Shown: piece by piece, positions 1 through 64,000 of the stretch
Layout of the letters: each line of letters begins with the position of its first letter
Numbering within the stretch: position 1 is the first letter of the stretch
From: Macrostomum lignano
Lineage: Eukaryota
Direction: 5' to 3'
Assembly (NCBI GenBank): GCA_002269645.1
Contig: NIVC01001642.1
Location: 1 to 64,000 of the forward strand
Length of the DNA stretch: 64,000 nucleotides
Made by a program: the position numbers and the translations under genes
Notes under the pieces: generated by a model
Database searches by the model: none
Seen by the model: the letters and a program-made list of their open reading frames with translations, nothing else
Told to the model about the DNA's origin: nothing

Positions 1-16
1 ATAGATAGATAGATAA

Positions 17-68
<52 letters not shown>

Positions 69-91
69 GAATAGATAGATAGATAGATAGT

Positions 92-124
<33 letters not shown>

Positions 125-180
125 GGATAGATAGATAGATAGATAGATAGATATATGGATGGATAGATAGATAGATAGAT
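1..180. repeat. (ATAG)n microsatellite
   Basis: Direct reading shows near-perfect ATAG repeats with a few ATGG variants. Confidence 0.98.
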
Positions 181-939
181 ACAGTAATAGAGGAATATCT
201 CACACCATCGCACACGGTAGGTCATTCAACCAAATGGAACGGATATCCGAAATTATAGCCAATGGATTGAATAATTAAAAGGCAGATTCAAGAAGCTGCA
301 ATCCTGCGGAAGGATCGTCTAGCTTGTCAGCCAGCACTAATGAGAGGAAGAGAACCACAGCCCTTGATGACGATTCCAGCTGGCTGGGCAAGTGTTTGGC
401 CCTTAGAGCTACTCTGCATTTTCCTTTGCTGTAACTTATCCTTTATCTTGTACCGTCGATCAGCTCCGCTCCCTCAGCTCCCTTTTATCACTTTTATCTC
501 CCGTTAAAAGTACAATTAATCCATCTACTAATTGTAGCAGATCTTAGAGCCGAATCGGGTCCGTTAAGGACTGGCACTCCAGTTGAAGTGCGCGCACCCA
601 GACAGTTAGGATTATCAAGCATTAATAAGGGTTTCGTGCATAATTCAATCCGAACTTCTATCTTAGCAGCCTGTCTTCAAGACTGTTTAACTCTGAGAAA
701 TCTAATACGCTTGCTGTTCATAAATGCTTTCAATAATAGTAGCAAAGCGCTTCTTCTGCTTCATTAACTTCTGTCAGCAATGGCACATTAATTAGTGCAA
801 TTATAACTTGATACATACAATTACACTGACGAGCATCTGAGGCTATAAACCTTATAGACGAAAAGAAATATGAGGCAAAATGCCATGAGCCTAATCTATA
901 TAAGGCTGGATCCCCATACCCCATAATATCGGAGAATAG

Positions 940-1825
940 ATAGATCCCATACCCTCAACTGCATCTGAGACTAGATAGATCCCATACCCTCAACTGCATC
1001 TGAGACTAGATAGATCCCATACCCTCAACTATATCTGAGACTAGATAGATCCCATACCCTCAACTGTATCTGAGACTAGATAGATCCCATACCTCAACTA
1101 ACTAAGAATAGATAGATCCCATACCCTCAACTGTATCTGAGACTAGATAGATCCCATACCCTCAACTGTATCTGAGACTAGATAGATCCCATACCCTCAA
1201 CTAACTGAGAATAGATAGATCCCATACCCTCAACTAACTGAGAATAGATAGATCCCATACCCTCAACTGTATCTGAGACTAGATAGATCCCATACCCTCA
1301 ACTAACTGAGAATAGATAGATCCCACACCCTCAACTAACTGAGAATAGATAGATCCCATACCTCAACTAACTGAGAATAGATAAATCCCATAACCTCAAC
1401 TAACTGAGAATAGATAGATCCCATACCCTCAACTAACTGAGAATAGATAGATCCCATACCCTCAACTTACTGAGAATAGATAGATACCATACCCTCAACT
1501 AACTGAGAATAGATAGATCCCATACCCTCAACTAACTGAGAATAGATAGATCCCATACCCTCAACTGTCTGAGAATAGATAGATCCGATGCCCTCAACTG
1601 TCTGAGAATAGATAGATCCGATGCCCTCAACTGTCTGAGAATAGATAGATCCGATGCCCTCAAGTGTCTGAGAATAGATAGATCCCATACCCTCAACTAA
1701 CTGAGAATAGATAAATCCCATAACCTCAACTAACTGAGAATAGATAGATCCCATACCCTCAACTGTCTGAGAATAGATAGATCCGATGCCCTCAACTGTC
1801 TGAGACTAGATAGATCCCACACCCT
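940..1825. repeat. 33-bp minisatellite (ACTGAGAATAGATAGATCCCATACCCTCAACTA) in STK32 intron 3
   Basis: A 33-bp period is visible (e.g. CTAACTG at 1201 and 1234). There are about 25 variant copies, each with an embedded ATAGATAGAT core. Confidence 0.95.
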
Positions 1826-2168
1826 AAACTATCTAGCATTGAGTCCTCCCAGTGCCGCAGACAATAAAACCCTTTAAAGTAAGTCTTGGAGGGCTGTTTG
1901 ACGACTTTTTAGTGACTTGGACCGTGACATCTCGTTATTTTAGAGTAATTTAGAGAGTCACTTCTTTCCTATTTTACTGCAACAACTCTTAAACCAGCGG
2001 GTATCCTCTCTCTCATCTCTCATCTCATCTATCCTCTTCTCTCTCCTTTATTCTCTCTTCCTCTTTCATCAGGCCCACAGCAATAGTCTAGATTGCCCTA
2101 AACTGAGACTAGATAGAGACTGATAGACTACCAATAGCAAACAGTACATGTGGGTGATCCCAGCTCAC

Positions 2169-2296
2169 CCATATAAGGCTTGGTCCCGGACACTTCCGTA
2201 GCCATTTTATTATCCAATAGAACAGCGGCCACATTGAAGTCAGTTAGAAACACATTGCCAGCTTCATCAAATATCAAGTTATCCGGCTTGATGTCT
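2169..2296 (-). CDS. STK32: STK32/YANK-family Ser/Thr kinase, exon 3 (not in the ORF track)
   Basis: Manual minus-strand translation gives (R)DIKPDNLIFDEAGNVFLTDFNVAAVLLDNKMATEVSGTKPYM. It is bounded by a TTCCAG acceptor and a GTGAG donor, and its phase matches exon 2 (CG|A). DFN in place of DFG and GTKPYM are STK32 hallmarks. I did not find later exons in the window, so the gene probably continues to the left. Confidence 0.92.
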
Positions 2297-2749
2297 CTGG
2301 AAGACAAAACAAAGGATAAATGAAAGAATATAGAATGTAATAAGTTTCTCTAATTCTTGGATTTATTGTCATGACTCAAAACTATTACTTTTTCAAAACT
2401 GACTGTTTACACGGTTTCAAGGCGTACAAACTGAGGGCAAACACAGAGGCTGATAATGAATCAGGTCCTGCAGTTGCAGGCCAGACGGAAGTAAAAATGA
2501 CAAAAATAGAAAAATTGGAATACGAGGAGTTGCTAGTTAGGTAGAAAGAAAACTGAGGCGAAATCCCCAATAAAGAGGACAGCTAAAAGCAAAGTACACA
2601 CCTCGTAAGCAGTATGGATAGAAGAATAAATGAAAATTGACTTCCGATTAAAAATGCTCACGTTTCGGAGACACTGGGCAGAGTGAAATTCGCCTCTGCC
2701 CAAGAAAGCAAACGATACAAGGCAAAAAAAGAACATCTGGTACTTTCTT

Positions 2750-4435
2750 GGAGGGGACAAGGCTGAGGGGGGATAAGGGTGAGACGGAGACAAGGATGAG
2801 AGGGAGACAAGGATGAGAGGGAGACAATGTAGATAGGGAGACAATGATGAGAGTGAGACAATGATGAGAGGGAGAAAATGATGAGATGGAGACAAAGGTG
2901 AGAGCGAGACAAGGATGAGAGGGGGTGAGAGGGAGACAAGGATGAGAAAGAGACAGGGGAGACAAGGATGAGAAGGAGACAATGATGACAGGGAAAAAAT
3001 GTAGATAGGGAGTCAATGATGAGAGGGAGACAAGGGAGAGAAGGAGACAAGGGTGAGAGGGAGACAAGGGTGAGAGGGAGACAAGGGTGAGAGGGAGACA
3101 AGGATGAGAGGGAGACAAGGATTAGAGGGAGACAAGGTAGAGAGGGGGACAAGGATGAGAGGGGGGTGAGAGGGAGACAAGGATGAGAGGGGGTGAGAGG
3201 GAGACAAGGATGAGAAAGAGACAGGGGAGACAAAGATGAGAGGGAGACAATGATGAGAGGGAGACAATGTAGATAGGGAGTCAATGATGAGAGGGAGACA
3301 AGGGAGAGAGGGAGACAAGGGTGAGAGGGAGACAAGGGTGAGAGGGAGACAAGGGTGAGAGGGAGACAAGGATGAGAGGGAGACAAGGATGAGAGGGAGA
3401 CAAGGAAGAAAGGGGGACAAGATGAGAGGGAGACAAGGTAGAGAGGGGGACAAGGGTGAGAGGGAGACAAGGGTGAGAGGGAGACAAGGGTGAGAGGGAG
3501 ACAAGGGTGAGAGGGAGACAAGGGTGAGAGGGAGACAAGGGTGAGAGGGAGACAAGGATTAGAGGGAGACAAGGTAGAGAGGGGACAAGGGTGAGAGGGA
3601 GACAAGGGTGAGAGGGAGACAAGGATGCTTGAGAGACAAGGGTGAGAGGGAGACAAGGTAGAAAGGGGGACAAGATGAGAGGGAGACAAGGTAGAGAGGG
3701 GGAAAAGGGTGAGAGGGAGACAAGGGTGAGAGGGAGACAAGGGTGAGAGGGAGACAAGGATTAGAGAGAGACAAGGTAGAAAGGGGGACAAGATGAGAGG
3801 GAGACAACGATGAGAGGGAGACAAGGTAGAGAGGGGGACAAGGGTGAGAGGGAGACAAGGGTGAGAGGGAGACAAGGATGCTTGAGAGACAAGGGTGAGA
3901 GGCAGACAGGAGAGACAGGGGGAGATGGAGACAAGGGTGAGAGGGAGACTAGGATGAGAGGGGGTGAGAGGGAGACAAGGATGAGAAAGAGACAGGGGAG
4001 AAAAGGATGAGAGGGAGACAATGATGCTTGAGAGACAAGGGTGAGAGGCAGACAGGAGAGACAGGGGGAGAGGGAGACAAGGATGAGTGGGAGACAGGAG
4101 AGACAGGGTGAGAGGCAGACAGGAGAGACAGGGGGAGAGGGAGACAAGGGTGAGAGGGAGACAAGGATGCTTGAGAGACAAGGGTGAGAGGCAGACATGA
4201 GAGACAGGGGGAGATGGAGACAAGGGTGAGAGGGAGACTAGGATGAGAGGGGGTGAGAGGGAGACAAGGATGAGAAAGAGACAGGGGAGACAAGGATGAG
4301 AAAGAGACAGGGGAGACAAGGATGAGAGGGAGACAATGATGCTTGAGAGACAAGGGTGAGAGGCAGACAGGAGAGACAGGGGGAGAGGGAGACAAGGATG
4401 AGTGGGAGACAGGAGAGACAGGGTGAGAGGGAGAA
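2750..4435. repeat. GA-rich satellite with a ~17-bp unit (GAGACAAGGGTGAGAGG) in STK32 intron 2
   Basis: A 17-bp period is visible at 3481/3498, with degenerate flanks. It produces the spurious S/P/L/C-rich ORFs at 2533-4555. Confidence 0.95.
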
Positions 4436-5499
4436 TGAGATGTTAGAAGAGTAAAAAAAGGGTGAAACAAGAGAAATAATAGACAAGAAACAGAGCGACG
4501 GGCAGTCTCTATGGGATCGATTAGGAAGGAAGGAAGCAAGCGTTAGCAATGCCAACTTTACAGGCCAACAACAGTCCTAACAAAAATCGCTAGGCAAACA
4601 GAACTTGCCTAACTAAAATCTATCCAATATGCAAGCATAATGACAAAACCTATCGATCGACTGACTACACAATCGAGCAGAGAGGCCCATTCTCCCCTTG
4701 GGGAACTGATAATTAAATGAGTGCATGACAATATAAACCTTCAATTATAACAACGCGTGTCACATGTTTCAGCAATATATAATAAAGGTGACGGCAAAAG
4801 TGAGAATAACAAGAGAAAAGTTGAGCAAAGTTAGATTGACAGGTGGCTGGTTGCACCTGCCAAGAGCGAGATATTCTCATGGGCGGAGCAGAAATCAAAG
4901 GCAGTGAGAGAAAGATGAGCAAATAGGAAATTTGAAGCAACTTTTCTTTCTTGCTTGCTTGCAACTAAATTACAAGCGCCTCTGTAACACAATATAGTGA
5001 TTCTACATTCTAATAGCCCCTAGGAAGCGGAACTAATGGAAGGGCAGATTAGGGGGGGGGGGATGCAGATTAAGGGGCACCGACAAGAGCGCAGGTTGAA
5101 GCACGTTAAGACTGCATGGAGGGCGGATAGGGGATGGATCGAAGCCAATTCTCCAAGTACAGATGGGGGCGGACTTCTGGTGGAAAAGGGGCGGATTAGT
5201 GACATTTGAGTACAGGTTGGGCGGATTAGTGACATTTTGATTTGAGTACAGATAAGAGGAGGTGGATTGGTGGTTGTTTGAGTACAGACAGGCGTATATT
5301 AGTGGTATTTGAGTACCGATTGGGGGTGGGTTAGTGAAATTTGGCTACAGAATGGAGGGGGGCGGATTATTGGCTGTTTAAATAAAGATTAGGATGCGAT
5401 TAGTGGTTGTTTAAGTACAGATTGAAGGGTGAATTAGTAAAATTTAAGTACATATTGGGGGGGGGGGCAGATTGATAACTGTTTAAGTACAGATGTGGC

Positions 5500-7432
5500 G
5501 GATTAAAGGCTGTTTGAGTAGATTGGGGGCGGATTGATGGCTGTTTGAGTAGATTGGGGGGCGGATTGATGGCTGTTTGAGTCGATTGGGGCAGGGGGCG
5601 GATTGATGGCTGTTTGAGTAGATTGGGGCAGGGGGCGGATTGATGGCTGTTTGAGTCGATTGGGGCAGGGGGCGGATTGATGGCTGTTTGAGTAGATTGG
5701 GGCGGATTGATTGCTGTTTGAGTAGATTGGGGCGGATTGATAGCTGTTTGAGTAGATTGGGGGGCGGATTGATGGCTGTTTGAGTAGATTGGGGGGGCGG
5801 ATTGATGGCTGTTAGAGTAGATTGGGGCGGGGGCGGATTGATGGCTGTTTGAGTAGATGGGGGCGGATTGATAGCTGCTTGGGTAGATTGGAGGCGGATT
5901 GATGGCTGTTAGAGTAGATTGGGGCGGGGGGGGCGGATTGATAGCTGTTTGAGTAGATGGGGGCGGATTGATAGCTGCTTGGGTAGATTGGAGGCGGATT
6001 GATGGCTGTTAGAGTAGATTGGGGCGGGGGCGGATTGATGGCTGTTTGAGTAGATTGGGGCGGATTGATAGCTGTTTGAGTAGATTGGGGGGCGGATTGA
6101 TGGCTGTTTGAGTAGATTGGGGGGGCGGATTGATGGCTGTTTGAGTAGATTGGGGCGGGGGGCGGATTGATGACTGTTAGAGTAGATTGGGGCGGGGGGG
6201 CGGATTGATAGCTGTTTGAGTAGATGGGGGCGGATTGATAGCTGCTTGGGTAGATTGGAGGCGGATTGATGGCTGTTAGAGTAGATTGGGGCGGGGGGGG
6301 CGGATTGATAGCTGTTTGAGTAGATGGGGGGCGGATTGATAGCTGCTTGGGTAGATTGGAGGCGGATTGATGGCTGTTAGAGTAGATTGGGGCGGGGGCG
6401 GATTGATGGCTGTTTGAGTAGATTGGGGCGGGGGGCGGATTGATGGCTGTTTGAGTAGATTGGGGCGGGGCGGATTGATGGCTGTTTGAGTAGATGGGGG
6501 GCGGATTGATAGCTGCTTGGGTAGATTGGAGGCGGATTGATGGCTGTTAGAGTAGATTGGGGCGGGGGGCGGATTGATGGCTGTTTGAGTAGATGGGGGG
6601 CGGATTGATGGCTGTTTGAGTAGATTGGGGGCGGATTGATGGCTGTTTGAGTAGATTGGGGCGGGGGGCGGATTGATGGCTGTTTGAGTAGATTGGGGGG
6701 GCGGATTGATGGCTGTTTGAGTAGATTGGGGGCGGATTGATGGCTGTTAGAGTAGATTGGGGCGGGGGGGGCGGATTGATAGCTGTTTGAGTAGATGGGG
6801 GGCGGATTGATAGCTGCTTGGGTAGATTGGAGGCGGATTGATGGCTGTTAGAGTAGATTGGGGCGGGGGCGGATTGATGGCTGTTTGAGTAGATTGGGGC
6901 GGGGGGCGGATTGATGGCTGTTTGAGTAGATTGGGGCGGGGGCGGATTGATGGCTGTTTGAGTAGATGGGGGGCGGATTGATAGCTGCTTGGGTAGATTG
7001 GAGGCGGATTGATGGCTGTTAGAGTAGATTGGGGCGGGGGCGGATTGATGGCTGTTTGAGTAGATGGGGGGCGGATTGATGGCTGTTTGAGTAGATTGGG
7101 GGCGGATTGATGGCTGTTTGAGTAGATTGGGGCGGGGGGCGGATTGATGGCTGTTTGAGTAGATTGGGGGGGCGGATTGATGGCTGTTTGAGTAGATTGG
7201 GGGCGGATTGATGGCTGTTTGAGTAGATTGGGGCGGGGGGCGGATTGATGGCTGTTTGAGTAGATTGGGAGGGGGCGGATTGATGGCTGTTTGAGTAGAT
7301 TGGGGGGGCGGATTGATGGCTGTTTGAGTAGAGTGGGGCGGGGGGCGGATTGATAGCTGCTTGGGTAGATTGGAGGCGGATTGATGGCTGTTTGAGTAGA
7401 GTGGGGCGGGGGGCGGATTGATAGCTGTTTGA
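5500..7432. repeat. G-rich minisatellite with a ~30-36 bp unit (GATTG[G]nCGGATTGATGGCTGTTTGAGTA) in STK32 intron 2
   Basis: Tandem units carry a variable G run, and a recurring variant unit (ATAGCTGCTTGGGTAGATTGGAGG) is present. A degenerate extension runs from about 5150 to 5500. Confidence 0.95.
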
Positions 7433-7454
7433 GCAGAATTCCAAAACGAACTCA

Positions 7455-7844
<390 letters not shown>

Positions 7845-7994
7845 TCAATTAGTGTAATTAAGTAAGGTACTGTAAATAGACGTGTTTGATAGGATTACGC
7901 ATAAGACTAAACTTTTACTAGCTACGAAGAGACTCGAGAATAAAGGGAAGAGAAATAGGAAAGTACAAGACATGAGAGGCCTAACGGGTAGAAG

Positions 7995-8505
7995 ACAACG
8001 GTGAGGGGGAGACAGGCGAGAGGAGACAGGGAAGAGAAAGACAGGGGAGAGGGGCGAGAGGTAGACAGGAGAGAGGAAGATAGGAGAGAGGATGACAGGG
8101 GAGAACGAGAAAGAAGAGGACAGGGCAGAGGGAGATAGGGGTGAGGAAGACAGGGGAAAGGAAGACAGGGGAGAGGTAATGAAAGAGGTAGACAGGAGAG
8201 GGAGACACGGGAGAGTGAGACAGGGGAAAGGGAGACAGGGAAGACAGAGGCAAGGGTGAGGGAGACAGGGGAAGTGACCCAGGGGAGAGGGAGATAGGGA
8301 GATAGGGGAGAGGGAGACAGGGAGAAGGAAATAGGGGAGAGGGAGACAGGGACAGGGAGACAGTGAGAGGGAGACAGGGAGAGGGAGACAGGGAGAGGGA
8401 GACAGGGAGAGGGAGAGGGAGATATGAGAGAGGGAGAGGAAAGAGGGAGACAGGGAGAGGGAGACAGGGAGAGGGAGATATGAGGGAGATAGGGGAGAGG
8501 GAGAC
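7995..8505. repeat. GA-rich degenerate repeat (GGGAGACA-type) in STK32 intron 1
   Basis: Purine-only tract on the + strand with GGGAGACAGGGAGA units. Confidence 0.9.
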
Positions 8506-8577
8506 ATGGGTAATACAAGCCATAGCAGTATTGTATTCTGATTCCACACAGACTGCTGAATAGCAAACTCCTCAAAC

Positions 8578-8674
8578 CTTCTCCATTGCAATCGGCAGAA
8601 CCTGCAGATGTAGTGGCTGCCGCACCAGCAGCTGCGGAAGCATCGCCACTAGCAGAGGCGTGCCCGCTGCCCAT
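8578..8674 (-). CDS. STK32: STK32/YANK-family kinase, exon 1
   Basis: MGSGHASASGDASAAAGAAATTSAGSADCNGE plus G|GTTTGAG. It is 97 nt (phase 1) and joins TG of exon 2 to give ...GE-V-NFNHF, as in STK32B (EEVNFDHF). The N-terminal MG is compatible with myristoylation. Confidence 0.8.
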
Positions 8675-9707
8675 AAAGCACCCAATGGTGGCTGCCTGGT
8701 AGCTGGTTAATGCTTTAATAAAGACAGCGTCACCCTGCTTTGTAAATATGCTGTCATAAATAATAAAAATTAATGATCGATTTAAAGAGTCTTGCACTAA
8801 AATAGTTATCAATTTTTTATGTTTAAATAGTTACATTTGTGTATGACATAAATTACCATATAAGTTAATTTTTATCCTAAATTTACTCAAAAAAGGGAAC
8901 TATATTCTGCTATAGACATTCAAGACTTAAAAAGATTTTAAAGGCTAATAAATATACAAAAAATCTGACATAGCAAGCTGGTTTATTATAGATTTTTTCT
9001 TAATTGATTTCTAAGCTTATCATTTCAACTTACAGATGATGTAATAATTATGAGACAATATATAGATAATATAATAAAGATGCCTAAGTTTATCATACAA
9101 AGCATAAAATTTTTCTAGGAAGTACTGGCCTCTAGGTGATATAATCTATCTCAATATGATTTATATGGCCCAATTTTTCTATCTTAGTGGTCTAGTGTCT
9201 AATAGTTATAAGGATTTACAATATTGCTATAGACTTGTCTAGGCTGCCTTTTAATTTGTAAGGGCTGTCCTAGTCTAAGGCCTTGCTTGACTGCCAGTGG
9301 ATGACACTATTCTAGTGATTAAGACTGTCCTATTATATAATGTCAAGACCTATATGCTAATATGAGGTGTGTCCCAAAAGTTCCTAAAATTTCTATCATT
9401 ACTCGACAATTATTGAGCATATCTTCACATCCTTGGTGTTAAATGAAAGATGAATTTCTCATTAAAATATAGCTATTTGAATCACGTCAATATGTCTAAC
9501 CATCTCTTTGCTACACATAAAAATGTTTGCAAAGGTTGGTACTAGGGTCACACATCCTTAAGAGCCTTTTGAAAAAAAACAATGATATTCATAAAACAGT
9601 GAAGAAAAGAAATATGGGATAATTTAAACAGCAACATTGATTAAATCTCAAGTTAGTCAGCAGTAGGAAAAGTTCAAATGTATATTTACTCATCCAACTC
9701 AGCCTGT

Positions 9708-10001
9708 GGCTTTTCAATTGTAGTTGCCATCCAAATGCATACATTTCTGCCACCTGGATCACATGGCATTGATGGCCTTGGCAAATGTAGAGCAAGGCAT
9801 TTCATAGAGGATGACATGGCAAATGAGGCTTTCAAGTTCACTTCAGTTTTTAAAAACCCGGCCACAAAGAAGTCTTTTCATTTGGGGTAATATTGCAAAA
9901 TTGGCAGGCACCATATCTGGCAAGTATGGCAGATGAGACAGCAACTCAAAGTTGAACTGCTCAATCTTCTCCATCGTCTTTCCTGCTATATGGGGTCTAT
10001 C
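9708..10001 (-). pseudogene. Degenerate mariner/Tc1-type transposase C-terminal fragment
   Basis: Manual translation: DRPHIAGKTMEKIEQFNFELLSHLPYLPDMVPANFAILPQMKRLLCGRVFKN*...RWQKCMHLDGNY. This matches mariner DNARPH...HPPYSPDLAPSDY...RW.KC...G.Y and contains in-frame stops. A mariner-like TIR (TATGAGGTGTGTCCCAAAAGTT) lies at 9361. Confidence 0.8.
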
Positions 10002-10362
10002 AGTAAGGGTAATACTTTTCTATGGTGCACTAAGGCTCTTAGTTTTAGTGTTTTAGTTTTAGTGTAGTTTTAGGATAAATAGCAAGAGTAACCATGAGTG
10101 TCTTATTAAGGCTAAATTCCTTGTTATCTAATTAGTACTATATCTATATTCAGTACAAAAGTTAACATGATCTGTTGCATCATACAGAGCTATAATTTTA
10201 GATCTCATGTTATATAGTCACAAATTTTCAATAGGGCACATCGTAAACCACAGTAATATTTTGTCTAGGCCCTACTGTCCTTATATTCTCTTATAACTAA
10301 CTAGCTTAACTGATTAATATTATACATTTTATTGTATTTAGGGATAGAATGATATAAAAAAT

Positions 10363-11578
10363 GGGTCTATGAAATTTGCTAGCAAGAAATTTGCTTGCCA
10401 AAATCTGCTAGCTGAAATCTGCTAGCCGAAATTTGCTAGCAGGAATTTTGCTGGCCAAAAGTTGCTAGCAGGAATTTTGCTAGCAAGGATTTAGCTAGCC
10501 AAAATCTGCTAGCAGGAATTTGCTGACCAAACTTCTTGCAACCGGCGTCAAAAGATTGCTTGTTTTCTGGCAATGGCAATGTATTGTTTTACCTAAAAAA
10601 ATCCACAGAAGTGGGTAAAAATCCCAAATATTTTATAACTAAAAGCATCAGCATCAGTTCAAGTGTTTGGAAAGTCAGTTTGTCATTGTGGGGGACAGAA
10701 TACTCTCAAGTCGCAATCAGATAGCTTGTAGTTAGGACAGTAGTTGAATTCCTTATTGAACTGTCATGGCTAAATGTTAGTAGAGAAGGCTATAAAAAGT
10801 TTTTCCAGAACACTGTATATTTGCTATGTACATTGAGCCCTATCACCTGATCGTTGGTCTAGGGTAATGAGTGAGTGAGTAGCACAAACAACAGAAAAAG
10901 CTGACAAACTTCACATGCCTACAGTTTATGTTCTAACTGGGGTACAAAGTTGAGACTTTATATTTAGACAGAGAATGAGTCAATGAAGAATTTTATCAAG
11001 TTTAAAGTCAATCGCTGTACGTGGAGCAAACTTATGGCAGCTGAAAGTTAGTTAATTTTAAACCCCCTTCACACATCTCTCCAGTGGTCAAGAAGGAGAG
11101 AGGCGGAGGTTGGGGTGGCTGTCTTGCTGACGAAAAGCAGACTAACTTAAAAAAAAAACTGTGTTGTTAGGAATTAACTTCGAGACTCAAAAATTTCTAC
11201 ACGATTGTCAAAATAGTTGAAAATTGGATTGTGTCCAATTTGAAGAGGATTGGTAAAGCTGTAAAGGTAAAAGTGGAATGACGCTATAGAGGATTTATTG
11301 AAATTCTTGCAAAACTGGACAAGCAAATTGTCTCTAGCTAATTACAACTTCCTGAGTTTGGCCAGCCAAATTGCTGCTTGCCGGTTTTGGTTGGATTCCT
11401 GCTAGCAGATTTTGGCTAGCAAAATCCTCGCTAGCAAAATTCCTGCTAGCAAGCTTCGGCTAGCAAATTTTGGCTAGCAGATTTTGCTAGCAAACTTTGG
11501 CTAGCAGATTTCGGCAAGCAAATTTCTTGCTAGCAAACTTTGGCTAGCAGATTTCCTGCTAGCAAATCTCGTACTCCC
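10363..11578. mobile_element. Non-autonomous foldback/MITE with GGG...CCC termini and subterminal GCTAGC-repeat arrays
   Basis: 10363-10530 and 11395-11578 are inverted copies of an array of about 14-bp (TTTGCTAGC...) units. Termini are GGGTCTATGAAATTTGC and rc GGGAGTACGAGATTTGC. The A-rich flanks may be an imperfect TSD. Confidence 0.75.
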
Positions 11579-13274
11579 AAAAAAATCCTTTAAAGGAAGG
11601 CCAAGCTATATTAAGCATTATAACCCAATGGCCAATATTGAAAAATGGACCATGTATATCTATAAGTCAAAAACATATGGCCCAAATCTTTTTGGCCATG
11701 CCTAAGAAAAATGGCCATGGCTCCCTTGGCTACCCCTTTAGATCTACTATTAGACATGGTTATAAAAGTTTATTCATTTTTAATTAAAAATGTTTTACAC
11801 TACACTTAATAAAACTAAAACATGCAATATTGTAGGCCTAATTAAAAAACATTAGGCTTATATAACATAAGGACATTTAGTTTTATTCAATAAATATTAT
11901 TTTGTAGTATATTGGATATTGATGATTTTTCATAAGACTGTATATAAAATAATAAATAAATTATAAAATTTTTATTCTATAACAAAATGTATCATAGCCA
12001 TAGGCCCTATTTTAAACCTAAAAATAAAACTTCAAATAAATTATTAACATATCTTAGGCCTAGTTAGACTTAGGCCTAGGCCATACTTCAGAAGATATAC
12101 TGCAATAGTAATGTATATTACTATTAGAAATTCAAATGCTAGGTCTACTATATTAGCTATTTTAGATGAGTAATTTATGACTACAAAAAGTTATAAATGA
12201 TACTGACATCAAGGTTTTTACATAAAAATAGGGCCTAATATAGAGCCCTAGGGTCCTAAGCCTAAGGACCTAAGCACTTAGCACTATAGATAGATAGGCC
12301 TATGGTGGTTATTTAAGAATAAGAGCACATGTTTGTTATATTTAATAGTATTGACAAATAAAATTATATTTTAGGAACTAGCAATAAATTATATTATTGA
12401 ACTACCTCTCTTGACTCTCGTCTCGACTTAACTGAAAGACCAAAAAGCTAAAAAACCAAAGGCCAAAGCCGAAAGGGTTTAGGCCTAAACATTTTTAAAA
12501 TTGCAAAATCGCTACGAGTCTAGGAAAAATGGATGGATTTTGAATTGCAGCGCCTTTCTATGAAACAACTTTCTTGTCGTTATCGATATCCAACCTTTAA
12601 ACAACGGATAAAGCAGCTGTAAGCAGCTATAAGCTGCTATAAGCAGCTGTCAAATCCTTCCAAATCAATGCTCAGCTCGGCCGGAAAAGCTAAAAATCAG
12701 CGTGCAATAAAAGTAATTTTTAAACTGTCTAACAATGGGCGTCGACGGTTGGCACTTTGGCACAGTTAGACGCCTCAATGCTAAGACCTCAGCCAAGGGA
12801 CACTTAGAACTTTGGTGTTGCACAGCCAATTTCTTTCAGCTGTGCATCCTAGAGTCTTGTTGTTATCTATTCAATGATCAAACTTTCTTTGTACATGTAC
12901 TATACTATTCTCATATTTTTTCTTTATTCTAGGTCTACTTAAGCTATAGCCTATACTAGGCTTTACTCATTTTGGTATTTTAATTGGGTTGATATAATTG
13001 TACTATGCCTATTATTATCTTATTTGTGTCTTGTTTTTCTAAGTGTCAATTAGGCCTAGGTCTATTAGCCTATAAGCTTATTTCCTATAATAATACCCAT
13101 TTTCATCTTCACTTATAATATAGGCCTTAATTATAAATAATGTAGAATTGTGTCTGCATTATTTATAGATCATACCAAGTATACCTAGGCCTAGTCCTAC
13201 CTGAGCCTAAGTAAGGAAATTAAAAAATAATAAAAATATAAAAAAAAAATTTATCTAAAAGGAAAAGTAATATA

Positions 13275-13865
13275 TATTCTCAGATCCTTAGTTGCTAGGT
13301 TGCCTCACCTTCCTAGATGCTTAGTTGCTAAGCCACCTTCAGATCCTCAGTTGCTAAGCCATCTTAGTTGCTAGGCTGTCTACAACTCTTCTAGATCCTG
13401 GGTTGCTAGGCCATCCCACTTTCCTAGATCCTAAATTGCTAGGCTAGGCCTCCCTACTTTCCTAGATCCTGAGTTGCTAGGCCATCCTAACCCCACCTTC
13501 CTAGATCCTGAGTTGCTAGGCCACCCTAACTGCATCTTCCTAGATCCTAAATTGCTAGGCCCCCCATCCTACTAGATCCTTGGTTGCTAGGCCACCCTCA
13601 GGAGGCACCCTCCCAGATCCTTAGTTGCTGGGCCACCCTCCCAGACCCAGATCCTCAGTTGCTAGGCCATCCTCCCATATTCCTCAGTTGCTAAGCCAGC
13701 CTCCTAGATCCTCAGTTGTTGGGCCAGCCTCCTAGATCTTCAGTTGCTAGGCTACCCTCCTAGATCCTTAATTGCTGGGCCAGTCTCCCAGATCCTCAGT
13801 TGCTAGGCCAGCCTCTTAGATCCTCAGTTGCTGGGCTACCCCCCCAGATCATTAGTTGCTAGGCC
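13275..13865. repeat. Degenerate minisatellite with core CCTAGATCCTCAGTTGCTAGGCCA
   Basis: About 18 variable-length copies read directly. Confidence 0.9.
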
Positions 13866-14193
13866 ATAGAGGTTTAAGTGGGTTCATAAAAATTCTTTAA
13901 AAAATCATAAAAATTCTTATAGCAAACACTTAAACAGAAGTTACAATATATGTACCTGCGCCATTTTATAAAGTGATGGCTTCCTCAGTGTCATGTAGGA
14001 TTCTTCTATTCTAACTTAGTTGTCTACAAATCATTTGAATATAGACTACTAATATCAGTAGTAGATAAAGCGTCATTCCACTCTACTCTTAATTCGATTC
14101 ATGAGTGTGTCTTTCTGTCTTAGTGTTTGTCTTTCCGTCTGTCTGTCTGCTGACTACTGTACAATAAAATCAAAAAACTTTCCAGCGCACCAT

Positions 14194-16277
14194 ATGGCAG
14201 CCGCCAAGCCAAAAGTCTCCAACCCGCTGAGCCTGAGCCTGCCAGACCGGGCACTCAGCGGCATCCTGCGCTGCCTGGACCTGCGCAGCCTGGCCGCCTG
14301 TCGTCTCGTCTGCCGCGCCTGGCTGTCTCGCATCGACGCTTTTTGCAGCGGCGGCGCCTGCGTTGGTGGTGGCTTGTTGACCGCTGGTCGCGCCGTCCGT
14401 CAGCTGTGCGGCGGCGGCAGCAGTGCAAAATCGCCGACCGCCTGGCAGGCGCTGCAGCTGTCTAGACGGTGCAGCTTGGTGTGCTCCACGCTGAAAGAGA
14501 CGGACGTGCAGTGCGAGGAGGAGCTGCTGCCGAGCCTGCCGGACCTGCAGCTGCTGCCCATGGTGAGTGCTCGGCGCTCGCTCACAAATCAATGCTGCAA
14601 TATTGTGTGGCTATAAGAAACGAACCAGAAAATGCGCAGCTGGAAATTTAAACTACTTATAGTAGGTTTCAGTCTACCATGGGGGCCATGGATTTTATGG
14701 TGGGGGGGGGCAAAGTAAGGAATTCTACATGACTAAGTTCCTACATAATTTTGAGAATCGGTGTTGTTAGCACTCGTTTTGGCGCCGCAGGCACTTATTT
14801 TAGCGCCACAGACATTCATTTTAGCGCCTCAGGCACTCATTTTAGCGCCGGAGACACTGAGACACTCATTTTAGCGCCGGAGACACTGAGACACTTATTT
14901 TGGCGCCCCAAAGCAAAATTATTGATTTCCATAGCATTTAAATGTCCCTCCTATAGCTTTCACTCGGTGGGGAGTCGGGGACATGCCCCCCCTGTCCCCC
15001 CGGTGGCGACGCCCCTGCGTGAAAGTGAATGACTCTTGTACTTGAGGTCCCAAGTTCGAGCCCCTATGCTCGTCGCAAAGTTTCCTACGTAACACCGTTT
15101 GCAGTCGGACAAGGGCGGCCGCGGCCGCCTGATGCTGCGAACTCGGATGCTGGACCGTGGCCGCTGCCGCCTTATCAATCGGCTACTGAAAGTGCCCCAA
15201 ATACCCGAGGATGCCGAGTGCAGCTTGAAGTTCTGCGCCACCTCCTGGATCGGTCTGGTCATCTGCCGCTTCAACGATGGCACATGCGTGGTGACGCTGC
15301 CGCTGAGGCCTGGCGACGGCGGACTGGGCGGAGACGAAGTGCTGACCCAGGCGGTGATCAGCCCGCCTATATCCGGCATTTTCCCTGTTGTCATGGCAAC
15401 GCACAAGTGCGCCAAGTGCGGCCAAGACCAGCTGCTGGTCTACAGTATGAGCTTGGCTGCGCCCCAGCTCAGCCTGTGGTCGCTGCCGCCCGCCGCCGAC
15501 TCGTTCGGCAGGTCGCCGCAAGTCATCGGCAAGCCGCACAGCGTCCTGCAAAGTGGTGTCGTGGGCAGCGATGAAGAGGCCCTGCGGATGCTGCAGGTGG
15601 CGTCGCCTGTCGAGTCGGAGTTTGCCGTGTTCGCCGTGATGAACAGCAACGATGAGGACACTCTGACCACCGTCAGCTTCGTCCGCGCCGGGTGCCGCCA
15701 GCTCAGCCTCCTCCGCAGCCGCATCAGCCTGGGCGGAGACGAGTGCGGCTTCATCACGGACTCCAGCGACGGCGTCCTCGTCACCATGGTGATCGACGGC
15801 CTTCGCCGACGTCGTGGACAGGCTCGCTGTCAGCTGAGACTCCGAGTGACTCGTCACGTGCTGGCCGGACCGAAGTGCACTGTGTGTCCAGAGACCTTCC
15901 TGTACAACTGCCCGATGCCGTCTGCTGAGGTGCCCGAATCCCAGCCTAAGCTAATTGGCCACGGCAGGCAGCTGCTGTGCGTGACCTTCATGGTGCCGCA
16001 CTGCCTGGCTCTGTATCGGCCGAGCTGTCCGCAGCCTCCGGTCGTCATCGACCTGCCCAACGACCAGCCGTTGCACTTTCTGTGGCCGGTCGGCAACTGG
16101 CTGAACTGCGGCATCGACCCGGAGCGGCAGAGCTGCCCGCTGCTGGTGTCAGCTGGCATGGAGCGAGATGAAGCAAACAAACAGAGCCACCTGCTGAGCT
16201 TGAGCTTCTCTAAGGATGCTCCGCAGTCAGCTGTGTGGCAGCGGACTGTGCAGTTTGGCAGCTCGGTTTCTGAGTAA
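14194..16277 (+). CDS. F-box protein, about 513 aa (exons 14194-14562 and 15105-16277), with an uncharacterised C-terminal domain
   Basis: F-box motif LSLPDRALSGILRCLDLRSLAACRLVCRAW. A phase-0 intron runs ATG|GTGAGT ... TTTGCAG|TCG, and the spliced frame is open to TAA at 16277. Confidence 0.85.
14678..15017. mobile_element. Probable hAT-like MITE in the F-box intron
   Basis: Ends CATGGGGGCC... and ...GGCGACGCCCCTG with G/C-run subtermini, and internal CACTCATTTTAGCGCC repeats. No TSD was found. Confidence 0.4.
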
Positions 16278-16616
16278 CAGCTTTGATTTATTTGTTGACA
16301 TTTGGTTTCAGACTTTGTGCTCATCAGTTTACTAATTCTTCTGCAAGCATTTGACAGGTCTGTTTGATCTATTTTTAGCATTAATTATATCCAATCTGCC
16401 CTGCATTTTATCAAGTACAATAATTTTTTAGACAATTTGTTTGTCACTTGAGTCTCGACTTTTTTTACTATAATTTTTCGCTGTCGCTTTGTTGCTTTGG
16501 CTTAATTTTAACTCGTTCGTTATTAAATATATAAAAAATAGGCGAATTCTTCGCTTTCTCAAAAATCGTTCTGAGTTTTATACTCTTATTCAATTTTTAG
16601 ACGTTGCTCTTCATAC

Positions 16617-17040
16617 CTTCTCCATCCCCACAGTCACAAATCATTTAGTTCCCCATCCCCACAGTCACAGATCATTCAGTTCCCCATCCCCACAGTCACA
16701 AATCATTTAGTTCCCCATCCCCACAGTCACAGATCATTCAGTTCCCCATCCCCACAGTCACAAATCATTTAGTTCCCCATCCCCACAGTCACAAATCATT
16801 TAGTTCCCCATCCCCACAGTCACAAATCATTTAGTTCCCCATCCCCACAGTCACAAATCATTTAGTTCCCCATCCCCACAGTCACAAATCATTTAGTTCC
16901 CCATCCCCACAGTCACAAATCATTTAGTTCCCCATCCCCACAGTCACAAATCATTTAGTTCCCCATCCCCACAGTCACAAATCATTTAGTTCCCCATCCC
17001 CACAGTCACAAATCATTTAGTTCCCCATCCCACAGTCACA
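16617..17040. repeat. 31-bp minisatellite (TCCCCATCCCCACAGTCACAAATCATTTAGT), about 13.5 copies
   Basis: 31-bp period with near-identical copies. Confidence 0.97.
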
Positions 17041-17172
17041 AATCCCTATCCTGCATATCCCCATCCTGCAAATCCCCTTCCTGCGGATCCCCATCCTGCA
17101 GATCTCTATTCTGCAGATTCAGGAAGAACCTGTTTCTCAGTTCACGGGACTGTCAGTACTGGAGGCGGAAAT

Positions 17173-17533
17173 GGGATAGCAACGTTTGCCAGCCGACGTT
17201 TGCCAACCGACGTTTGCCAACGTGACATTTGCAGGCGGTAATTGGTTTTATAGAATTATGCCGCGTTCTAGTGGGCAGTTGTTTGATAGTAACCTGTACT
17301 AGTGAGCAGTTTTTTGTTATGAATAGTAACCTGTATATTTAGTAGCAGTAGTAGGGAGCGAGGTGGGGTTAGATTAGTGCTATGTCCGCAGTTTTCAAAT
17401 TGAATTACATGTAAGCCTAGAGAGGGCATAATTCTTTAACCGATTACTGTCTGCAAAAGTAAATGTCCGGCTGTCAAACGTCAGCTGGCGAACGTCGGCT
17501 GGCAAACGTCCCGCTGGCAAACGTCGTAGACCC
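17173..17533. mobile_element. MULE/Mutator-like MITE, 361 bp, with a 9-bp TSD
   Basis: Imperfect TIRs built of ACGTTTGCCA repeats, with GGG...CCC termini. Flanks are GGCGGAAAT (17164-17172) and GGTGGAAAT (17534-17542). Confidence 0.8.
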
Positions 17534-18191
17534 GGTGGAAATGATTGATACTTTGCTGGAAGAAGCGTCCACATATACAGCTTTGACTGACCAAGATCTG
17601 GATGAAATTGCCAAGATGGAGGACACGGGAAGCCATCACTTATATTATCTGCCGTACGAGTTCCTCAGTCGATAGCGCTTTACCCACTGGTCTCAAAGCA
17701 GTAGAAGGTCCGGCTTGCGCATCAGGGATGTCAGCTTCTTCCAGTTTCTACCCGAAAAACTCATCCATCAGGCCAAATTCCAACTCTTGATCCATTGTCT
17801 GAGCTTTCTTATTAGGCAAATAAAAAGTCGTTTTATTGGGAGTGAAGATTCTGCGGGGCGTTCCAGACACCCATACTCTACAGCGAGGACGATGATAATT
17901 GAATGTCCATTGCATGAAGTAGGGATTCTAAGATTCGTAGTCTAAGATTAAATTAATGTAATGTATTCCTCAGAATACACTGTCTGTGGCAGAAAGCGTA
18001 TTCTGAAGAGTGTTGATCTTTTACTGACGTACACAAAAACATCGGCGTCCTGAAAAGCCAAAATGAAATCGTCCAGGGTCGCTGTCGCAAGTAGCAATAA
18101 GGAGAAATCAAAGAACTGAACAACAAGCAATAACGTTCTTCAACAAGTATATTTGCACCCGTAGACAAAGAGATTCTTCCAACCTTGAGCG

Positions 18192-19863
18192 ATGCAGCCG
18201 GACTTCTTGCATCAGCGCATGCCGGACCACGCGCTCAGCTGCATTCTGCACCGCCTGGACCTGCGCAGCTTTGCCGCCTGTCGCCTTGTCTGCCGGAGCT
18301 GGCACTGTCGAATCGACGACAGCCGCGTTCTGGAAGCGGCCCGGACCTCCTGGCACCTGTGCGCGATGTTAACCGGCGGTCAGGCTTGGAAGGTGGCCAC
18401 CCAGAGAGGCTTGGTGTGCTCGGAGCTGGAGGAGAGGGTCGTGACCTCCGAGGACGAGCTGGTGCCCATTCTAGAGGACCTGGAGCTGCTGGCATGGTGA
18501 GTTCCTGAAGCCATGCAGGAAGTATTTATTTACCTAGTTTAAACTAGCACTATACTACAGTATAGCTAGTTTCGTCATTGCAACGACAGAGGTCATAGAG
18601 AAGTCATGCATAGCTGGAATCCAGGGCCGTCATAGCATAGTATCGATCGGGGTTCATAGCTGGTCCCCGAAATCCACTTGCAGCATGATCAAACGGGCAA
18701 CGGAGGCCTGCAGATGTACACCAGGATGCTGGACTGCCGCATGCTGCATCGAACTTTCCGAGTGCCCCAGGTGTTCGCTGATGTCAGCTACATGACGCGA
18801 TACTGCTCCACCTCTTGGGTGGGCCTGGCACGGTGCGAGCGAAATGGAGTCTATGGAGGCGTGCTGGCGGTGCCTTTGAAGCCGGGCAGAAGCGGCCTGG
18901 GGAGAGATAAGCTCTAATTCAGGCTGACATTAGAGTAATGATTACAACCTCCATGGCTTATGACGTTGTCATGGCAACACACAAGTGCCCCACCTGCGGG
19001 GACACACAGCTGCTGCTACTGAACAGTTTCTTGGTGGACCAGCTGAAGCTGTGGTCGCTGCCGCCCGCTGGCGTCTTCGTGCCACCGCCTGTGCTGACGC
19101 AGCCGCACAGCGTCCTGCACGACGTCACAAATGACGCCGGCAACGAAGAGGGGCTTCGGCTGCTGCAGGTTGCGTCGCCCGTCGAGTCGGAGTTTGCCGT
19201 GATGAACAGCAACGAGTGCGACACTCGGACCACCGTCAGCTTCGTCCGCGCCTTTTGCCGCCAGCTCAGCCTCATCCGAAGCCGCATCAGCCTGGGCGGA
19301 GACGAGTGCGGCTTCATTGCGGACTCCAGCGACCGCGTTCTCGTCACCATGGTGATTGACAGCCTTCGCCGACGTCGTGGGCAGACTCGGCGCTAGCGGA
19401 GACTTCGAGTGACTCGTCACGTGCTGACTGGGCCGAGCTGCCAAGTGCAGGCTGAGACCTTCTTGTACAACTGCCCGATGCCGTCCGCTGAGGTGCCCGA
19501 CTCCCGTCCCGAGCTGCTTGGCCACGGCAGGAAGCTGCTGTGCGTGACCTTCGTTGAACTGGAGCGCCTGGCTCTGTACCGGCCGAGTTTCCGCAGCCTC
19601 TGGTCGTCATCAACTTTTCCCACCCACTCGATAATTCATATTTCTCGTGGCCAGTTGGAGACTGGCTTGACCGCGGCATGGACCCTGAGAGGCAGAGCTG
19701 CCCGCTGCTGCTGGTTTTGGGGTTTCAGCCTTTTTCTCCAGGCACCGACCAGCTGGTCTCCGTGCCCAGCCACCTGCTGAGCTGGACCTGCGCCAAGGAG
19801 ATCCCGGAGACCGCCGCTGTGTGGCAACAGGCCGTGCGGCTTGGCAGCTTCGGGTCCGAGTGA
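18192..19863 (+). pseudogene. F-box paralog, disrupted
   Basis: Homologous to 14194-16277 with the same intron position. It has a 1-nt loss just before the donor (about 18493), frameshifts near 18913 and 19588, and an in-frame TAG at 19394-19396. Confidence 0.8.
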
Positions 19864-19913
19864 CGGACTGCTGCATCTGAGTCTCCATTTACCAATTAAA
19901 GTTGTTTTTTGTT

Positions 19914-20203
19914 AATAATAATAGCAATAGATTATTACACCTACCCCAGTTGGACCAGATGTGCAACCGACAGCTCAGCCACAGTTATTGCGCGGCGCAT
20001 TTGAAGGCTGCTTTTGGCTGTGTCAGTTCGCACACTCTCAATTACCCCAGCTAATGCCAGTACAGCTGGGTGAACTGCAGCAATGCAGAGTTAAGCAAGT
20101 GTCTTGCTTGCTTAAGGACACAAACTGTTTCAGTGGGATCGAGAATCGAACCCCCAACCTTCAAGTCGCGAGTCCGACGCTCTAACCACTAGGCTACAAT
20201 CCC
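19914..20203 (-). mobile_element. tRNA-derived SINE
   Basis: The minus-strand head has box A (TAGCCTAGTGG) and box B (GGTTCGATTC), and the tail is (TAT)n. Direct repeats TTTTTTGTT at 19905-19913 and 20204-20212 form a TSD. Confidence 0.8.
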
Positions 20204-22883
20204 TTTTTTGTTTGTTGAATAGGGATTTAACCCCAGTGATACATTTTTGTGACCCTGCTTTTTTTAGCTACCGTCAGCCACGCGGTTTACCGTACTCTCT
20301 CCTCAACCCGTCAGCTTTTTTTCCTCTGCAGCAGCCAAACTGACATGTTTGTAGCCGCGCCTTCTAGCCGCACCAAAAAGTAAAACCTATGCCCTAATGA
20401 TAATTTTTATCAGAAACTATACTTCTAGATGATCTAGAAGTAGATTATGATCCTAAATGAATGCCCCAAAACTTTTTTTGATGTTCGAGAAAAATTAGGA
20501 GTAAAAGTTTGTTTTAGGGCGGCTGAAGGGCCGCAGGCTGGAAGGGGGCTAGAGAATTTCATATGCATTTCAGATGTTAAATTACATATTTTACTCGTAA
20601 TAGATGGCCCAACCGATTACAGAAAGCAAATAAGTGAATAACCCCCAAATAGGATAACGACCGAAGTGACACCGTCACATGTTTCTATGGCGACCTAGCG
20701 TGTCTGATATTTAATTTAAGGCACGCAAATATTTAATTAACTATTTTTTGGAACGCACTATACACATGTGCATGGCTGAAATGAAGTGAACTGAATTATT
20801 TAACCCTGATCTAATCAATGATCAATGGTGTCAATTTTAAATTTTTTGTATGTCACTTTTAAGCCTACATATGTAGGTACAATGTTTATTAAAAATTAAT
20901 GTCAGCCTACTGCTAGTGTTAAATTTAATACGATATTAACCTTACCATCTAGCTTTGTCTGTACGTCAGTCAATCTTCGTTTATATCACTAGACCTACGG
21001 AATCAGATAGGCTCGGCTGGGCCTGGGTCTATAAATTTAAATATTATGTTTCGATTGAATCGTTGTCAAATTTTACTGGTGCTCATAAATACGTATAAAG
21101 TATTAAAATACTTTTTAAAATGAAGCTTTAAATTATGCCGTGAAGTGATTTTAATAGGCAAGCTATATAAATTTAAATTAGCTATCTGAATGACTTGAAA
21201 TAATTTTTCTTCATTCTTTAAACTTCAAGGACTTTTCCAGAGACAAGTTTAGTTGTTTAGCTAATTTATGTTTTAGCCTGTCAGGACTCAGCACAGAAGC
21301 AGCCATTCAGAAGCAGTTGTGGCATGCGGGAGACGATTTGTGCAGTCATCTGTAGGCCAGATGAAGGCCAAAAAGTCGCCAGCCCATACATCAGGCAACA
21401 ACTTGAAATATCTTGCAAGATCTTGAGAAACACGTGTGAAATCTTATAAGATCCTTAAAACTTTCTTGCGAAATCTTGTCAGATCTTATCAGATCTGCAA
21501 AAAAAACTTCAAGTCAGATCTTATATTTTTTTAGCAAAAATCATAGGAAATTTTAAGTAAGATCTGTCAAGTTTGCTCAAGTCATTGTCAACTAGGGATT
21601 GTTGTTGAGCCACAAATGTCTGGGTAGGTTATTTGGTTGTTCTCAAGTTTAAATTCACTTATCAATAAGATATGTGCTACCGGTTTTGAACTTAGAGTTG
21701 ATTTTGCGTCCTTAACTCGGGTTGTATTTAACAGTAGAAAGATCACACTGTTTTTCCCCATCGGGAAAGACCACGGGGTGTATTACAAATGCACACGACC
21801 CATTTCACGATAGCTCGCAAACCGAATTACCGATTTTCGTAAAATTCCACCTTTTAAAATCAAAATTTTCGGCCCTCTTAACTTTCAAAGTCATCCAACG
21901 TCACATCCGTCGAGATATTCAACGATTCTTGTCGAAGACACTGGTGGCAAGGACAACCAACACTACACTGTATAAACCTTTATTGTGAATCCATATTGGC
22001 TCAATAATCTGGGTTCATCTGTCTTAGAGCGTAGAGGCCTTTGTTCTCAGCATACCAGGCACCAGGGCCCCCTTCATCTCCATCTGGAGCATCGGCGGCG
22101 ACCGTCGGGACCTTCAACAAAAGCACCCGATTGGCATCTCAGAGACGGCTGCGTTCCCAAAACTGAAATGGAAGAATCCTCTTCTGCATGCAGCATTCAG
22201 TCAGTAGACATAATCAGTGAATGAAATGGACGATGGTGACCCTCTAGGCTGACCTGTAGACATACAGGCGACCTTCGGGACCTTCAACAGTGCCACCACG
22301 CGCCACGTGCCCCGACGAGCTGACACCGCCAGCATGGTGATTTTTCTATCAAGGCACCAAACCAGGCGCGGCATGTCTGCACATTATGCAATGGTCCTGC
22401 ACCATGTTCAGCACTGGTACACTGGACGACCTTCGGGACATTCAATGGAGTGCCACCACGAGGGCCTGACAAGCTGGCACCCCACCATGTTGAACATGGT
22501 GCAGGACCATTCTTCTAGTCTTTCTATTGTTAACTGTCTTGATAAACTTTCTTACTATCCCTGTGTGCTCTTTTGAATAATGTAGTCATTAGAGTTGTTC
22601 TAGTTGTCAGTTAATTTCGTTTTATTTTTTTTAATCAAACGTTTCCAAACACATAAGCATTTATTGTTATTGGTTACATCTCTTGGTTTAGTTGACTTGG
22701 CTTTATCATTTCTTTGATTTATTATTTATTCCGAAAGATTTTGCTTGTAGGCTGTCAATGACGGTGGCTCCCAGTTTCCAAGATTTTTTAACGACGTTAA
22801 GGATTCTGTGTTGTAATTAACTAACGCGAGTTCATTTTTAAAGACTGATAACAGCTCCCTCAAAGAGTAGCTTGAATCCGCCG

Positions 22884-23595
22884 TCTGCAGATCCCCATTA
22901 ACCCATCTGCAGATCCCCATCATTCCATCTGCAGATCCCCACCATTCGATCTGCAGATCCCCACCATTCCATCTGCAGATCCCCACCAACCCATCTGCAG
23001 ATCCCACAAACCCATCTGCAGATCCCCATTAACCCATCTGCAGATCCCCACCAACCCATCTGCAGATCCCCATTAACCCATCTGCAGATCCCCATCATTC
23101 CATCTGCAGATCCCCACCATTCGATCTGCAGATCCCCACCATTCCATCTGCAGATCCCCATTAACCCATCTGCAGATCCCCACCATTCCATCTGCAGATC
23201 CCATTAACCCATCTGCAGATCCCCACCAACCCATCTGCAGATCCCTACTAACCCATCTGCAGATCCCCACCATTCCATCTGCAGATCCCCATTAACCCAT
23301 CTGCAGATCCCCACCATTCCATCTGCAGATCCCCACCATCCCATCTGCAGATCCCCACCATCCCATCTGCAGATCCCCACCATCCCATCTGCAGATCCCC
23401 ACCATCCCATCTGCAGATCCCCACCATCCCATCTGCAGATCCCCACCATCACATCTGCAGATCCCCACCATCCCATCTGCAGATCCCCACCATCCCATCT
23501 GCAGATCCCCACCATCCCATCTGCAGATCCCCACCATCCCATCTGCAGATCCCCACCATCCTATCTTCAGATCCCCACCATCCCGTCTGCAAATC
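22884..23595. repeat. ~21-bp minisatellite (CCATCTGCAGATCCCCACCAT)
   Basis: About 33 copies. It produces the spurious MGWWGSAD ORFs. Confidence 0.97.
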
Positions 23596-23965
23596 CCCAA
23601 TTCCCCGACAAGGACAACTGAAGTTACGTTATTTAAGTTGTCCTTGTTCCCCGACCCCATCCCATTCCATTTTTTATGAAAAAACCTACATAGTGACTGA
23701 AATAGTTTATAAACGCATATACCCATGACTACTAATATAGTTAGTGAATATGTAATTATGTAAACTAATTTATATTGTCATTAAGTTGACTTTAAAAGCA
23801 TTACGATCTGATTTAGATATGATGCTCCCTCCTTTTTGACCACCTGGTAATTAAAAGCATTACTTTATTGCTTATAGTTCACATATTTAATGGGTATGCA
23901 TAAATTTTGTACTTTTTCAAGCAGCAATCCAAATATTATCATTCCTACGATAATTTCCAGAGAAA

Positions 23966-24796
23966 ATGGCTGCTGCAGCTTCCGAATCGTGTGAAACTGA
24001 ACTCCATGATCAAATTAAAAAACTGCGTAATTGGCTGCGGCAGTCAGAAGATGTTCGTGAACACCCTCCTCTGGGGGCATATACAATGTACCCATTTTCG
24101 GATTTGGATTGGGATATGACTTCTGTCGATTGGTTGGAAGCAATTTTGGAATTAGAAAGAGAAGGTTACTACACTTATGATTCCTACCAATGGGTTGACG
24201 TGTCAAAAATATACCACTTCAATGATAAAAACCGAAAAGTAAAACCAGATCCAGCAAGGCGAGTATGGAAGCCTGACAGTTTCCAATACTTAAAAAAGCA
24301 GGTTGATGAACAGAAAGAAATCTCGCCTGTTTTACTATCTCCTTCTGATGAGCATCCGGGACAGTATGATCTAACTGATGGAATCCATAGGATTGCTGCC
24401 GTTCACCATCACGGATATACATCCATTTTAGCTCGGGTGACAAACATTCGATCTCCGGATAGAACAAAAATGCCACCGCTGTTGACTGACCACTATCCAT
24501 TTTGGCTCAATTACTCACACGTGTGCTCAGTGGCGGGTACGATTGGTAGTGAAATTCAGAGTTTTAATAACTCCACATTTCTAGCAAATGAAACAGAAGT
24601 AACTGTTAATGTGTGCAGTCTTTCCTGCGCTAATAAGTTTCAAATTGAGTCGGCTCAAGCTGCGGATAATTATAACTCGTGGAAAGCCAAAAACATTAAA
24701 GGCTCCTTTGAGACGTGCAAAGGGTCTACCGGTGAATTCAGCTGTGATTCTATTGAAGAAGCGGCTAAGTTTCTGGCAGGCAAAATGTGCAAATAA
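23966..24796 (+). CDS. Single-exon ParB/sulfiredoxin-like (ParB N-terminal domain) protein, 276 aa
   Basis: Long non-repetitive ORF. The segment LKKQVDEQKEISPVLL...QYDLTDGIHRIAAVHHHGYTSILARV fits the ParB-N consensus (P-hydrophobic..y.h.DGxHRxxA..lG). A TTTCCAG acceptor lies 5 nt before the ATG. Confidence 0.75.
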   Translation: MAAAASESCETELHDQIKKLRNWLRQSEDVREHPPLGAYTMYPFSDLDWDMTSVDWLEAILELEREGYYTYDSYQWVDVSKIYHFNDKNRKVKPDPARRVWKPDSFQYLKKQVDEQKEISPVLLSPSDEHPGQYDLTDGIHRIAAVHHHGYTSILARVTNIRSPDRTKMPPLLTDHYPFWLNYSHVCSVAGTIGSEIQSFNNSTFLANETEVTVNVCSLSCANKFQIESAQAADNYNSWKAKNIKGSFETCKGSTGEFSCDSIEEAAKFLAGKMCK

Positions 24797-25441
24797 AGTT
24801 TAACTTTAAAACTGCGTAAAAGGTTGTGTAGCAGGTGTAGCTGTGCTTAGTGTTCAATGTTCTATGTTAATGTTGTAGCAGGTATGATTTTACTTATTTG
24901 TTCTGTCTGTCTCTAAGCTATGACTCTTTCTTGGAAAATTCCTAAGTTCACTCGATTTCTTAGAAATCTCGTGGTAGCTGTGAGTGTCTGAGCGGTAAGA
25001 CACTGTCTAATTTCCTAAACTAGTTCGAAAGTATTGTATTGTAAAGTATTGTAATACTTTATTGAAAGTATTAAAAGTAACTCTAAAATGTAGTGTTCTT
25101 CGTTTGTTAGTTATTCTTCTGGCGTCACTGAGAAGCTTCTTGATACTCGTATTGGAAGTCCATAAGGCTCTCTCATTTTAACTGTTTAACTGTATCTATA
25201 CCCATGCTACGCTTTGCAAACTTTTTTACTCCTAACGTAGTAAAAGATAAAAATTAAAGCAACGATCAGCGCTTAGCTATTCACTCAGTCTAAGTATCAC
25301 AATAATAACGTACATGTACGTGTGATAATTAAAGTTCAATTGCGATTTGCAGGATGCATATTGCAATCCCCGTGCAAAATTTAAAAAAAAACTTTCGAGC
25401 AATACACTTTCAAGAAAATATCCCTACCAAAATTGCTACAA

Positions 25442-26391
25442 CAAAACAACAACAACAACAAGAAAATACAGTCACAGTTAGAGCAGGGCGCGTCAGTCGA
25501 TGGCGCGCCGCAGAGCCTGGGAGCGAACAAAGTCAGCTCCGTTGGCAGTGTCGGGCGCCCCAGCGTCGCACAGCAGGCAGTCCACGTATCGACGGGTTCG
25601 GGCCTGACCCCGCCTGAACGGACCCTGCAAGGTAAGCAGCAGGACGTCCTGAACAGGTTGGGGGCAGTAGCCCTCGGCCCGGATCACGTGACCCGCCAGT
25701 TGAGGTCGCCGCCGGCGCAAAATGATGGACGGGCGCTGCAGCTTGGCCCGATCGTACAGGACCTCGATCCCGACGCTCTCGTCAGCTGGAAAGCCGCACG
25801 GAGCAGCCCTGAGTGCGCCGAGTCCAGCTGCCGCTCAAGCGTAGCCGTCAGCGTCCACGTCTCGGCGTTGTAGAGCAGGACGGTTTCGACCCCCGCCTGC
25901 CACAGCCGAGCCCTCTGGCGGTCGGGCAGCGCTTCGGACTGGGGGACGGCTCGGATCGAACGAAAGGCCGCCCAGGCAAGTCCTCTGCGCCGCCGGAGGT
26001 CCTCTTCCACGTGGGGCACCAGACCGCCGAGGTAGGTGAACCGCTGGCAGCGTGCGAGCCTGGTCGTCTGCCCGTCTGCGCCGCGGCACGTCAGGTCCGC
26101 TGGGAATGTCGGCCGGCACAGTCAGCACCTCGGTCTTCAGCGTGTTGACGATCAGACCGACGCTCGATGCCACCTCGACCAGCCTGTCGATCTGGCGCTG
26201 GGCGCCTTCAACGGACGAGGACAGGAGGGCGAGGTCGTCGGCGTAGCCAAGCACGCTTAGGCGCTTTTCGCCGTGGCGGTGACCGATGCGTCTGCGCAGC
26301 AGGAAGCCGTCATCAGCCGAGGGGAGAGCGGTCCGAAGCACCCAGTCCAGAAGCAGCACGAAGAGGAACGGCGCTAGCGTGTTCTGTTCTG
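25442..26391 (-). mobile_element. 5'-truncated RTE-clade LINE (RT C-terminal part)
   Basis: TLAPFLFVLLLDWVLR...GYADDLALL with frameshifts and a (TTG)n tail. A 12-bp TSD AAATTGCTACAA lies at 25430-25441 and 26392-26403. Confidence 0.92.
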
Positions 26392-26674
26392 AAATTGCTA
26401 CAAAAAGGCAATTCAATATTCATATTCAACACGAAGCTTCTAAAAATTTGAGAAACAATTCGCTTGCAAGAATCGCGAGATTTTCGTGGTGTCCAATTGC
26501 AATTCTTGGTAATTGGTTGTCACAAATTATGATGAAACCTTTTTTAAAGCTTATAAGTTATGATCATGCTTTATAATATATATTGAACTCGTTTTCATTA
26601 CATTATATATTATCATTTATGGTAAATGTCAAAAAATTGCGCCAATATGTTGCATGTACACTACAATGAAGAGT

Positions 26675-27246
26675 CTAACAAATGCCTCCAAGACTCAACG
26701 ACAGCTCATATTCCATCCCGCCGCCACTGTTCAAGTGCCTGCCCAGCTGTAGAGGATGGTTAATCTCAGTTATCTGTCGCGGCCACTCAGTCTTGACAAT
26801 CCTGATGGAGCTGTCCGCAATTACTCGTCGTGGCGGCAGCTCGTCGAACTCCATGGTTCTCTCGCCAGCTTTGAGACAGTTAATCAAGCCGCCAAGTTCT
26901 TTGTCCGTCTGTATGTGGCCTATCCGTGTGCCGTTGTCGATGATAAACATCAATTCGCCGATGTACAACTGGACAGTAATGCGACTATACTCTGTAGCTG
27001 CGATGGTGACTTTATGAATAGTTAGCCACCACCATTCGATGTTGTCTGGGCACAGAAAGTCAGCAACTGCTACAGCTGGAAGTAATTGAAGACAGCCCAG
27101 CAACACCAGCAATGAACACGAGCTGCACAATGCAAGCTGCACGATTTTAGTAGGCTGAAATGTTGTCATTGTTATATATTGGTCCATAAATATATATATT
27201 TGAATTCTACCCACAAAATCAGCACCTAAAACGCAATACTTACCAT
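26675..27246 (-). CDS. Secreted GGxC-family protein 1 (exons 27244-27246 and 26675-27154)
   Basis: ATG|GTAAGT, an 89-nt intron, then TTTCAG|CCT in frame. Hydrophobic signal-like N-terminus, C-PDNIE-WW motif and C-terminal LG-x17-GGIC. Confidence 0.78.
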
Positions 27247-27530
27247 ATCAAACGGCAAAGCTTTGAAGTGGCAATGGAAAACTTGCGTCTATGAAAAAAA
27301 TCCTTTTCAATTTTACGCTCTATAGTATAATATTATATATATGTGCTGATAAAGGTGGAGTGGTATACACTAGAGCGATGTCAAATTCAAAAATAAAATT
27401 TGTTTAAGCGATTGTCTATGGCTTTTGTACATTGTATCGAATGTACTTGTCATCTGTGCGTCTAAAAATAGCGAATTTGACCACTAAAGTTCCACTGAAA
27501 GTGTTGTTGTAAAAAGTTATCTCGAAAAAA

Positions 27531-29531
27531 GGGGATGTCAACTTAAGCACCAGAATGGAGCCCGAAGTTTAGCTCCAGACCAAACCGACTGGAATCGATA
27601 ACTTGTCGACCCAGACGACTAGAATCGCCGAGACATCCCATCCGGGTCCCTTCCTTGGGATACCAGGGGATAAAGGGGATAAAATGGGGATCTCATGTCA
27701 ACTTAAGGCTCTAGAATGGAGCCCAAAACAAGGCTCTCGACCAAACCGACTGGAATCAGCAGATTAGACATTGTTATCGAGAACTCAATGGCAAAGTACA
27801 ATCGGGCACATCCAGGTTTTGAATCATTGAAACAGCTGCCACCGTCATGGACAGGGCTATCGTTGTTCGAATTCCGTTAGAATTTCATGCGCTGAGTGTT
27901 CTTGTCCAACGAACTGGACGAAATTGAGCAGCTGCAACTCAACGGTGATCTGACGCGAGGGCTAACTAACTCCTCTGCTAACACAAGGGCATGGATTTCC
28001 GTCAATCCGCTGGATCCAAAAAGCTGGGGGTTCCCCCGAATTCACACAGACAATTTGACGGAGGTTTCGGTGGGTCCGTATCAACTGTAAGCAACTGAAT
28101 GTAAGCCGATGATTACATTCAAAACATTCGAATTCACACAAGAGAATTTGACAGAGAGTTTTGGTGGGTCCGTCATCAACTAAATCAAGCCGATGATCAA
28201 AACATTCGTGTCAAAAAGGTTCTCGGTAGCTATACGAAGGTCACTCCTGAAGAGACTTTCAGTCGCTCACATCCGAACATCTGAGCCACCTGAAGTGTTG
28301 GAATTTTCGGCAAGAGTCGTCCCAGTCAGAAAACTGAAACAACCTATTCGGTCGGTGGCATCCGTCTTGGATTTTTCTAGCTGTCGTTTTCTCGCGCCAT
28401 AATTCGAAATCTTACCACGTGATTCTTAGAGTGTGTGACAGCAGCGGACAATCGCTTTGGTTTTAGAGATCCAGGATTGCAACTTCCTTCATGGCTACTA
28501 TTCGTCTGCAAAAGCTGGAAATACGACTGCAGGCTGCGATTGTCATGTAATGGCAGTGCTCAAACTCCTGGGCTGCTACGCTTAACCACCAAGATAGCTA
28601 TCGAAGGTCTGGTGCTAGCCTTCGCTTTGTTGATTCCGCTCTTCCACGCAACGCAGGCTTGTTGCCAGAATTTATACCAGAGAAAATGCTTTACCACAGC
28701 AGCGAAAGCCTACTGAGCAACAGTCTAGCAGACAGCATAAGGAGTTTCAGTCAGCCAGCAGCAGCTCACGATCCAAGCCTCAGCCTTCAAGACTATTTGG
28801 TCTTCAAAACCATGGTCAGCAGTGCTATACGCAATTGTTGTTGCACAACTGTTTCACTGCATCAGCAGCAAATTCCAGCTCTTTCAGCCGGTCAGAGGTA
28901 GAGCAGTGAACACCGCAATGACCAACCTGATGACGTCTATGGCGACTGGACCAGCAAGCGTAGATCAACTTGTCAAAGCTATCCGACGCCGATATCCACA
29001 GCAGTTGTCGCCAAGACAGCAACACTCCATGAACGAGGTGCTACAGTGCATTCTGTCAGAGTTGCAGCTGCAGCGTCATTGCCTAAGCGAATTTACACTA
29101 ACCGTACGTGCGGTAGTTGCCTGATTAGCACGGAGGAGTTCTGGATAATCGTATCCTCAGAATCTCCTTGCAGGAGTTTTCAACCGCACTGTTAACTCTA
29201 GACTGTCTGTACGCTGCTTTTACGTCACCAAAGCACGTCCCATGCACTAACACCAACTATGCAGCTGATAGTGCGCTGGAAGTTCAAGTCTCTAACGGCA
29301 GAGTGACCCTGATGCAGAGTGTCCGGAGCTGAACTTCGGGCTCCATTCTAGAGCCTTAAGTTGACATGAGATCCCCATTTTATCCCCTTTATCCCCTGGG
29401 ACCCCAAGGAAGGGACCCGGATGGGATGTTTCGGCGATTCTAGTCGTCTGGGCCGACAAGTTATCAATTGCAGTCGGTTTGGTCCGGAGCTAAACTTCGG
29501 GCTCCATTCTGGTGCTAAAGTTGACATCCCC
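27531..29531. mobile_element. 2.0-kb non-autonomous DNA transposon with ~195-bp TIRs
   Basis: 27531-27726 is the near-perfect reverse complement of 29337-29531, with GGGG...CCCC termini. Each TIR contains two copies of ATGTCAACTTAAG...GAATGGAGCCC. No TSD or transposase was recognised. Confidence 0.88.
28799..29160 (+). pseudogene. Decayed ubiquitin-specific protease (peptidase C19)-like fragment inside the TIR element
   Basis: Cys-box GLQNHGQQCY at 28799-28828. After a frameshift comes VDQLVKAIRRRYPQQLSPRQQHSMNEVLQCIL (QQD-xE-FL-like box), and after a second frameshift RTCGSCLISTEEFWII (finger CxxC). Confidence 0.6.
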
Positions 29532-29673
29532 TTTCTCTTGTTCTCTCTTCTTTCAAAGTCGTTTCGAAAGAAACAGAAAGTAAATGTAATCAGTTTATGT
29601 TAGACTTCAACTTAGTTCGCAACACAGCTTATAAAACAAAAATTTAGAAGCAAAAAAGCAAAGTCTCGAAGGA

Positions 29674-31107
29674 CTAGGATTCCGTGTAAATGCGAAGAAG
29701 AAATTCCAATCGCTTGCCATTCAGCGGCGATTCAGTCTGTGGCACCACCGTGTAATCACCTGGCGGCAGGGACACGCGGAACACTACCGAGCGCTGGTTG
29801 TCTTCGGGGTGTTGAGCCACCTGGTACACGGGTCGCCTCAGACAGTTAGCCCCTTTATAGATGTCAACAGCTTTGACAGAGAATCGTCGCTTTTCTAGCG
29901 GAATGTTGCGCTGCCCCGGCTCTTCCAGACTGATCACAACGGTGGCAACTCCGTCCTGATTGCTTCCATCGCAAAAATTTGTCAGGAACGTGTTGTCCTC
30001 GAAGAATTCGTCAATTTTTTGACCTGGATACCACTCTCCGTAGATGTACTTGCCGTTCCACTCGGCTCCCGTCACGCCGTTGTCCAAATTTCTAGCCAAA
30101 TGCAAAACTGTCAGGAACTCGAAGAACTTCATAAAGTCGGACAGCTCCATCCAGTTCTCACCGTCGTCCTGCTTCACTAATCCAGCTAGCTTCATCTGCT
30201 CGGGCGTCCACCTGGGATCATTGTCGTTCCATTTGCCGCGCCATTCAAATTCGCTTAGCGGCCCCCAGGGATTGCAAATCCGGATCAGATCCACCAGCTT
30301 GCCATTGTGTGGGATCTGCACTGTGCCTGTGACGATGTATTCGTGACCGGACGTCAATCCGAGGCTCTCGAGGTTTTCGCCCAGAATTTCGGTGTGGGTA
30401 GCCGCACCAGCGGACAGTTTTTTTGATAGGCAATACTTAATGTTCTCCAGCACCTTTGCCCCGTCCTCCCGCTTGAATGGGATCAACTCGCACACTCCAC
30501 CAGTGAGGTCGGCCATGGCCTCCAGCTCGAGCCCGCCAATTAGAGACTCATAGCATCCGTGCAGCTTAGCTAGCGCCTTCTCCAACAGGCAGACCCAGTA
30601 CTCGCCCTCGTGCGCCGCGGCGTACACAAGCTGGCCGTCCTTGGTCGGCAGTCTATCGTCCACCATGATCTCCACTTCGCGTCCAAATGGTCGGAAGCGG
30701 AACCGGAAGGCGCCGCAGTAACCTGCACCGCTCAGTGTCTGGTCAGGAAGGATGACCTGGGACAGTAGGTCCGGTCTCTGCGTGATGGCAGCAACAGCAG
30801 CCAAGATCCAGCAGTTCTCCAGTTCGCCTTGATTTATATCAAATCGAGAGAAACCATCTTTGACGAACTCCGGGTCAGCGTCGAGTTCTTTAGGTCGCAG
30901 CCACTTGTAATTGAGCTTCTTGTGAGCATAAGTTAGAGAAGTGTCGTCGGCCGGAAATTCCGGATCTTCAAACAGCCTTTTGCTAGCTCGAAGCTCCCGG
31001 ATTATCTCATTGTTCTTTTCAACGTTCAGAGTTATAAAATTAGTCGTTGACACTCGAAATTGAGAGCAGCTTGCAGTAGAAGGTCTCCAAAACGCCTCTT
31101 GCTGCAT
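29674..31107 (-). CDS. Single-exon calpain (CysPc + domain III, no penta-EF), catalytic triad intact
   Basis: FEDPEFPA, WLRPKE, QGELENCW (Cys), DDRLPT, LLEKALAKLHGCY, GHEY (His) and NPWG (Asn), plus a C-terminal LPPGDYTVVP of domain III. The first ATG is at 31107. Confidence 0.93.
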   Translation of the reverse strand: MQQEAFWRPSTASCSQFRVSTTNFITLNVEKNNEIIRELRASKRLFEDPEFPADDTSLTYAHKKLNYKWLRPKELDADPEFVKDGFSRFDINQGELENCWILAAVAAITQRPDLLSQVILPDQTLSGAGYCGAFRFRFRPFGREVEIMVDDRLPTKDGQLVYAAAHEGEYWVCLLEKALAKLHGCYESLIGGLELEAMADLTGGVCELIPFKREDGAKVLENIKYCLSKKLSAGAATHTEILGENLESLGLTSGHEYIVTGTVQIPHNGKLVDLIRICNPWGPLSEFEWRGKWNDNDPRWTPEQMKLAGLVKQDDGENWMELSDFMKFFEFLTVLHLARNLDNGVTGAEWNGKYIYGEWYPGQKIDEFFEDNTFLTNFCDGSNQDGVATVVISLEEPGQRNIPLEKRRFSVKAVDIYKGANCLRRPVYQVAQHPEDNQRSVVFRVSLPPGDYTVVPQTESPLNGKRLEFLLRIYTES

Positions 31108-31721
31108 GACGTTTGCCAGCAAAACTACTAATAAAATCTGTACAAAGATTAGAAAAAGAGAAGATTATCTCTATTCTCTTTTGAATCAGGGCCGGGTCTT
31201 CTTGAACCCGAGTTCCAAGTTATTTGCACATTTAAATGGGTAAAAAATAGATTTTTCACTGGGAAACCGTATAGTCTATGGAAAAGTCAATCAATTCTAT
31301 GCAGTAGAACACACGTCTAAACCATTTTAAAAATAGCAAAAAACACAAAATATGAACATAAAACAAACGCAGAGCAAATCAAGTTTAGATATTGTGAATT
31401 GATCACATCCCAGATTAATGCGAGTATAGATTTATTGATATTGCAGAATACACCAGGTACAATAGTACGACCTACATTGTATAATTGGCTACATTGTATA
31501 GTTTACCAGCTACGAGTATATCTGTTACTGGATAAATTAGCTCTAATGTTAAAGGGCAACTTTATATTTTAACCTTTGCAATTCACAGACTGTGGAGACT
31601 GTGACAAAAAACGCAGTTTCGAAAAACCTGCCAAACAAACGAAACCGATTTTGATTCTACGAAGTTAGATTGAACGATTTAAACAAAAGGCGTGCATATA
31701 GTCGTGTATAAACAATATGTA

Positions 31722-33895
31722 TTAGGACGCAAAGGGAAGGCCCCTAGCGCGCACGCGTTCGCAGAACAGCTAGGTGGGAGGGGCAGGCAGCAGCAGCCTG
31801 AAGGATCAGCTCAAGCGCCTGCAGGTCAGCGATGAGGCAGTCCTAAAGGCAGTGGCCCAGCAGCATCTGACGGCGACGGCGCAGGGTATCTCTCAGGGAC
31901 TTCCTGCGCGGGCCATCAGAGCGTTGGTCGGCAGGCGCTCCGGGTCCAGGGCTCGCTTTCGCAACTCGGTCAGCGGCACAGCCTCCATGCCGTACAGGAG
32001 GATCGGCTCGACGGCCGCGCGGAACAGGCGCACCTTCAGGTCGTCTCTGGCAGCTGAATTGAAGACGTTCCTGAGGAGGTGCGCGGCGCGCCATAGCCTG
32101 ATTTCTTCTGTAGGAGACAATCGCATTGGGATTCATTACCAGGGCGCCGAGATACCGCGGAAGTCCTCGCACACCTCGATGCGGTCTCCATTGGGCAGCT
32201 TAAGGGTTGGGACGGTATTCATGCCCACGTGCAGCGCCTCCGTCTTGTGAGCAATTACCAGCAGCCCAACACGGGCGCCCTCGTCGCAGAGCCTTGTGAG
32301 AGCTCGCTGGGCAGCCGCTGGAACGCGGCAGAGCAGTGCGATACGCGAGAGAGGGAAGCGAAACAGCAGGGTGTCTGGAGCTTCGGCGTGGGCCCAGCAA
32401 GTAGCTGTCATCCTCGCGGAGGGACCGACGAAGCACGTAGTGCATAACCACGGGGAAGAGCAGAGTAGCCAGCGTGTCACCCTGAAGGACGCCTGGGCTG
32501 GTGCCGAATTCTTCTGTGGGGCCATCGCTCGACATGACAAAAGCCCTGGAGTCGTGGTAGAGGTCAATCACCGCGCTCACCGCGCTCACCAGCGCAGCAT
32601 GTGCGCCATAATGAGATAGAAGCCACGCCTGGACACCGAGTCAAACGCCTTGCGATCTAAGCGCCATCTGAGCGCCTGGGACACGCCTCCTTTGCCGGAA
32701 AAGACAGGCGGCTTCACTTCATCTGCGTCTATGCTCCAACGGCTTCCCGGACCAGCGAAGATCCATCCGTGACAGAAGCCCTTTACGACACTCTGGGCTG
32801 CATGCTTGATTCCATCCCTGCTCGTGACGATCTATCATTGTTGCTGGTGACTTCAACTCGCCATCCAGTTTTATCCAGGCCAGAGATCTGATGGCTGTCA
32901 ATGGCACCATGCGACAGCGCTTCAGCAAGCTTCCAACTTTATTTGGCCCCAACGGGCGAACCACTCGGCTGAACTGGATTTTCTGCCCAACTGCCCTGAG
33001 GGTGCGCAGAGTCCTCAACATCCGCCCCGACTGCGTTCAATCTGATCACCGCCTGATGGCCTGATCTGCACTGGCAGAGACTCCCGCCTGCGCCACCTCA
33101 CCCGCTCTGGGCCGACATGAGAAACCCGGACACGCGGCAGGCCTTCCTACTGCTTACCACTACTCCTGCTCTAGCCCAGTCCTTCGAGTCTTTCCATCAC
33201 GCCGTCGAGGATGCTGCAGCGCTTCTCCCACGGAGACAGGCAAACCCTCCAAAGGCCCTGTGGGACCGCAATTGCATCATCTCCCAGGCAAGGCGGCATG
33301 TGCAGAGCACTGCTGCACTCCACGGCCGTGACAGCAACCAGGCCAGTGCGCTGCCAGGGACGAGCTGCAGTGCATCTACGCCCAGCGGACTGAAGCCTGC
33401 CTGCATCAAAGAAGCTGTGAGCGAAATCCAACTCGCCACTGACAACTGCCGCCATAGTGCTGCCTGGAGAGCCATCAACCAGCTGACTGGCAGGAAGCCC
33501 AGGCCTAACACCATCGTTGGCGCTGATTCCACCGAGCACCGCAAGGCCCCGCTGGCCACCCACTACCGCGAGGTGCTCAACGCGCCCGCTCCAACTGCGC
33601 CTCTTCTGCCGATCCCAGCTACTTCGCTCCAGCTCAGCCAGGCCCTTCAACACCGGCCCCATTACTGTAGGCGAAGTTGACCGAGCACTGAGGACCATGC
33701 GAGCTGATGCTGCCCGCTGGGGTGGACGCCGTCCCTCCCAGGGTCCTGAAGCTGCCCGAGCTCACCCCAATCTTCACCAACCTGCTGAACAAGCACTGCA
33801 GCCTTGGAGGCAACGAGGCCGCCTCGTGCCCAGCCTCAACCAGCTGCTGCTGAGCTCCCAAAGCGGCTTCTACCCGGACAGGCTGACAGATGAGC
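31722..33895. mobile_element. Decayed RTE-clade LINE with a 5' inversion (3' half on minus 31722-32660, endonuclease/linker on plus 32700-33895)
   Basis: The minus part runs from KAFDSV through GDTLA to the RT C-terminus, and its 3' end resembles that of the 53.2-kb element. The plus part runs from DRRLHFICVYAPT to QSGF. There are many frameshifts. Confidence 0.85.
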
Positions 33896-34116
33896 AATTC
33901 ACAGTATTCCTTCATCCATGACCGTAGCTACGAGTATGTACATTTTTATTTTTATTTTTTGTTTAACACGCGAAATTCCATATAGTCTTTGATGTAAAGC
34001 CAGAATGCCAATGGGAAGCGAAACTTGTTAGTCTTAATTAACGAACCCAAAACTTGTGTTTAGAATCAAGATCTTTCATTCCTCGACTTTGTCGTTTTTC
34101 GTTAAAAAGACCAATA

Positions 34117-34705
34117 ATGGTAAGCGCTTAGCGCTCCTGTGACTAAACTGTATTGATGCTTGTCGTATGTCTTCCTTCATTGACGCAATCAGTTTCAGTT
34201 TCAGGCTCAGCACAAGTTGCTGAAGAGATCAACAATATTTGCTGTCATCGTCATTCATCTATACTTGATAATTACGCCATCAAACAAAGCCTTAGGAAGA
34301 CGAAGAGATCAAGAAGAGTTGACCTACTGCAAAGGCAAAATGCGCTGGTGGGTCATAGTCAGACAGAGGGTGACACTGTTCGCTAGCAACTTCGGCGGCG
34401 CCAAAGCTTACATATATTTCAACAGGATTTTGCCTCCCAGTGGCTTACTACAATGGCACAGTTATGAAATGAGACGCCATGTTGCTCCAAATATGGGCGC
34501 AGATGTGGTGTTCCTGGATAAAAATCACTACATAGTGCCAGCTTATAGCTACTATCGACTGCGTCGAATGGCCAGGCTTCGTAAAGGCTCATTCAACGAG
34601 ATCAATGGTCACCTGCTGCTTGGTAGTCACGTTCACATGTACCACTACATGAGGTACGAATACACTACCGTAGACGGTGGCAGCTGTGGCGACACATTCA
34701 CTTAG
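34117..34705 (+). CDS. Secreted GGxC-family protein 2 (exons 34117-34119 and 34205-34705)
   Basis: The track ORF has no in-frame ATG at its start. ATG|GTAAGC at 34117-34119 splices over an 85-nt intron to TTTCAG|GCT in frame. Signal-like N-terminus, C-KGKMR-WW and LG-x17-GGSC. Confidence 0.78.
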
Positions 34706-36190
34706 TTCTCTAGAGATTGAAGAGCTCAGACCAGCTCGTACTGTCTAAATTTCTTCTGGGAGTCTTTCTTGAGTGCGCTTTGAGTTATTCGCAAAAAATA
34801 CATTTAGTATATGAAAATTCAAAACTTTCAATTTTATTAACTCATTTTTGGGTTTTGATTGTTAATTTTCATTTGATAAAAAACGGATCAGTTTGGAGAC
34901 ACTTCGATTTTGTAGCTACTAGTTGTGTCAGACTTTTGCTGATATTTGTAGAGATTCATTAAGTGTTACATTTAGTACTTATAATCTTATTATAGAAATA
35001 AGACCCCGTTTATGACTTAGTCGAACGTTTTTTAAGATTCTCTGTAAATTCAAAGCGGAAATTCCAGCCTCTAATTGCAGTTGCAATCTCAATGCGGCGA
35101 ACGCAAGGACTACTCTAAGTAACATAGGCCCTCGAAATCTCTGCTACACTGCAGAGATAGGAGGTTTTAATTTTTTCAGCACAAACATATTGCTTTTGAT
35201 AGGAGGCAGATCCAGTGTTCATCCTTTGATATGTTGTGCCTTTCTTATTGCTCTATCGATATTCATAAAGCTTTTCGTTCAGAAATAGTTTTAAAGGCAG
35301 CTTTCACCGGAAAAATACACTACGGAGATAAGAAATTTCACGATTTTCAACACTAAAACAGAGATTGGGTCTCTTAACAGTGTCAGAGAAAGTTCTAATC
35401 ACACTATTTTGTGCCCCACATGCTGCTCTAACGACGCATTAATCGATTTTTCATGTTAAATTGGTCTGGTCATTATTTCAAATGTTTTTTAATTGATTTA
35501 GATTTAGAATTCCTTGGTTAACATGTTGCAGATTGTGCATTTTGTTCGAGAAAATCTTTTTTTTCTCACAAGGGAGTCAATTTTCTTACTGCCACATATT
35601 CTTACATGTACTGCTTCATTAAATTTGTGCAGGATCGAGGTCTGCGGTACCCTGACACAAAGCCTTCGGCGAATTCATTCAACAATAGCACTGAAGAAAT
35701 TTTTGCTCATTCCGCTGACTGCTGAGTAGACGATCACACGGTGTGTTCAGCGGCCCTGACCTTCTAATCGTCAGGAATGTACACTATACTCTCTGTGGAG
35801 ACTGGCCCTCATTGTTATAAAATGCACGAAAACCCCCAGGCGATTGTTGCCCTCCCCAGCATGAACACTTTAAATAAGTTATCTTCAGACACTCGTTAGA
35901 TAAACAATGAAAAAGTAGCATATTTTTCGAGATTTTAAAATTAGAAACTTGCAAACTAGAATAAAGTACGGGTCTTTCGAAAAAATGCTGTGATGGTCAG
36001 AAGTTGTTGCAAGAAACTGAAATAATGTTATAGCAGTGAGAGCATTCAACTCAAACTATTTGTTTATGGCATTTCCCTACAAGCAAGATGAAGCAATCGG
36101 TTGAAGTTATTTGCTTAGTTAGATCAAATCGGAAGTTTAAATATTAGGAGACTATTGTCGTCATAATTAATCTTAGTAGCTTTTAGAAAC

Positions 36191-36676
36191 ATGGCACTGC
36201 GATCAAGCAGTTTGCTGCGAGCATTGCTGCTGCTCAGTCAAACATTCAGTTTTGCTTGGCCCACTGACACCTCAGTCAGGCATTGCAGAACGAATTCGCA
36301 CTGGTTGAGATTTAACCTCATCAGCCTGGAGCTTTGGCCCGATCCGGCATCAATCTCGGCGCCAAAGGCGAGCCTGACCTATACAACATTATTCAAATGG
36401 AGCAGCCTTGACGACAAGACCTACCTGAAATTGGAACACCTCCCACTGCCAGATCCAGCCGAGATCAACGGAGTGTACTATTTTAAGCTGAACCAACGAC
36501 AATACAGATCGGTCAGAAGAAGTCTCGCCAACTTGACCGTCAGTTACAATTCGATGTCTGGGCAGGTGAATCGTTACCTGGAGTTCCCGATCGAAATCGG
36601 CAGTCAAAGATTTCAAAATTACTGGATTTCAATTATGTACTTTTCGGCATTTGGCGGTGTTTGTCCTCTCTGTTAA
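36191..36676 (+). CDS. Secreted GGxC-family protein 3
   Basis: Signal-like N-terminus, C-RTNSH-WL and IG-x17-GGVCPLC. A TTTTAG acceptor lies 4 nt upstream of the ATG. Confidence 0.78.
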   Translation: MALRSSSLLRALLLLSQTFSFAWPTDTSVRHCRTNSHWLRFNLISLELWPDPASISAPKASLTYTTLFKWSSLDDKTYLKLEHLPLPDPAEINGVYYFKLNQRQYRSVRRSLANLTVSYNSMSGQVNRYLEFPIEIGSQRFQNYWISIMYFSAFGGVCPLC

Positions 36677-36945
36677 TTTTTTTGGGTTAACGCGCTCCAT
36701 CCCGAGTGCTACTTAAAGTATATGACTTCTTTGCTGCAATCTGTAAACATACAATCGTATAGTCAGATATATCAGATATATGTTACAAGTCATTTCAACC
36801 CTCTGGGGGGCACCAAAAGAAATTCACAAAACGTTCATTAAATAAGCTGCCAAGTTCTGAAGAATTTCTAAATAACTTAATAGTAGATTAGCAATGTCCT
36901 CATAAAGTTTAGCCATTGTCTTATTTGTCTGAATGCTTGAAATAT

Positions 36946-37144
36946 TGTAGCGGGTCGCCATCACAAACCCGAAATATCATAACTCCGAAAACCAAAATAG
37001 CGGTTTGCGTTGCTAACACTGCCGGAGTTATGATTTTTCGGGTTTATGATATTTGAGGTTTATGGTATTTCGGGTTTGTGATGGGCGTTGCTACATGTAA
37101 ATCGGTATTCGAAGTTGTGATTTTTCGGGTTTGTGATGCTCCCC
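36946..37144. mobile_element. Short foldback/MITE-like element built from ATCACAAACCCGAAA motifs
   Basis: Inverted arrays of CATCACAAACCCGAAA / TTTCGGGTTTGTGATG. The boundaries are uncertain. Confidence 0.55.
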
Positions 37145-37175
37145 ATTGTTCTAGTTAAAAATCCATTTTCTGATG

Positions 37176-37751
37176 TCATTTCTGTGGTCTATCGCTCGTG
37201 ATGATGTGGTGCTTTGTGTCATGTTTAACTTTGGTGGCCGGAGGTAGCCGCCCTCCTTCGACGTACGTGAAGGTGCTGCGGTAACGATCGATGAGTGCGC
37301 GTACACGAGGATCGCAGTGGTCTGGATACGCCAGCGACACGGCGAGTTCATCGAGGTCCACTGCGGTAACCGGCAGAGATGGCGTATGTAGTCTCGTTGT
37401 AGGGTCAACTAGTCGACGCCCCTTGCAGTCGACGATCAATTCGAAATGACTGAGGAAGTCGTACCCCAGGATAGGTTGCACGACGGATGCGACCAGGAAC
37501 GTCCAGCGGAATTCACGACGGAGTCCTCGGATGTTGACGTCGAGCGAGATCTCTCCAGCGACCGGTATCGATGCACCGGTGGCGGTGGTCAGGCGAAATC
37601 CGGTCTCCTGAAGGTCCCGGTGGAATTGCTTCTGCGGAATTATCGACACTGCTGCGCCGGTATCGAGCAGGAACGGGTAGTACTTGCTGTCTATCTTGAT
37701 ATCCACCACCAGGAATTTCTTGCTCGCCGCCGGGGATGATGCACTGCTCAC
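37176..37751 (-). CDS. pol: Retrotransposon aspartic protease (pol N-terminus, truncated)
   Basis: FLLDTGAAVSIIP active-site motif and PILGYDFL flap-side motif. It lies in the -1 frame relative to gag. Confidence 0.85.
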   Translation of the reverse strand: MSSASSPAASKKFLVVDIKIDSKYYPFLLDTGAAVSIIPQKQFHRDLQETGFRLTTATGASIPVAGEISLDVNIRGLRREFRWTFLVASVVQPILGYDFLSHFELIVDCKGRRLVDPTTRLHTPSLPVTAVDLDELAVSLAYPDHCDPRVRALIDRYRSTFTYVEGGRLPPATKVKHDTKHHIITSDRPQK

Positions 37752-37774
37752 TGCGGCAGGTTGGGCAGTGCCCT

Positions 37775-38674
37775 CTAGTTTGACGGCTGACGTGTCGGAG
37801 AGGCTGACCTGGACTGTGCAGGTGTCTTTTCGTGAGTACTCAGAATTCGCGGCCGCCTACCACCCAAGGCGGACGGGAAACGACACCACGGTCGGCAGGT
37901 AAGCGCGCGTTCACCGTAGTAGATGTGGGCCCGGCAGACGACCGGACGCTGTCCTGGCTTGAACGGGGTGACGCTTGTCTGTGGCTGCAGTTGTCGGCGT
38001 GGCGGTTCGTCCCGTCTGGAGTTGATAGTCGGCGGTGGCGTCGGCTGTACAGCGCTGACTGAGCTCGCCGAGCTCTGGTAGCTGACCATGAAATCAGCGA
38101 TTTCAGCGAGCTTATCTGGCGATTCCTGCTGGAAGCCTGATAGTGCGACTCGTAGCTCACTGGGCAGGCAGCGGATGAGAGTCGCCTTGAGCATGTCGGA
38201 GCAGGAGCCCATGCCGCACTGAGCCATCTTGGCGCTGAGCTTCTTGACGAAGATTGAGGGCTTGTCGCCACCTAGATCGGACGTGGCCAGGATCTCGTTG
38301 ATCTTCTCCTGCTGACTCTTCTGCAGAAGGTTGGAGATGGCGGCTTTAAGCGGCTCGTACTGTCGAGGCGTTGATGTCGTGATCAGCATCGACGAGATAT
38401 CCTCCGGCAGGTGCGCAACCAAGTAGTGGTACTTGGTCTCGTCCGAAGTTATGCGCGCTAGGTGGAATTGCGACTCTAGGGTCCGGAACCAAGCTTCCGA
38501 ATTGTTCCGGTACAGCGGCGGAACCTTAACGGACACGGCGGACACGCTTGGCTCAAGTATCGGTGGTGTATGTTGAACAGGTAGCTGCCCAGTGGGGTTG
38601 AGCACCGGGGCCTGGTTGTTGTCGGCGGCTGCTGCGGCCTGCTGCGATAGCTGCGGATCGCTTTCGTCGGCCAT
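37775..38674 (-). CDS. gag: Gypsy-type gag-like protein
   Basis: VSVKVPPLYRNNSEAWFRTLESQFHLARITSDETKY N-terminal motif typical of this gag class, and a C-x2-H...C-x3-C terminal motif. Confidence 0.85.
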   Translation of the reverse strand: MADESDPQLSQQAAAAADNNQAPVLNPTGQLPVQHTPPILEPSVSAVSVKVPPLYRNNSEAWFRTLESQFHLARITSDETKYHYLVAHLPEDISSMLITTSTPRQYEPLKAAISNLLQKSQQEKINEILATSDLGGDKPSIFVKKLSAKMAQCGMGSCSDMLKATLIRCLPSELRVALSGFQQESPDKLAEIADFMVSYQSSASSVSAVQPTPPPTINSRRDEPPRRQLQPQTSVTPFKPGQRPVVCRAHIYYGERALTCRPWCRFPSALGGRRPRILSTHEKTPAQSRSASPTRQPSN

Positions 38675-38693
38675 GACGACTCACCGGACCAGT

Positions 38694-39084
38694 TGTAGCG
38701 ACTGTAAAATGAAAAAGGTAGAGCTAGGCGGTGGTTCGCCCTTGTTTGCTTCTTTGTTTGGCACTTGAGTTTCTCGAATATCCAAAGAGGCTTGGAGCAG
38801 ATGCTGGTTTAGCTACTGTATATTTATACTTAATTGACCTTCCGGAAATTTCTAGAATCATTTTAGTGCGGTAAAACAAACTGTATAGTAAGTATCGTAC
38901 GTACGGTATTCATATTTTGTATGATGATGAATTACAGTAAATAAATATTTATTGAGTAGAAATATTTACTACGAGATTAGAAATAGCTAGATAAAGAATA
39001 TTCTAGAATTTAACTGGTACTGTATTGCAGAAATTTCGGGAAGTAAACATCATACGGTATAGAACTTTCGCGAAGGTCACTACA
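38694..39084 (-). repeat. 5' LTR, about 390 bp
   Basis: Starts TGTAGTGAC and ends GCTACA (5-bp inverted termini), contains AATAAA, and abuts a putative PBS and the gag ATG. Confidence 0.75.
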
Positions 39085-39269
39085 GTTACACAGTCAATAA
39101 GCAATATTAAGTGAATATCATTAATAACTTTAAACATTTAACTATACCTTTACCAGTTTTGTGATGCCGTATGCAGTTAAGCGCTGCGTTACCCTTAGGT
39201 TAGCAATAAAGGTTTAGTACAATAGCAGAATCTTCAACAGATAAACAAGACAACAGCACTATAACAAAA

Positions 39270-39581
39270 GTTCACCAACACTTTAGTTCCCCAGCACTTT
39301 AGTTCCCCAGCACTTTAGTTCCCCAGCACTTTAGTTCCCCAGCACTTTAGTTCCCAGCACTTTAGTTCACTTTAGTTTAGTTCACCAACACTTTAGTTCC
39401 CCACTTTAGTTCACCAGCACTTTAGTTCCCCAGCACTTTAGTTCCCCAGCACTTTAGTTCACCAGCACTTTAGTTCACCAGCACTTTAGTTCACCAGCAC
39501 TTAGTTCCCCAGCACTTTAGTTCACCAGCACTTTAGTTCACCAGCACTTTAGTTCCCCAGCACTTTAGTTCCCCAGCACTT
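39270..39581. repeat. 16-bp minisatellite (CAGCACTTTAGTTCCC / CAGCACTTTAGTTCAC)
   Basis: About 19 copies read directly. Confidence 0.95.
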
Positions 39582-39958
39582 ATCGTGTCAAAAGCAAGTA
39601 GTGCAAGGAGCAGTGCAAGTCCCAATGCAAATCCAGAGTGAAAAAAACACTTTTGCCAGCATTTCCACCGGTAGATATTCGACATTTATCCGCGCTTTTT
39701 GAGATATTGAGCAACACATGAGGATCTGACATGGAGTAGTTCGTATGCAGATTTTAGGAAAATCAATTTCTTTGAACCATGAGCTCTATAGCATTGGGAC
39801 ACTCAGATAAAAAGTATCTGGACTTTTTACCATTACGCCATATACTCGTAATGGAGCATTGGGGTGGCAAAGTGCCAAAATGACAAAGAAAAAGTCGAAA
39901 GCTACCGTCAATAAAATAGTTTTCATTGAAACAGTTAGTTATTTACCTGTTAGCGCAG

Positions 39959-40663
39959 TTATTTCAAGCAGATTGGACACAAGCCACCTTTTCTTGTATG
40001 GTATGTGTAGGACATATTCTTAATGCTTACAGTGTGATAACCAAGAAATATCTTCACTTTCATTCTGACCACTTGACCGGACCAATCAATCAGCGAGATT
40101 CGCGCGTAACTGTACGCCAGAACAAAGAAAATATTTTTCTTGCCGTTCATAAGTGTCCAACCATTGAAAGAGCGCTTTTGTTCCAGACGCATTCGCTGCT
40201 TGGTGTAGCGCACCAACGTCAGTGTGGAGTGCCTGTCGTCGTTCTGATTTGAAACTTCATAAAACTCCACGTAAGCTGCATCCGTATAGGAAATTTTGGA
40301 TTTAACGTAGAGAACATGCGCAACGAGCATCCAATATTCGGTACCATCCTCACAGATCTCGTGCCCCAGAACATAACTAGCCGGCAGCAAGATGGACTGA
40401 GATACAATGATTGCCACCAGTATACGGAGTATTGTGATCATGGGCGACGACATCTGGGTGGATTGGTAAAACAATGGGTGGCTTATTGCCTATGCGCGTG
40501 AAGCTTTGAGGTAATGTCAGGCTATTTTAGTACATCGGCATGCGTTTATTGTCGAGTTTCAGGCTTATGGTAGACTATGGCATGTTGTTGAATCGTTAAT
40601 ACTTGTTAGACTTTGTTCTGAATTTCTATTATTCTGCAACAGACAGAAGAGAAAACTTACCAT
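39959..40663 (-). CDS. Secreted GGxC-family protein 4 (probable exons 40661-40663 and 39959-40453)
   Basis: ATG|GTAAGT at 40663-40661 and an acceptor CCACCCAG|ATG at 40453 in frame. Signal-like N-terminus, C-EDGTE-YW and LG-x17-GGLCPIC. Confidence 0.78.
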
Positions 40664-40966
40664 CGCAAACAGCGGCACTGACCCTGGGTGTGTCTAAAAA
40701 GCCTAAGCATTGCTGATTCCTTAGCGTTGGTTTCTTTTAGAAGTTTACCCATAGAACATGTAACTTCAGCGCGTTTTTCCAATCTACTCTAATCTGCTAC
40801 ATGGCAGGTGATTCCTTTAAATTTCAATCAAAAGTCTAATTTAAATTATAATTGAAAATGAAACTATAATTTAACAAAAGGCGAAAACTTTATTTTGTAA
40901 ATGAAGGAACAACTGAGGGAACGTAAAAGCAAGTTAAAATTCAATCCTTGCCAACAATACCAAGGA

Positions 40967-42352
40967 TCACGTGAACACTCGAAGCAAAAACTCCACCCTG
41001 TTGCCTTCAATCAGGGTCTCAATGCGAGGAATGACAACATAATCGCCAGGTCGCAGACTTGCTCTTGAAACAAATTGTCTTTCCAACTCCGTTCCCGTGA
41101 ATCGCATCAAAGGTTCGCCTTCGGGCAACTTTCCCGGATAAATTTCAATGATTTTCTTGGCGAATTCCGAGCCATCAGGGTACAGATGGCGTCGTTCGCC
41201 CTCTTCCAAACTGATAATGACGTACGCCGACCCATCCGGATTTGCTGACGCACCGGAAACGGTAAAGCTGAAGCGGTCGTCATGATAGAACTCATCTGGA
41301 CCCTGGTTCATTGTCCACGCTCCGTAGACCTTCTTGCCAGTCCACTCTGACCCGGTCACGCCGCAGTCTAAATTTCTGGCCAAATGAAGAATTTGAACGG
41401 ACTCAAACATTCGCACGAAATCAGACAACTCAATTGTAGTTTCACCTTCTGTAGCATTGGCTTGCAACTGGTACCAGTCGGATGACAAGCGGGTATATTC
41501 TTGATCTAGCAAAGCTCTTCTATAATCCAAAATCTTCACAACATCGATTGAACTGCCGTCCCGTGGAACCTGAGCAGTGCCGCTAATAATATAATGGCCT
41601 CCTGGCGGCAGATCGGGCAATTTTTTCATGCATTTTTCAGCGTCATCGCTGCTTTCATTGCGTGCACAGAACGCTTCAACGATCAGTTCCCGTTTTAAAG
41701 CTGACTGCAATATTTTCAGTAAATCGTCCACCTTGATTTCTCTTACATAGATCTCTTCGCAAACTCCACCAGTGAGTAGTGGCAATAGCTCTAACGATGC
41801 GCAAGTTGGTACATCTTCGTATGAGCCGAACAGCTTAGCAAAAGCCTTCTCGAGTAGGCACAGCCAGAACTGGCCACGGTGAGTTCCGGAAAACGCTAGT
41901 TCCCCGTTTATAGTAGGGAGCCGATCGTCAATAGTGAGCTCAAATTCTTGGCCAAATTGGCGAAAGATGAAGCGAACAGAGCCGTCATAGTTCTTGCCGT
42001 GCAGTGTCTGACCCGGTGGAATAACGCTGTGTAAGAGGTCCTGCCGATTTCCGATTTGGGCTAGACATAGTAATAAGCAATAGTTGGCACTTTGACCTCT
42101 GACGTTCGCGTTGAATCCCGACCCGACGTTAACGTCTCCGACCTCGAACAGTAGTGCTGTGCCATTTCCGGTCATTTCGTGCGGCCTTAGCCAGACTAAA
42201 GGTTTAGAATGGTATCTTCCTGATGTCGAATGGGCCTGATGCTCATCATCCTGTCCAGCATGTACAGAACTGTAATCGGCTGGAAATTCCGAATCTTTAA
42301 GCGGCTTTTCTCCGGGTTTCAGCTTTTTAAACGCTTTGAAAAGTCTCTTCAT
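40967..42352 (-). CDS. Single-exon calpain-like protein, predicted catalytically inactive
   Basis: Collinear paralog of 29674-31107 (SEFPADY, WLRPHE, DDRLPT, LLEKAFAKLFGSY, HLARNLD.GVTG.EW). QGELENCW becomes RGQSANYC, GHEY becomes GGHY and CNPWG becomes LDYRR. Confidence 0.88.
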   Translation of the reverse strand: MKRLFKAFKKLKPGEKPLKDSEFPADYSSVHAGQDDEHQAHSTSGRYHSKPLVWLRPHEMTGNGTALLFEVGDVNVGSGFNANVRGQSANYCLLLCLAQIGNRQDLLHSVIPPGQTLHGKNYDGSVRFIFRQFGQEFELTIDDRLPTINGELAFSGTHRGQFWLCLLEKAFAKLFGSYEDVPTCASLELLPLLTGGVCEEIYVREIKVDDLLKILQSALKRELIVEAFCARNESSDDAEKCMKKLPDLPPGGHYIISGTAQVPRDGSSIDVVKILDYRRALLDQEYTRLSSDWYQLQANATEGETTIELSDFVRMFESVQILHLARNLDCGVTGSEWTGKKVYGAWTMNQGPDEFYHDDRFSFTVSGASANPDGSAYVIISLEEGERRHLYPDGSEFAKKIIEIYPGKLPEGEPLMRFTGTELERQFVSRASLRPGDYVVIPRIETLIEGNRVEFLLRVFT

Positions 42353-43224
42353 TTTTTCAGTAGAGTTGGTTTAGTCAAACATACTGTCGTATCTACCTCG
42401 ATAAGACTACGAGATAAGAATGAATAGACAACAAGCTTTTATCAAAATTTAGTCTATGGAAATACGAGTATCACATTTAACTGGCGCTCGCTAAGGTCCC
42501 GGGTTCGATTCTGCAGTTTGCGAACAAAAACGTACCAGTATACCAGTCAATCTTCAAACACAAGGTGCCTGGCAATGAGATGAGCAATGAGCTAAAGTAC
42601 TAAAACAAAATGCTAAGTTTGTCAGTAGCTACAATATTAAGATTCATTTTTCAGTTTACCGAGCATAATCAAACAGCCGCTTCAAGTCAGTATAATTGAC
42701 GCCACAAGCTAGATGTAAAATTGTCCTTGGTTGCTGCGAATAATTCTCCAGCAAACTTCACCGTTTCATCCTAGTGGTAACAGAAACGTCGGTATGTTTA
42801 AAAAACGCTTGGCAACATGCCATCAGCTTACAACTCAGAAGTCACAGCTCGGGTTCTACAACTGAGGAGTCGAGACAATCATGTTTCAAAGGCCGTCAAT
42901 CGAGTGATGCTGACGCTCCAAAGCGATGAAGAGCGGACAGTGCAAGATGCTGTTGAACCGATGTTAAGGTCGGGCAACGTGAACTACCGCGGCTGCAGGC
43001 AGTGAACGGAAGGTACCAGCTGCTCTGCTCTTCACGACTGGATGAAACTGTTCATCGGCCGCCCAGCCACTCTGAATGACCTCCAAAGCAGCCCTACGTT
43101 CGTTAACTTTGTCCTACCTCGTTTACCTTGTCCTACATTCTCAACTCTTACCTGTTGTTCGACCTAACTTGTTCTTAGTTTAAACATGCAGGGATCTTAG
43201 AGCCGTCAGCATGGTACCCTCAGG

Positions 43225-43655
43225 GCATGACTGCTTTTCTCGCTACCGCTTCCTTCAGGGCAGGGTAGAGCGATGCTTCTTTTGTCGCTCAGGCAGTGAA
43301 AACGCTGAGCACTTTATCTGCCACTGCCCCCGGTCTTCACCAGGGCCAGGCTCACTCAACTCGGGCCAAACCTGGTTTTCCCTGACGTTTGCAGGTTCGA
43401 GAGCATACCGCTGCTCGCCCGGTACCTCAGGGACACGGGACGAGCTGAGTTCTTCTCCACCGCCGGTGAGGAGGACCGCGCGGCAGGCGAAATCGACGGG
43501 TCCCCCTGAGAGACATCACTTTGATGGAAAACATTGGTCGCCAGTGGCCAGCGAAATGGGCGGCGCGCCTCCTCCGCCTAGCGTTGCCCCCTGCAGCTGA
43601 GTCAACTCTATTGACGAGTAGATCGACCCATTGACAATAGAATAGAATTGTACAC
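43225..43655 (+). mobile_element. 3' fragment of a non-LTR retrotransposon (I/R1/Jockey-type C-terminal CCHC)
   Basis: GHDCFSRYRFLQGRVERCFFCRSGSENAEHFICHCPR resembles the GHG.F..YL...C..C...E..EH....CP motif. It ends in a short (ATAGA)n tail. Confidence 0.6.
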
Positions 43656-44624
43656 AATCACCCGGGAGAACAGCTAAACTGACCATTTATCCCAGAATAG
43701 CGTCAGAAGAGAAAACGCAGAATGCGGTCTGTTTTCCGAAATTTGCGCATCATACAGCGTCCCCGTTTTATCTGTTGCTTTAGCTATTAAAAGCATCGCA
43801 GTTTGTAATGCAACAACTGTGTAAAAATACCTACCTTGTACCTAGTTGCATTGGTATAAAATGAATAACGAAAAGTTAATGAATAATAATAGCCTAATCG
43901 ATTCGTTTTGGCCGAAAAATAAGCTTCTTTAAGCTTCGTTGCTTCTCTCTGACCGCTCGCCCTGTGACTGTATTGTTTTGCTAACTTTCTAACGACGCAA
44001 ACCCAAAACAGAAATTATATGCGCAAATCTAAAAAGCAGGCATTCCGTCACGCTAGACGCCTCGGGTAGCTGCAACACCCACTGAGTTTGTTTATTTCTT
44101 CTCAGCAAATTTTGTGGTTTTTGCGAGTCAAAAACGAACAAAAAAGTTTTGAAGACATTTAATTTAAGCTACTCGACAAGCACTTTGATTTGTGATACTC
44201 GCCAAGTTGGAGGTTCCTTGCGATCTTTTCAGCAGCCAAGTTTACAGAAAGTTTAAACCGCATGCATAAGGAGAGTAATCTTTGCTGCAAGTGAAAGCGA
44301 CGTGAACTTTTAGCTATTTGTGCTGTTGCGTGCAAGGTGAAGGTGTTAAATTACAACCTTAAACAGGTATGCCTTGTAAGAGACTGCAAAAATTTCGAGT
44401 GTATTTTGTATTCAGGATTCAAATTGTCGTGGAAGCGAATGCAGGTTTAAATTTGCAATGATTTTGCAAGAACAGAAAGGATGAGAGCGCGTAGTTATTT
44501 CCAAACTGGTTCGGTCTTAGCTTAGAGCTACATGTAGGTCGCAACTCTGTCTAACAAAAATGAAATATTCTGTCTGAAATACCAGTACTATCTAACAGGT
44601 GTCTACCATTCTGCCTAGCCGGTG

Positions 44625-45345
44625 TGTGAGGGATTATCTTGTCTAACAGATGTGTGACACTATCCTGTCTAACAGATGTGTGACACTATCCTGTCTAACA
44701 GGTGTGTGACACTATCCTGTCTAACAGGTGTGTGACACTATCCTCTCTAACAGGTGTGTGACACTGTCCTGTCTAACAGGTGTGTGACACTGTCCTGTCT
44801 AACAGGTGTGTGACACTATCCTGTCTAACAGGTGTGTGACACTGTCCTGTCTAACAGGTGTGTGACACTATCCTGTCTAACAGGTGTGTGACACTATCCT
44901 GTCTAACAGGTGTGTGACACTATCCTGTCTAACAGATGTGTGACACGGTCCTGTGAAACAGGTGTGTGACACTATCCTGTCTAACAGGTGTGTGACACTA
45001 TCCTGTCTAACAGGTGTGTGACACTATCCTGTCTAACAGGTGTGTGACACTATCCTGTCTAACAGATGTGTGACACGGTCCTGTGAAACAGGTGTGTGAC
45101 ACTATCCTGTCTAACAGGTGTGTGACACTATCCTGTCTAACAGGTGTGTGACACTATCCTGTCTAACAGGTGTGTGACACTGTCCTGTCTAACAGGTGTG
45201 TGACACTATCCTGTCTAACAGGTGTGTGACACTAGCCTGTCTAACAGGTGTGTGACACTATCCTGTCTAACAGGTGTGTGACACTATCCTGTCTAACAGG
45301 TGTGTGACACTATCCTGTCTAACAGATGTGTGACACGGTCCTGTG
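44625..45345. repeat. 26-bp minisatellite (CACTATCCTGTCTAACAGGTGTGTGA), about 27 copies
   Basis: 26-bp period, with a variant unit GGTCCTGTGAAACAG recurring three times. Confidence 0.97.
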
Positions 45346-46112
45346 AAACAGTCGTGTGTGTGTGCACTCTATCATATGTATCACTTATGCACTGTAAAAA
45401 AGGTGCGAAAGTTAGACACAGTACAAAACACTTAGAAACTGTGAAAATATTCAGAATAAAATTACACGTTAAGTCACTAATTTTTTTGAACTCATTCAGA
45501 ATTCCCAAACACAGCCGAGCTCTCGGTTCTGGAAAGAGCTGCAGCTCGAATAATGAATGACTCATGCCGGTAAACGCAAGCTTATATGCATACATGTCTA
45601 CACATGTAAACATGCAGTCAGAATTGCCGAAAATTCGGGTTTATAAAGACGCGAATTAATGCCAAGCCATGGAAACTTGATCCGTTCCATTCGCAGTATT
45701 ATACATGTGCAGCATTGGCGGAGTGCTGTGACAGGCTCTGCATGCATGCGGTGTAACTCCGCGGGTGCCAAAAGAAAGTGGTTTTCTCTGACAGTGTTCC
45801 CCCGCATGCCTGCTGTTGCTACCAGCTTCTGGAGTCATACAATCCAATTATATTATTAGCTTTTTCACCTGTGGTCGAATCGGAGAAGCTCTTGGCTAAG
45901 CAATTAGGTTAAAAAAGCAAGCCGGTCGCCCAGGAGTCGAACAGGCTCAGGCCAACACTATAAAGAATGAAATGTTGCCATTTTAGCCCTAGAAATTGCG
46001 TAGAATCCTAATTAATAAAAAACGCCTACGGCCGCTCTCTTTCTGCCACGAGCAACTTCTCGAAAGTTAGGAAAACTCTGCAGACAAAAAAGCCTAGCGC
46101 CTGGACAAAGTT

Positions 46113-51765
<5,653 letters not shown>

Positions 51766-53152
51766 GCTCTGTAGACGGGTTCGAGTTTTACAAGCTCGAA
51801 ACATGAGCTCCAACATGAAAGGGGTGTGCAACAGTGGGTCTGGGATAGGATGTTTGAAGGGCGTTTCCAGTCAGCAGTTGCAGTCGTTTTGATCCCAAGC
51901 TTAAATTAAAATCCCCTATCGGGCTTGCGAAAGTGGCATGATATTTGTTTTAGTTATTAAATACGGGTTGCTAAATTTCAAACTCGTGAAACAAACACTG
52001 GACTCGAGCTGGCATTCGTAGAAAAAAGATTGTTCATGTTGATTTCATGGACTGTACTGGCAGGTACATGTGCTAGTAGGTGACTTTCAGGGTCAACAGC
52101 TAGTAGTGCGCTTTGAAATGGATTGACAAAATCTGGAGATTTTTAGTCCTGTAAAACTTAATTGCAGCCCTATAGAAGCTGGAAAAGATCATAACACTCA
52201 GACGAGAATATTGTTTGTCTGTCGTAATATTTTAGTAACATTTCTTATTTTATTTGCTATAGCTACTCAAGTTCAATTTGAACAGAAGTCTCTTGTATGT
52301 TTCTTTGAGTAGAAAATAGAGCTATAGAATATAACTTCTTTGAATGAAGGACTTCAGTGAAGTTCAGTAACAGTAAGAGTTCATTGAGGCCTTTATCATC
52401 ATGTTTTACCAATTGATATTGTTCCTATGAGACTGCAGCTGCTGGTAATTCATCCGGTTTAAGTCCGCCTCGCTAAATACCCACATTATCTGGTTATTTC
52501 TGAAGGCGCCGTAATCACACAAAACACAAGAACTCGTCCTTACTTATTTAAACAAAATACGGCATCGAGTTACAACAAATAATTTAAACAGTAAACTAAT
52601 TTCAAAACAAATACATGTATTATCCCATTTGTTTATAAGCTTAATGATCACAGTGTACTCGTAATGTTATACTTGCATAAATACTACTATACTAACATTT
52701 TAACTAGCTATAGCATGTATGGTTGGACCAAGAGCTGCTTCAAGCGAATATTTATGTCTAAAAATTCGAAACTATGATTTTTATTAAATTCTGCTTTCGC
52801 ATGGATCAAAAATAGATTTGTTTAAAAGAACCAAAAAAATTTTCTCTTTTCAAGTGCTGATTTGGATACCATTTTGTTGCTAGCTACCGCTACTTTTAGT
52901 AGTTCGTCTCAGTTAAACACGAGTTTTGTTTTAATAAAGTATAACTAAACAAATTTAAATAGCTACCGTTTCACACCATCGTTCAAAAAGCTTCAATCTA
53001 GTGCCTTCTGAGTTTTAAATGTGACATTATAAGCCGAAATGAGCTTAGGAAGTTAATAATGATGTGTTCTTTAAAAATATTATATAGGTAAAATCAAACA
53101 ACCCGTTCTCGTACACACATCGCGGAATTCCTGCTACAAACTGCTTTAATTA

Positions 53153-56088
53153 TATATTATACAAAGTATAGGGACGCAAAGATTATGGTAGGCGTCTTGC
53201 GCGCACGCGCTCGCAGAAGAGACGAGAAAGACAGTTTTTGACAGATTGTGGGGTCAGGCTTGTAGGTCAGACTCTAGCGTGGCGGTCAGCGTGGTGGTCC
53301 GGCCTTGGCCCCGTCGGAGACGCTCGGTTGGCTGATGCAGCAGGGTGAGCGCCAGCGGGTTTTGCTCCCCTCTGCCATAGCTGAGGAAGCAGTGGCCGAC
53401 GAGCATTAGCCGGCGCCGCTGGAGGGTGGCACTGAGCTGAGGCACGCGGGCTCTCGCCATCAGCAGGTCCGTCGGCAGCCGCTCGGGGTAATGGATGCCA
53501 AGGGCGAACCGCAGCAGCGATCGGTAGGCAGCGTCCAGGGCTCGAGACCTCGAGTCGGTCATTGGCACTGCCTCCAGTCCGTACAGGAAGATTGGCTCTA
53601 CGGCAGCGCGGAACAGGCGCATCTTCAGGTCGTCGTTGGCAGCTGAGCTGAAGACCTCCCTGAGGAGATGAGCCGCACGCCAGGCCTGTGACCTCCGGTC
53701 AGCGATGATGGAGTCAGGGCTCATCACGAGGGAGCACAGGTACCGGAAGTCTCTGCAGACTGAAATATGACTTGCCCATCTGGTAGGGTCAGGATTGGTG
53801 CTGCATCGGTGCCCACGTGCAGCACCTTCGTCTTGCGTGCGTTGATTTGGAGTCGGACTCGGGCGCTCTCCTCATAGAGTCTCGAGAGCGCTCTCTGGGC
53901 GGCAGTCGGACTGCGGCACAGCAGGGCGATGTCGTCGGCGTACGCGAGGGCGGGCAAAGGGGCAGCACCGCGGCAGCTCCGTCGTGACGCCAGCAGGTAA
54001 CTGTCCTCTGTGAGGCTTCGGCGCAGCACGTAGTCGACGACAAGGATGAAGAGCAGAGGGGCCAACGTGTCACCATGGAGGACTCCGGAGCTGGTGCAGA
54101 AGTCCTCAGTTGGACCATCGCTGGTTTAGACAAAGGCTTTGCTGTTGTTGTAGAGGTCCATCACTGCAGAGATAAGAGCCGGGGGGGACACGCCATAGTG
54201 CTCGAGCAGCCACGCGATCGCGCGCCGGCACACTGAGTAAAAAGCTTTGCGGAAGTCCACAAAGACAATTGACGCAGCTCTTTGGTGAGTTTTACAGGCC
54301 TCGACGACTGCTCGAAGGGCTGCAATCTGCTCTGTTGTCGAGCGGCCGGGCCTGAAGCCACTTTGGAGGCTCAGGATCATTTGTTTGAGGCCAGACAGCA
54401 GCCGATTACGCAGTATAGCATTGAGCAGCTTAGCCAGAGTGCATTCCAGAGCAACGTCGCGTTGGTTGTCCAGACTGGTGGATGCGCCCTTCTTGGGGAT
54501 GGAGACGATCTTAAAGGTGCGCCAGTTGTCAGCAGCAGTAGCATCTGGGTTGCCTCCAAGCGGACAGTGCTTGTTGAGCACAGTCGTGATGTCCTGTGTC
54601 AGCTCCGGCAGCTTGAGCACCCTGGGTGGAATGCCATCTACTCCGGCGGCAGCGTCGGGGCGCATGGTCTTGAGCACTCGGTTCACCAAGTAGGCAGTCA
54701 GCGGGCCGGAGTTGAAAGTCGAGGGCTCAGCCGGGGTAAAGTTTTCGATCGGCAGCAAAGCAGCAGAGAGCGGTGGAGCGTTGAGCTCATTGTGGTAGTG
54801 AGTGGCCAGCAGGGCTTTGCGATTGTGTATGGACTCAGCACCTACAGCGGCATTGGCCCTCTGCTTCCTGCCAGTCAGGCGGTTGATGGCGCGCCAGGCC
54901 GCTGTGTGCCGGCAGTTGTCTGTCGCTAGTTGAATTTCAGCAACAGCCTCCTGGACAAAGGCTTCGGTCCTCCGGGCATGCGTGTCGCGTAGTTGGGCCC
55001 GGGCTGTTTCAGCCTGCTCACTGTCTTGGCCAAAGACTGCGGTTGTTCTTTGCACGTCGCGCCTAGCGATGGAGATCTCCTCGTCGGAGTCCCAGGCGGC
55101 TTTTGGCTGGTGCGGTGTTCGTTTTGGTAGGATCGAGGCAGCTTTCTCAACAGCTCTGGTGAAGGCGTCCGCCGATTCATTCAGGGCCGGAGTAGCATTT
55201 TGCAGTTTTTCAATGAACGCACTGTGCGTGTCTGGGTTTCTCAGATCTGCTCAGAGGGGGGTGCGGTGGGCCAGCCTTGAACTTTTTCCATCGGCAGTCG
55301 ATGTCGCAGGCCAGCAGAGAATGGTCGGACCTCACGCATCTGGGGCGGATTTGACCACTTTGCGCAGTCGAGAACTGATGGCCGAAGGGCACAAAATCCA
55401 GTCCAGCCTGGTGGTCCGTCCATTTGGGCCGAAGAAGGTGGGCAGCTTGTTGTACCGCTGCCGCATGACACCATTGGCTGCAATCAGGTCTTGAGAGTGA
55501 ATGAAAGTTGACAGGAAGTCCGAGTTGGTGTTGGTGGAGCCGCAGTTTTTCTTCACCAGGCGGCCATCAGGGGACAGTGGCGCGTTGAAGTCTCCAGCCA
55601 CAAAAAGCAGGTCGCGACCAGGGACCGAGTCGATGAGCAATCCCAGGTGGTCATACATTGACTCAGTCTCGGTAGGGTCAGTAGCTGTGCGTGGGGCTGT
55701 GGGGGCGTAGACGCAGATTACATGAAGGCGCCTGTCCTTCTTGGCAAAAGAGGTAATGTCAAGGCGGTCGGTTGGGAAGCTGGCATTCAGAAGGGCCCTT
55801 GAGGCACTAGGTGACAGCAGAAACCCGATGCCTCCAGAGCCCTGGGCTGAGGCTGGGGCGGCTCGGAACTGCCAGCCAAGGCCTGGATCAGCGCACTCTT
55901 CGGTGCTCCTGCGGTGTTCTTGGACAGCCAGAATGGAGATGTTCATGCTCTTTGCCAGCTTGGTTAGCTCGTGCAGTCTCCAGGGGGCAGTGAGCGTTCG
56001 TGCGTTGAAGGTAGCAAGTCTTGTGCAGTTATCAAGCTGGTTTTGACTTTCTTTGGTTGTCTCAATTGTTCTGCTAGCTGGTGCAGTT
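53153..56088 (-). mobile_element. Near-full-length RTE-clade LINE (APE endonuclease + RT), frameshifted
   Basis: LATFNARTL, ISILAVQEHR, CVYAPT, AGDFNA, LDWILCP, QSGFRPGRST, VDFRKAF and AYADDIALL, split across several frames. A possible TSD CTTTAATTA lies at 53144-53152 and 56089-56097. Confidence 0.93.
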
Positions 56089-56683
56089 CTTTAATTAAGT
56101 CTATTTAAATTACGATTTTGAAAAAATTTAGAAAAGCTGGAGTTCTAAAATTCAACTTAATTAGCCATACCCATACGGCAATTCTACGCAGATGATAAAT
56201 AAGAGTACATGCAAGTCAGAGTTGGTACAAGGACTACACTACATAAATACGTTACTTTAGTCGTCCTTGAGTTGGTATAGACTCCTGGTTCTATTCTGTG
56301 ATTCTGTGGTCGCAGTCATTTGGTCTTGTGCGTGCACGAAAATTGGTGAGCGCGATTCACACCCGTACCGGTACGCCAAGCGCACTCCTAGGCTGATTTC
56401 TCTCTGGGGTTTACGAGATTAAAAACCTGTGAATAATCAGTTTAAGCTGTGATCGGATATCACCTACGTCTACATGAACACTGTCAAAGTTTTTAAAGCC
56501 GCGCATTCTCGTCTGCAAGTCTGTTGACAAGATTTTAAAGTCCTCTGACTTTCAGTACACCGAAATCTATGCAGTATACGTACAATTGTACATGTTGTTA
56601 CGCAATACGTTGCCTATAAATAACTGAAAGTTTAAATATCAACTACACTGGACTTCGTGCACTTGGCTTACTAATACATAAAC

Positions 56684-57977
56684 ATGTCTGTTGCGTATTC
56701 CGACATAAAACTCTATTTGCTTAGTGGCGCATACGACGTCCCTGTGTCTTTAACAACAACTAAGGAGAAGAATAATTTCAAAAGCAAGGTTCGGCAAAAG
56801 GCGCGCAACTTCAAGTACGAGGGCCAGCAGCTGTTCTATCAGCTCTCAGCTCGGGATGATAATCAGAAGAAGCGCCATCGGTCAAGGGAGCGTCGCCTGG
56901 AGGTTGAAGAACAAGAAGAACGGAGTCGATTAATTCAAGAGTATCACACCTCTGCGACTGGAGGAGCTCATCAGGGGATAAAGTCCACCCTATCGAAGCT
57001 GCAGGGACGATTTCATTGGGACGGCATGACGAAATCTGTGCAAGATTACGTTCAGAAGTGCGCCGTCTGCCAGCGCAACAACAAGAGGGCCGTGGCGAAC
57101 GAACCCCAGTTGACGCCAATTTTGATTCCTTCGATGGCCGAACGAGTATTCGGTTTTGTCTGCGTTGACTACGTCAGGTTCGAGCCATCTTCGAAAGGTG
57201 ATTGTTTAATCGATTAATAGCTTTTGTGGCTACGTGTATCAAATCTAAGTAGCATACTCTCATTCATTTTAATTCATTTTTATTGACAAGAGACGAACCT
57301 CTGCTTATCACCCCCAGGTTAGTAAAGTTAATATTTTTTTGCCTTCCATGCTCTCAGTAATAAGTCTTAATTCGAATAAGTTCATATTCGATATTAAAGA
57401 ACTGACAATGCTCTTTCAGACCAACGGTCAGTGCGAGCGCCTCAAACAGAGCTTAGTCGCAGCTCTGCGCAAAATGTGCGACCAGGACTCTGACTCTGCG
57501 GCATGGGATGATTATGTCGATGGCGCAGTTCTGGCGTACAACAGTCGCGTGCACTCGACAACTGGCGTCTCGCCTTACAAGGCCGTGTTCGGCAACGAAC
57601 CACGACTTCCCCATGACAGCATCGGACCAGCAGACGCTGCCATGGTCGGTGACGTCACGATTCGTCATGTAGAGAGAAAGTCCGAAGCACGTGGGCGGAC
57701 CATTGAGTTGATGCGTCGACGCATCCGTCGGGCGCAGCAAGCTATGCAGCAGTACCATCAGCAGCGTCTGGCGTCTGCCAGCAGCCTCAGCTTCAAAGTC
57801 GGAGACAAGGTGCTGCTGCGGAACTTCGACCGTGACGATCGGAAAGGCGGCAAATTGAAGACACCATGGTGCGCCAAGGTTTACACGGTCGAACGTGTCC
57901 TAAGCAACAACCTGTACCGACTCGAGGGGAGATCTACAGCGATCAATGGCCGCCACCTGAAAAAATACCACGAATAG
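56684..57977 (+). mobile_element. Intron-containing gypsy-like integrase (Ginger1/GIN-type), internally deleted. Exon pieces: 56684-57197, ~57282-57317, 57420-57977
   Basis: HHCC zinc finger (YH...GAHQG...CAVCQ), first Asp (VCVDY), a mini-exon IDKRRTSAYHPQ|GTTAGT, then TTTCAG|TNGQCERL, YNSRVHSTTGVSPY and FKVGDKVLL...KLKTPW. The segment with the second catalytic Asp is absent. No TIRs were found. Confidence 0.78.
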
Positions 57978-59272
57978 GTGATTTACAGAATTTGAATTTC
58001 TAATATTTGAAAGTAGCTTTAGGCTCCTAAATAAAATAATCGTTGCACAAGATCAAAATGCTTGATATGAACGAAAAACTAAAAAGTTTCTAACTTGACT
58101 CAGTAGAAACTTTGAGCTTTAAAGCAATGTACACTTAATGGAAGATCTAGAAAGTAGGACTTAAACGATAAGAAAGTTTGATAATTCAACATATGCTCGT
58201 AATTTCTTTGCGCATATTTGAAAATGTGCAGGATTTGTGCAGGACTGTCTAAATTAGCAATTTACGGATAAATTATTTTTCATAATTCATAACCTTTCAT
58301 ATTTCATAGCCTTACAATACGAGCGTATTATAAAGTTTTATAATTTACATAATTTATTTAGTTTTGGATTGCTCTTGTCTTTTTTGTAGCAATATGCACT
58401 TTACAGTAATAATTTATTGTCTACTTGCAAAGTTGTCGGAATATTTTAAGACGAATAAAATAAGGCATACGATAGTTTCTGCTCAGGGAGTGAGAGAATT
58501 CAAGATGGCCGAATGAGTTTGGATAAATGAAAAGTATTTGGCCAAATACGTTTGTCGTCTTATTTCATTCAGCCGAATAAAACAACGCAGAATTTTTTTA
58601 AGACGTGACACCTGTCGGTATAGGAGTGCAAAAGCGATTATCTCACCGAAAGCGTTACAGCGTTTTTGATATTTATTTTTCCACATCTTGTGCATTAATT
58701 GGACTGTAGGAATTTCTTATGATATTTGTCGATATGATTGCTTAAATGCAGACAGTATTTTATCTCGTAATCACAACGCTCCAACGCTATAATTTCATTG
58801 TCAATCAATGAGCCTTCAGGCCTGCCTGTCAATTTAAGTAGTTAGCAGACAAAAAAATGAAGGAAACCCAAGCCCAGCCCCTGAAGGCGCCCCATGGTTG
58901 GGTGTTGACGCCGAAAAATTGCAGATATTCTAGCTCTGAAGGGTTTCAGCATCTTCCGCATTTCTCGTTAAAGAGCTGTGCTAGCTACTTTTTAAGAGTG
59001 GCACATTTTGAGTCATTTTCCTCGCAGCGATACTTTTCTCAACCATGCAAGCCAATCTTGAATGCGAGATGTGTGAAGTCAACCAGCCAGCCTCGCCAAC
59101 ACCACCTAGGAGCAGAAATATAACCAGAATCTTAAGTGGAACGGTAGCAGGTGTCAGCGACACACGGCCAATAAGAAATTCTCTGGTGTGAGAGAAGTTT
59201 GTGATAAATACGAGTATAAGGCTCAGAGAGGCGCAAGTCCCAACAATATATTCCATATCACGACAATCCAAA

Positions 59273-60238
59273 ATGATAGCTCTACTACTGCTCGCATCGC
59301 TTCTGAGCAGCCCTTGCTCAGCCTCCGGCCAGACGCAGCAGTGCACAGGCGGTCTCCGTCGCTACCAAAACTACAGCCTGCAGCCGGACTGCAGCGACTC
59401 CAACAGCACAGCTGATGAAGCAGGCGACTCTGTCACGGTGGCCACCTCAAGCCCACTCACCTGTGCACTCATTGCCAGCCAGAATGCCGCTGCTCCAGCT
59501 GCACTCGTCATGATGAGCTCTCTGACCCACAACTCCATCAGCGAGTGCCGCATCGTCTCTGCTTCGTGCCAGCGCTTCAAGCTGATCAACAAGTCGGAAT
59601 CAGCTCGGCGACCGACTCCCGTGCTTGTTCTGGTGAGGTCAGCTGACTCGAAGGCGTTCCTTGTGTTCTCAATCAAGGCCGGCAGCGGAGTGAAGTCATG
59701 GCAGCTGTTCACAGGCGGCGTCGCGGCGTCCAGCAGCGAGCGGCTGCTGCTGCAGTCGATGGATTCCCCTCTGCTGCCGGACAGGTTCAGGTCCGACCTG
59801 CTGGACAGGATGCCGAGTCTGCTGCGAGCCCTGGCCTTCAAGCAGCTCATTGTGTGCTTGTACAGGCCTGGCGGGGAGCTGGCGGTGAAGCTGGTGTTCG
59901 ACGTGTCCGGTCTGGGCGACTCCATCGACAGGGAGAACTGGTTCCACTGGCGCCACCTCGTCTACAGCTGGCCCGTGCCCGACCTGAGCAACCGGTCGTT
60001 TGATATATTCAGCATTAAAGGTCATGACGGTTACGAGCGGAGATTTTTCTTGAGTTACCGCTTCCAATCCTGTGAAACAGAGACCGGATTCCTGCTCGTA
60101 TTCGACAGAAGTTCCTCAGGATGCCCTTGGCTTTACTCGATCAGACCGGAGCCCCGGATTGTCTACAATCCGTCAGACAGCGGCTTGTGGAACGAAGGTG
60201 CTACGGATGCCGAATACTTAGCCATCTGGGCTAGATGA
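59273..60238 (+). CDS. Single-exon secreted protein, 321 aa (possible PAN/apple-like N-terminal region plus an uncharacterised C-terminal domain)
   Basis: Signal peptide MIALLLLASLLSSPCSA, Cys-spaced N-terminal region, and an aromatic-rich C-terminal domain. Codon usage is GC-rich and coding-like. The domain assignment is tentative. Confidence 0.7.
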   Translation: MIALLLLASLLSSPCSASGQTQQCTGGLRRYQNYSLQPDCSDSNSTADEAGDSVTVATSSPLTCALIASQNAAAPAALVMMSSLTHNSISECRIVSASCQRFKLINKSESARRPTPVLVLVRSADSKAFLVFSIKAGSGVKSWQLFTGGVAASSSERLLLQSMDSPLLPDRFRSDLLDRMPSLLRALAFKQLIVCLYRPGGELAVKLVFDVSGLGDSIDRENWFHWRHLVYSWPVPDLSNRSFDIFSIKGHDGYERRFFLSYRFQSCETETGFLLVFDRSSSGCPWLYSIRPEPRIVYNPSDSGLWNEGATDAEYLAIWAR

Positions 60239-61733
60239 AAACTTATAAATCAATCGAGGCTGTTTGCGTTTTTTGTGGTAGATCGCTATGCAGGGACTTC
60301 TAAATTGAACCGAATAGAGTCTTACTGAACATTTTACACACTATAACTTAATCTACGAAAAGTCAACGTAGCAAGCAAAGACGCAAACTTTTCAATAATA
60401 TGTCCTTTTTATAAATAGTCTACGGACGTCGATGACAAGATATGTACTTTAACATTGCACCGACGAGATCAGCCGATGTATGACGTCGTTATCCGTTGAT
60501 GTAATGTACAAAGCACATGCATTTTTGTCCTCGACGTCAGATTGCTGTACGTGTTTGAGTAAACAGGCTGCATAAAGGAAGACAATTCTATAAAGTGTTA
60601 GGTTAGCCTGTGTGACGTATTAATGTGGCGGCCTCGAGAATAATCAGCAAAGGCAAATGAATACGGCAGAGGCAATTTTGTAGCGGTAGCACTTAATTGG
60701 CAATAATATCAGTTAATGCGATCAATGGCCGCAGACTTGGTTTTTTGGAACAGTTGTTATTGTCAACAGAGACAGGTCAAAATACAAGTTGGATTCGTAA
60801 CGATGCACTGGCGGCTACACAACAATGAATAGATAGCTTAGGTAGTAGAAGTGGCGTGACTGAGAGTGGCAGAGGCGTGGCCTAGGGCCGTGGCGTAGTA
60901 AGGCAGGAAGAGAAGGCAACCAAACAATTAAGAGTGCCGGGCGGCAAGGGTTTACCGGCGGGGACGTAAAGCCAGGATCCAAGAAAACCCCGAGCGCACG
61001 GCCAGACAGAACTGATAAGGAGCGGGCTGGGGGTGGGTGCGCGAGGAGAACTTAGTATAATTAATGCGCGGCTTTTCCATTGGCCGGCTGGGAAAAACAG
61101 AAAACAGAAATTATCGATCGCGCGCTGTACGCAGGCTTTAAAAATGTACGCAGCTGATTAAAATTCTTTGGGCACTACTTTAAGCAGACGTGAGAGAACG
61201 AAACTAATAATATTGTAGATTGGTACCGTATGTCAAAACGGCTCTTGGCGGGGCTACTTAAACTGACAACGTCACACCTGGATCGATACCCAATTTAACT
61301 GATAAACGATCGTGAAGTGCTGCTAATTGTTTTTGTACTGAATGTAATTGCATGCATATATAGACGTTTTTCTTAGAGCCTGTGCAAACACACTTCACCC
61401 CGATAATTTACAATGAAAACGGAACGAGATCGAGCTAGCTAGATACGGCGCGGGAACCTGGGAATTATAATTGCGATCTTTATCGACTAGATGAATTATA
61501 CGCAGCAAAGTGATAGTGCATGCATTGGCCTGCTTGAAAAATTTGGGATAAATAGAGAAATTTTTATAAAAGAAAAGAAAATACATCACCCCACTTTGCA
61601 TGTATGCTCCGCAGCGTTCAGCACATGGAGTTTTGCCTTCAGATATACATGTACATCCCGGATATTGCATGCAGTTTTACATTTACATGCAACCGAACAC
61701 TGCATTTTTATAATTCCATGTTCATGTACAATT

Positions 61734-63359
61734 TAGGGGTCGGCAAACTTTTTTTACGGTAATCACCGAGTAATCTATAGCTACAGGCCAGAGTTAAGTG
61801 AAATACAATGGTTTTTCTCGGGGTGGCCTGGTAGGTCTTTGAATCCCACCGCTGCCACCAGTGAAATACAATGGTTTTTCTCGGGGTGGCCTGGTAGGTC
61901 TTTGAATCCCACCGCTGCCACCAGTGAAGTACAGTGGGGTTTCTTCCCGGTTTAGGCCCCTGCGGATTACCTTAAGTCTCGAGCCTCTTCAGAGGGAAGT
62001 TCTCTCAAATCTCAGTAGCGTAGGTAATGCTGCCACCAGTTCCTTCAGGTCTCGGCCTTCGGTGAGGTGAGCTTCCCGTCGGAACGAAATAAACAAGTCA
62101 ACGAACTCAGCACAGCGTGCAGATTTGCAGATTAATGAACAAGGCGTCCTGATCAGCAGATCCCCGCCGGGCTCAGGGGTGACTGGGAAGGCAGTGTTAG
62201 CCTCCCTTAGGCTTGGGCTTTAGTGGGGTCTCAGTCAGACCAGTACAAACGGATTCAGTACGCAAAGGGCACTTAGTTAGACACTGACGCACACGGGATC
62301 TTAGTGAATTCTCCGCAGATAAGAAGCCAACTCCTTGACGGAAACAAGGGGAGAGGGGTCCTATTTATTAGCGGGAAACACCCACGCACAAGACCTCGTG
62401 ACTTGTTCTATTTTTAGAACTGACGTCACTTGAGATCTCGAGGCAGGGTCTCAGTGCGCGCAAGACCTCGTGACTCGTTCTATTTTTAGAACTGACGTCA
62501 CTTGAGGTCTCCGGCCAGAGTACACGCGGCTGTGACTCAGTTGCTATTTTTAGCAACATGAGTCACTCCTCTCCTTAGAGAAGGGAGGGGTCCGAAAGCA
62601 CGTGATTCTCCCGGTAAACAGGGCCAACGAGTGCAGTAAACATGTTTACTGCACTTTAGGACTCGAAGAACGCAGAGTCTGTCATGTGACTTGCTCACAT
62701 GACAGAGGAAAACGGGACGGGAACGAAACAGAGACAGCCCACAGCAGAGAAGCTGAGGGCTGAGAACAGAGACGCCGAAGGGCAGAACAGGCCAAGGGCA
62801 GCAACAGACGGGCCAAGGGGGCGGGAAGCTGACCAGCGGCAGACAGCAACCCAGGGCGAGGGCGAGGGAGACTGCTGACAAAGTGGGACGCCTAACATCA
62901 ACTAGCGGATCACTACATAAGAGAGAGAAGATCAGGCTATGCAGAAAAAGAGAAGAGGGATAGCAAGGGAGCAAGGAGTGGAAAGGGAGTAAAGAACTGA
63001 GGAGAGACAAAATTCGAAGATGAGAGACAAGAGGATCGATGAGAGAAGAGGAGAAGAGAGCTGGGAGAGAGGGAGATCGGAGCTGAGATGGGGGGATCGA
63101 GAAGAGATACGAGAGGATCGGGGATCGATAAAAAGAAGAGGAGTATAGAAGGGAGAGAAGATCAGAGAGAAAGAGGAGAGAGAAGATATTAGAGAGAAAA
63201 GCTGCAAAGACACAAGCCTTCAGCTGGCCGCATTGCAATTGTGAAGTACATGTATATGAAGTTTCAAAACGACTAATACAGTATATATATAGGGCCGCGT
63301 GTAAAGATCGAAGCTAAGCGGGCCACCCGTGGCCCGCCGGCAGGATTTTGCCAACACTG
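61734..63359. mobile_element. hAT-like MITE ends enclosing an unrelated ~1.4-kb insert
   Basis: Left end TAGGGGTCGGCAAAC and right end TTTGCCAACACTG. No convincing 8-bp TSD. The interior has a 63-bp tandem duplication (61797-61922) and a palindrome cluster. Confidence 0.5.
62389..62567. promoter_or_regulatory. Cluster of three imperfect palindromes centred on CTATTTTTAG and flanked by CRE/AP-1-like motifs
   Basis: CTATTTTTAG at 62408, 62480 and 62544. TGACGTCA follows the first two, and TGACTCA/TGAGTCA flank the third. Function is inferred only. Confidence 0.4.
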
Positions 63360-64000
63360 GTTACATAGTAACTTGAATTCGATGCACATGTAACTGCAGT
63401 ACATGTACAATTACTTGCATGACTTATAGCTGCAGGGGGTCCAGGCATCCGGATGCAGCGAGGAGGCATTGCTGTCCAGTTTGCTAATCCCAGGCGACAT
63501 GCCTTAGTGAAATTATTTGTTCAGTTTTTTAGTTTTACCTAGCAACTGCTATATTTTATAATTTCTGTTTAAGATTATGTACCTTTGTTTTTACTGTTTC
63601 GTATTGCGCAAATTTAAAACGGTATTCTGTTTGTTAAAAATCGCCGCATGGCCATGGTTAGCCTGCTTTATGCATGCATAAAGGATATCTCCTGCTTTTA
63701 CAGTCGCAGAACAAGTCTAGTAGATTCTTCTACTATAATACAATAGTTTAACACTAAGTTGATCTATTCTGCAGAATACTCATTTCAAGAATATGCCATG
63801 ATCTGCAATAACTCACAACGCAATGGGCTATTGTATGCTACTTTTAACCAAGATTTTGGTAAGACATAGGCCTACATACAGCCTGACCTAGTTTTGATTA
63901 TATTTGTATTGCGTAATATTGTTAGGCTAGTATATAAATTTATATAAAGTTGCATTCATGTCATTGTCATTCTTAAAAATGATATTAGAGCTTGGTAGGA

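Follow-up and report, generated by a model that had tools for sequence, protein, structure and literature searches.

The locus described here raises the question of whether an animal genome encodes a ParB-like protein with a phage-type active site and, if so, where the gene came from and what its product might do. To our knowledge, sulfiredoxin (Srx) is the one well-known representative of the ParB/Srx superfamily in animals. We analyzed a stretch of 64,000 nucleotides (hereafter, the window) of the 71-kb flatworm contig NIVC01001642.1, which belongs to GCA_002269645.1, the Macrostomum lignano assembly Mlig_3_7 (PMC5730564, PMC10733133). Within it, an intact ATG-to-TAA frame of 276 codons occupies positions 23966–24796 of the forward strand, where the deposited annotation of the contig calls no gene. 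The original prediction had described this frame as a single-exon gene of the ParB-N/sulfiredoxin fold and as a candidate for horizontal acquisition and domestication. Our preferred reading, which we consider reasonably probable, is that it is a real protein-coding gene of M. lignano and belongs to a fast-evolving, unnamed family that goes back to an old phage or bacterial transfer.

The length of the frame sets it apart from chance. In two sets of 300 simulated sequences of 10 kb each, the longest ATG-initiated open reading frame (ORF) spanned 203 amino acids when the local dinucleotide content was imposed and 253 when the ORF's own content was; 276 codons were never reached in either set, and we take 23966–24796 to be a real ORF. 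Its uninterrupted course agrees with the predicted single exon, a state that is atypical for the species, since M. lignano genes average 4.9 introns (PMC5730564). The AG that had been proposed as a eukaryotic splice acceptor is present 5 nt before the ATG and is plausible as such, given that 38.8% of M. lignano genes undergo SL trans-splicing (PMC5730564), but it is absent from the M. lignano paralog described below. Similar YAG sites upstream of the ATG occur in six of seven eukaryote-type homologs; as the bacterial homolog has one as well, we discounted them as a conserved signal.

Neighboring ORFs encode repeats, a calpain and an F-box protein. The calpain ORF of the window is 100% identical to a protein recorded on NIVC01001642.1, whose coordinates coincide with those of the window; the nearest named proteins to the calpain are M. 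lignano calpains (51% and 40% identity), followed by those of tapeworms. The predicted location among host repeats was borne out, with a satellite on one side of the ORF and a reverse-transcriptase (RT) fragment on the other (Table 1). The ORFs at 48048–49231, previously labeled HSPA12 exons, have no Pfam match. With a GC content of 42% and a third-position GC content (GC3) of 37%, the ORF does lie below the F-box ORF (61% GC, 70% GC3), as had been pointed out, and also below the calpain ORFs (53% and 63%; 48% and 49%) and a DUF7041 ORF (60% and 70%); it is richer than its own flanks (31–34% GC). As an argument for transfer, however, AT-richness is weak, because the composition of the coding sequence (CDS) tracks its own flanks in every homolog.

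Table 1 Features of the locus (window coordinates; aa, residues of the window protein; AF2, AlphaFold model)
Feature	Position	Strand	Basis and remarks
22-bp satellite, one side of the ORF	22884–23599		Repeat in host sequence
Hyperdivergent block of ~1 kb, comprising the CDS and ~85 nt to either side	23881–24880		74–82% identity vs NIVC01004424.1
Pyrimidine-rich stretch ending in AG (23959–23960), candidate cis- or SL trans-splice acceptor	23941–23960	+	Sequence
Complete single-exon CDS, 276 codons plus TAA, ParB/Srx-fold protein	23966–24796	+	ORF list, chance test, homologs, structure model
N-terminal extension, aa 1–63	23966–24154	+	Alignment; AF2 pLDDT 70–90
ParB/Srx-fold core, aa 64–173	24155–24484	+	Homologous to phage/bacterial clade, SbnI/SerK, ParB, Srx
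W101-K102-P103, near-invariant family motif VWKP	24266–24274	+	Alignments; partly shared by phage clade (VW[KNH]P)
D138-G139-I140-H141-R142, active-site loop of the fold	24377–24391	+	Sequence, alignments; IAA follows
C-terminal extension, aa 174–276	24485–24793	+	Alignment, AF2 model, dN/dS
AATAAA, putative poly(A)-signal consensus overlapping the stop codon	24792–24797	+	Sequence; lost in paralogous copy
RT fragment, other side of the ORF	25835–26416		Repeat in host sequence

Curated models (Pfam, NCBIfam) do not capture the family. The window protein alone scored below threshold with Pfam ParB_N (17 bits vs a cut-off of 26.3) and TIGR00180 (26 bits vs 58), and compared with Caulobacter ParB as a single sequence it gave E=0.011. 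PHROGs returned marginal ParB-like matches only, and PADLOC had no match for the window protein. A profile built from a family alignment of 13 sequences and compared with the PDB reached SbnI at E=6.6e-7 and ParB at 7e-5, with Helicobacter and Caulobacter ParB and Noc among the proteins matched. An AlphaFold model from the single sequence was not usable (pLDDT 35); the family alignment yielded a model with a pTM of 0.62 in which residues ~10–195 are confident, mostly at pLDDT >80. Foldseek searches with the alignment-based model matched ParB, KorB, Noc, human Srx, SbnI and SerK at a probability of 1.0, along with pNOB8 ParB-N, PadC and plant sulfiredoxin, and in BFVD ParB/Srx proteins from giant viruses and, in large number, from phages. 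The superposition on SbnI has an rmsd of 1.8 Å at 23% identity, with SbnI and SerK at 1.8–2.1 Å over 86 columns. Profile and structure comparison thus confirm the window protein as a member of the ParB/Srx superfamily, as the original prediction had proposed. On either side of the core, the N-terminal extension is modeled as a helix and short strands packed against the core, and the C-terminal extension as a long helix followed, at poor confidence, by a Cys-rich beta/alpha module.

Residues that are invariant or nearly so in the 13-sequence alignment (V77, W101, K102, Y134, D138, G139, I140, H141, R142, A145, L155, A156 and P170) include the active-site loop, in which G139, H141 and R142 are identical in all 13 members and align with GERR of ParB and GVHR of SbnI. 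The DGIHRIAA motif of the original prediction is present and differs from Srx at the catalytic position: the Cys of GGCHR corresponds to Ile140 in 13 of 13 family members, while the H-R that follows the catalytic position is common to both. Human and Arabidopsis sulfiredoxin (PDB 1xw4 and 6ky4) have the same fold, with Foldseek TM scores of 0.55–0.66 normalized to Srx, but they lack a sequence-level match and are reached by structure only (E~1e-3), and the matched Srx chains measure 89–121 residues, in contrast to the 276 residues and two extra modules of the window protein.

Canonical ParB proteins share the N-terminal domain fold, as compared in Spo0J, Noc and KorB (PDB 6t1f, 7bm8 and 4umk), and a conserved GxxR loop; AGERR of Caulobacter ParB aligns with D138–R142, and the QPRR box of ParB has its counterpart in a PARR segment ahead of WKP. 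At the catalytic Glu of GERR, however, the window protein has Ile140, and His141 stands at the first Arg of that motif. No helix-turn-helix (HTH) DNA-binding domain was found in the window protein by Pfam or NCBIfam scans, and whereas ParB systems include a ParA partner, the gene stands alone in a eukaryotic setting, with no ParA among the neighboring ORFs. The free L-serine kinases SbnI and SerK (PDB 5ujd, 6nr6 and 5x0k) provide the best profile match to a solved structure and the tightest superposition. Catalysis in SbnI/SerK involves a Glu that lies ahead of the core (LHE in SbnI) together with the Asp of DGxHR. The DGVHR loop of SbnI aligns with DGIHR, conserving Asp138, but the LHE Glu aligns with Arg99 of the window protein, a position at which only about half of the members have an acidic residue, and the C-terminal helical domain of SbnI/SerK has no counterpart, as PDB matches span SbnI residues 7–81 only. 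The NCBIfam models NF033589 and NF053625 matched 5 of the 13 members (best E=1.4e-6) and 2 of the 13, respectively, all far below the cut-offs, with no match to the window protein itself at E<=10. The window protein thus represents a new family within the ParB/Srx superfamily, because it is devoid of the Srx Cys, of the ParB catalytic Glu and HTH, and of the SbnI/SerK catalytic Glu.

Where else does this family occur? When 1.84 billion representative proteins were searched exhaustively with phmmer, ten matches were obtained, nine of them credible; the tenth (P0009), a 715-residue tandem-repeat protein with none of the family motifs, was rejected as a relative. Eight of the nine (P0001–P0005, P0007, P0008 and P0010) reside on eukaryote- or animal-type contigs, and the ninth, P0006, on a bacterial-type one. 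The eight and their cluster mates stem from Logan, ENA and JGI assemblies only, and no named NCBI or UniRef protein was found among the relatives in the 1.84 billion representatives, this being a protein search to which unannotated genome copies are invisible. For the genes that neighbor the homologs, no named cluster mates were found either. A word-indexed protein search gave nothing with the window protein alone and a single member with the family alignment; these negatives are uninformative, since known members in the collection were missed.

The contigs of the eight relatives are eukaryotic, with sparse genes, transposons and repeats. A 454-kb contig (L003) bears (CA)n repeats and fragments of DENN and helicase genes that look like exons, and its PCMT has human PCMT1 as the closest match; L001 and L007 (78-kb contig) are accompanied by a pogo-type transposase and by PHD and patatin fragments, and L008 by a LINE-type RT tail. 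At 25–40% identity to the window protein, the eukaryote-type relatives have the same N-terminal region, core and C-terminal module, and they conserve the motifs EYRWV, VWKP, DGIHR and P.LPP. Their ORFs of ~220–290 residues are all uninterrupted except for the copy in L003, which is broken once by an insertion of ~0.7 kb; with its terminal inverted repeats, the insertion is transposon-like, and we rejected its reading as an intron.

M. lignano itself has a second copy of the gene. The contig NIVC01004424.1 (L013) of the same assembly is a syntenic paralog of the window contig. Across ~21 kb, identity per 500-nt bin is 92–100%, with the exception of the gene block and of one 83% bin beside an unaligned gap; both contigs encode an identical 477-residue calpain. 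The flanks adjacent to the hyperdivergent block are 96.8% identical between the copies, whereas the CDS is 78.3% identical in nucleotides and 57% in amino acids. M. lignano is a neopolyploid with a paralog divergence of 2.2% genome-wide and 1.1% in CDS (PMC10733133), and the gene is ~20 times more diverged between the paralogs than the CDS average of the genome. Over 236 in-frame codons, dS is 0.216 and dN 0.289 (dN/dS 1.34, not different from 1), and silent-site divergence of the gene exceeds that of the flanks (Fisher p=5e-9). Editing or hypermutation was rejected as the source of the block on the transition-to-transversion count (103:111) and on the equal GC of the two copies. By region, the core has a dS of 0.35 and a dN of 0.31 (dN/dS 0.88, not different from 1), and the C-terminal extension a dS of 0.09 and a dN of 0.28 (dN/dS 3.1, binomial p=0.01, uncorrected); despite the latter ratio, 6 of 6 aligned Cys in the extension are conserved. 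The paralog carries one frameshift, and W101-K102-P103, the AG acceptor and AATAAA are gone from it, but it keeps D-G-x-H-R.

Two paralogs in another organism have a dN/dS of about 2, a value that derives from 13 differences only; with this ratio and that of 1.34 in M. lignano, recent purifying selection is not demonstrated. Of the predicted acquisition and domestication, the latter stays unproven, with no annotated gene at the site and dN/dS about 1 or higher, whereas horizontal acquisition is supported by the phage clade described below. The pattern of the block cannot have arisen by neutral decay since the genome was recently duplicated. It may instead reflect allelic lineages of great age or conversion by a diverged paralog, and the C-terminal module may in addition have been under positive selection.

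These data bear on the possibility that the ORF is a decaying relic, acquired or inherited long ago and now non-functional, whose window copy has so far escaped a stop codon. The lack of an annotated gene, the frameshifted paralog stripped of its WKP motif and processing signals, the overall dN/dS of about 1.3 and the transposon-broken copy in another organism would all be expected of such a relic. We nevertheless regard it as unlikely: the window copy retains every family-invariant residue, the full frame, a poly(A) signal and a site resembling an acceptor; the six aligned Cys and D-G-x-H-R have survived 43% amino-acid divergence between the copies; a block ~7 times more diverged than its flanks is not explicable by neutral decay; and intact ORFs have been kept among relatives of such low identity.

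On its bacterial-type contig, which is gene-dense and co-oriented, P0006 adjoins a Flp-type pilin gene. Scans of IMG/VR, JGI metagenomes and GTDB whose candidates were confirmed against the window protein gave nothing; repeat scans confirmed against P0006 recovered 6 loci on IMG/VR contigs of 55–448 kb (UViG_3300020220_002267 and 3300009545_000018 are examples) and 19 on metagenome contigs, with no locus in GTDB genomes even then. Neither the window protein nor P0006 had a tblastn match among 50,697 phage genomes. The loci are gene-dense, with few PHROG matches and a LAGLIDADG endonuclease, and one (L016) has 36 tRNA genes within 10 kb; large tRNA arrays of this kind are seen in huge phages.

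Proteins of this phage clade share a core of ~110–145 residues with the motifs G[FY]Y.Y.E[FY]..VP, VW[KNH]P and DGIHR[YI][NA]A[SV]. Some are standalone proteins of ~200–240 residues, and many are fused to other domains or to long uncharacterized regions: an N-terminal 2H phosphoesterase (PF13563, 1.5e-11; weak Acb1) is present in L017, L018 and L038, together with the exact DGIHRIAA string, which is found in AT-rich members of the clade, and the 1,072-residue L025 has a NUDIX domain. In contrast to the animal family, the phage proteins are without the extensions 1–63 and 174–276; their matches to the window protein begin at residue ~59–64, so that only the animal-type family has a counterpart of the N-terminal extension. 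The two extensions that had been singled out as unknown are, in short, common to the animal-type relatives and missing from the phage proteins. With a GC content of 29–65%, the phage clade is also much more diverse in composition and architecture than the animal family.

An hhalign comparison of the animal and phage profiles gave a probability of 99.7% and E=7.3e-26 over 145 columns (window residues ~59–204), and pairwise phmmer scores between the window protein and phage members reached 46 bits, with the nearest member ~30% identical over the core. In a neighbor-joining tree of 95 core columns with 200 bootstraps, the animal sequences were monophyletic in 168 replicates (84%) and sister to the phage clade, not nested in it; phage and bacterial sequences were monophyletic in 141 of 200, and animals plus phages were separated from SbnI/ParB in 115 of 200 only. 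On these comparisons, the unnamed phage ParB-like clade is the closest family of the window protein, and the prokaryote- or virus-type label of the original prediction fits this sister group on large phage contigs.

Taken together, the most likely origin is one old transfer by which a ParB-like domain passed from a phage or bacterium to a lineage of animals, or of eukaryotes more widely, a history whose direction and age we infer. The central domain (residues ~64–173) would descend from a clade whose other members occur in large bacteriophages and on one bacterial contig, and after the transfer the family would have gained its N-terminal helical extension and its Cys-containing C-terminal module. 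Such a transfer would be old and would not be confined to M. lignano, since relatives at 25–40% identity share the extensions and form one clade.

Vertical inheritance would instead make the gene an ancient eukaryotic ParB/Srx member, such as an offshoot of sulfiredoxin, that diverged quickly and was never transferred. The sister position of the animal sequences suits this reading, as does their composition, which is fully matched to each host, and in a family this fast (paralogs 57% identical within flanks 97% identical) orthologs could escape detection. We judge it decidedly improbable, however, given that profiles reach the phage clade and then SbnI/ParB, with sulfiredoxin attained by structure only, that no eukaryotic protein with a name is among the matches in the 1.84 billion representatives, that the phage clade is far more diverse, and that copies are intronless throughout, in a species with 4.9 introns per gene in the case of M. 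lignano (PMC5730564).

That the gene was spread as cargo of a eukaryotic transposon or an endogenous viral element is very improbable. Repeats surround the gene, several organisms have more than one copy, the hyperdivergent block is roughly the size of a transcript, and one homolog lies ~0.65 kb from a pogo-type transposase, but no terminal inverted repeats (TIRs) or long terminal repeats (LTRs) bracketing the ORF and no viral hallmark genes near it were found, and the window holds a single copy. In the organism with the pogo transposase, 28 kb separates two copies of 96% identity inside a segmental duplication of at least 8–10 kb; the transposase, which is next to P0014, was rejected as a carrier, as it belongs to an unrelated later insertion of ~9 kb that is missing from the sister copy.

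An assembly artefact or contamination, with bacterial, phage or food-organism DNA mis-joined to flatworm sequence, could account for a phage-like, unannotated, intronless protein with a GC3 below that of neighboring ORFs, yet its probability is negligible: a diverged copy occupies the syntenic position on a second contig, with the same 22-bp satellite and downstream sequence and flanks 96.8% identical, which excludes a chimera; the window has no N runs; and identity to the nearest phage relative is no more than ~30% in the core, with no match in the 50,697 phage genomes or in GTDB genomes. Three outcomes that had been fixed beforehand as counting against the original prediction therefore turned out the other way, in that ParB/Srx proteins were matched, a chimera was excluded and no named relative came to light among the 1.84 billion representatives.

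Returning to the transferred gene, what might its product do? Known activities of the ParB/Srx superfamily comprise those of phosphotransferases, NTPases and NTP-regulated nucleases (PMC3482391, PMC5512222). The G-x-H-R loop, Asp138 and Lys102 fit binding of NTP phosphates as elsewhere in the superfamily, and the window protein is probably an NTP-dependent phosphotransferase or nuclease. By homology, the loop formed by G139-x-H141-R142 would hold the phosphates together with K102, a putative phosphate-contacting Lys, and D138 may aid catalysis or metal binding; on this scheme the protein would be an NTP-dependent phosphotransferase, NTPase or nuclease whose substrate is a nucleic acid or derives from a nucleotide, and the variable C-terminal module would recognize the target. 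Both 2H-phosphoesterase and NUDIX domains act on nucleotides, and the fusions of phage relatives to these domains point to nucleotide-derived substrates or nucleic-acid ends.

The rapid turnover of the family, with its tandem and paralogous copies, a transposon-broken copy, a frameshift and dN/dS >=1, suggests a role in genetic conflict (defense or a selfish element) rather than in housekeeping. Phage polyvalent proteins contain DdrB-like ParB domains, which occur singly or joined to 2H and other effector modules and for which NTP sensing or degradation or DNA nicking in conflicts has been proposed, and their fusion pattern resembles that of the phage clade found here (PMC5512222). An equation of the phage clade with DdrB-like ParB itself was not supported: hhalign of the animal and phage profiles against P1 DdrB (AAQ13996.1), the prototype of these domains, gave a probability of 0.3–0.7%, in a comparison of limited sensitivity because the template was one sequence. 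Compared by description only, the Tox-ParB and Tox-ParBL1 toxins have a quoted motif, [ST]...[NT][RT][RT] (PMC3482391), that is unlike DGIHR. A bolder reading, which we hold to be distinctly unlikely in its full form, is that a captured phage conflict-type ParB/Srx enzyme is being reused in animal conflicts, as an innate-immunity sensor or effector or as a selfish toxin-antidote-like locus; in M. lignano, balancing or diversifying selection, chiefly on the Cys-rich recognition module at the C terminus, would then maintain haplotypes or paralogs that are ancient and hyperdivergent.

If the preferred reading of an old transfer holds, the gene would represent a second, independent animal lineage of the ParB/Srx fold besides sulfiredoxin, with a phage-type active site, and a candidate case of an animal reusing an enzyme of the phage counter-defense type. 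The family is unnamed in databases, and its nearest relatives are phage proteins, some of them fused to 2H-phosphoesterase or NUDIX domains. The locus is, in addition, a place in the genome of a neopolyploid model organism where divergence is locally high, whether old or accelerated, and divergent loci of this kind can inform subgenome history and selection in M. lignano.

A marked local divergence emerges from comparison of the window with the syntenic paralogous contig L013 (NIVC01004424.1) of the same M. lignano assembly. The two contigs diverge by ~22% across the gene block at 23881-24880, which holds the ParB/Srx-fold gene; the flanks of this block differ by ~3%, and the calpain genes are identical between the two contigs, calpain ORF 1 matching its paralogous copy at 100% identity. 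The published average divergence for the CDS of M. lignano paralogs is 1.1% (PMC10733133). Directly 5' of the gene lies a 22-bp tandem satellite, TCTGCAGATCCCCACCATCCCA, which is also found in L013 at a different copy number.

Features located in the window
Feature	Position	Strand	Details
22-bp tandem satellite TCTGCAGATCCCCACCATCCCA	22884-23599		~33 copies, 91% matches
tRNA-like match	20134-20203	-	Rfam 32.6 bits, just over gathering score
Calpain ORF 1, long, uninterrupted	29674-31122	-	Peptidase_C2 + Calpain_III
Calpain ORF 2, long, uninterrupted	40967-42352	-	Peptidase_C2 + Calpain_III
Non-LTR retrotransposon remnant	53254-55946	-	Exo_endo_phos + RVT_1 ORFs
LTR-retrotransposon integrase fragment	56684-57977	+	Integrase_H2C2

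The two calpain ORFs are separated by 10 kb, and both are without the EF-hand region. Because M. lignano genes carry ~5 introns on average (PMC5730564), calpain ORFs of such length without interruption are unusual. The original prediction had also placed HSPA12 exons at 48048-49231(+); this label could not be confirmed, with no Pfam match at E<=0.01 for these ORFs.

Repeats and mobile-element remnants populate the window. The integrase fragment adjoins the non-LTR remnant, and the retroelement ORFs of this region are GC-rich (~58% vs 34% GC in the intergenic background). The tRNA-like match, at which ARAGORN called no tRNA, could represent either a SINE derived from a tRNA or a pseudogene. Strong strand asymmetry of composition at 3001-9000, with GC skew up to 0.78 and AT skew up to 0.68, points to simple repeats that are long and rich in purines. 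The long ORFs that overlap one another on the minus strand there were judged spurious. A (CTGT)n-type microsatellite at 50686-51093 translates as a 135-aa 'LSVC' repeat ORF.

Two homologs on eukaryote-type contigs have an insertion in or beside them. In L003 (ERZ25071859 ctg32546), the homolog's CDS is broken once by a MITE-like insertion of ~0.7 kb whose terminal inverted repeats are long and nearly perfect. Some 2 kb upstream of this homolog there is a PCMT ORF without interruption. On contig L001, a ~9-kb insertion adjoining homolog P0014 contains a 288-aa ORF (6067-6936(-)) with a PHD finger and a weak YopJ-type acetyltransferase match.

Among the phage relatives, the ParB-like domain occurs in several settings. 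In three loci (L017, L018 and L038) it shares a protein with a 2H phosphoesterase domain that resembles LigT/AKAP7 and, weakly, Acb1, as a fusion; it lies inside a 1,072-aa protein bearing a NUDIX domain in L025. In four others (L014, L015, L024 and L028), the end of a 576-763-aa ORF, one of which gave a weak PARP-like match, is the exact start of the ParB-like gene. The homolog in the 182-kb phage contig L016 (IMGVR_UViG_3300028920_000027) is surrounded by 36 tRNA genes in 10 kb.

Follow-up and report, generated by a model that had tools for sequence, protein, structure and literature searches.

The window analysed here, a 64-kb stretch of contig NIVC01001642.1 from the flatworm Macrostomum lignano, holds four small genes, m1 to m4, which correspond to the four ORFs that a sequence-only reading had placed there; all four were confirmed at their coordinates. 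Two calpain genes (A and B) and an inserted element lie between or beside them, and the features are arranged as follows.

26675..27246, minus strand: m1 (Mlig004263), 160 aa, deposited as 'hypothetical protein', supported by its ORF, the motif and the family HMM (7e-42); exon 1 is the ATG at 27246-27244, the intron (GT..AG) spans 27243-27155 and exon 2 spans 27154-26675 including the stop
27528..29534, no strand assigned: inserted element of ~2 kb with 200-nt terminal inverted repeats, between calpain A and m1
29674..31122, minus strand: calpain A (Mlig005293), Peptidase_C2 and Calpain_III (Pfam 6.6e-87), catalytic Cys/His/Asn intact
34117..34705, plus strand: m2 (Mlig010399), 167 aa, deposited as 'hypothetical protein'; ATG at 34117-34119, intron 34120-34204, exon 2 34205-34705
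36191..36676, plus strand: m3 (Mlig010834), 161 aa, intronless, deposited as 'hypothetical protein', ending in GGVCPLC and the stop
39959..40663, minus strand: m4, about 177 aa, unannotated, ending in GGLCPICLK and the stop; ATG at 40663-40661, intron 40660 to 40490, exon 2 40489-39959, with an alternative in-frame acceptor at 40454
40967..42352, minus strand: calpain B, 37% identical to calpain A, with the catalytic Cys, His and Asn all replaced in register

The spliced product of m1, which ends in LGRHLNSGGGMEYELSLSLGGIC ahead of the stop, is identical to the deposited protein P0003; that of m2 (MAQHKLLK...) matches P0002/P0007, and the exact m3 protein is deposited at NCBI as P0005. No called gene was found at the position of m4 in either homeologous locus, and a 164-aa m4 product starting at an internal ATG (40453) is absent from the protein collection. 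The first exon of m1, m2 and m4 consists of a single codon, the ATG, with a GT-AG intron directly after it (ATG/GTAAG); the outer coordinates that the sequence-only reading gave for these three take in this exon and intron. Because m2 has no internal ATG ahead of its signal-like segment, its start codon is supplied by splicing alone. The window contains four ATGGTAAG sites, of which three mark the starts of m1, m2 and m4 and are conserved in the other loci; the fourth (20941-20948) has no ORF downstream. The start exons of m1 and m4 are embedded in a common sequence, GCYGTTTGnnATGGTAAGT. No spliced-leader gene was found in the window.

The locus exists as three near-identical homeologous copies, the flanking DNA of which differs by 1-6% divergence and by indels. 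All of m1-m4 are intact in each copy, with no indels and no stops in 12/12 gene copies. The element at 27528..29534 is missing from the third copy, and in locus L003 the end of the m1 gene lies ~350 bp from the calpain gene. The surrounding region is rich in transposon fragments (RT, gag, protease).

Selection and transcription

Pooled substitutions between the three locus copies comprised 17 synonymous and 15 non-synonymous changes, giving a ratio of 0.25 (binomial p=1.4e-4) and indicating purifying selection. The genes had been proposed to be fast-evolving, and this is not supported: non-synonymous/synonymous change stood at 0.25 in the sole rate test possible, that between three locus copies, and the 15-32% identity between paralogs may reflect age alone. 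As the Mlig_3_7 annotation was built only from RNA-seq (PMC5730564), the gene models of m1-m3 are transcript-derived, and the lack of transcription that would have spoken against the family was not seen for these three of the four members.

We read m1-m4 as functional genes, and they are under purifying selection. That they are instead non-functional ORFs, either decaying duplicates or transposon-associated sequences open by chance, could be argued from the transposon fragments that fill the region and from m4, for which no gene or transcript is annotated and which in one pairwise comparison shows 4 non-synonymous changes vs 1 synonymous (pN/pS about 1). This reading is scarcely credible and is largely refuted by the twelve intact copies, the significant deficit of non-synonymous changes, splice sites conserved across loci, the transcript-derived models for three members, and a homologue with the same frame in another organism (P0004, described below).

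Architecture and relatives of the family

A C-terminal [LI]G-x17-GG-x-C motif with a spacer of exactly 17 residues had been described as common to the four proteins. Searched as [LIVM]G-x17-GG-x-C in a six-frame translation of the window, it was found in 4/4 members and nowhere outside the m1-m4 ORFs, always 0-6 residues before the stop, against a chance expectation of 0.087 (mean of 300 block shuffles, with a maximum of 1). C-x5-[WY][WL] was likewise present in 4/4, and the first and the C-terminal Cys are separated by 124, 119, 126 and 125 residues in m1, m2, m3 and m4, respectively, in agreement with the 119-126 residues noted earlier. The first Cys is preceded in all four proteins by a hydrophobic 10-mer (mean Kyte-Doolittle 1.85-3.13), and the hydrophobic stretch is followed by a small-residue -3/-1 site (AVA/D, ALG/R, SFA/W and VLG/H); in m2, RRR stands directly after the predicted cleavage site. 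By this home-made hydrophobicity and -3/-1 test, which is not a trained predictor, putative signal peptides are present in 5/5 proteins (the four members and the outside homologue P0004), in keeping with the signal-like N-termini claimed at the outset.

Pairwise BLASTP of the mature parts gave E-values of 1e-6 for m1-m4, 5e-5 for both m2-m4 and m3-m4, and 4e-5 for m1-m2. These values bear out a genuine four-member paralogous family and support, at the level of sequence, a homology that extends past the motif. Among the members m3 is the most divergent. In the five-sequence alignment, which includes P0004, the only invariant columns are C, G, S, G, G and C, the two invariant Cys being the N- and C-terminal ones. 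A third Cys occurs mid-chain in m1 and within the C-terminal C-P-x-C in m3 and m4. The C-terminal half of the alignment (beta 6-9) has indels of 1-3 residues at most and the largest insertions fall in loops; the mid-alignment region is uncertain, since several gaps clip the ends of predicted strands. When the six-frame ORFs of the window and of the related loci were all searched with the family HMM, four members were found per locus and no fifth.

The view that the family contains no named domain was upheld by every search. Hmmscan against Pfam-A gave no domain match for the four members at E<=1 or for the five mature sequences at E<=10, a profile search found no match among PDB sequences at E<=10, and no named relative was present among 1.84 billion protein representatives in an exhaustive HMM search. 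The sole outside homologue recovered by exhaustive profile, word-indexed and metagenome searches was P0004, a 153-aa protein from SRA run SRR29421764. It carries C-x5-WW ... LG-x17-[AG]G-x-C and gives pairwise E-values down to 3e-13; the 1.7-kb contig that encodes it is not similar to the window at the nucleotide level.

Small, secreted-looking proteins that are encoded by tandemly clustered genes, are only 15-32% identical to one another and for which hardly any homologue can be detected beyond the species might belong to a rapidly evolving reproductive family (seminal-fluid or prostate-gland) or to another gland-secretion family under positive selection, along the lines of the fast-evolving seminal, mucus, immune or toxin effector suggested at the outset. 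In Macrostomum, reproduction-related genes are reported as fast-evolving (PMC7336406), which would fit. The purifying selection seen in the only rate measurement possible argues against this reading, and we regard it as rather improbable. The identifiers Mlig004263, Mlig010399 and Mlig010834 are not mentioned in the literature text and the stretches of supplementary tables searched, which is weak evidence against it.

Predicted fold and likeness to known systems

Five AlphaFold models were obtained, with pLDDT from 46 to 81. The AlphaFold2 model of P0004 based on the five-sequence alignment (pLDDT 81.1, pTM 0.74) has 10 strands and no helix; residues 109-115 and 118-129 form the last hairpin, and a short strand abuts the first Cys. 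A model of m1 from a four-sequence alignment was unusable (pLDDT 37). The beta-rich body foreseen for these proteins is supported by the all-beta model of the outside homologue.

The top Foldseek PDB matches to the P0004 model were all C2 domains, among them 3w56, the cPLA2 C2 domain (6iej, 1rlw), E-Syt C2B (7a1r), PTEN C2 and perforin (7pag), with probabilities of 0.9-1.0. No meaningful match was found in a viral structure library. The C2 matches raise the possibility that the family represents a secreted, stand-alone and highly diverged membrane-binding domain of C2 type (perforin or cPLA2-like), belonging to a known superfamily and having no orphan fold. C2 domains (PF00168) are the nearest fold by Foldseek and, like the fold predicted for the family, are compact all-beta sandwiches of ~125 aa; their N- and C-terminal strands are adjacent, which would suit an N-to-C disulfide. 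However, the matches have TM scores of 0.41-0.48, below 0.5, with rmsd of 6-8 A and E-values of 3e-3 to 6e-2, none reaching E<=1e-3, and no sequence-profile match to the Pfam C2 domain was found at E<=10. In addition, the five-sequence alignment has no conserved Asp/Glu column for Ca2+-binding loops, the model has 10 strands where the C2 fold has 8, and the family is distinguished from C2 domains by being stand-alone and putatively secreted with a terminal Cys pair. On balance a C2-type origin appears unlikely.

Similarity to ML/NPC2 or lipocalin domains had been named as an outcome that would overturn the idea of a new family, and neither appeared in Pfam at E<=10 or among the best 50 Foldseek PDB matches. 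ML domains (NPC2, Der p 2; PF02221) are small, secreted, disulfide-bonded beta-sandwiches of ~130 aa that often form lineage-specific tandem gene families, and the present cluster resembles them in its arrangement and in its predicted secretion and disulfide. They contain several conserved disulfides, not one N-to-C pair; none of the five members matches PF02221 at E<=10 and no ML chain is among the best 50 Foldseek matches, which were obtained with the P0004 model only. Lipocalins are secreted beta proteins in which the first strand carries a G-x-W-like motif and a disulfide holds the C-terminus in place, and the family shows a comparable N-terminal G-T-E-W-W. The lipocalin/calycin fold combines a barrel of eight strands with a C-terminal helix, whereas the family model has no helix and the mature length is ~125 aa; there was no Pfam match to PF00061, and no lipocalin among the best 50 Foldseek matches.

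Calpain domain III (PF01067), which is C2-like and a beta-sandwich as the family is predicted to be, forms part of the genes directly upstream of m1 and m4. An origin from this domain was rejected at the sequence level by hhalign (probability 0.11%, E=0.5, 12 aligned columns), the family has no Calpain_III match in Pfam, and there is no calpain chain among the best 50 Foldseek matches. Calpain B is probably a pseudo-protease, since it retains none of the three catalytic residues. An operon of m1 with calpain A was also rejected, as the transcription-unit names differ (Mlig004263 vs Mlig005293).

The gene order itself invites the suggestion that the small proteins are partners of the adjoining calpains, acting for example as inhibitors or chaperones within a duplicated cassette of calpain and small gene, in analogy to the bacterial staphopain-staphostatin pairs. 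In its favour, m1 lies downstream of calpain A, and m4 of calpain B, each in the orientation of its calpain, and the m4 start codon comes 304 bp after the calpain B stop; the ancestral gaps are ~300-400 bp when the transposon insertion is discounted, m1 and m4 have their start-exon sequence in common, and the two calpains are paralogs. Against it, the calpains have no signal peptide and the small proteins have signal-like N-termini, so different compartments would be expected. Moreover, m2 and m3 do not adjoin a calpain, the transcription-unit names of calpain A and m1 are different, no calpain is present within 980 bp upstream of P0004, and hhalign shows the family to be unrelated in sequence to calpain domain III (probability 0.1%). 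We judge the cassette highly improbable. Equally remote is a more elaborate scheme, in which an undescribed extracellular, distantly C2-like fold would have arisen and been duplicated along with the calpain or pseudo-calpain as a cassette and would act with or against the protease, making it the eukaryotic equivalent of gene pairs of protease and inhibitor like staphopain-staphostatin; the ATG/GTAAG exon, sole source of the start codon, would copy a spliced-leader junction so that cis- or trans-spliced mRNA gave the same protein.

A putative secreted beta-sandwich family

The explanation that we favour, and consider probable, is that m1-m4 are four old, functional paralogs of a family restricted to the M. 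lignano lineage, encoding secreted, disulfide-tied beta-sandwich binding modules. Each gene would encode a precursor of ~160-177 aa with a cleavable signal peptide, and the mature protein of ~125-130 aa would fold into one all-beta sandwich. Its first and last strands would be held to each other by a disulfide linking the Cys in C-x5-WW to the one in GG-x-C, and the 17 residues of the fixed spacer would make up the final beta-hairpin, with a tight turn between its two strands. Such an N-to-C bond is plausible because the two conserved Cys are the only ones invariant in the five sequences; the odd number of Cys in m1, m3 and m4 counts against this mechanism. Outside the cell the protein may be a stable module that binds a lipid or membrane, a glycan or a protein, with variable loops conferring a different specificity on each paralog, a role drawn from general knowledge of small secreted beta-sandwich domains. 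Secretion, the disulfide, the sandwich fold of the window members and the binding role are what we infer for the family.

The cluster represents a further lineage-restricted gene family and no new type of biology; it has no bearing on a long-standing open question, and specialists would expect many such families in the genome. If confirmed, it would add one defined family (signal peptide, C-x5-WW, beta-sandwich, LG-x17-GG-x-C) to the many secreted flatworm proteins that are lineage-restricted and uncharacterised. For structure databases, a small beta domain that is probably stapled by a disulfide and has no relative of solved structure would also be of modest interest. M. lignano is amenable to transgenesis, RNAi and in situ hybridisation, and with a compact cluster of four genes with paralog-specific sequence, a part in gland secretion, mucus, immunity or reproduction should therefore be easy to test.

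Shared architecture of the four small proteins

All four small-protein ORFs are present in the window at the places assigned to them by the sequence-only reading:

26675-27246, minus strand: m1 (deposited as Mlig004263)
34117-34705, plus strand: m2 (Mlig010399)
36191-36676, plus strand: m3 (Mlig010834)
39959-40663, minus strand: m4

A six-frame scan for [LIVM]G-x17-GG-x-C gave four matches in the window, each at the C-terminal end of one of these ORFs, against a mean of 0.087 and a maximum of 1 in 300 composition-preserving shuffles; this bears out the exact 17-residue spacer that had been noticed at all four C-termini. Each ORF also carries C-x5-[WY][WL], with 119-126 residues from its Cys to the C-terminal Cys, and an N-terminal hydrophobic core with a small-residue -3/-1 site behind it, immediately ahead of the first Cys. 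Pairwise BLASTP of the mature parts was significant for most pairs (1e-6 to 5e-5), with m3 an outlier joined to the family mainly via m4. Together the ORFs, motif counts, Cys spacing and pairwise matches indicate that the shared architecture is real and far beyond chance. Two details are to be added to the Cys pattern: m1 has a third Cys in mid-chain, and C-P-x-C stands at the ends of m3 (CPLC, 36653-36676) and m4 (CPIC, 39959-39988), which places a third Cys right behind the conserved one, so that three of the four members have an odd number. Judging from sequence, the C-P-x-C end may serve for a disulfide of the CxxC type or for one between molecules.

Start exons, locus copies and constraint

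Whereas m3 is intronless, m1, m2 and m4 each have a first exon of one codon: GTAAG comes straight after the ATG, and the frame is picked up again at an AG acceptor 85-170 nt further on. This arrangement accounts for the outer coordinates originally given to these three genes. The start codons, each also the end of exon 1 and followed by GTAAG, are:

27244-27246: m1
34117-34119: m2
40661-40663: m4

The spliced m1 and m2 products are exactly the deposited proteins. In m2 no ATG precedes the signal-like segment in frame, so splicing must supply the start codon. The sequence ATGGTAAG occurs four times in the whole 64 kb; three of these sites are the starts of m1, m2 and m4, and all three are kept in both other copies of the locus. 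In M. lignano the spliced leader ends ...TTGCATG, with the donor GTAAG next in its gene (PMC8629364). This junction, ...TTGCATG|GTAAG, matches ATG|GTAAG, and the cis exon thus copies the junction of the leader. Trans-splicing at the same acceptor could then supply the leader's ATG and yield the same protein as cis-splicing. No spliced-leader gene was found within the window.

The locus is present three times in the assembly in near-identical form (the window, NIVC01002721.1 and NIVC01004424.1), as expected in the partly duplicated M. lignano genome (PMC5730564). A family HMM found all four members, and no further ones, in each copy. The four-member unnamed family is real and had been correctly delimited. 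Across the copies none of the 12 ORFs is broken or carries an indel, while the surrounding DNA shows 1-6% divergence, many indels and differences in transposon presence. Variable positions in m1-m4, pooled across copies, comprise 17 synonymous (443 sites) and 15 non-synonymous (1543 sites) changes, a ratio of 0.25 and a significant deficit of non-synonymous changes (binomial p=1.4e-4). In this comparison of the three copies, the sole rate test possible, the description of the family as fast-evolving found no support. The members are functional genes. The Mlig_3_7 annotation rests entirely on RNA-seq assemblies, with ORFs called by TransDecoder (PMC5730564), so the identifiers Mlig004263, Mlig010399 and Mlig010834 imply transcripts with the described splice. 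The m4 product from an internal ATG had no match in the protein collection, and neither of the other two loci has a gene call where m4 lies. m4 (39959-40663, minus strand) seems to be a gene without annotation; it is intact in every copy of the locus and shows the weakest constraint of the four.

Calpain neighbours and locus history

The window is eukaryotic in content: besides two genes for calpains it has minisatellites and many fragments of retrotransposons. Protein searches point to Macrostomum lignano, a free-living flatworm, and the coordinates of one family protein put the window on contig NIVC01001642.1 of GCA_002269645.1 (Mlig_3_7), numbered as in the record. The features concerned are:

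27528-29534: ~2-kb element with 200-nt terminal inverted repeats, 96% complementary, between calpain A and m1
29674-31122, minus strand: calpain A
40967-42352, minus strand: calpain B

Each calpain has a small gene downstream of it on its own strand: m1 follows calpain A, and m4 follows calpain B at a distance of 304 bp. The calpain A-m1 gap is 2.4 kb in the window, mostly taken up by the ~2-kb element; the element is present in two locus copies and missing from the third, where the gap is ~350 bp, and for this reason is probably a DNA transposon insertion. m1 and m4 have common sequence around the start exon, and the two calpains share 37% identity. This combination suggests that a unit of calpain plus small gene was duplicated long ago and that m2 and m3 arose in between. 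The same adjacency might invite a reading of the small proteins as calpain partners, against which stand the different compartments that the two should occupy and their separately named transcription units. Nothing that we found points to a functional link, and the family shows no sequence relation to calpain domain III. Calpain B retains the domain layout of Peptidase_C2 plus Calpain_III, but alignment to calpain A shows its three catalytic residues replaced in register (Cys by Tyr, His by Gly, Asn by Asp), so it is probably a pseudo-calpain without catalytic activity. In the other loci it is annotated as a model of only 304 aa.

Several repeats were also observed. A retrotransposon fragment between m3 and m4 (37169-39085; a DUF7041 gag-like ORF and an aspartic protease) is present in the window and NIVC01004424.1 and absent from NIVC01002721.1. 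A 16-nt tandem repeat, AGTTCCCCAGCACTTT, with ~20 copies at 39269-39581, lies past the m4 stop codon, ~380 bp downstream, and varies in copy number among the three loci. Long purine- or G-rich minisatellite arrays at 2751-8510 (17-, 31- and 15-nt units, GC skew ~+0.5) give rise to long spurious ORFs on the minus strand.

Relatives, predicted fold and proposed role

No member matched Pfam, even at E≤10, and a profile search of all PDB entries gave no sequence match at E≤10, in agreement with the initial view that no named domain is present. When 1.84 billion representative proteins were searched exhaustively with the profile, the only hits were the three M. lignano proteins that carry an annotation and one homologue from outside the species, P0004:

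979-1440 of a 1723-bp (1.7-kb) contig, SRA run SRR29421764: P0004, 153 aa, intronless, E=2.4e-6

P0004 has a predicted classic signal peptide followed by C-P-S-G-T-E-W-W, and its C-terminus reads LG-x17-AG-R-C-P, with AG-R-C-P where m1-m4 have GG-x-C. Its mature part matches m2 at 3e-13 and m1 at 1.6e-10 (BLASTP). The gene has AT-rich flanks, no calpain within 980 bp upstream, and a contig with no nucleotide similarity to the window. Further searches, including one with P0004 and a metagenome scan, added no other homologues, and judged by current databases the family comes close to being an orphan. As the exhaustive search used a profile built before P0004 joined, more distant flatworm relatives may exist.

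AlphaFold2 gave a pLDDT of 37 for m1 modelled from four sequences. With mature P0004 as target and five aligned sequences, the best of five models had pLDDT 81.1 and pTM 0.74 and the rest lay at pLDDT 46-70, and confidence in the fold is accordingly moderate. At that confidence the best model is all-beta, with ten strands and no helix, so that the beta-rich body originally proposed is upheld for this homologue. The fixed 17-residue spacer forms the last hairpin (strands 109-115 and 118-129), and a short strand immediately precedes the first conserved Cys. In the alignment, the first strand and C-terminal half have small indels at most and the largest insertions fall in predicted loops; several mid-alignment gaps clip predicted strand ends, making the middle region uncertain. 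Foldseek found no PDB match to this model at E≤1e-3, and a viral structure library gave no meaningful match. The best PDB matches were uniformly C2 domains (3w56, cPLA2, E-Syt, PTEN and perforin; E 3e-3 to 6e-2, TM 0.41-0.48). We read the model as a beta-sandwich whose closest known shape is C2-like, membership of the C2 superfamily not being demonstrated.

Mlig004263, Mlig010399 and Mlig010834, already deposited as hypothetical proteins, are not mentioned in the searchable literature or in the portion of supplementary tables covered. From the sequence anatomy, and from what is generally known of small secreted beta-sandwich domains, we think that the family would be a binding module that is secreted and stapled by a disulfide, with loops that differ from paralog to paralog. 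The seminal, mucus, immune and toxin roles first suggested are candidates. The family itself is new, but its kind, a lineage-restricted beta protein with predicted secretion, is familiar, and it is not a new sort of system.
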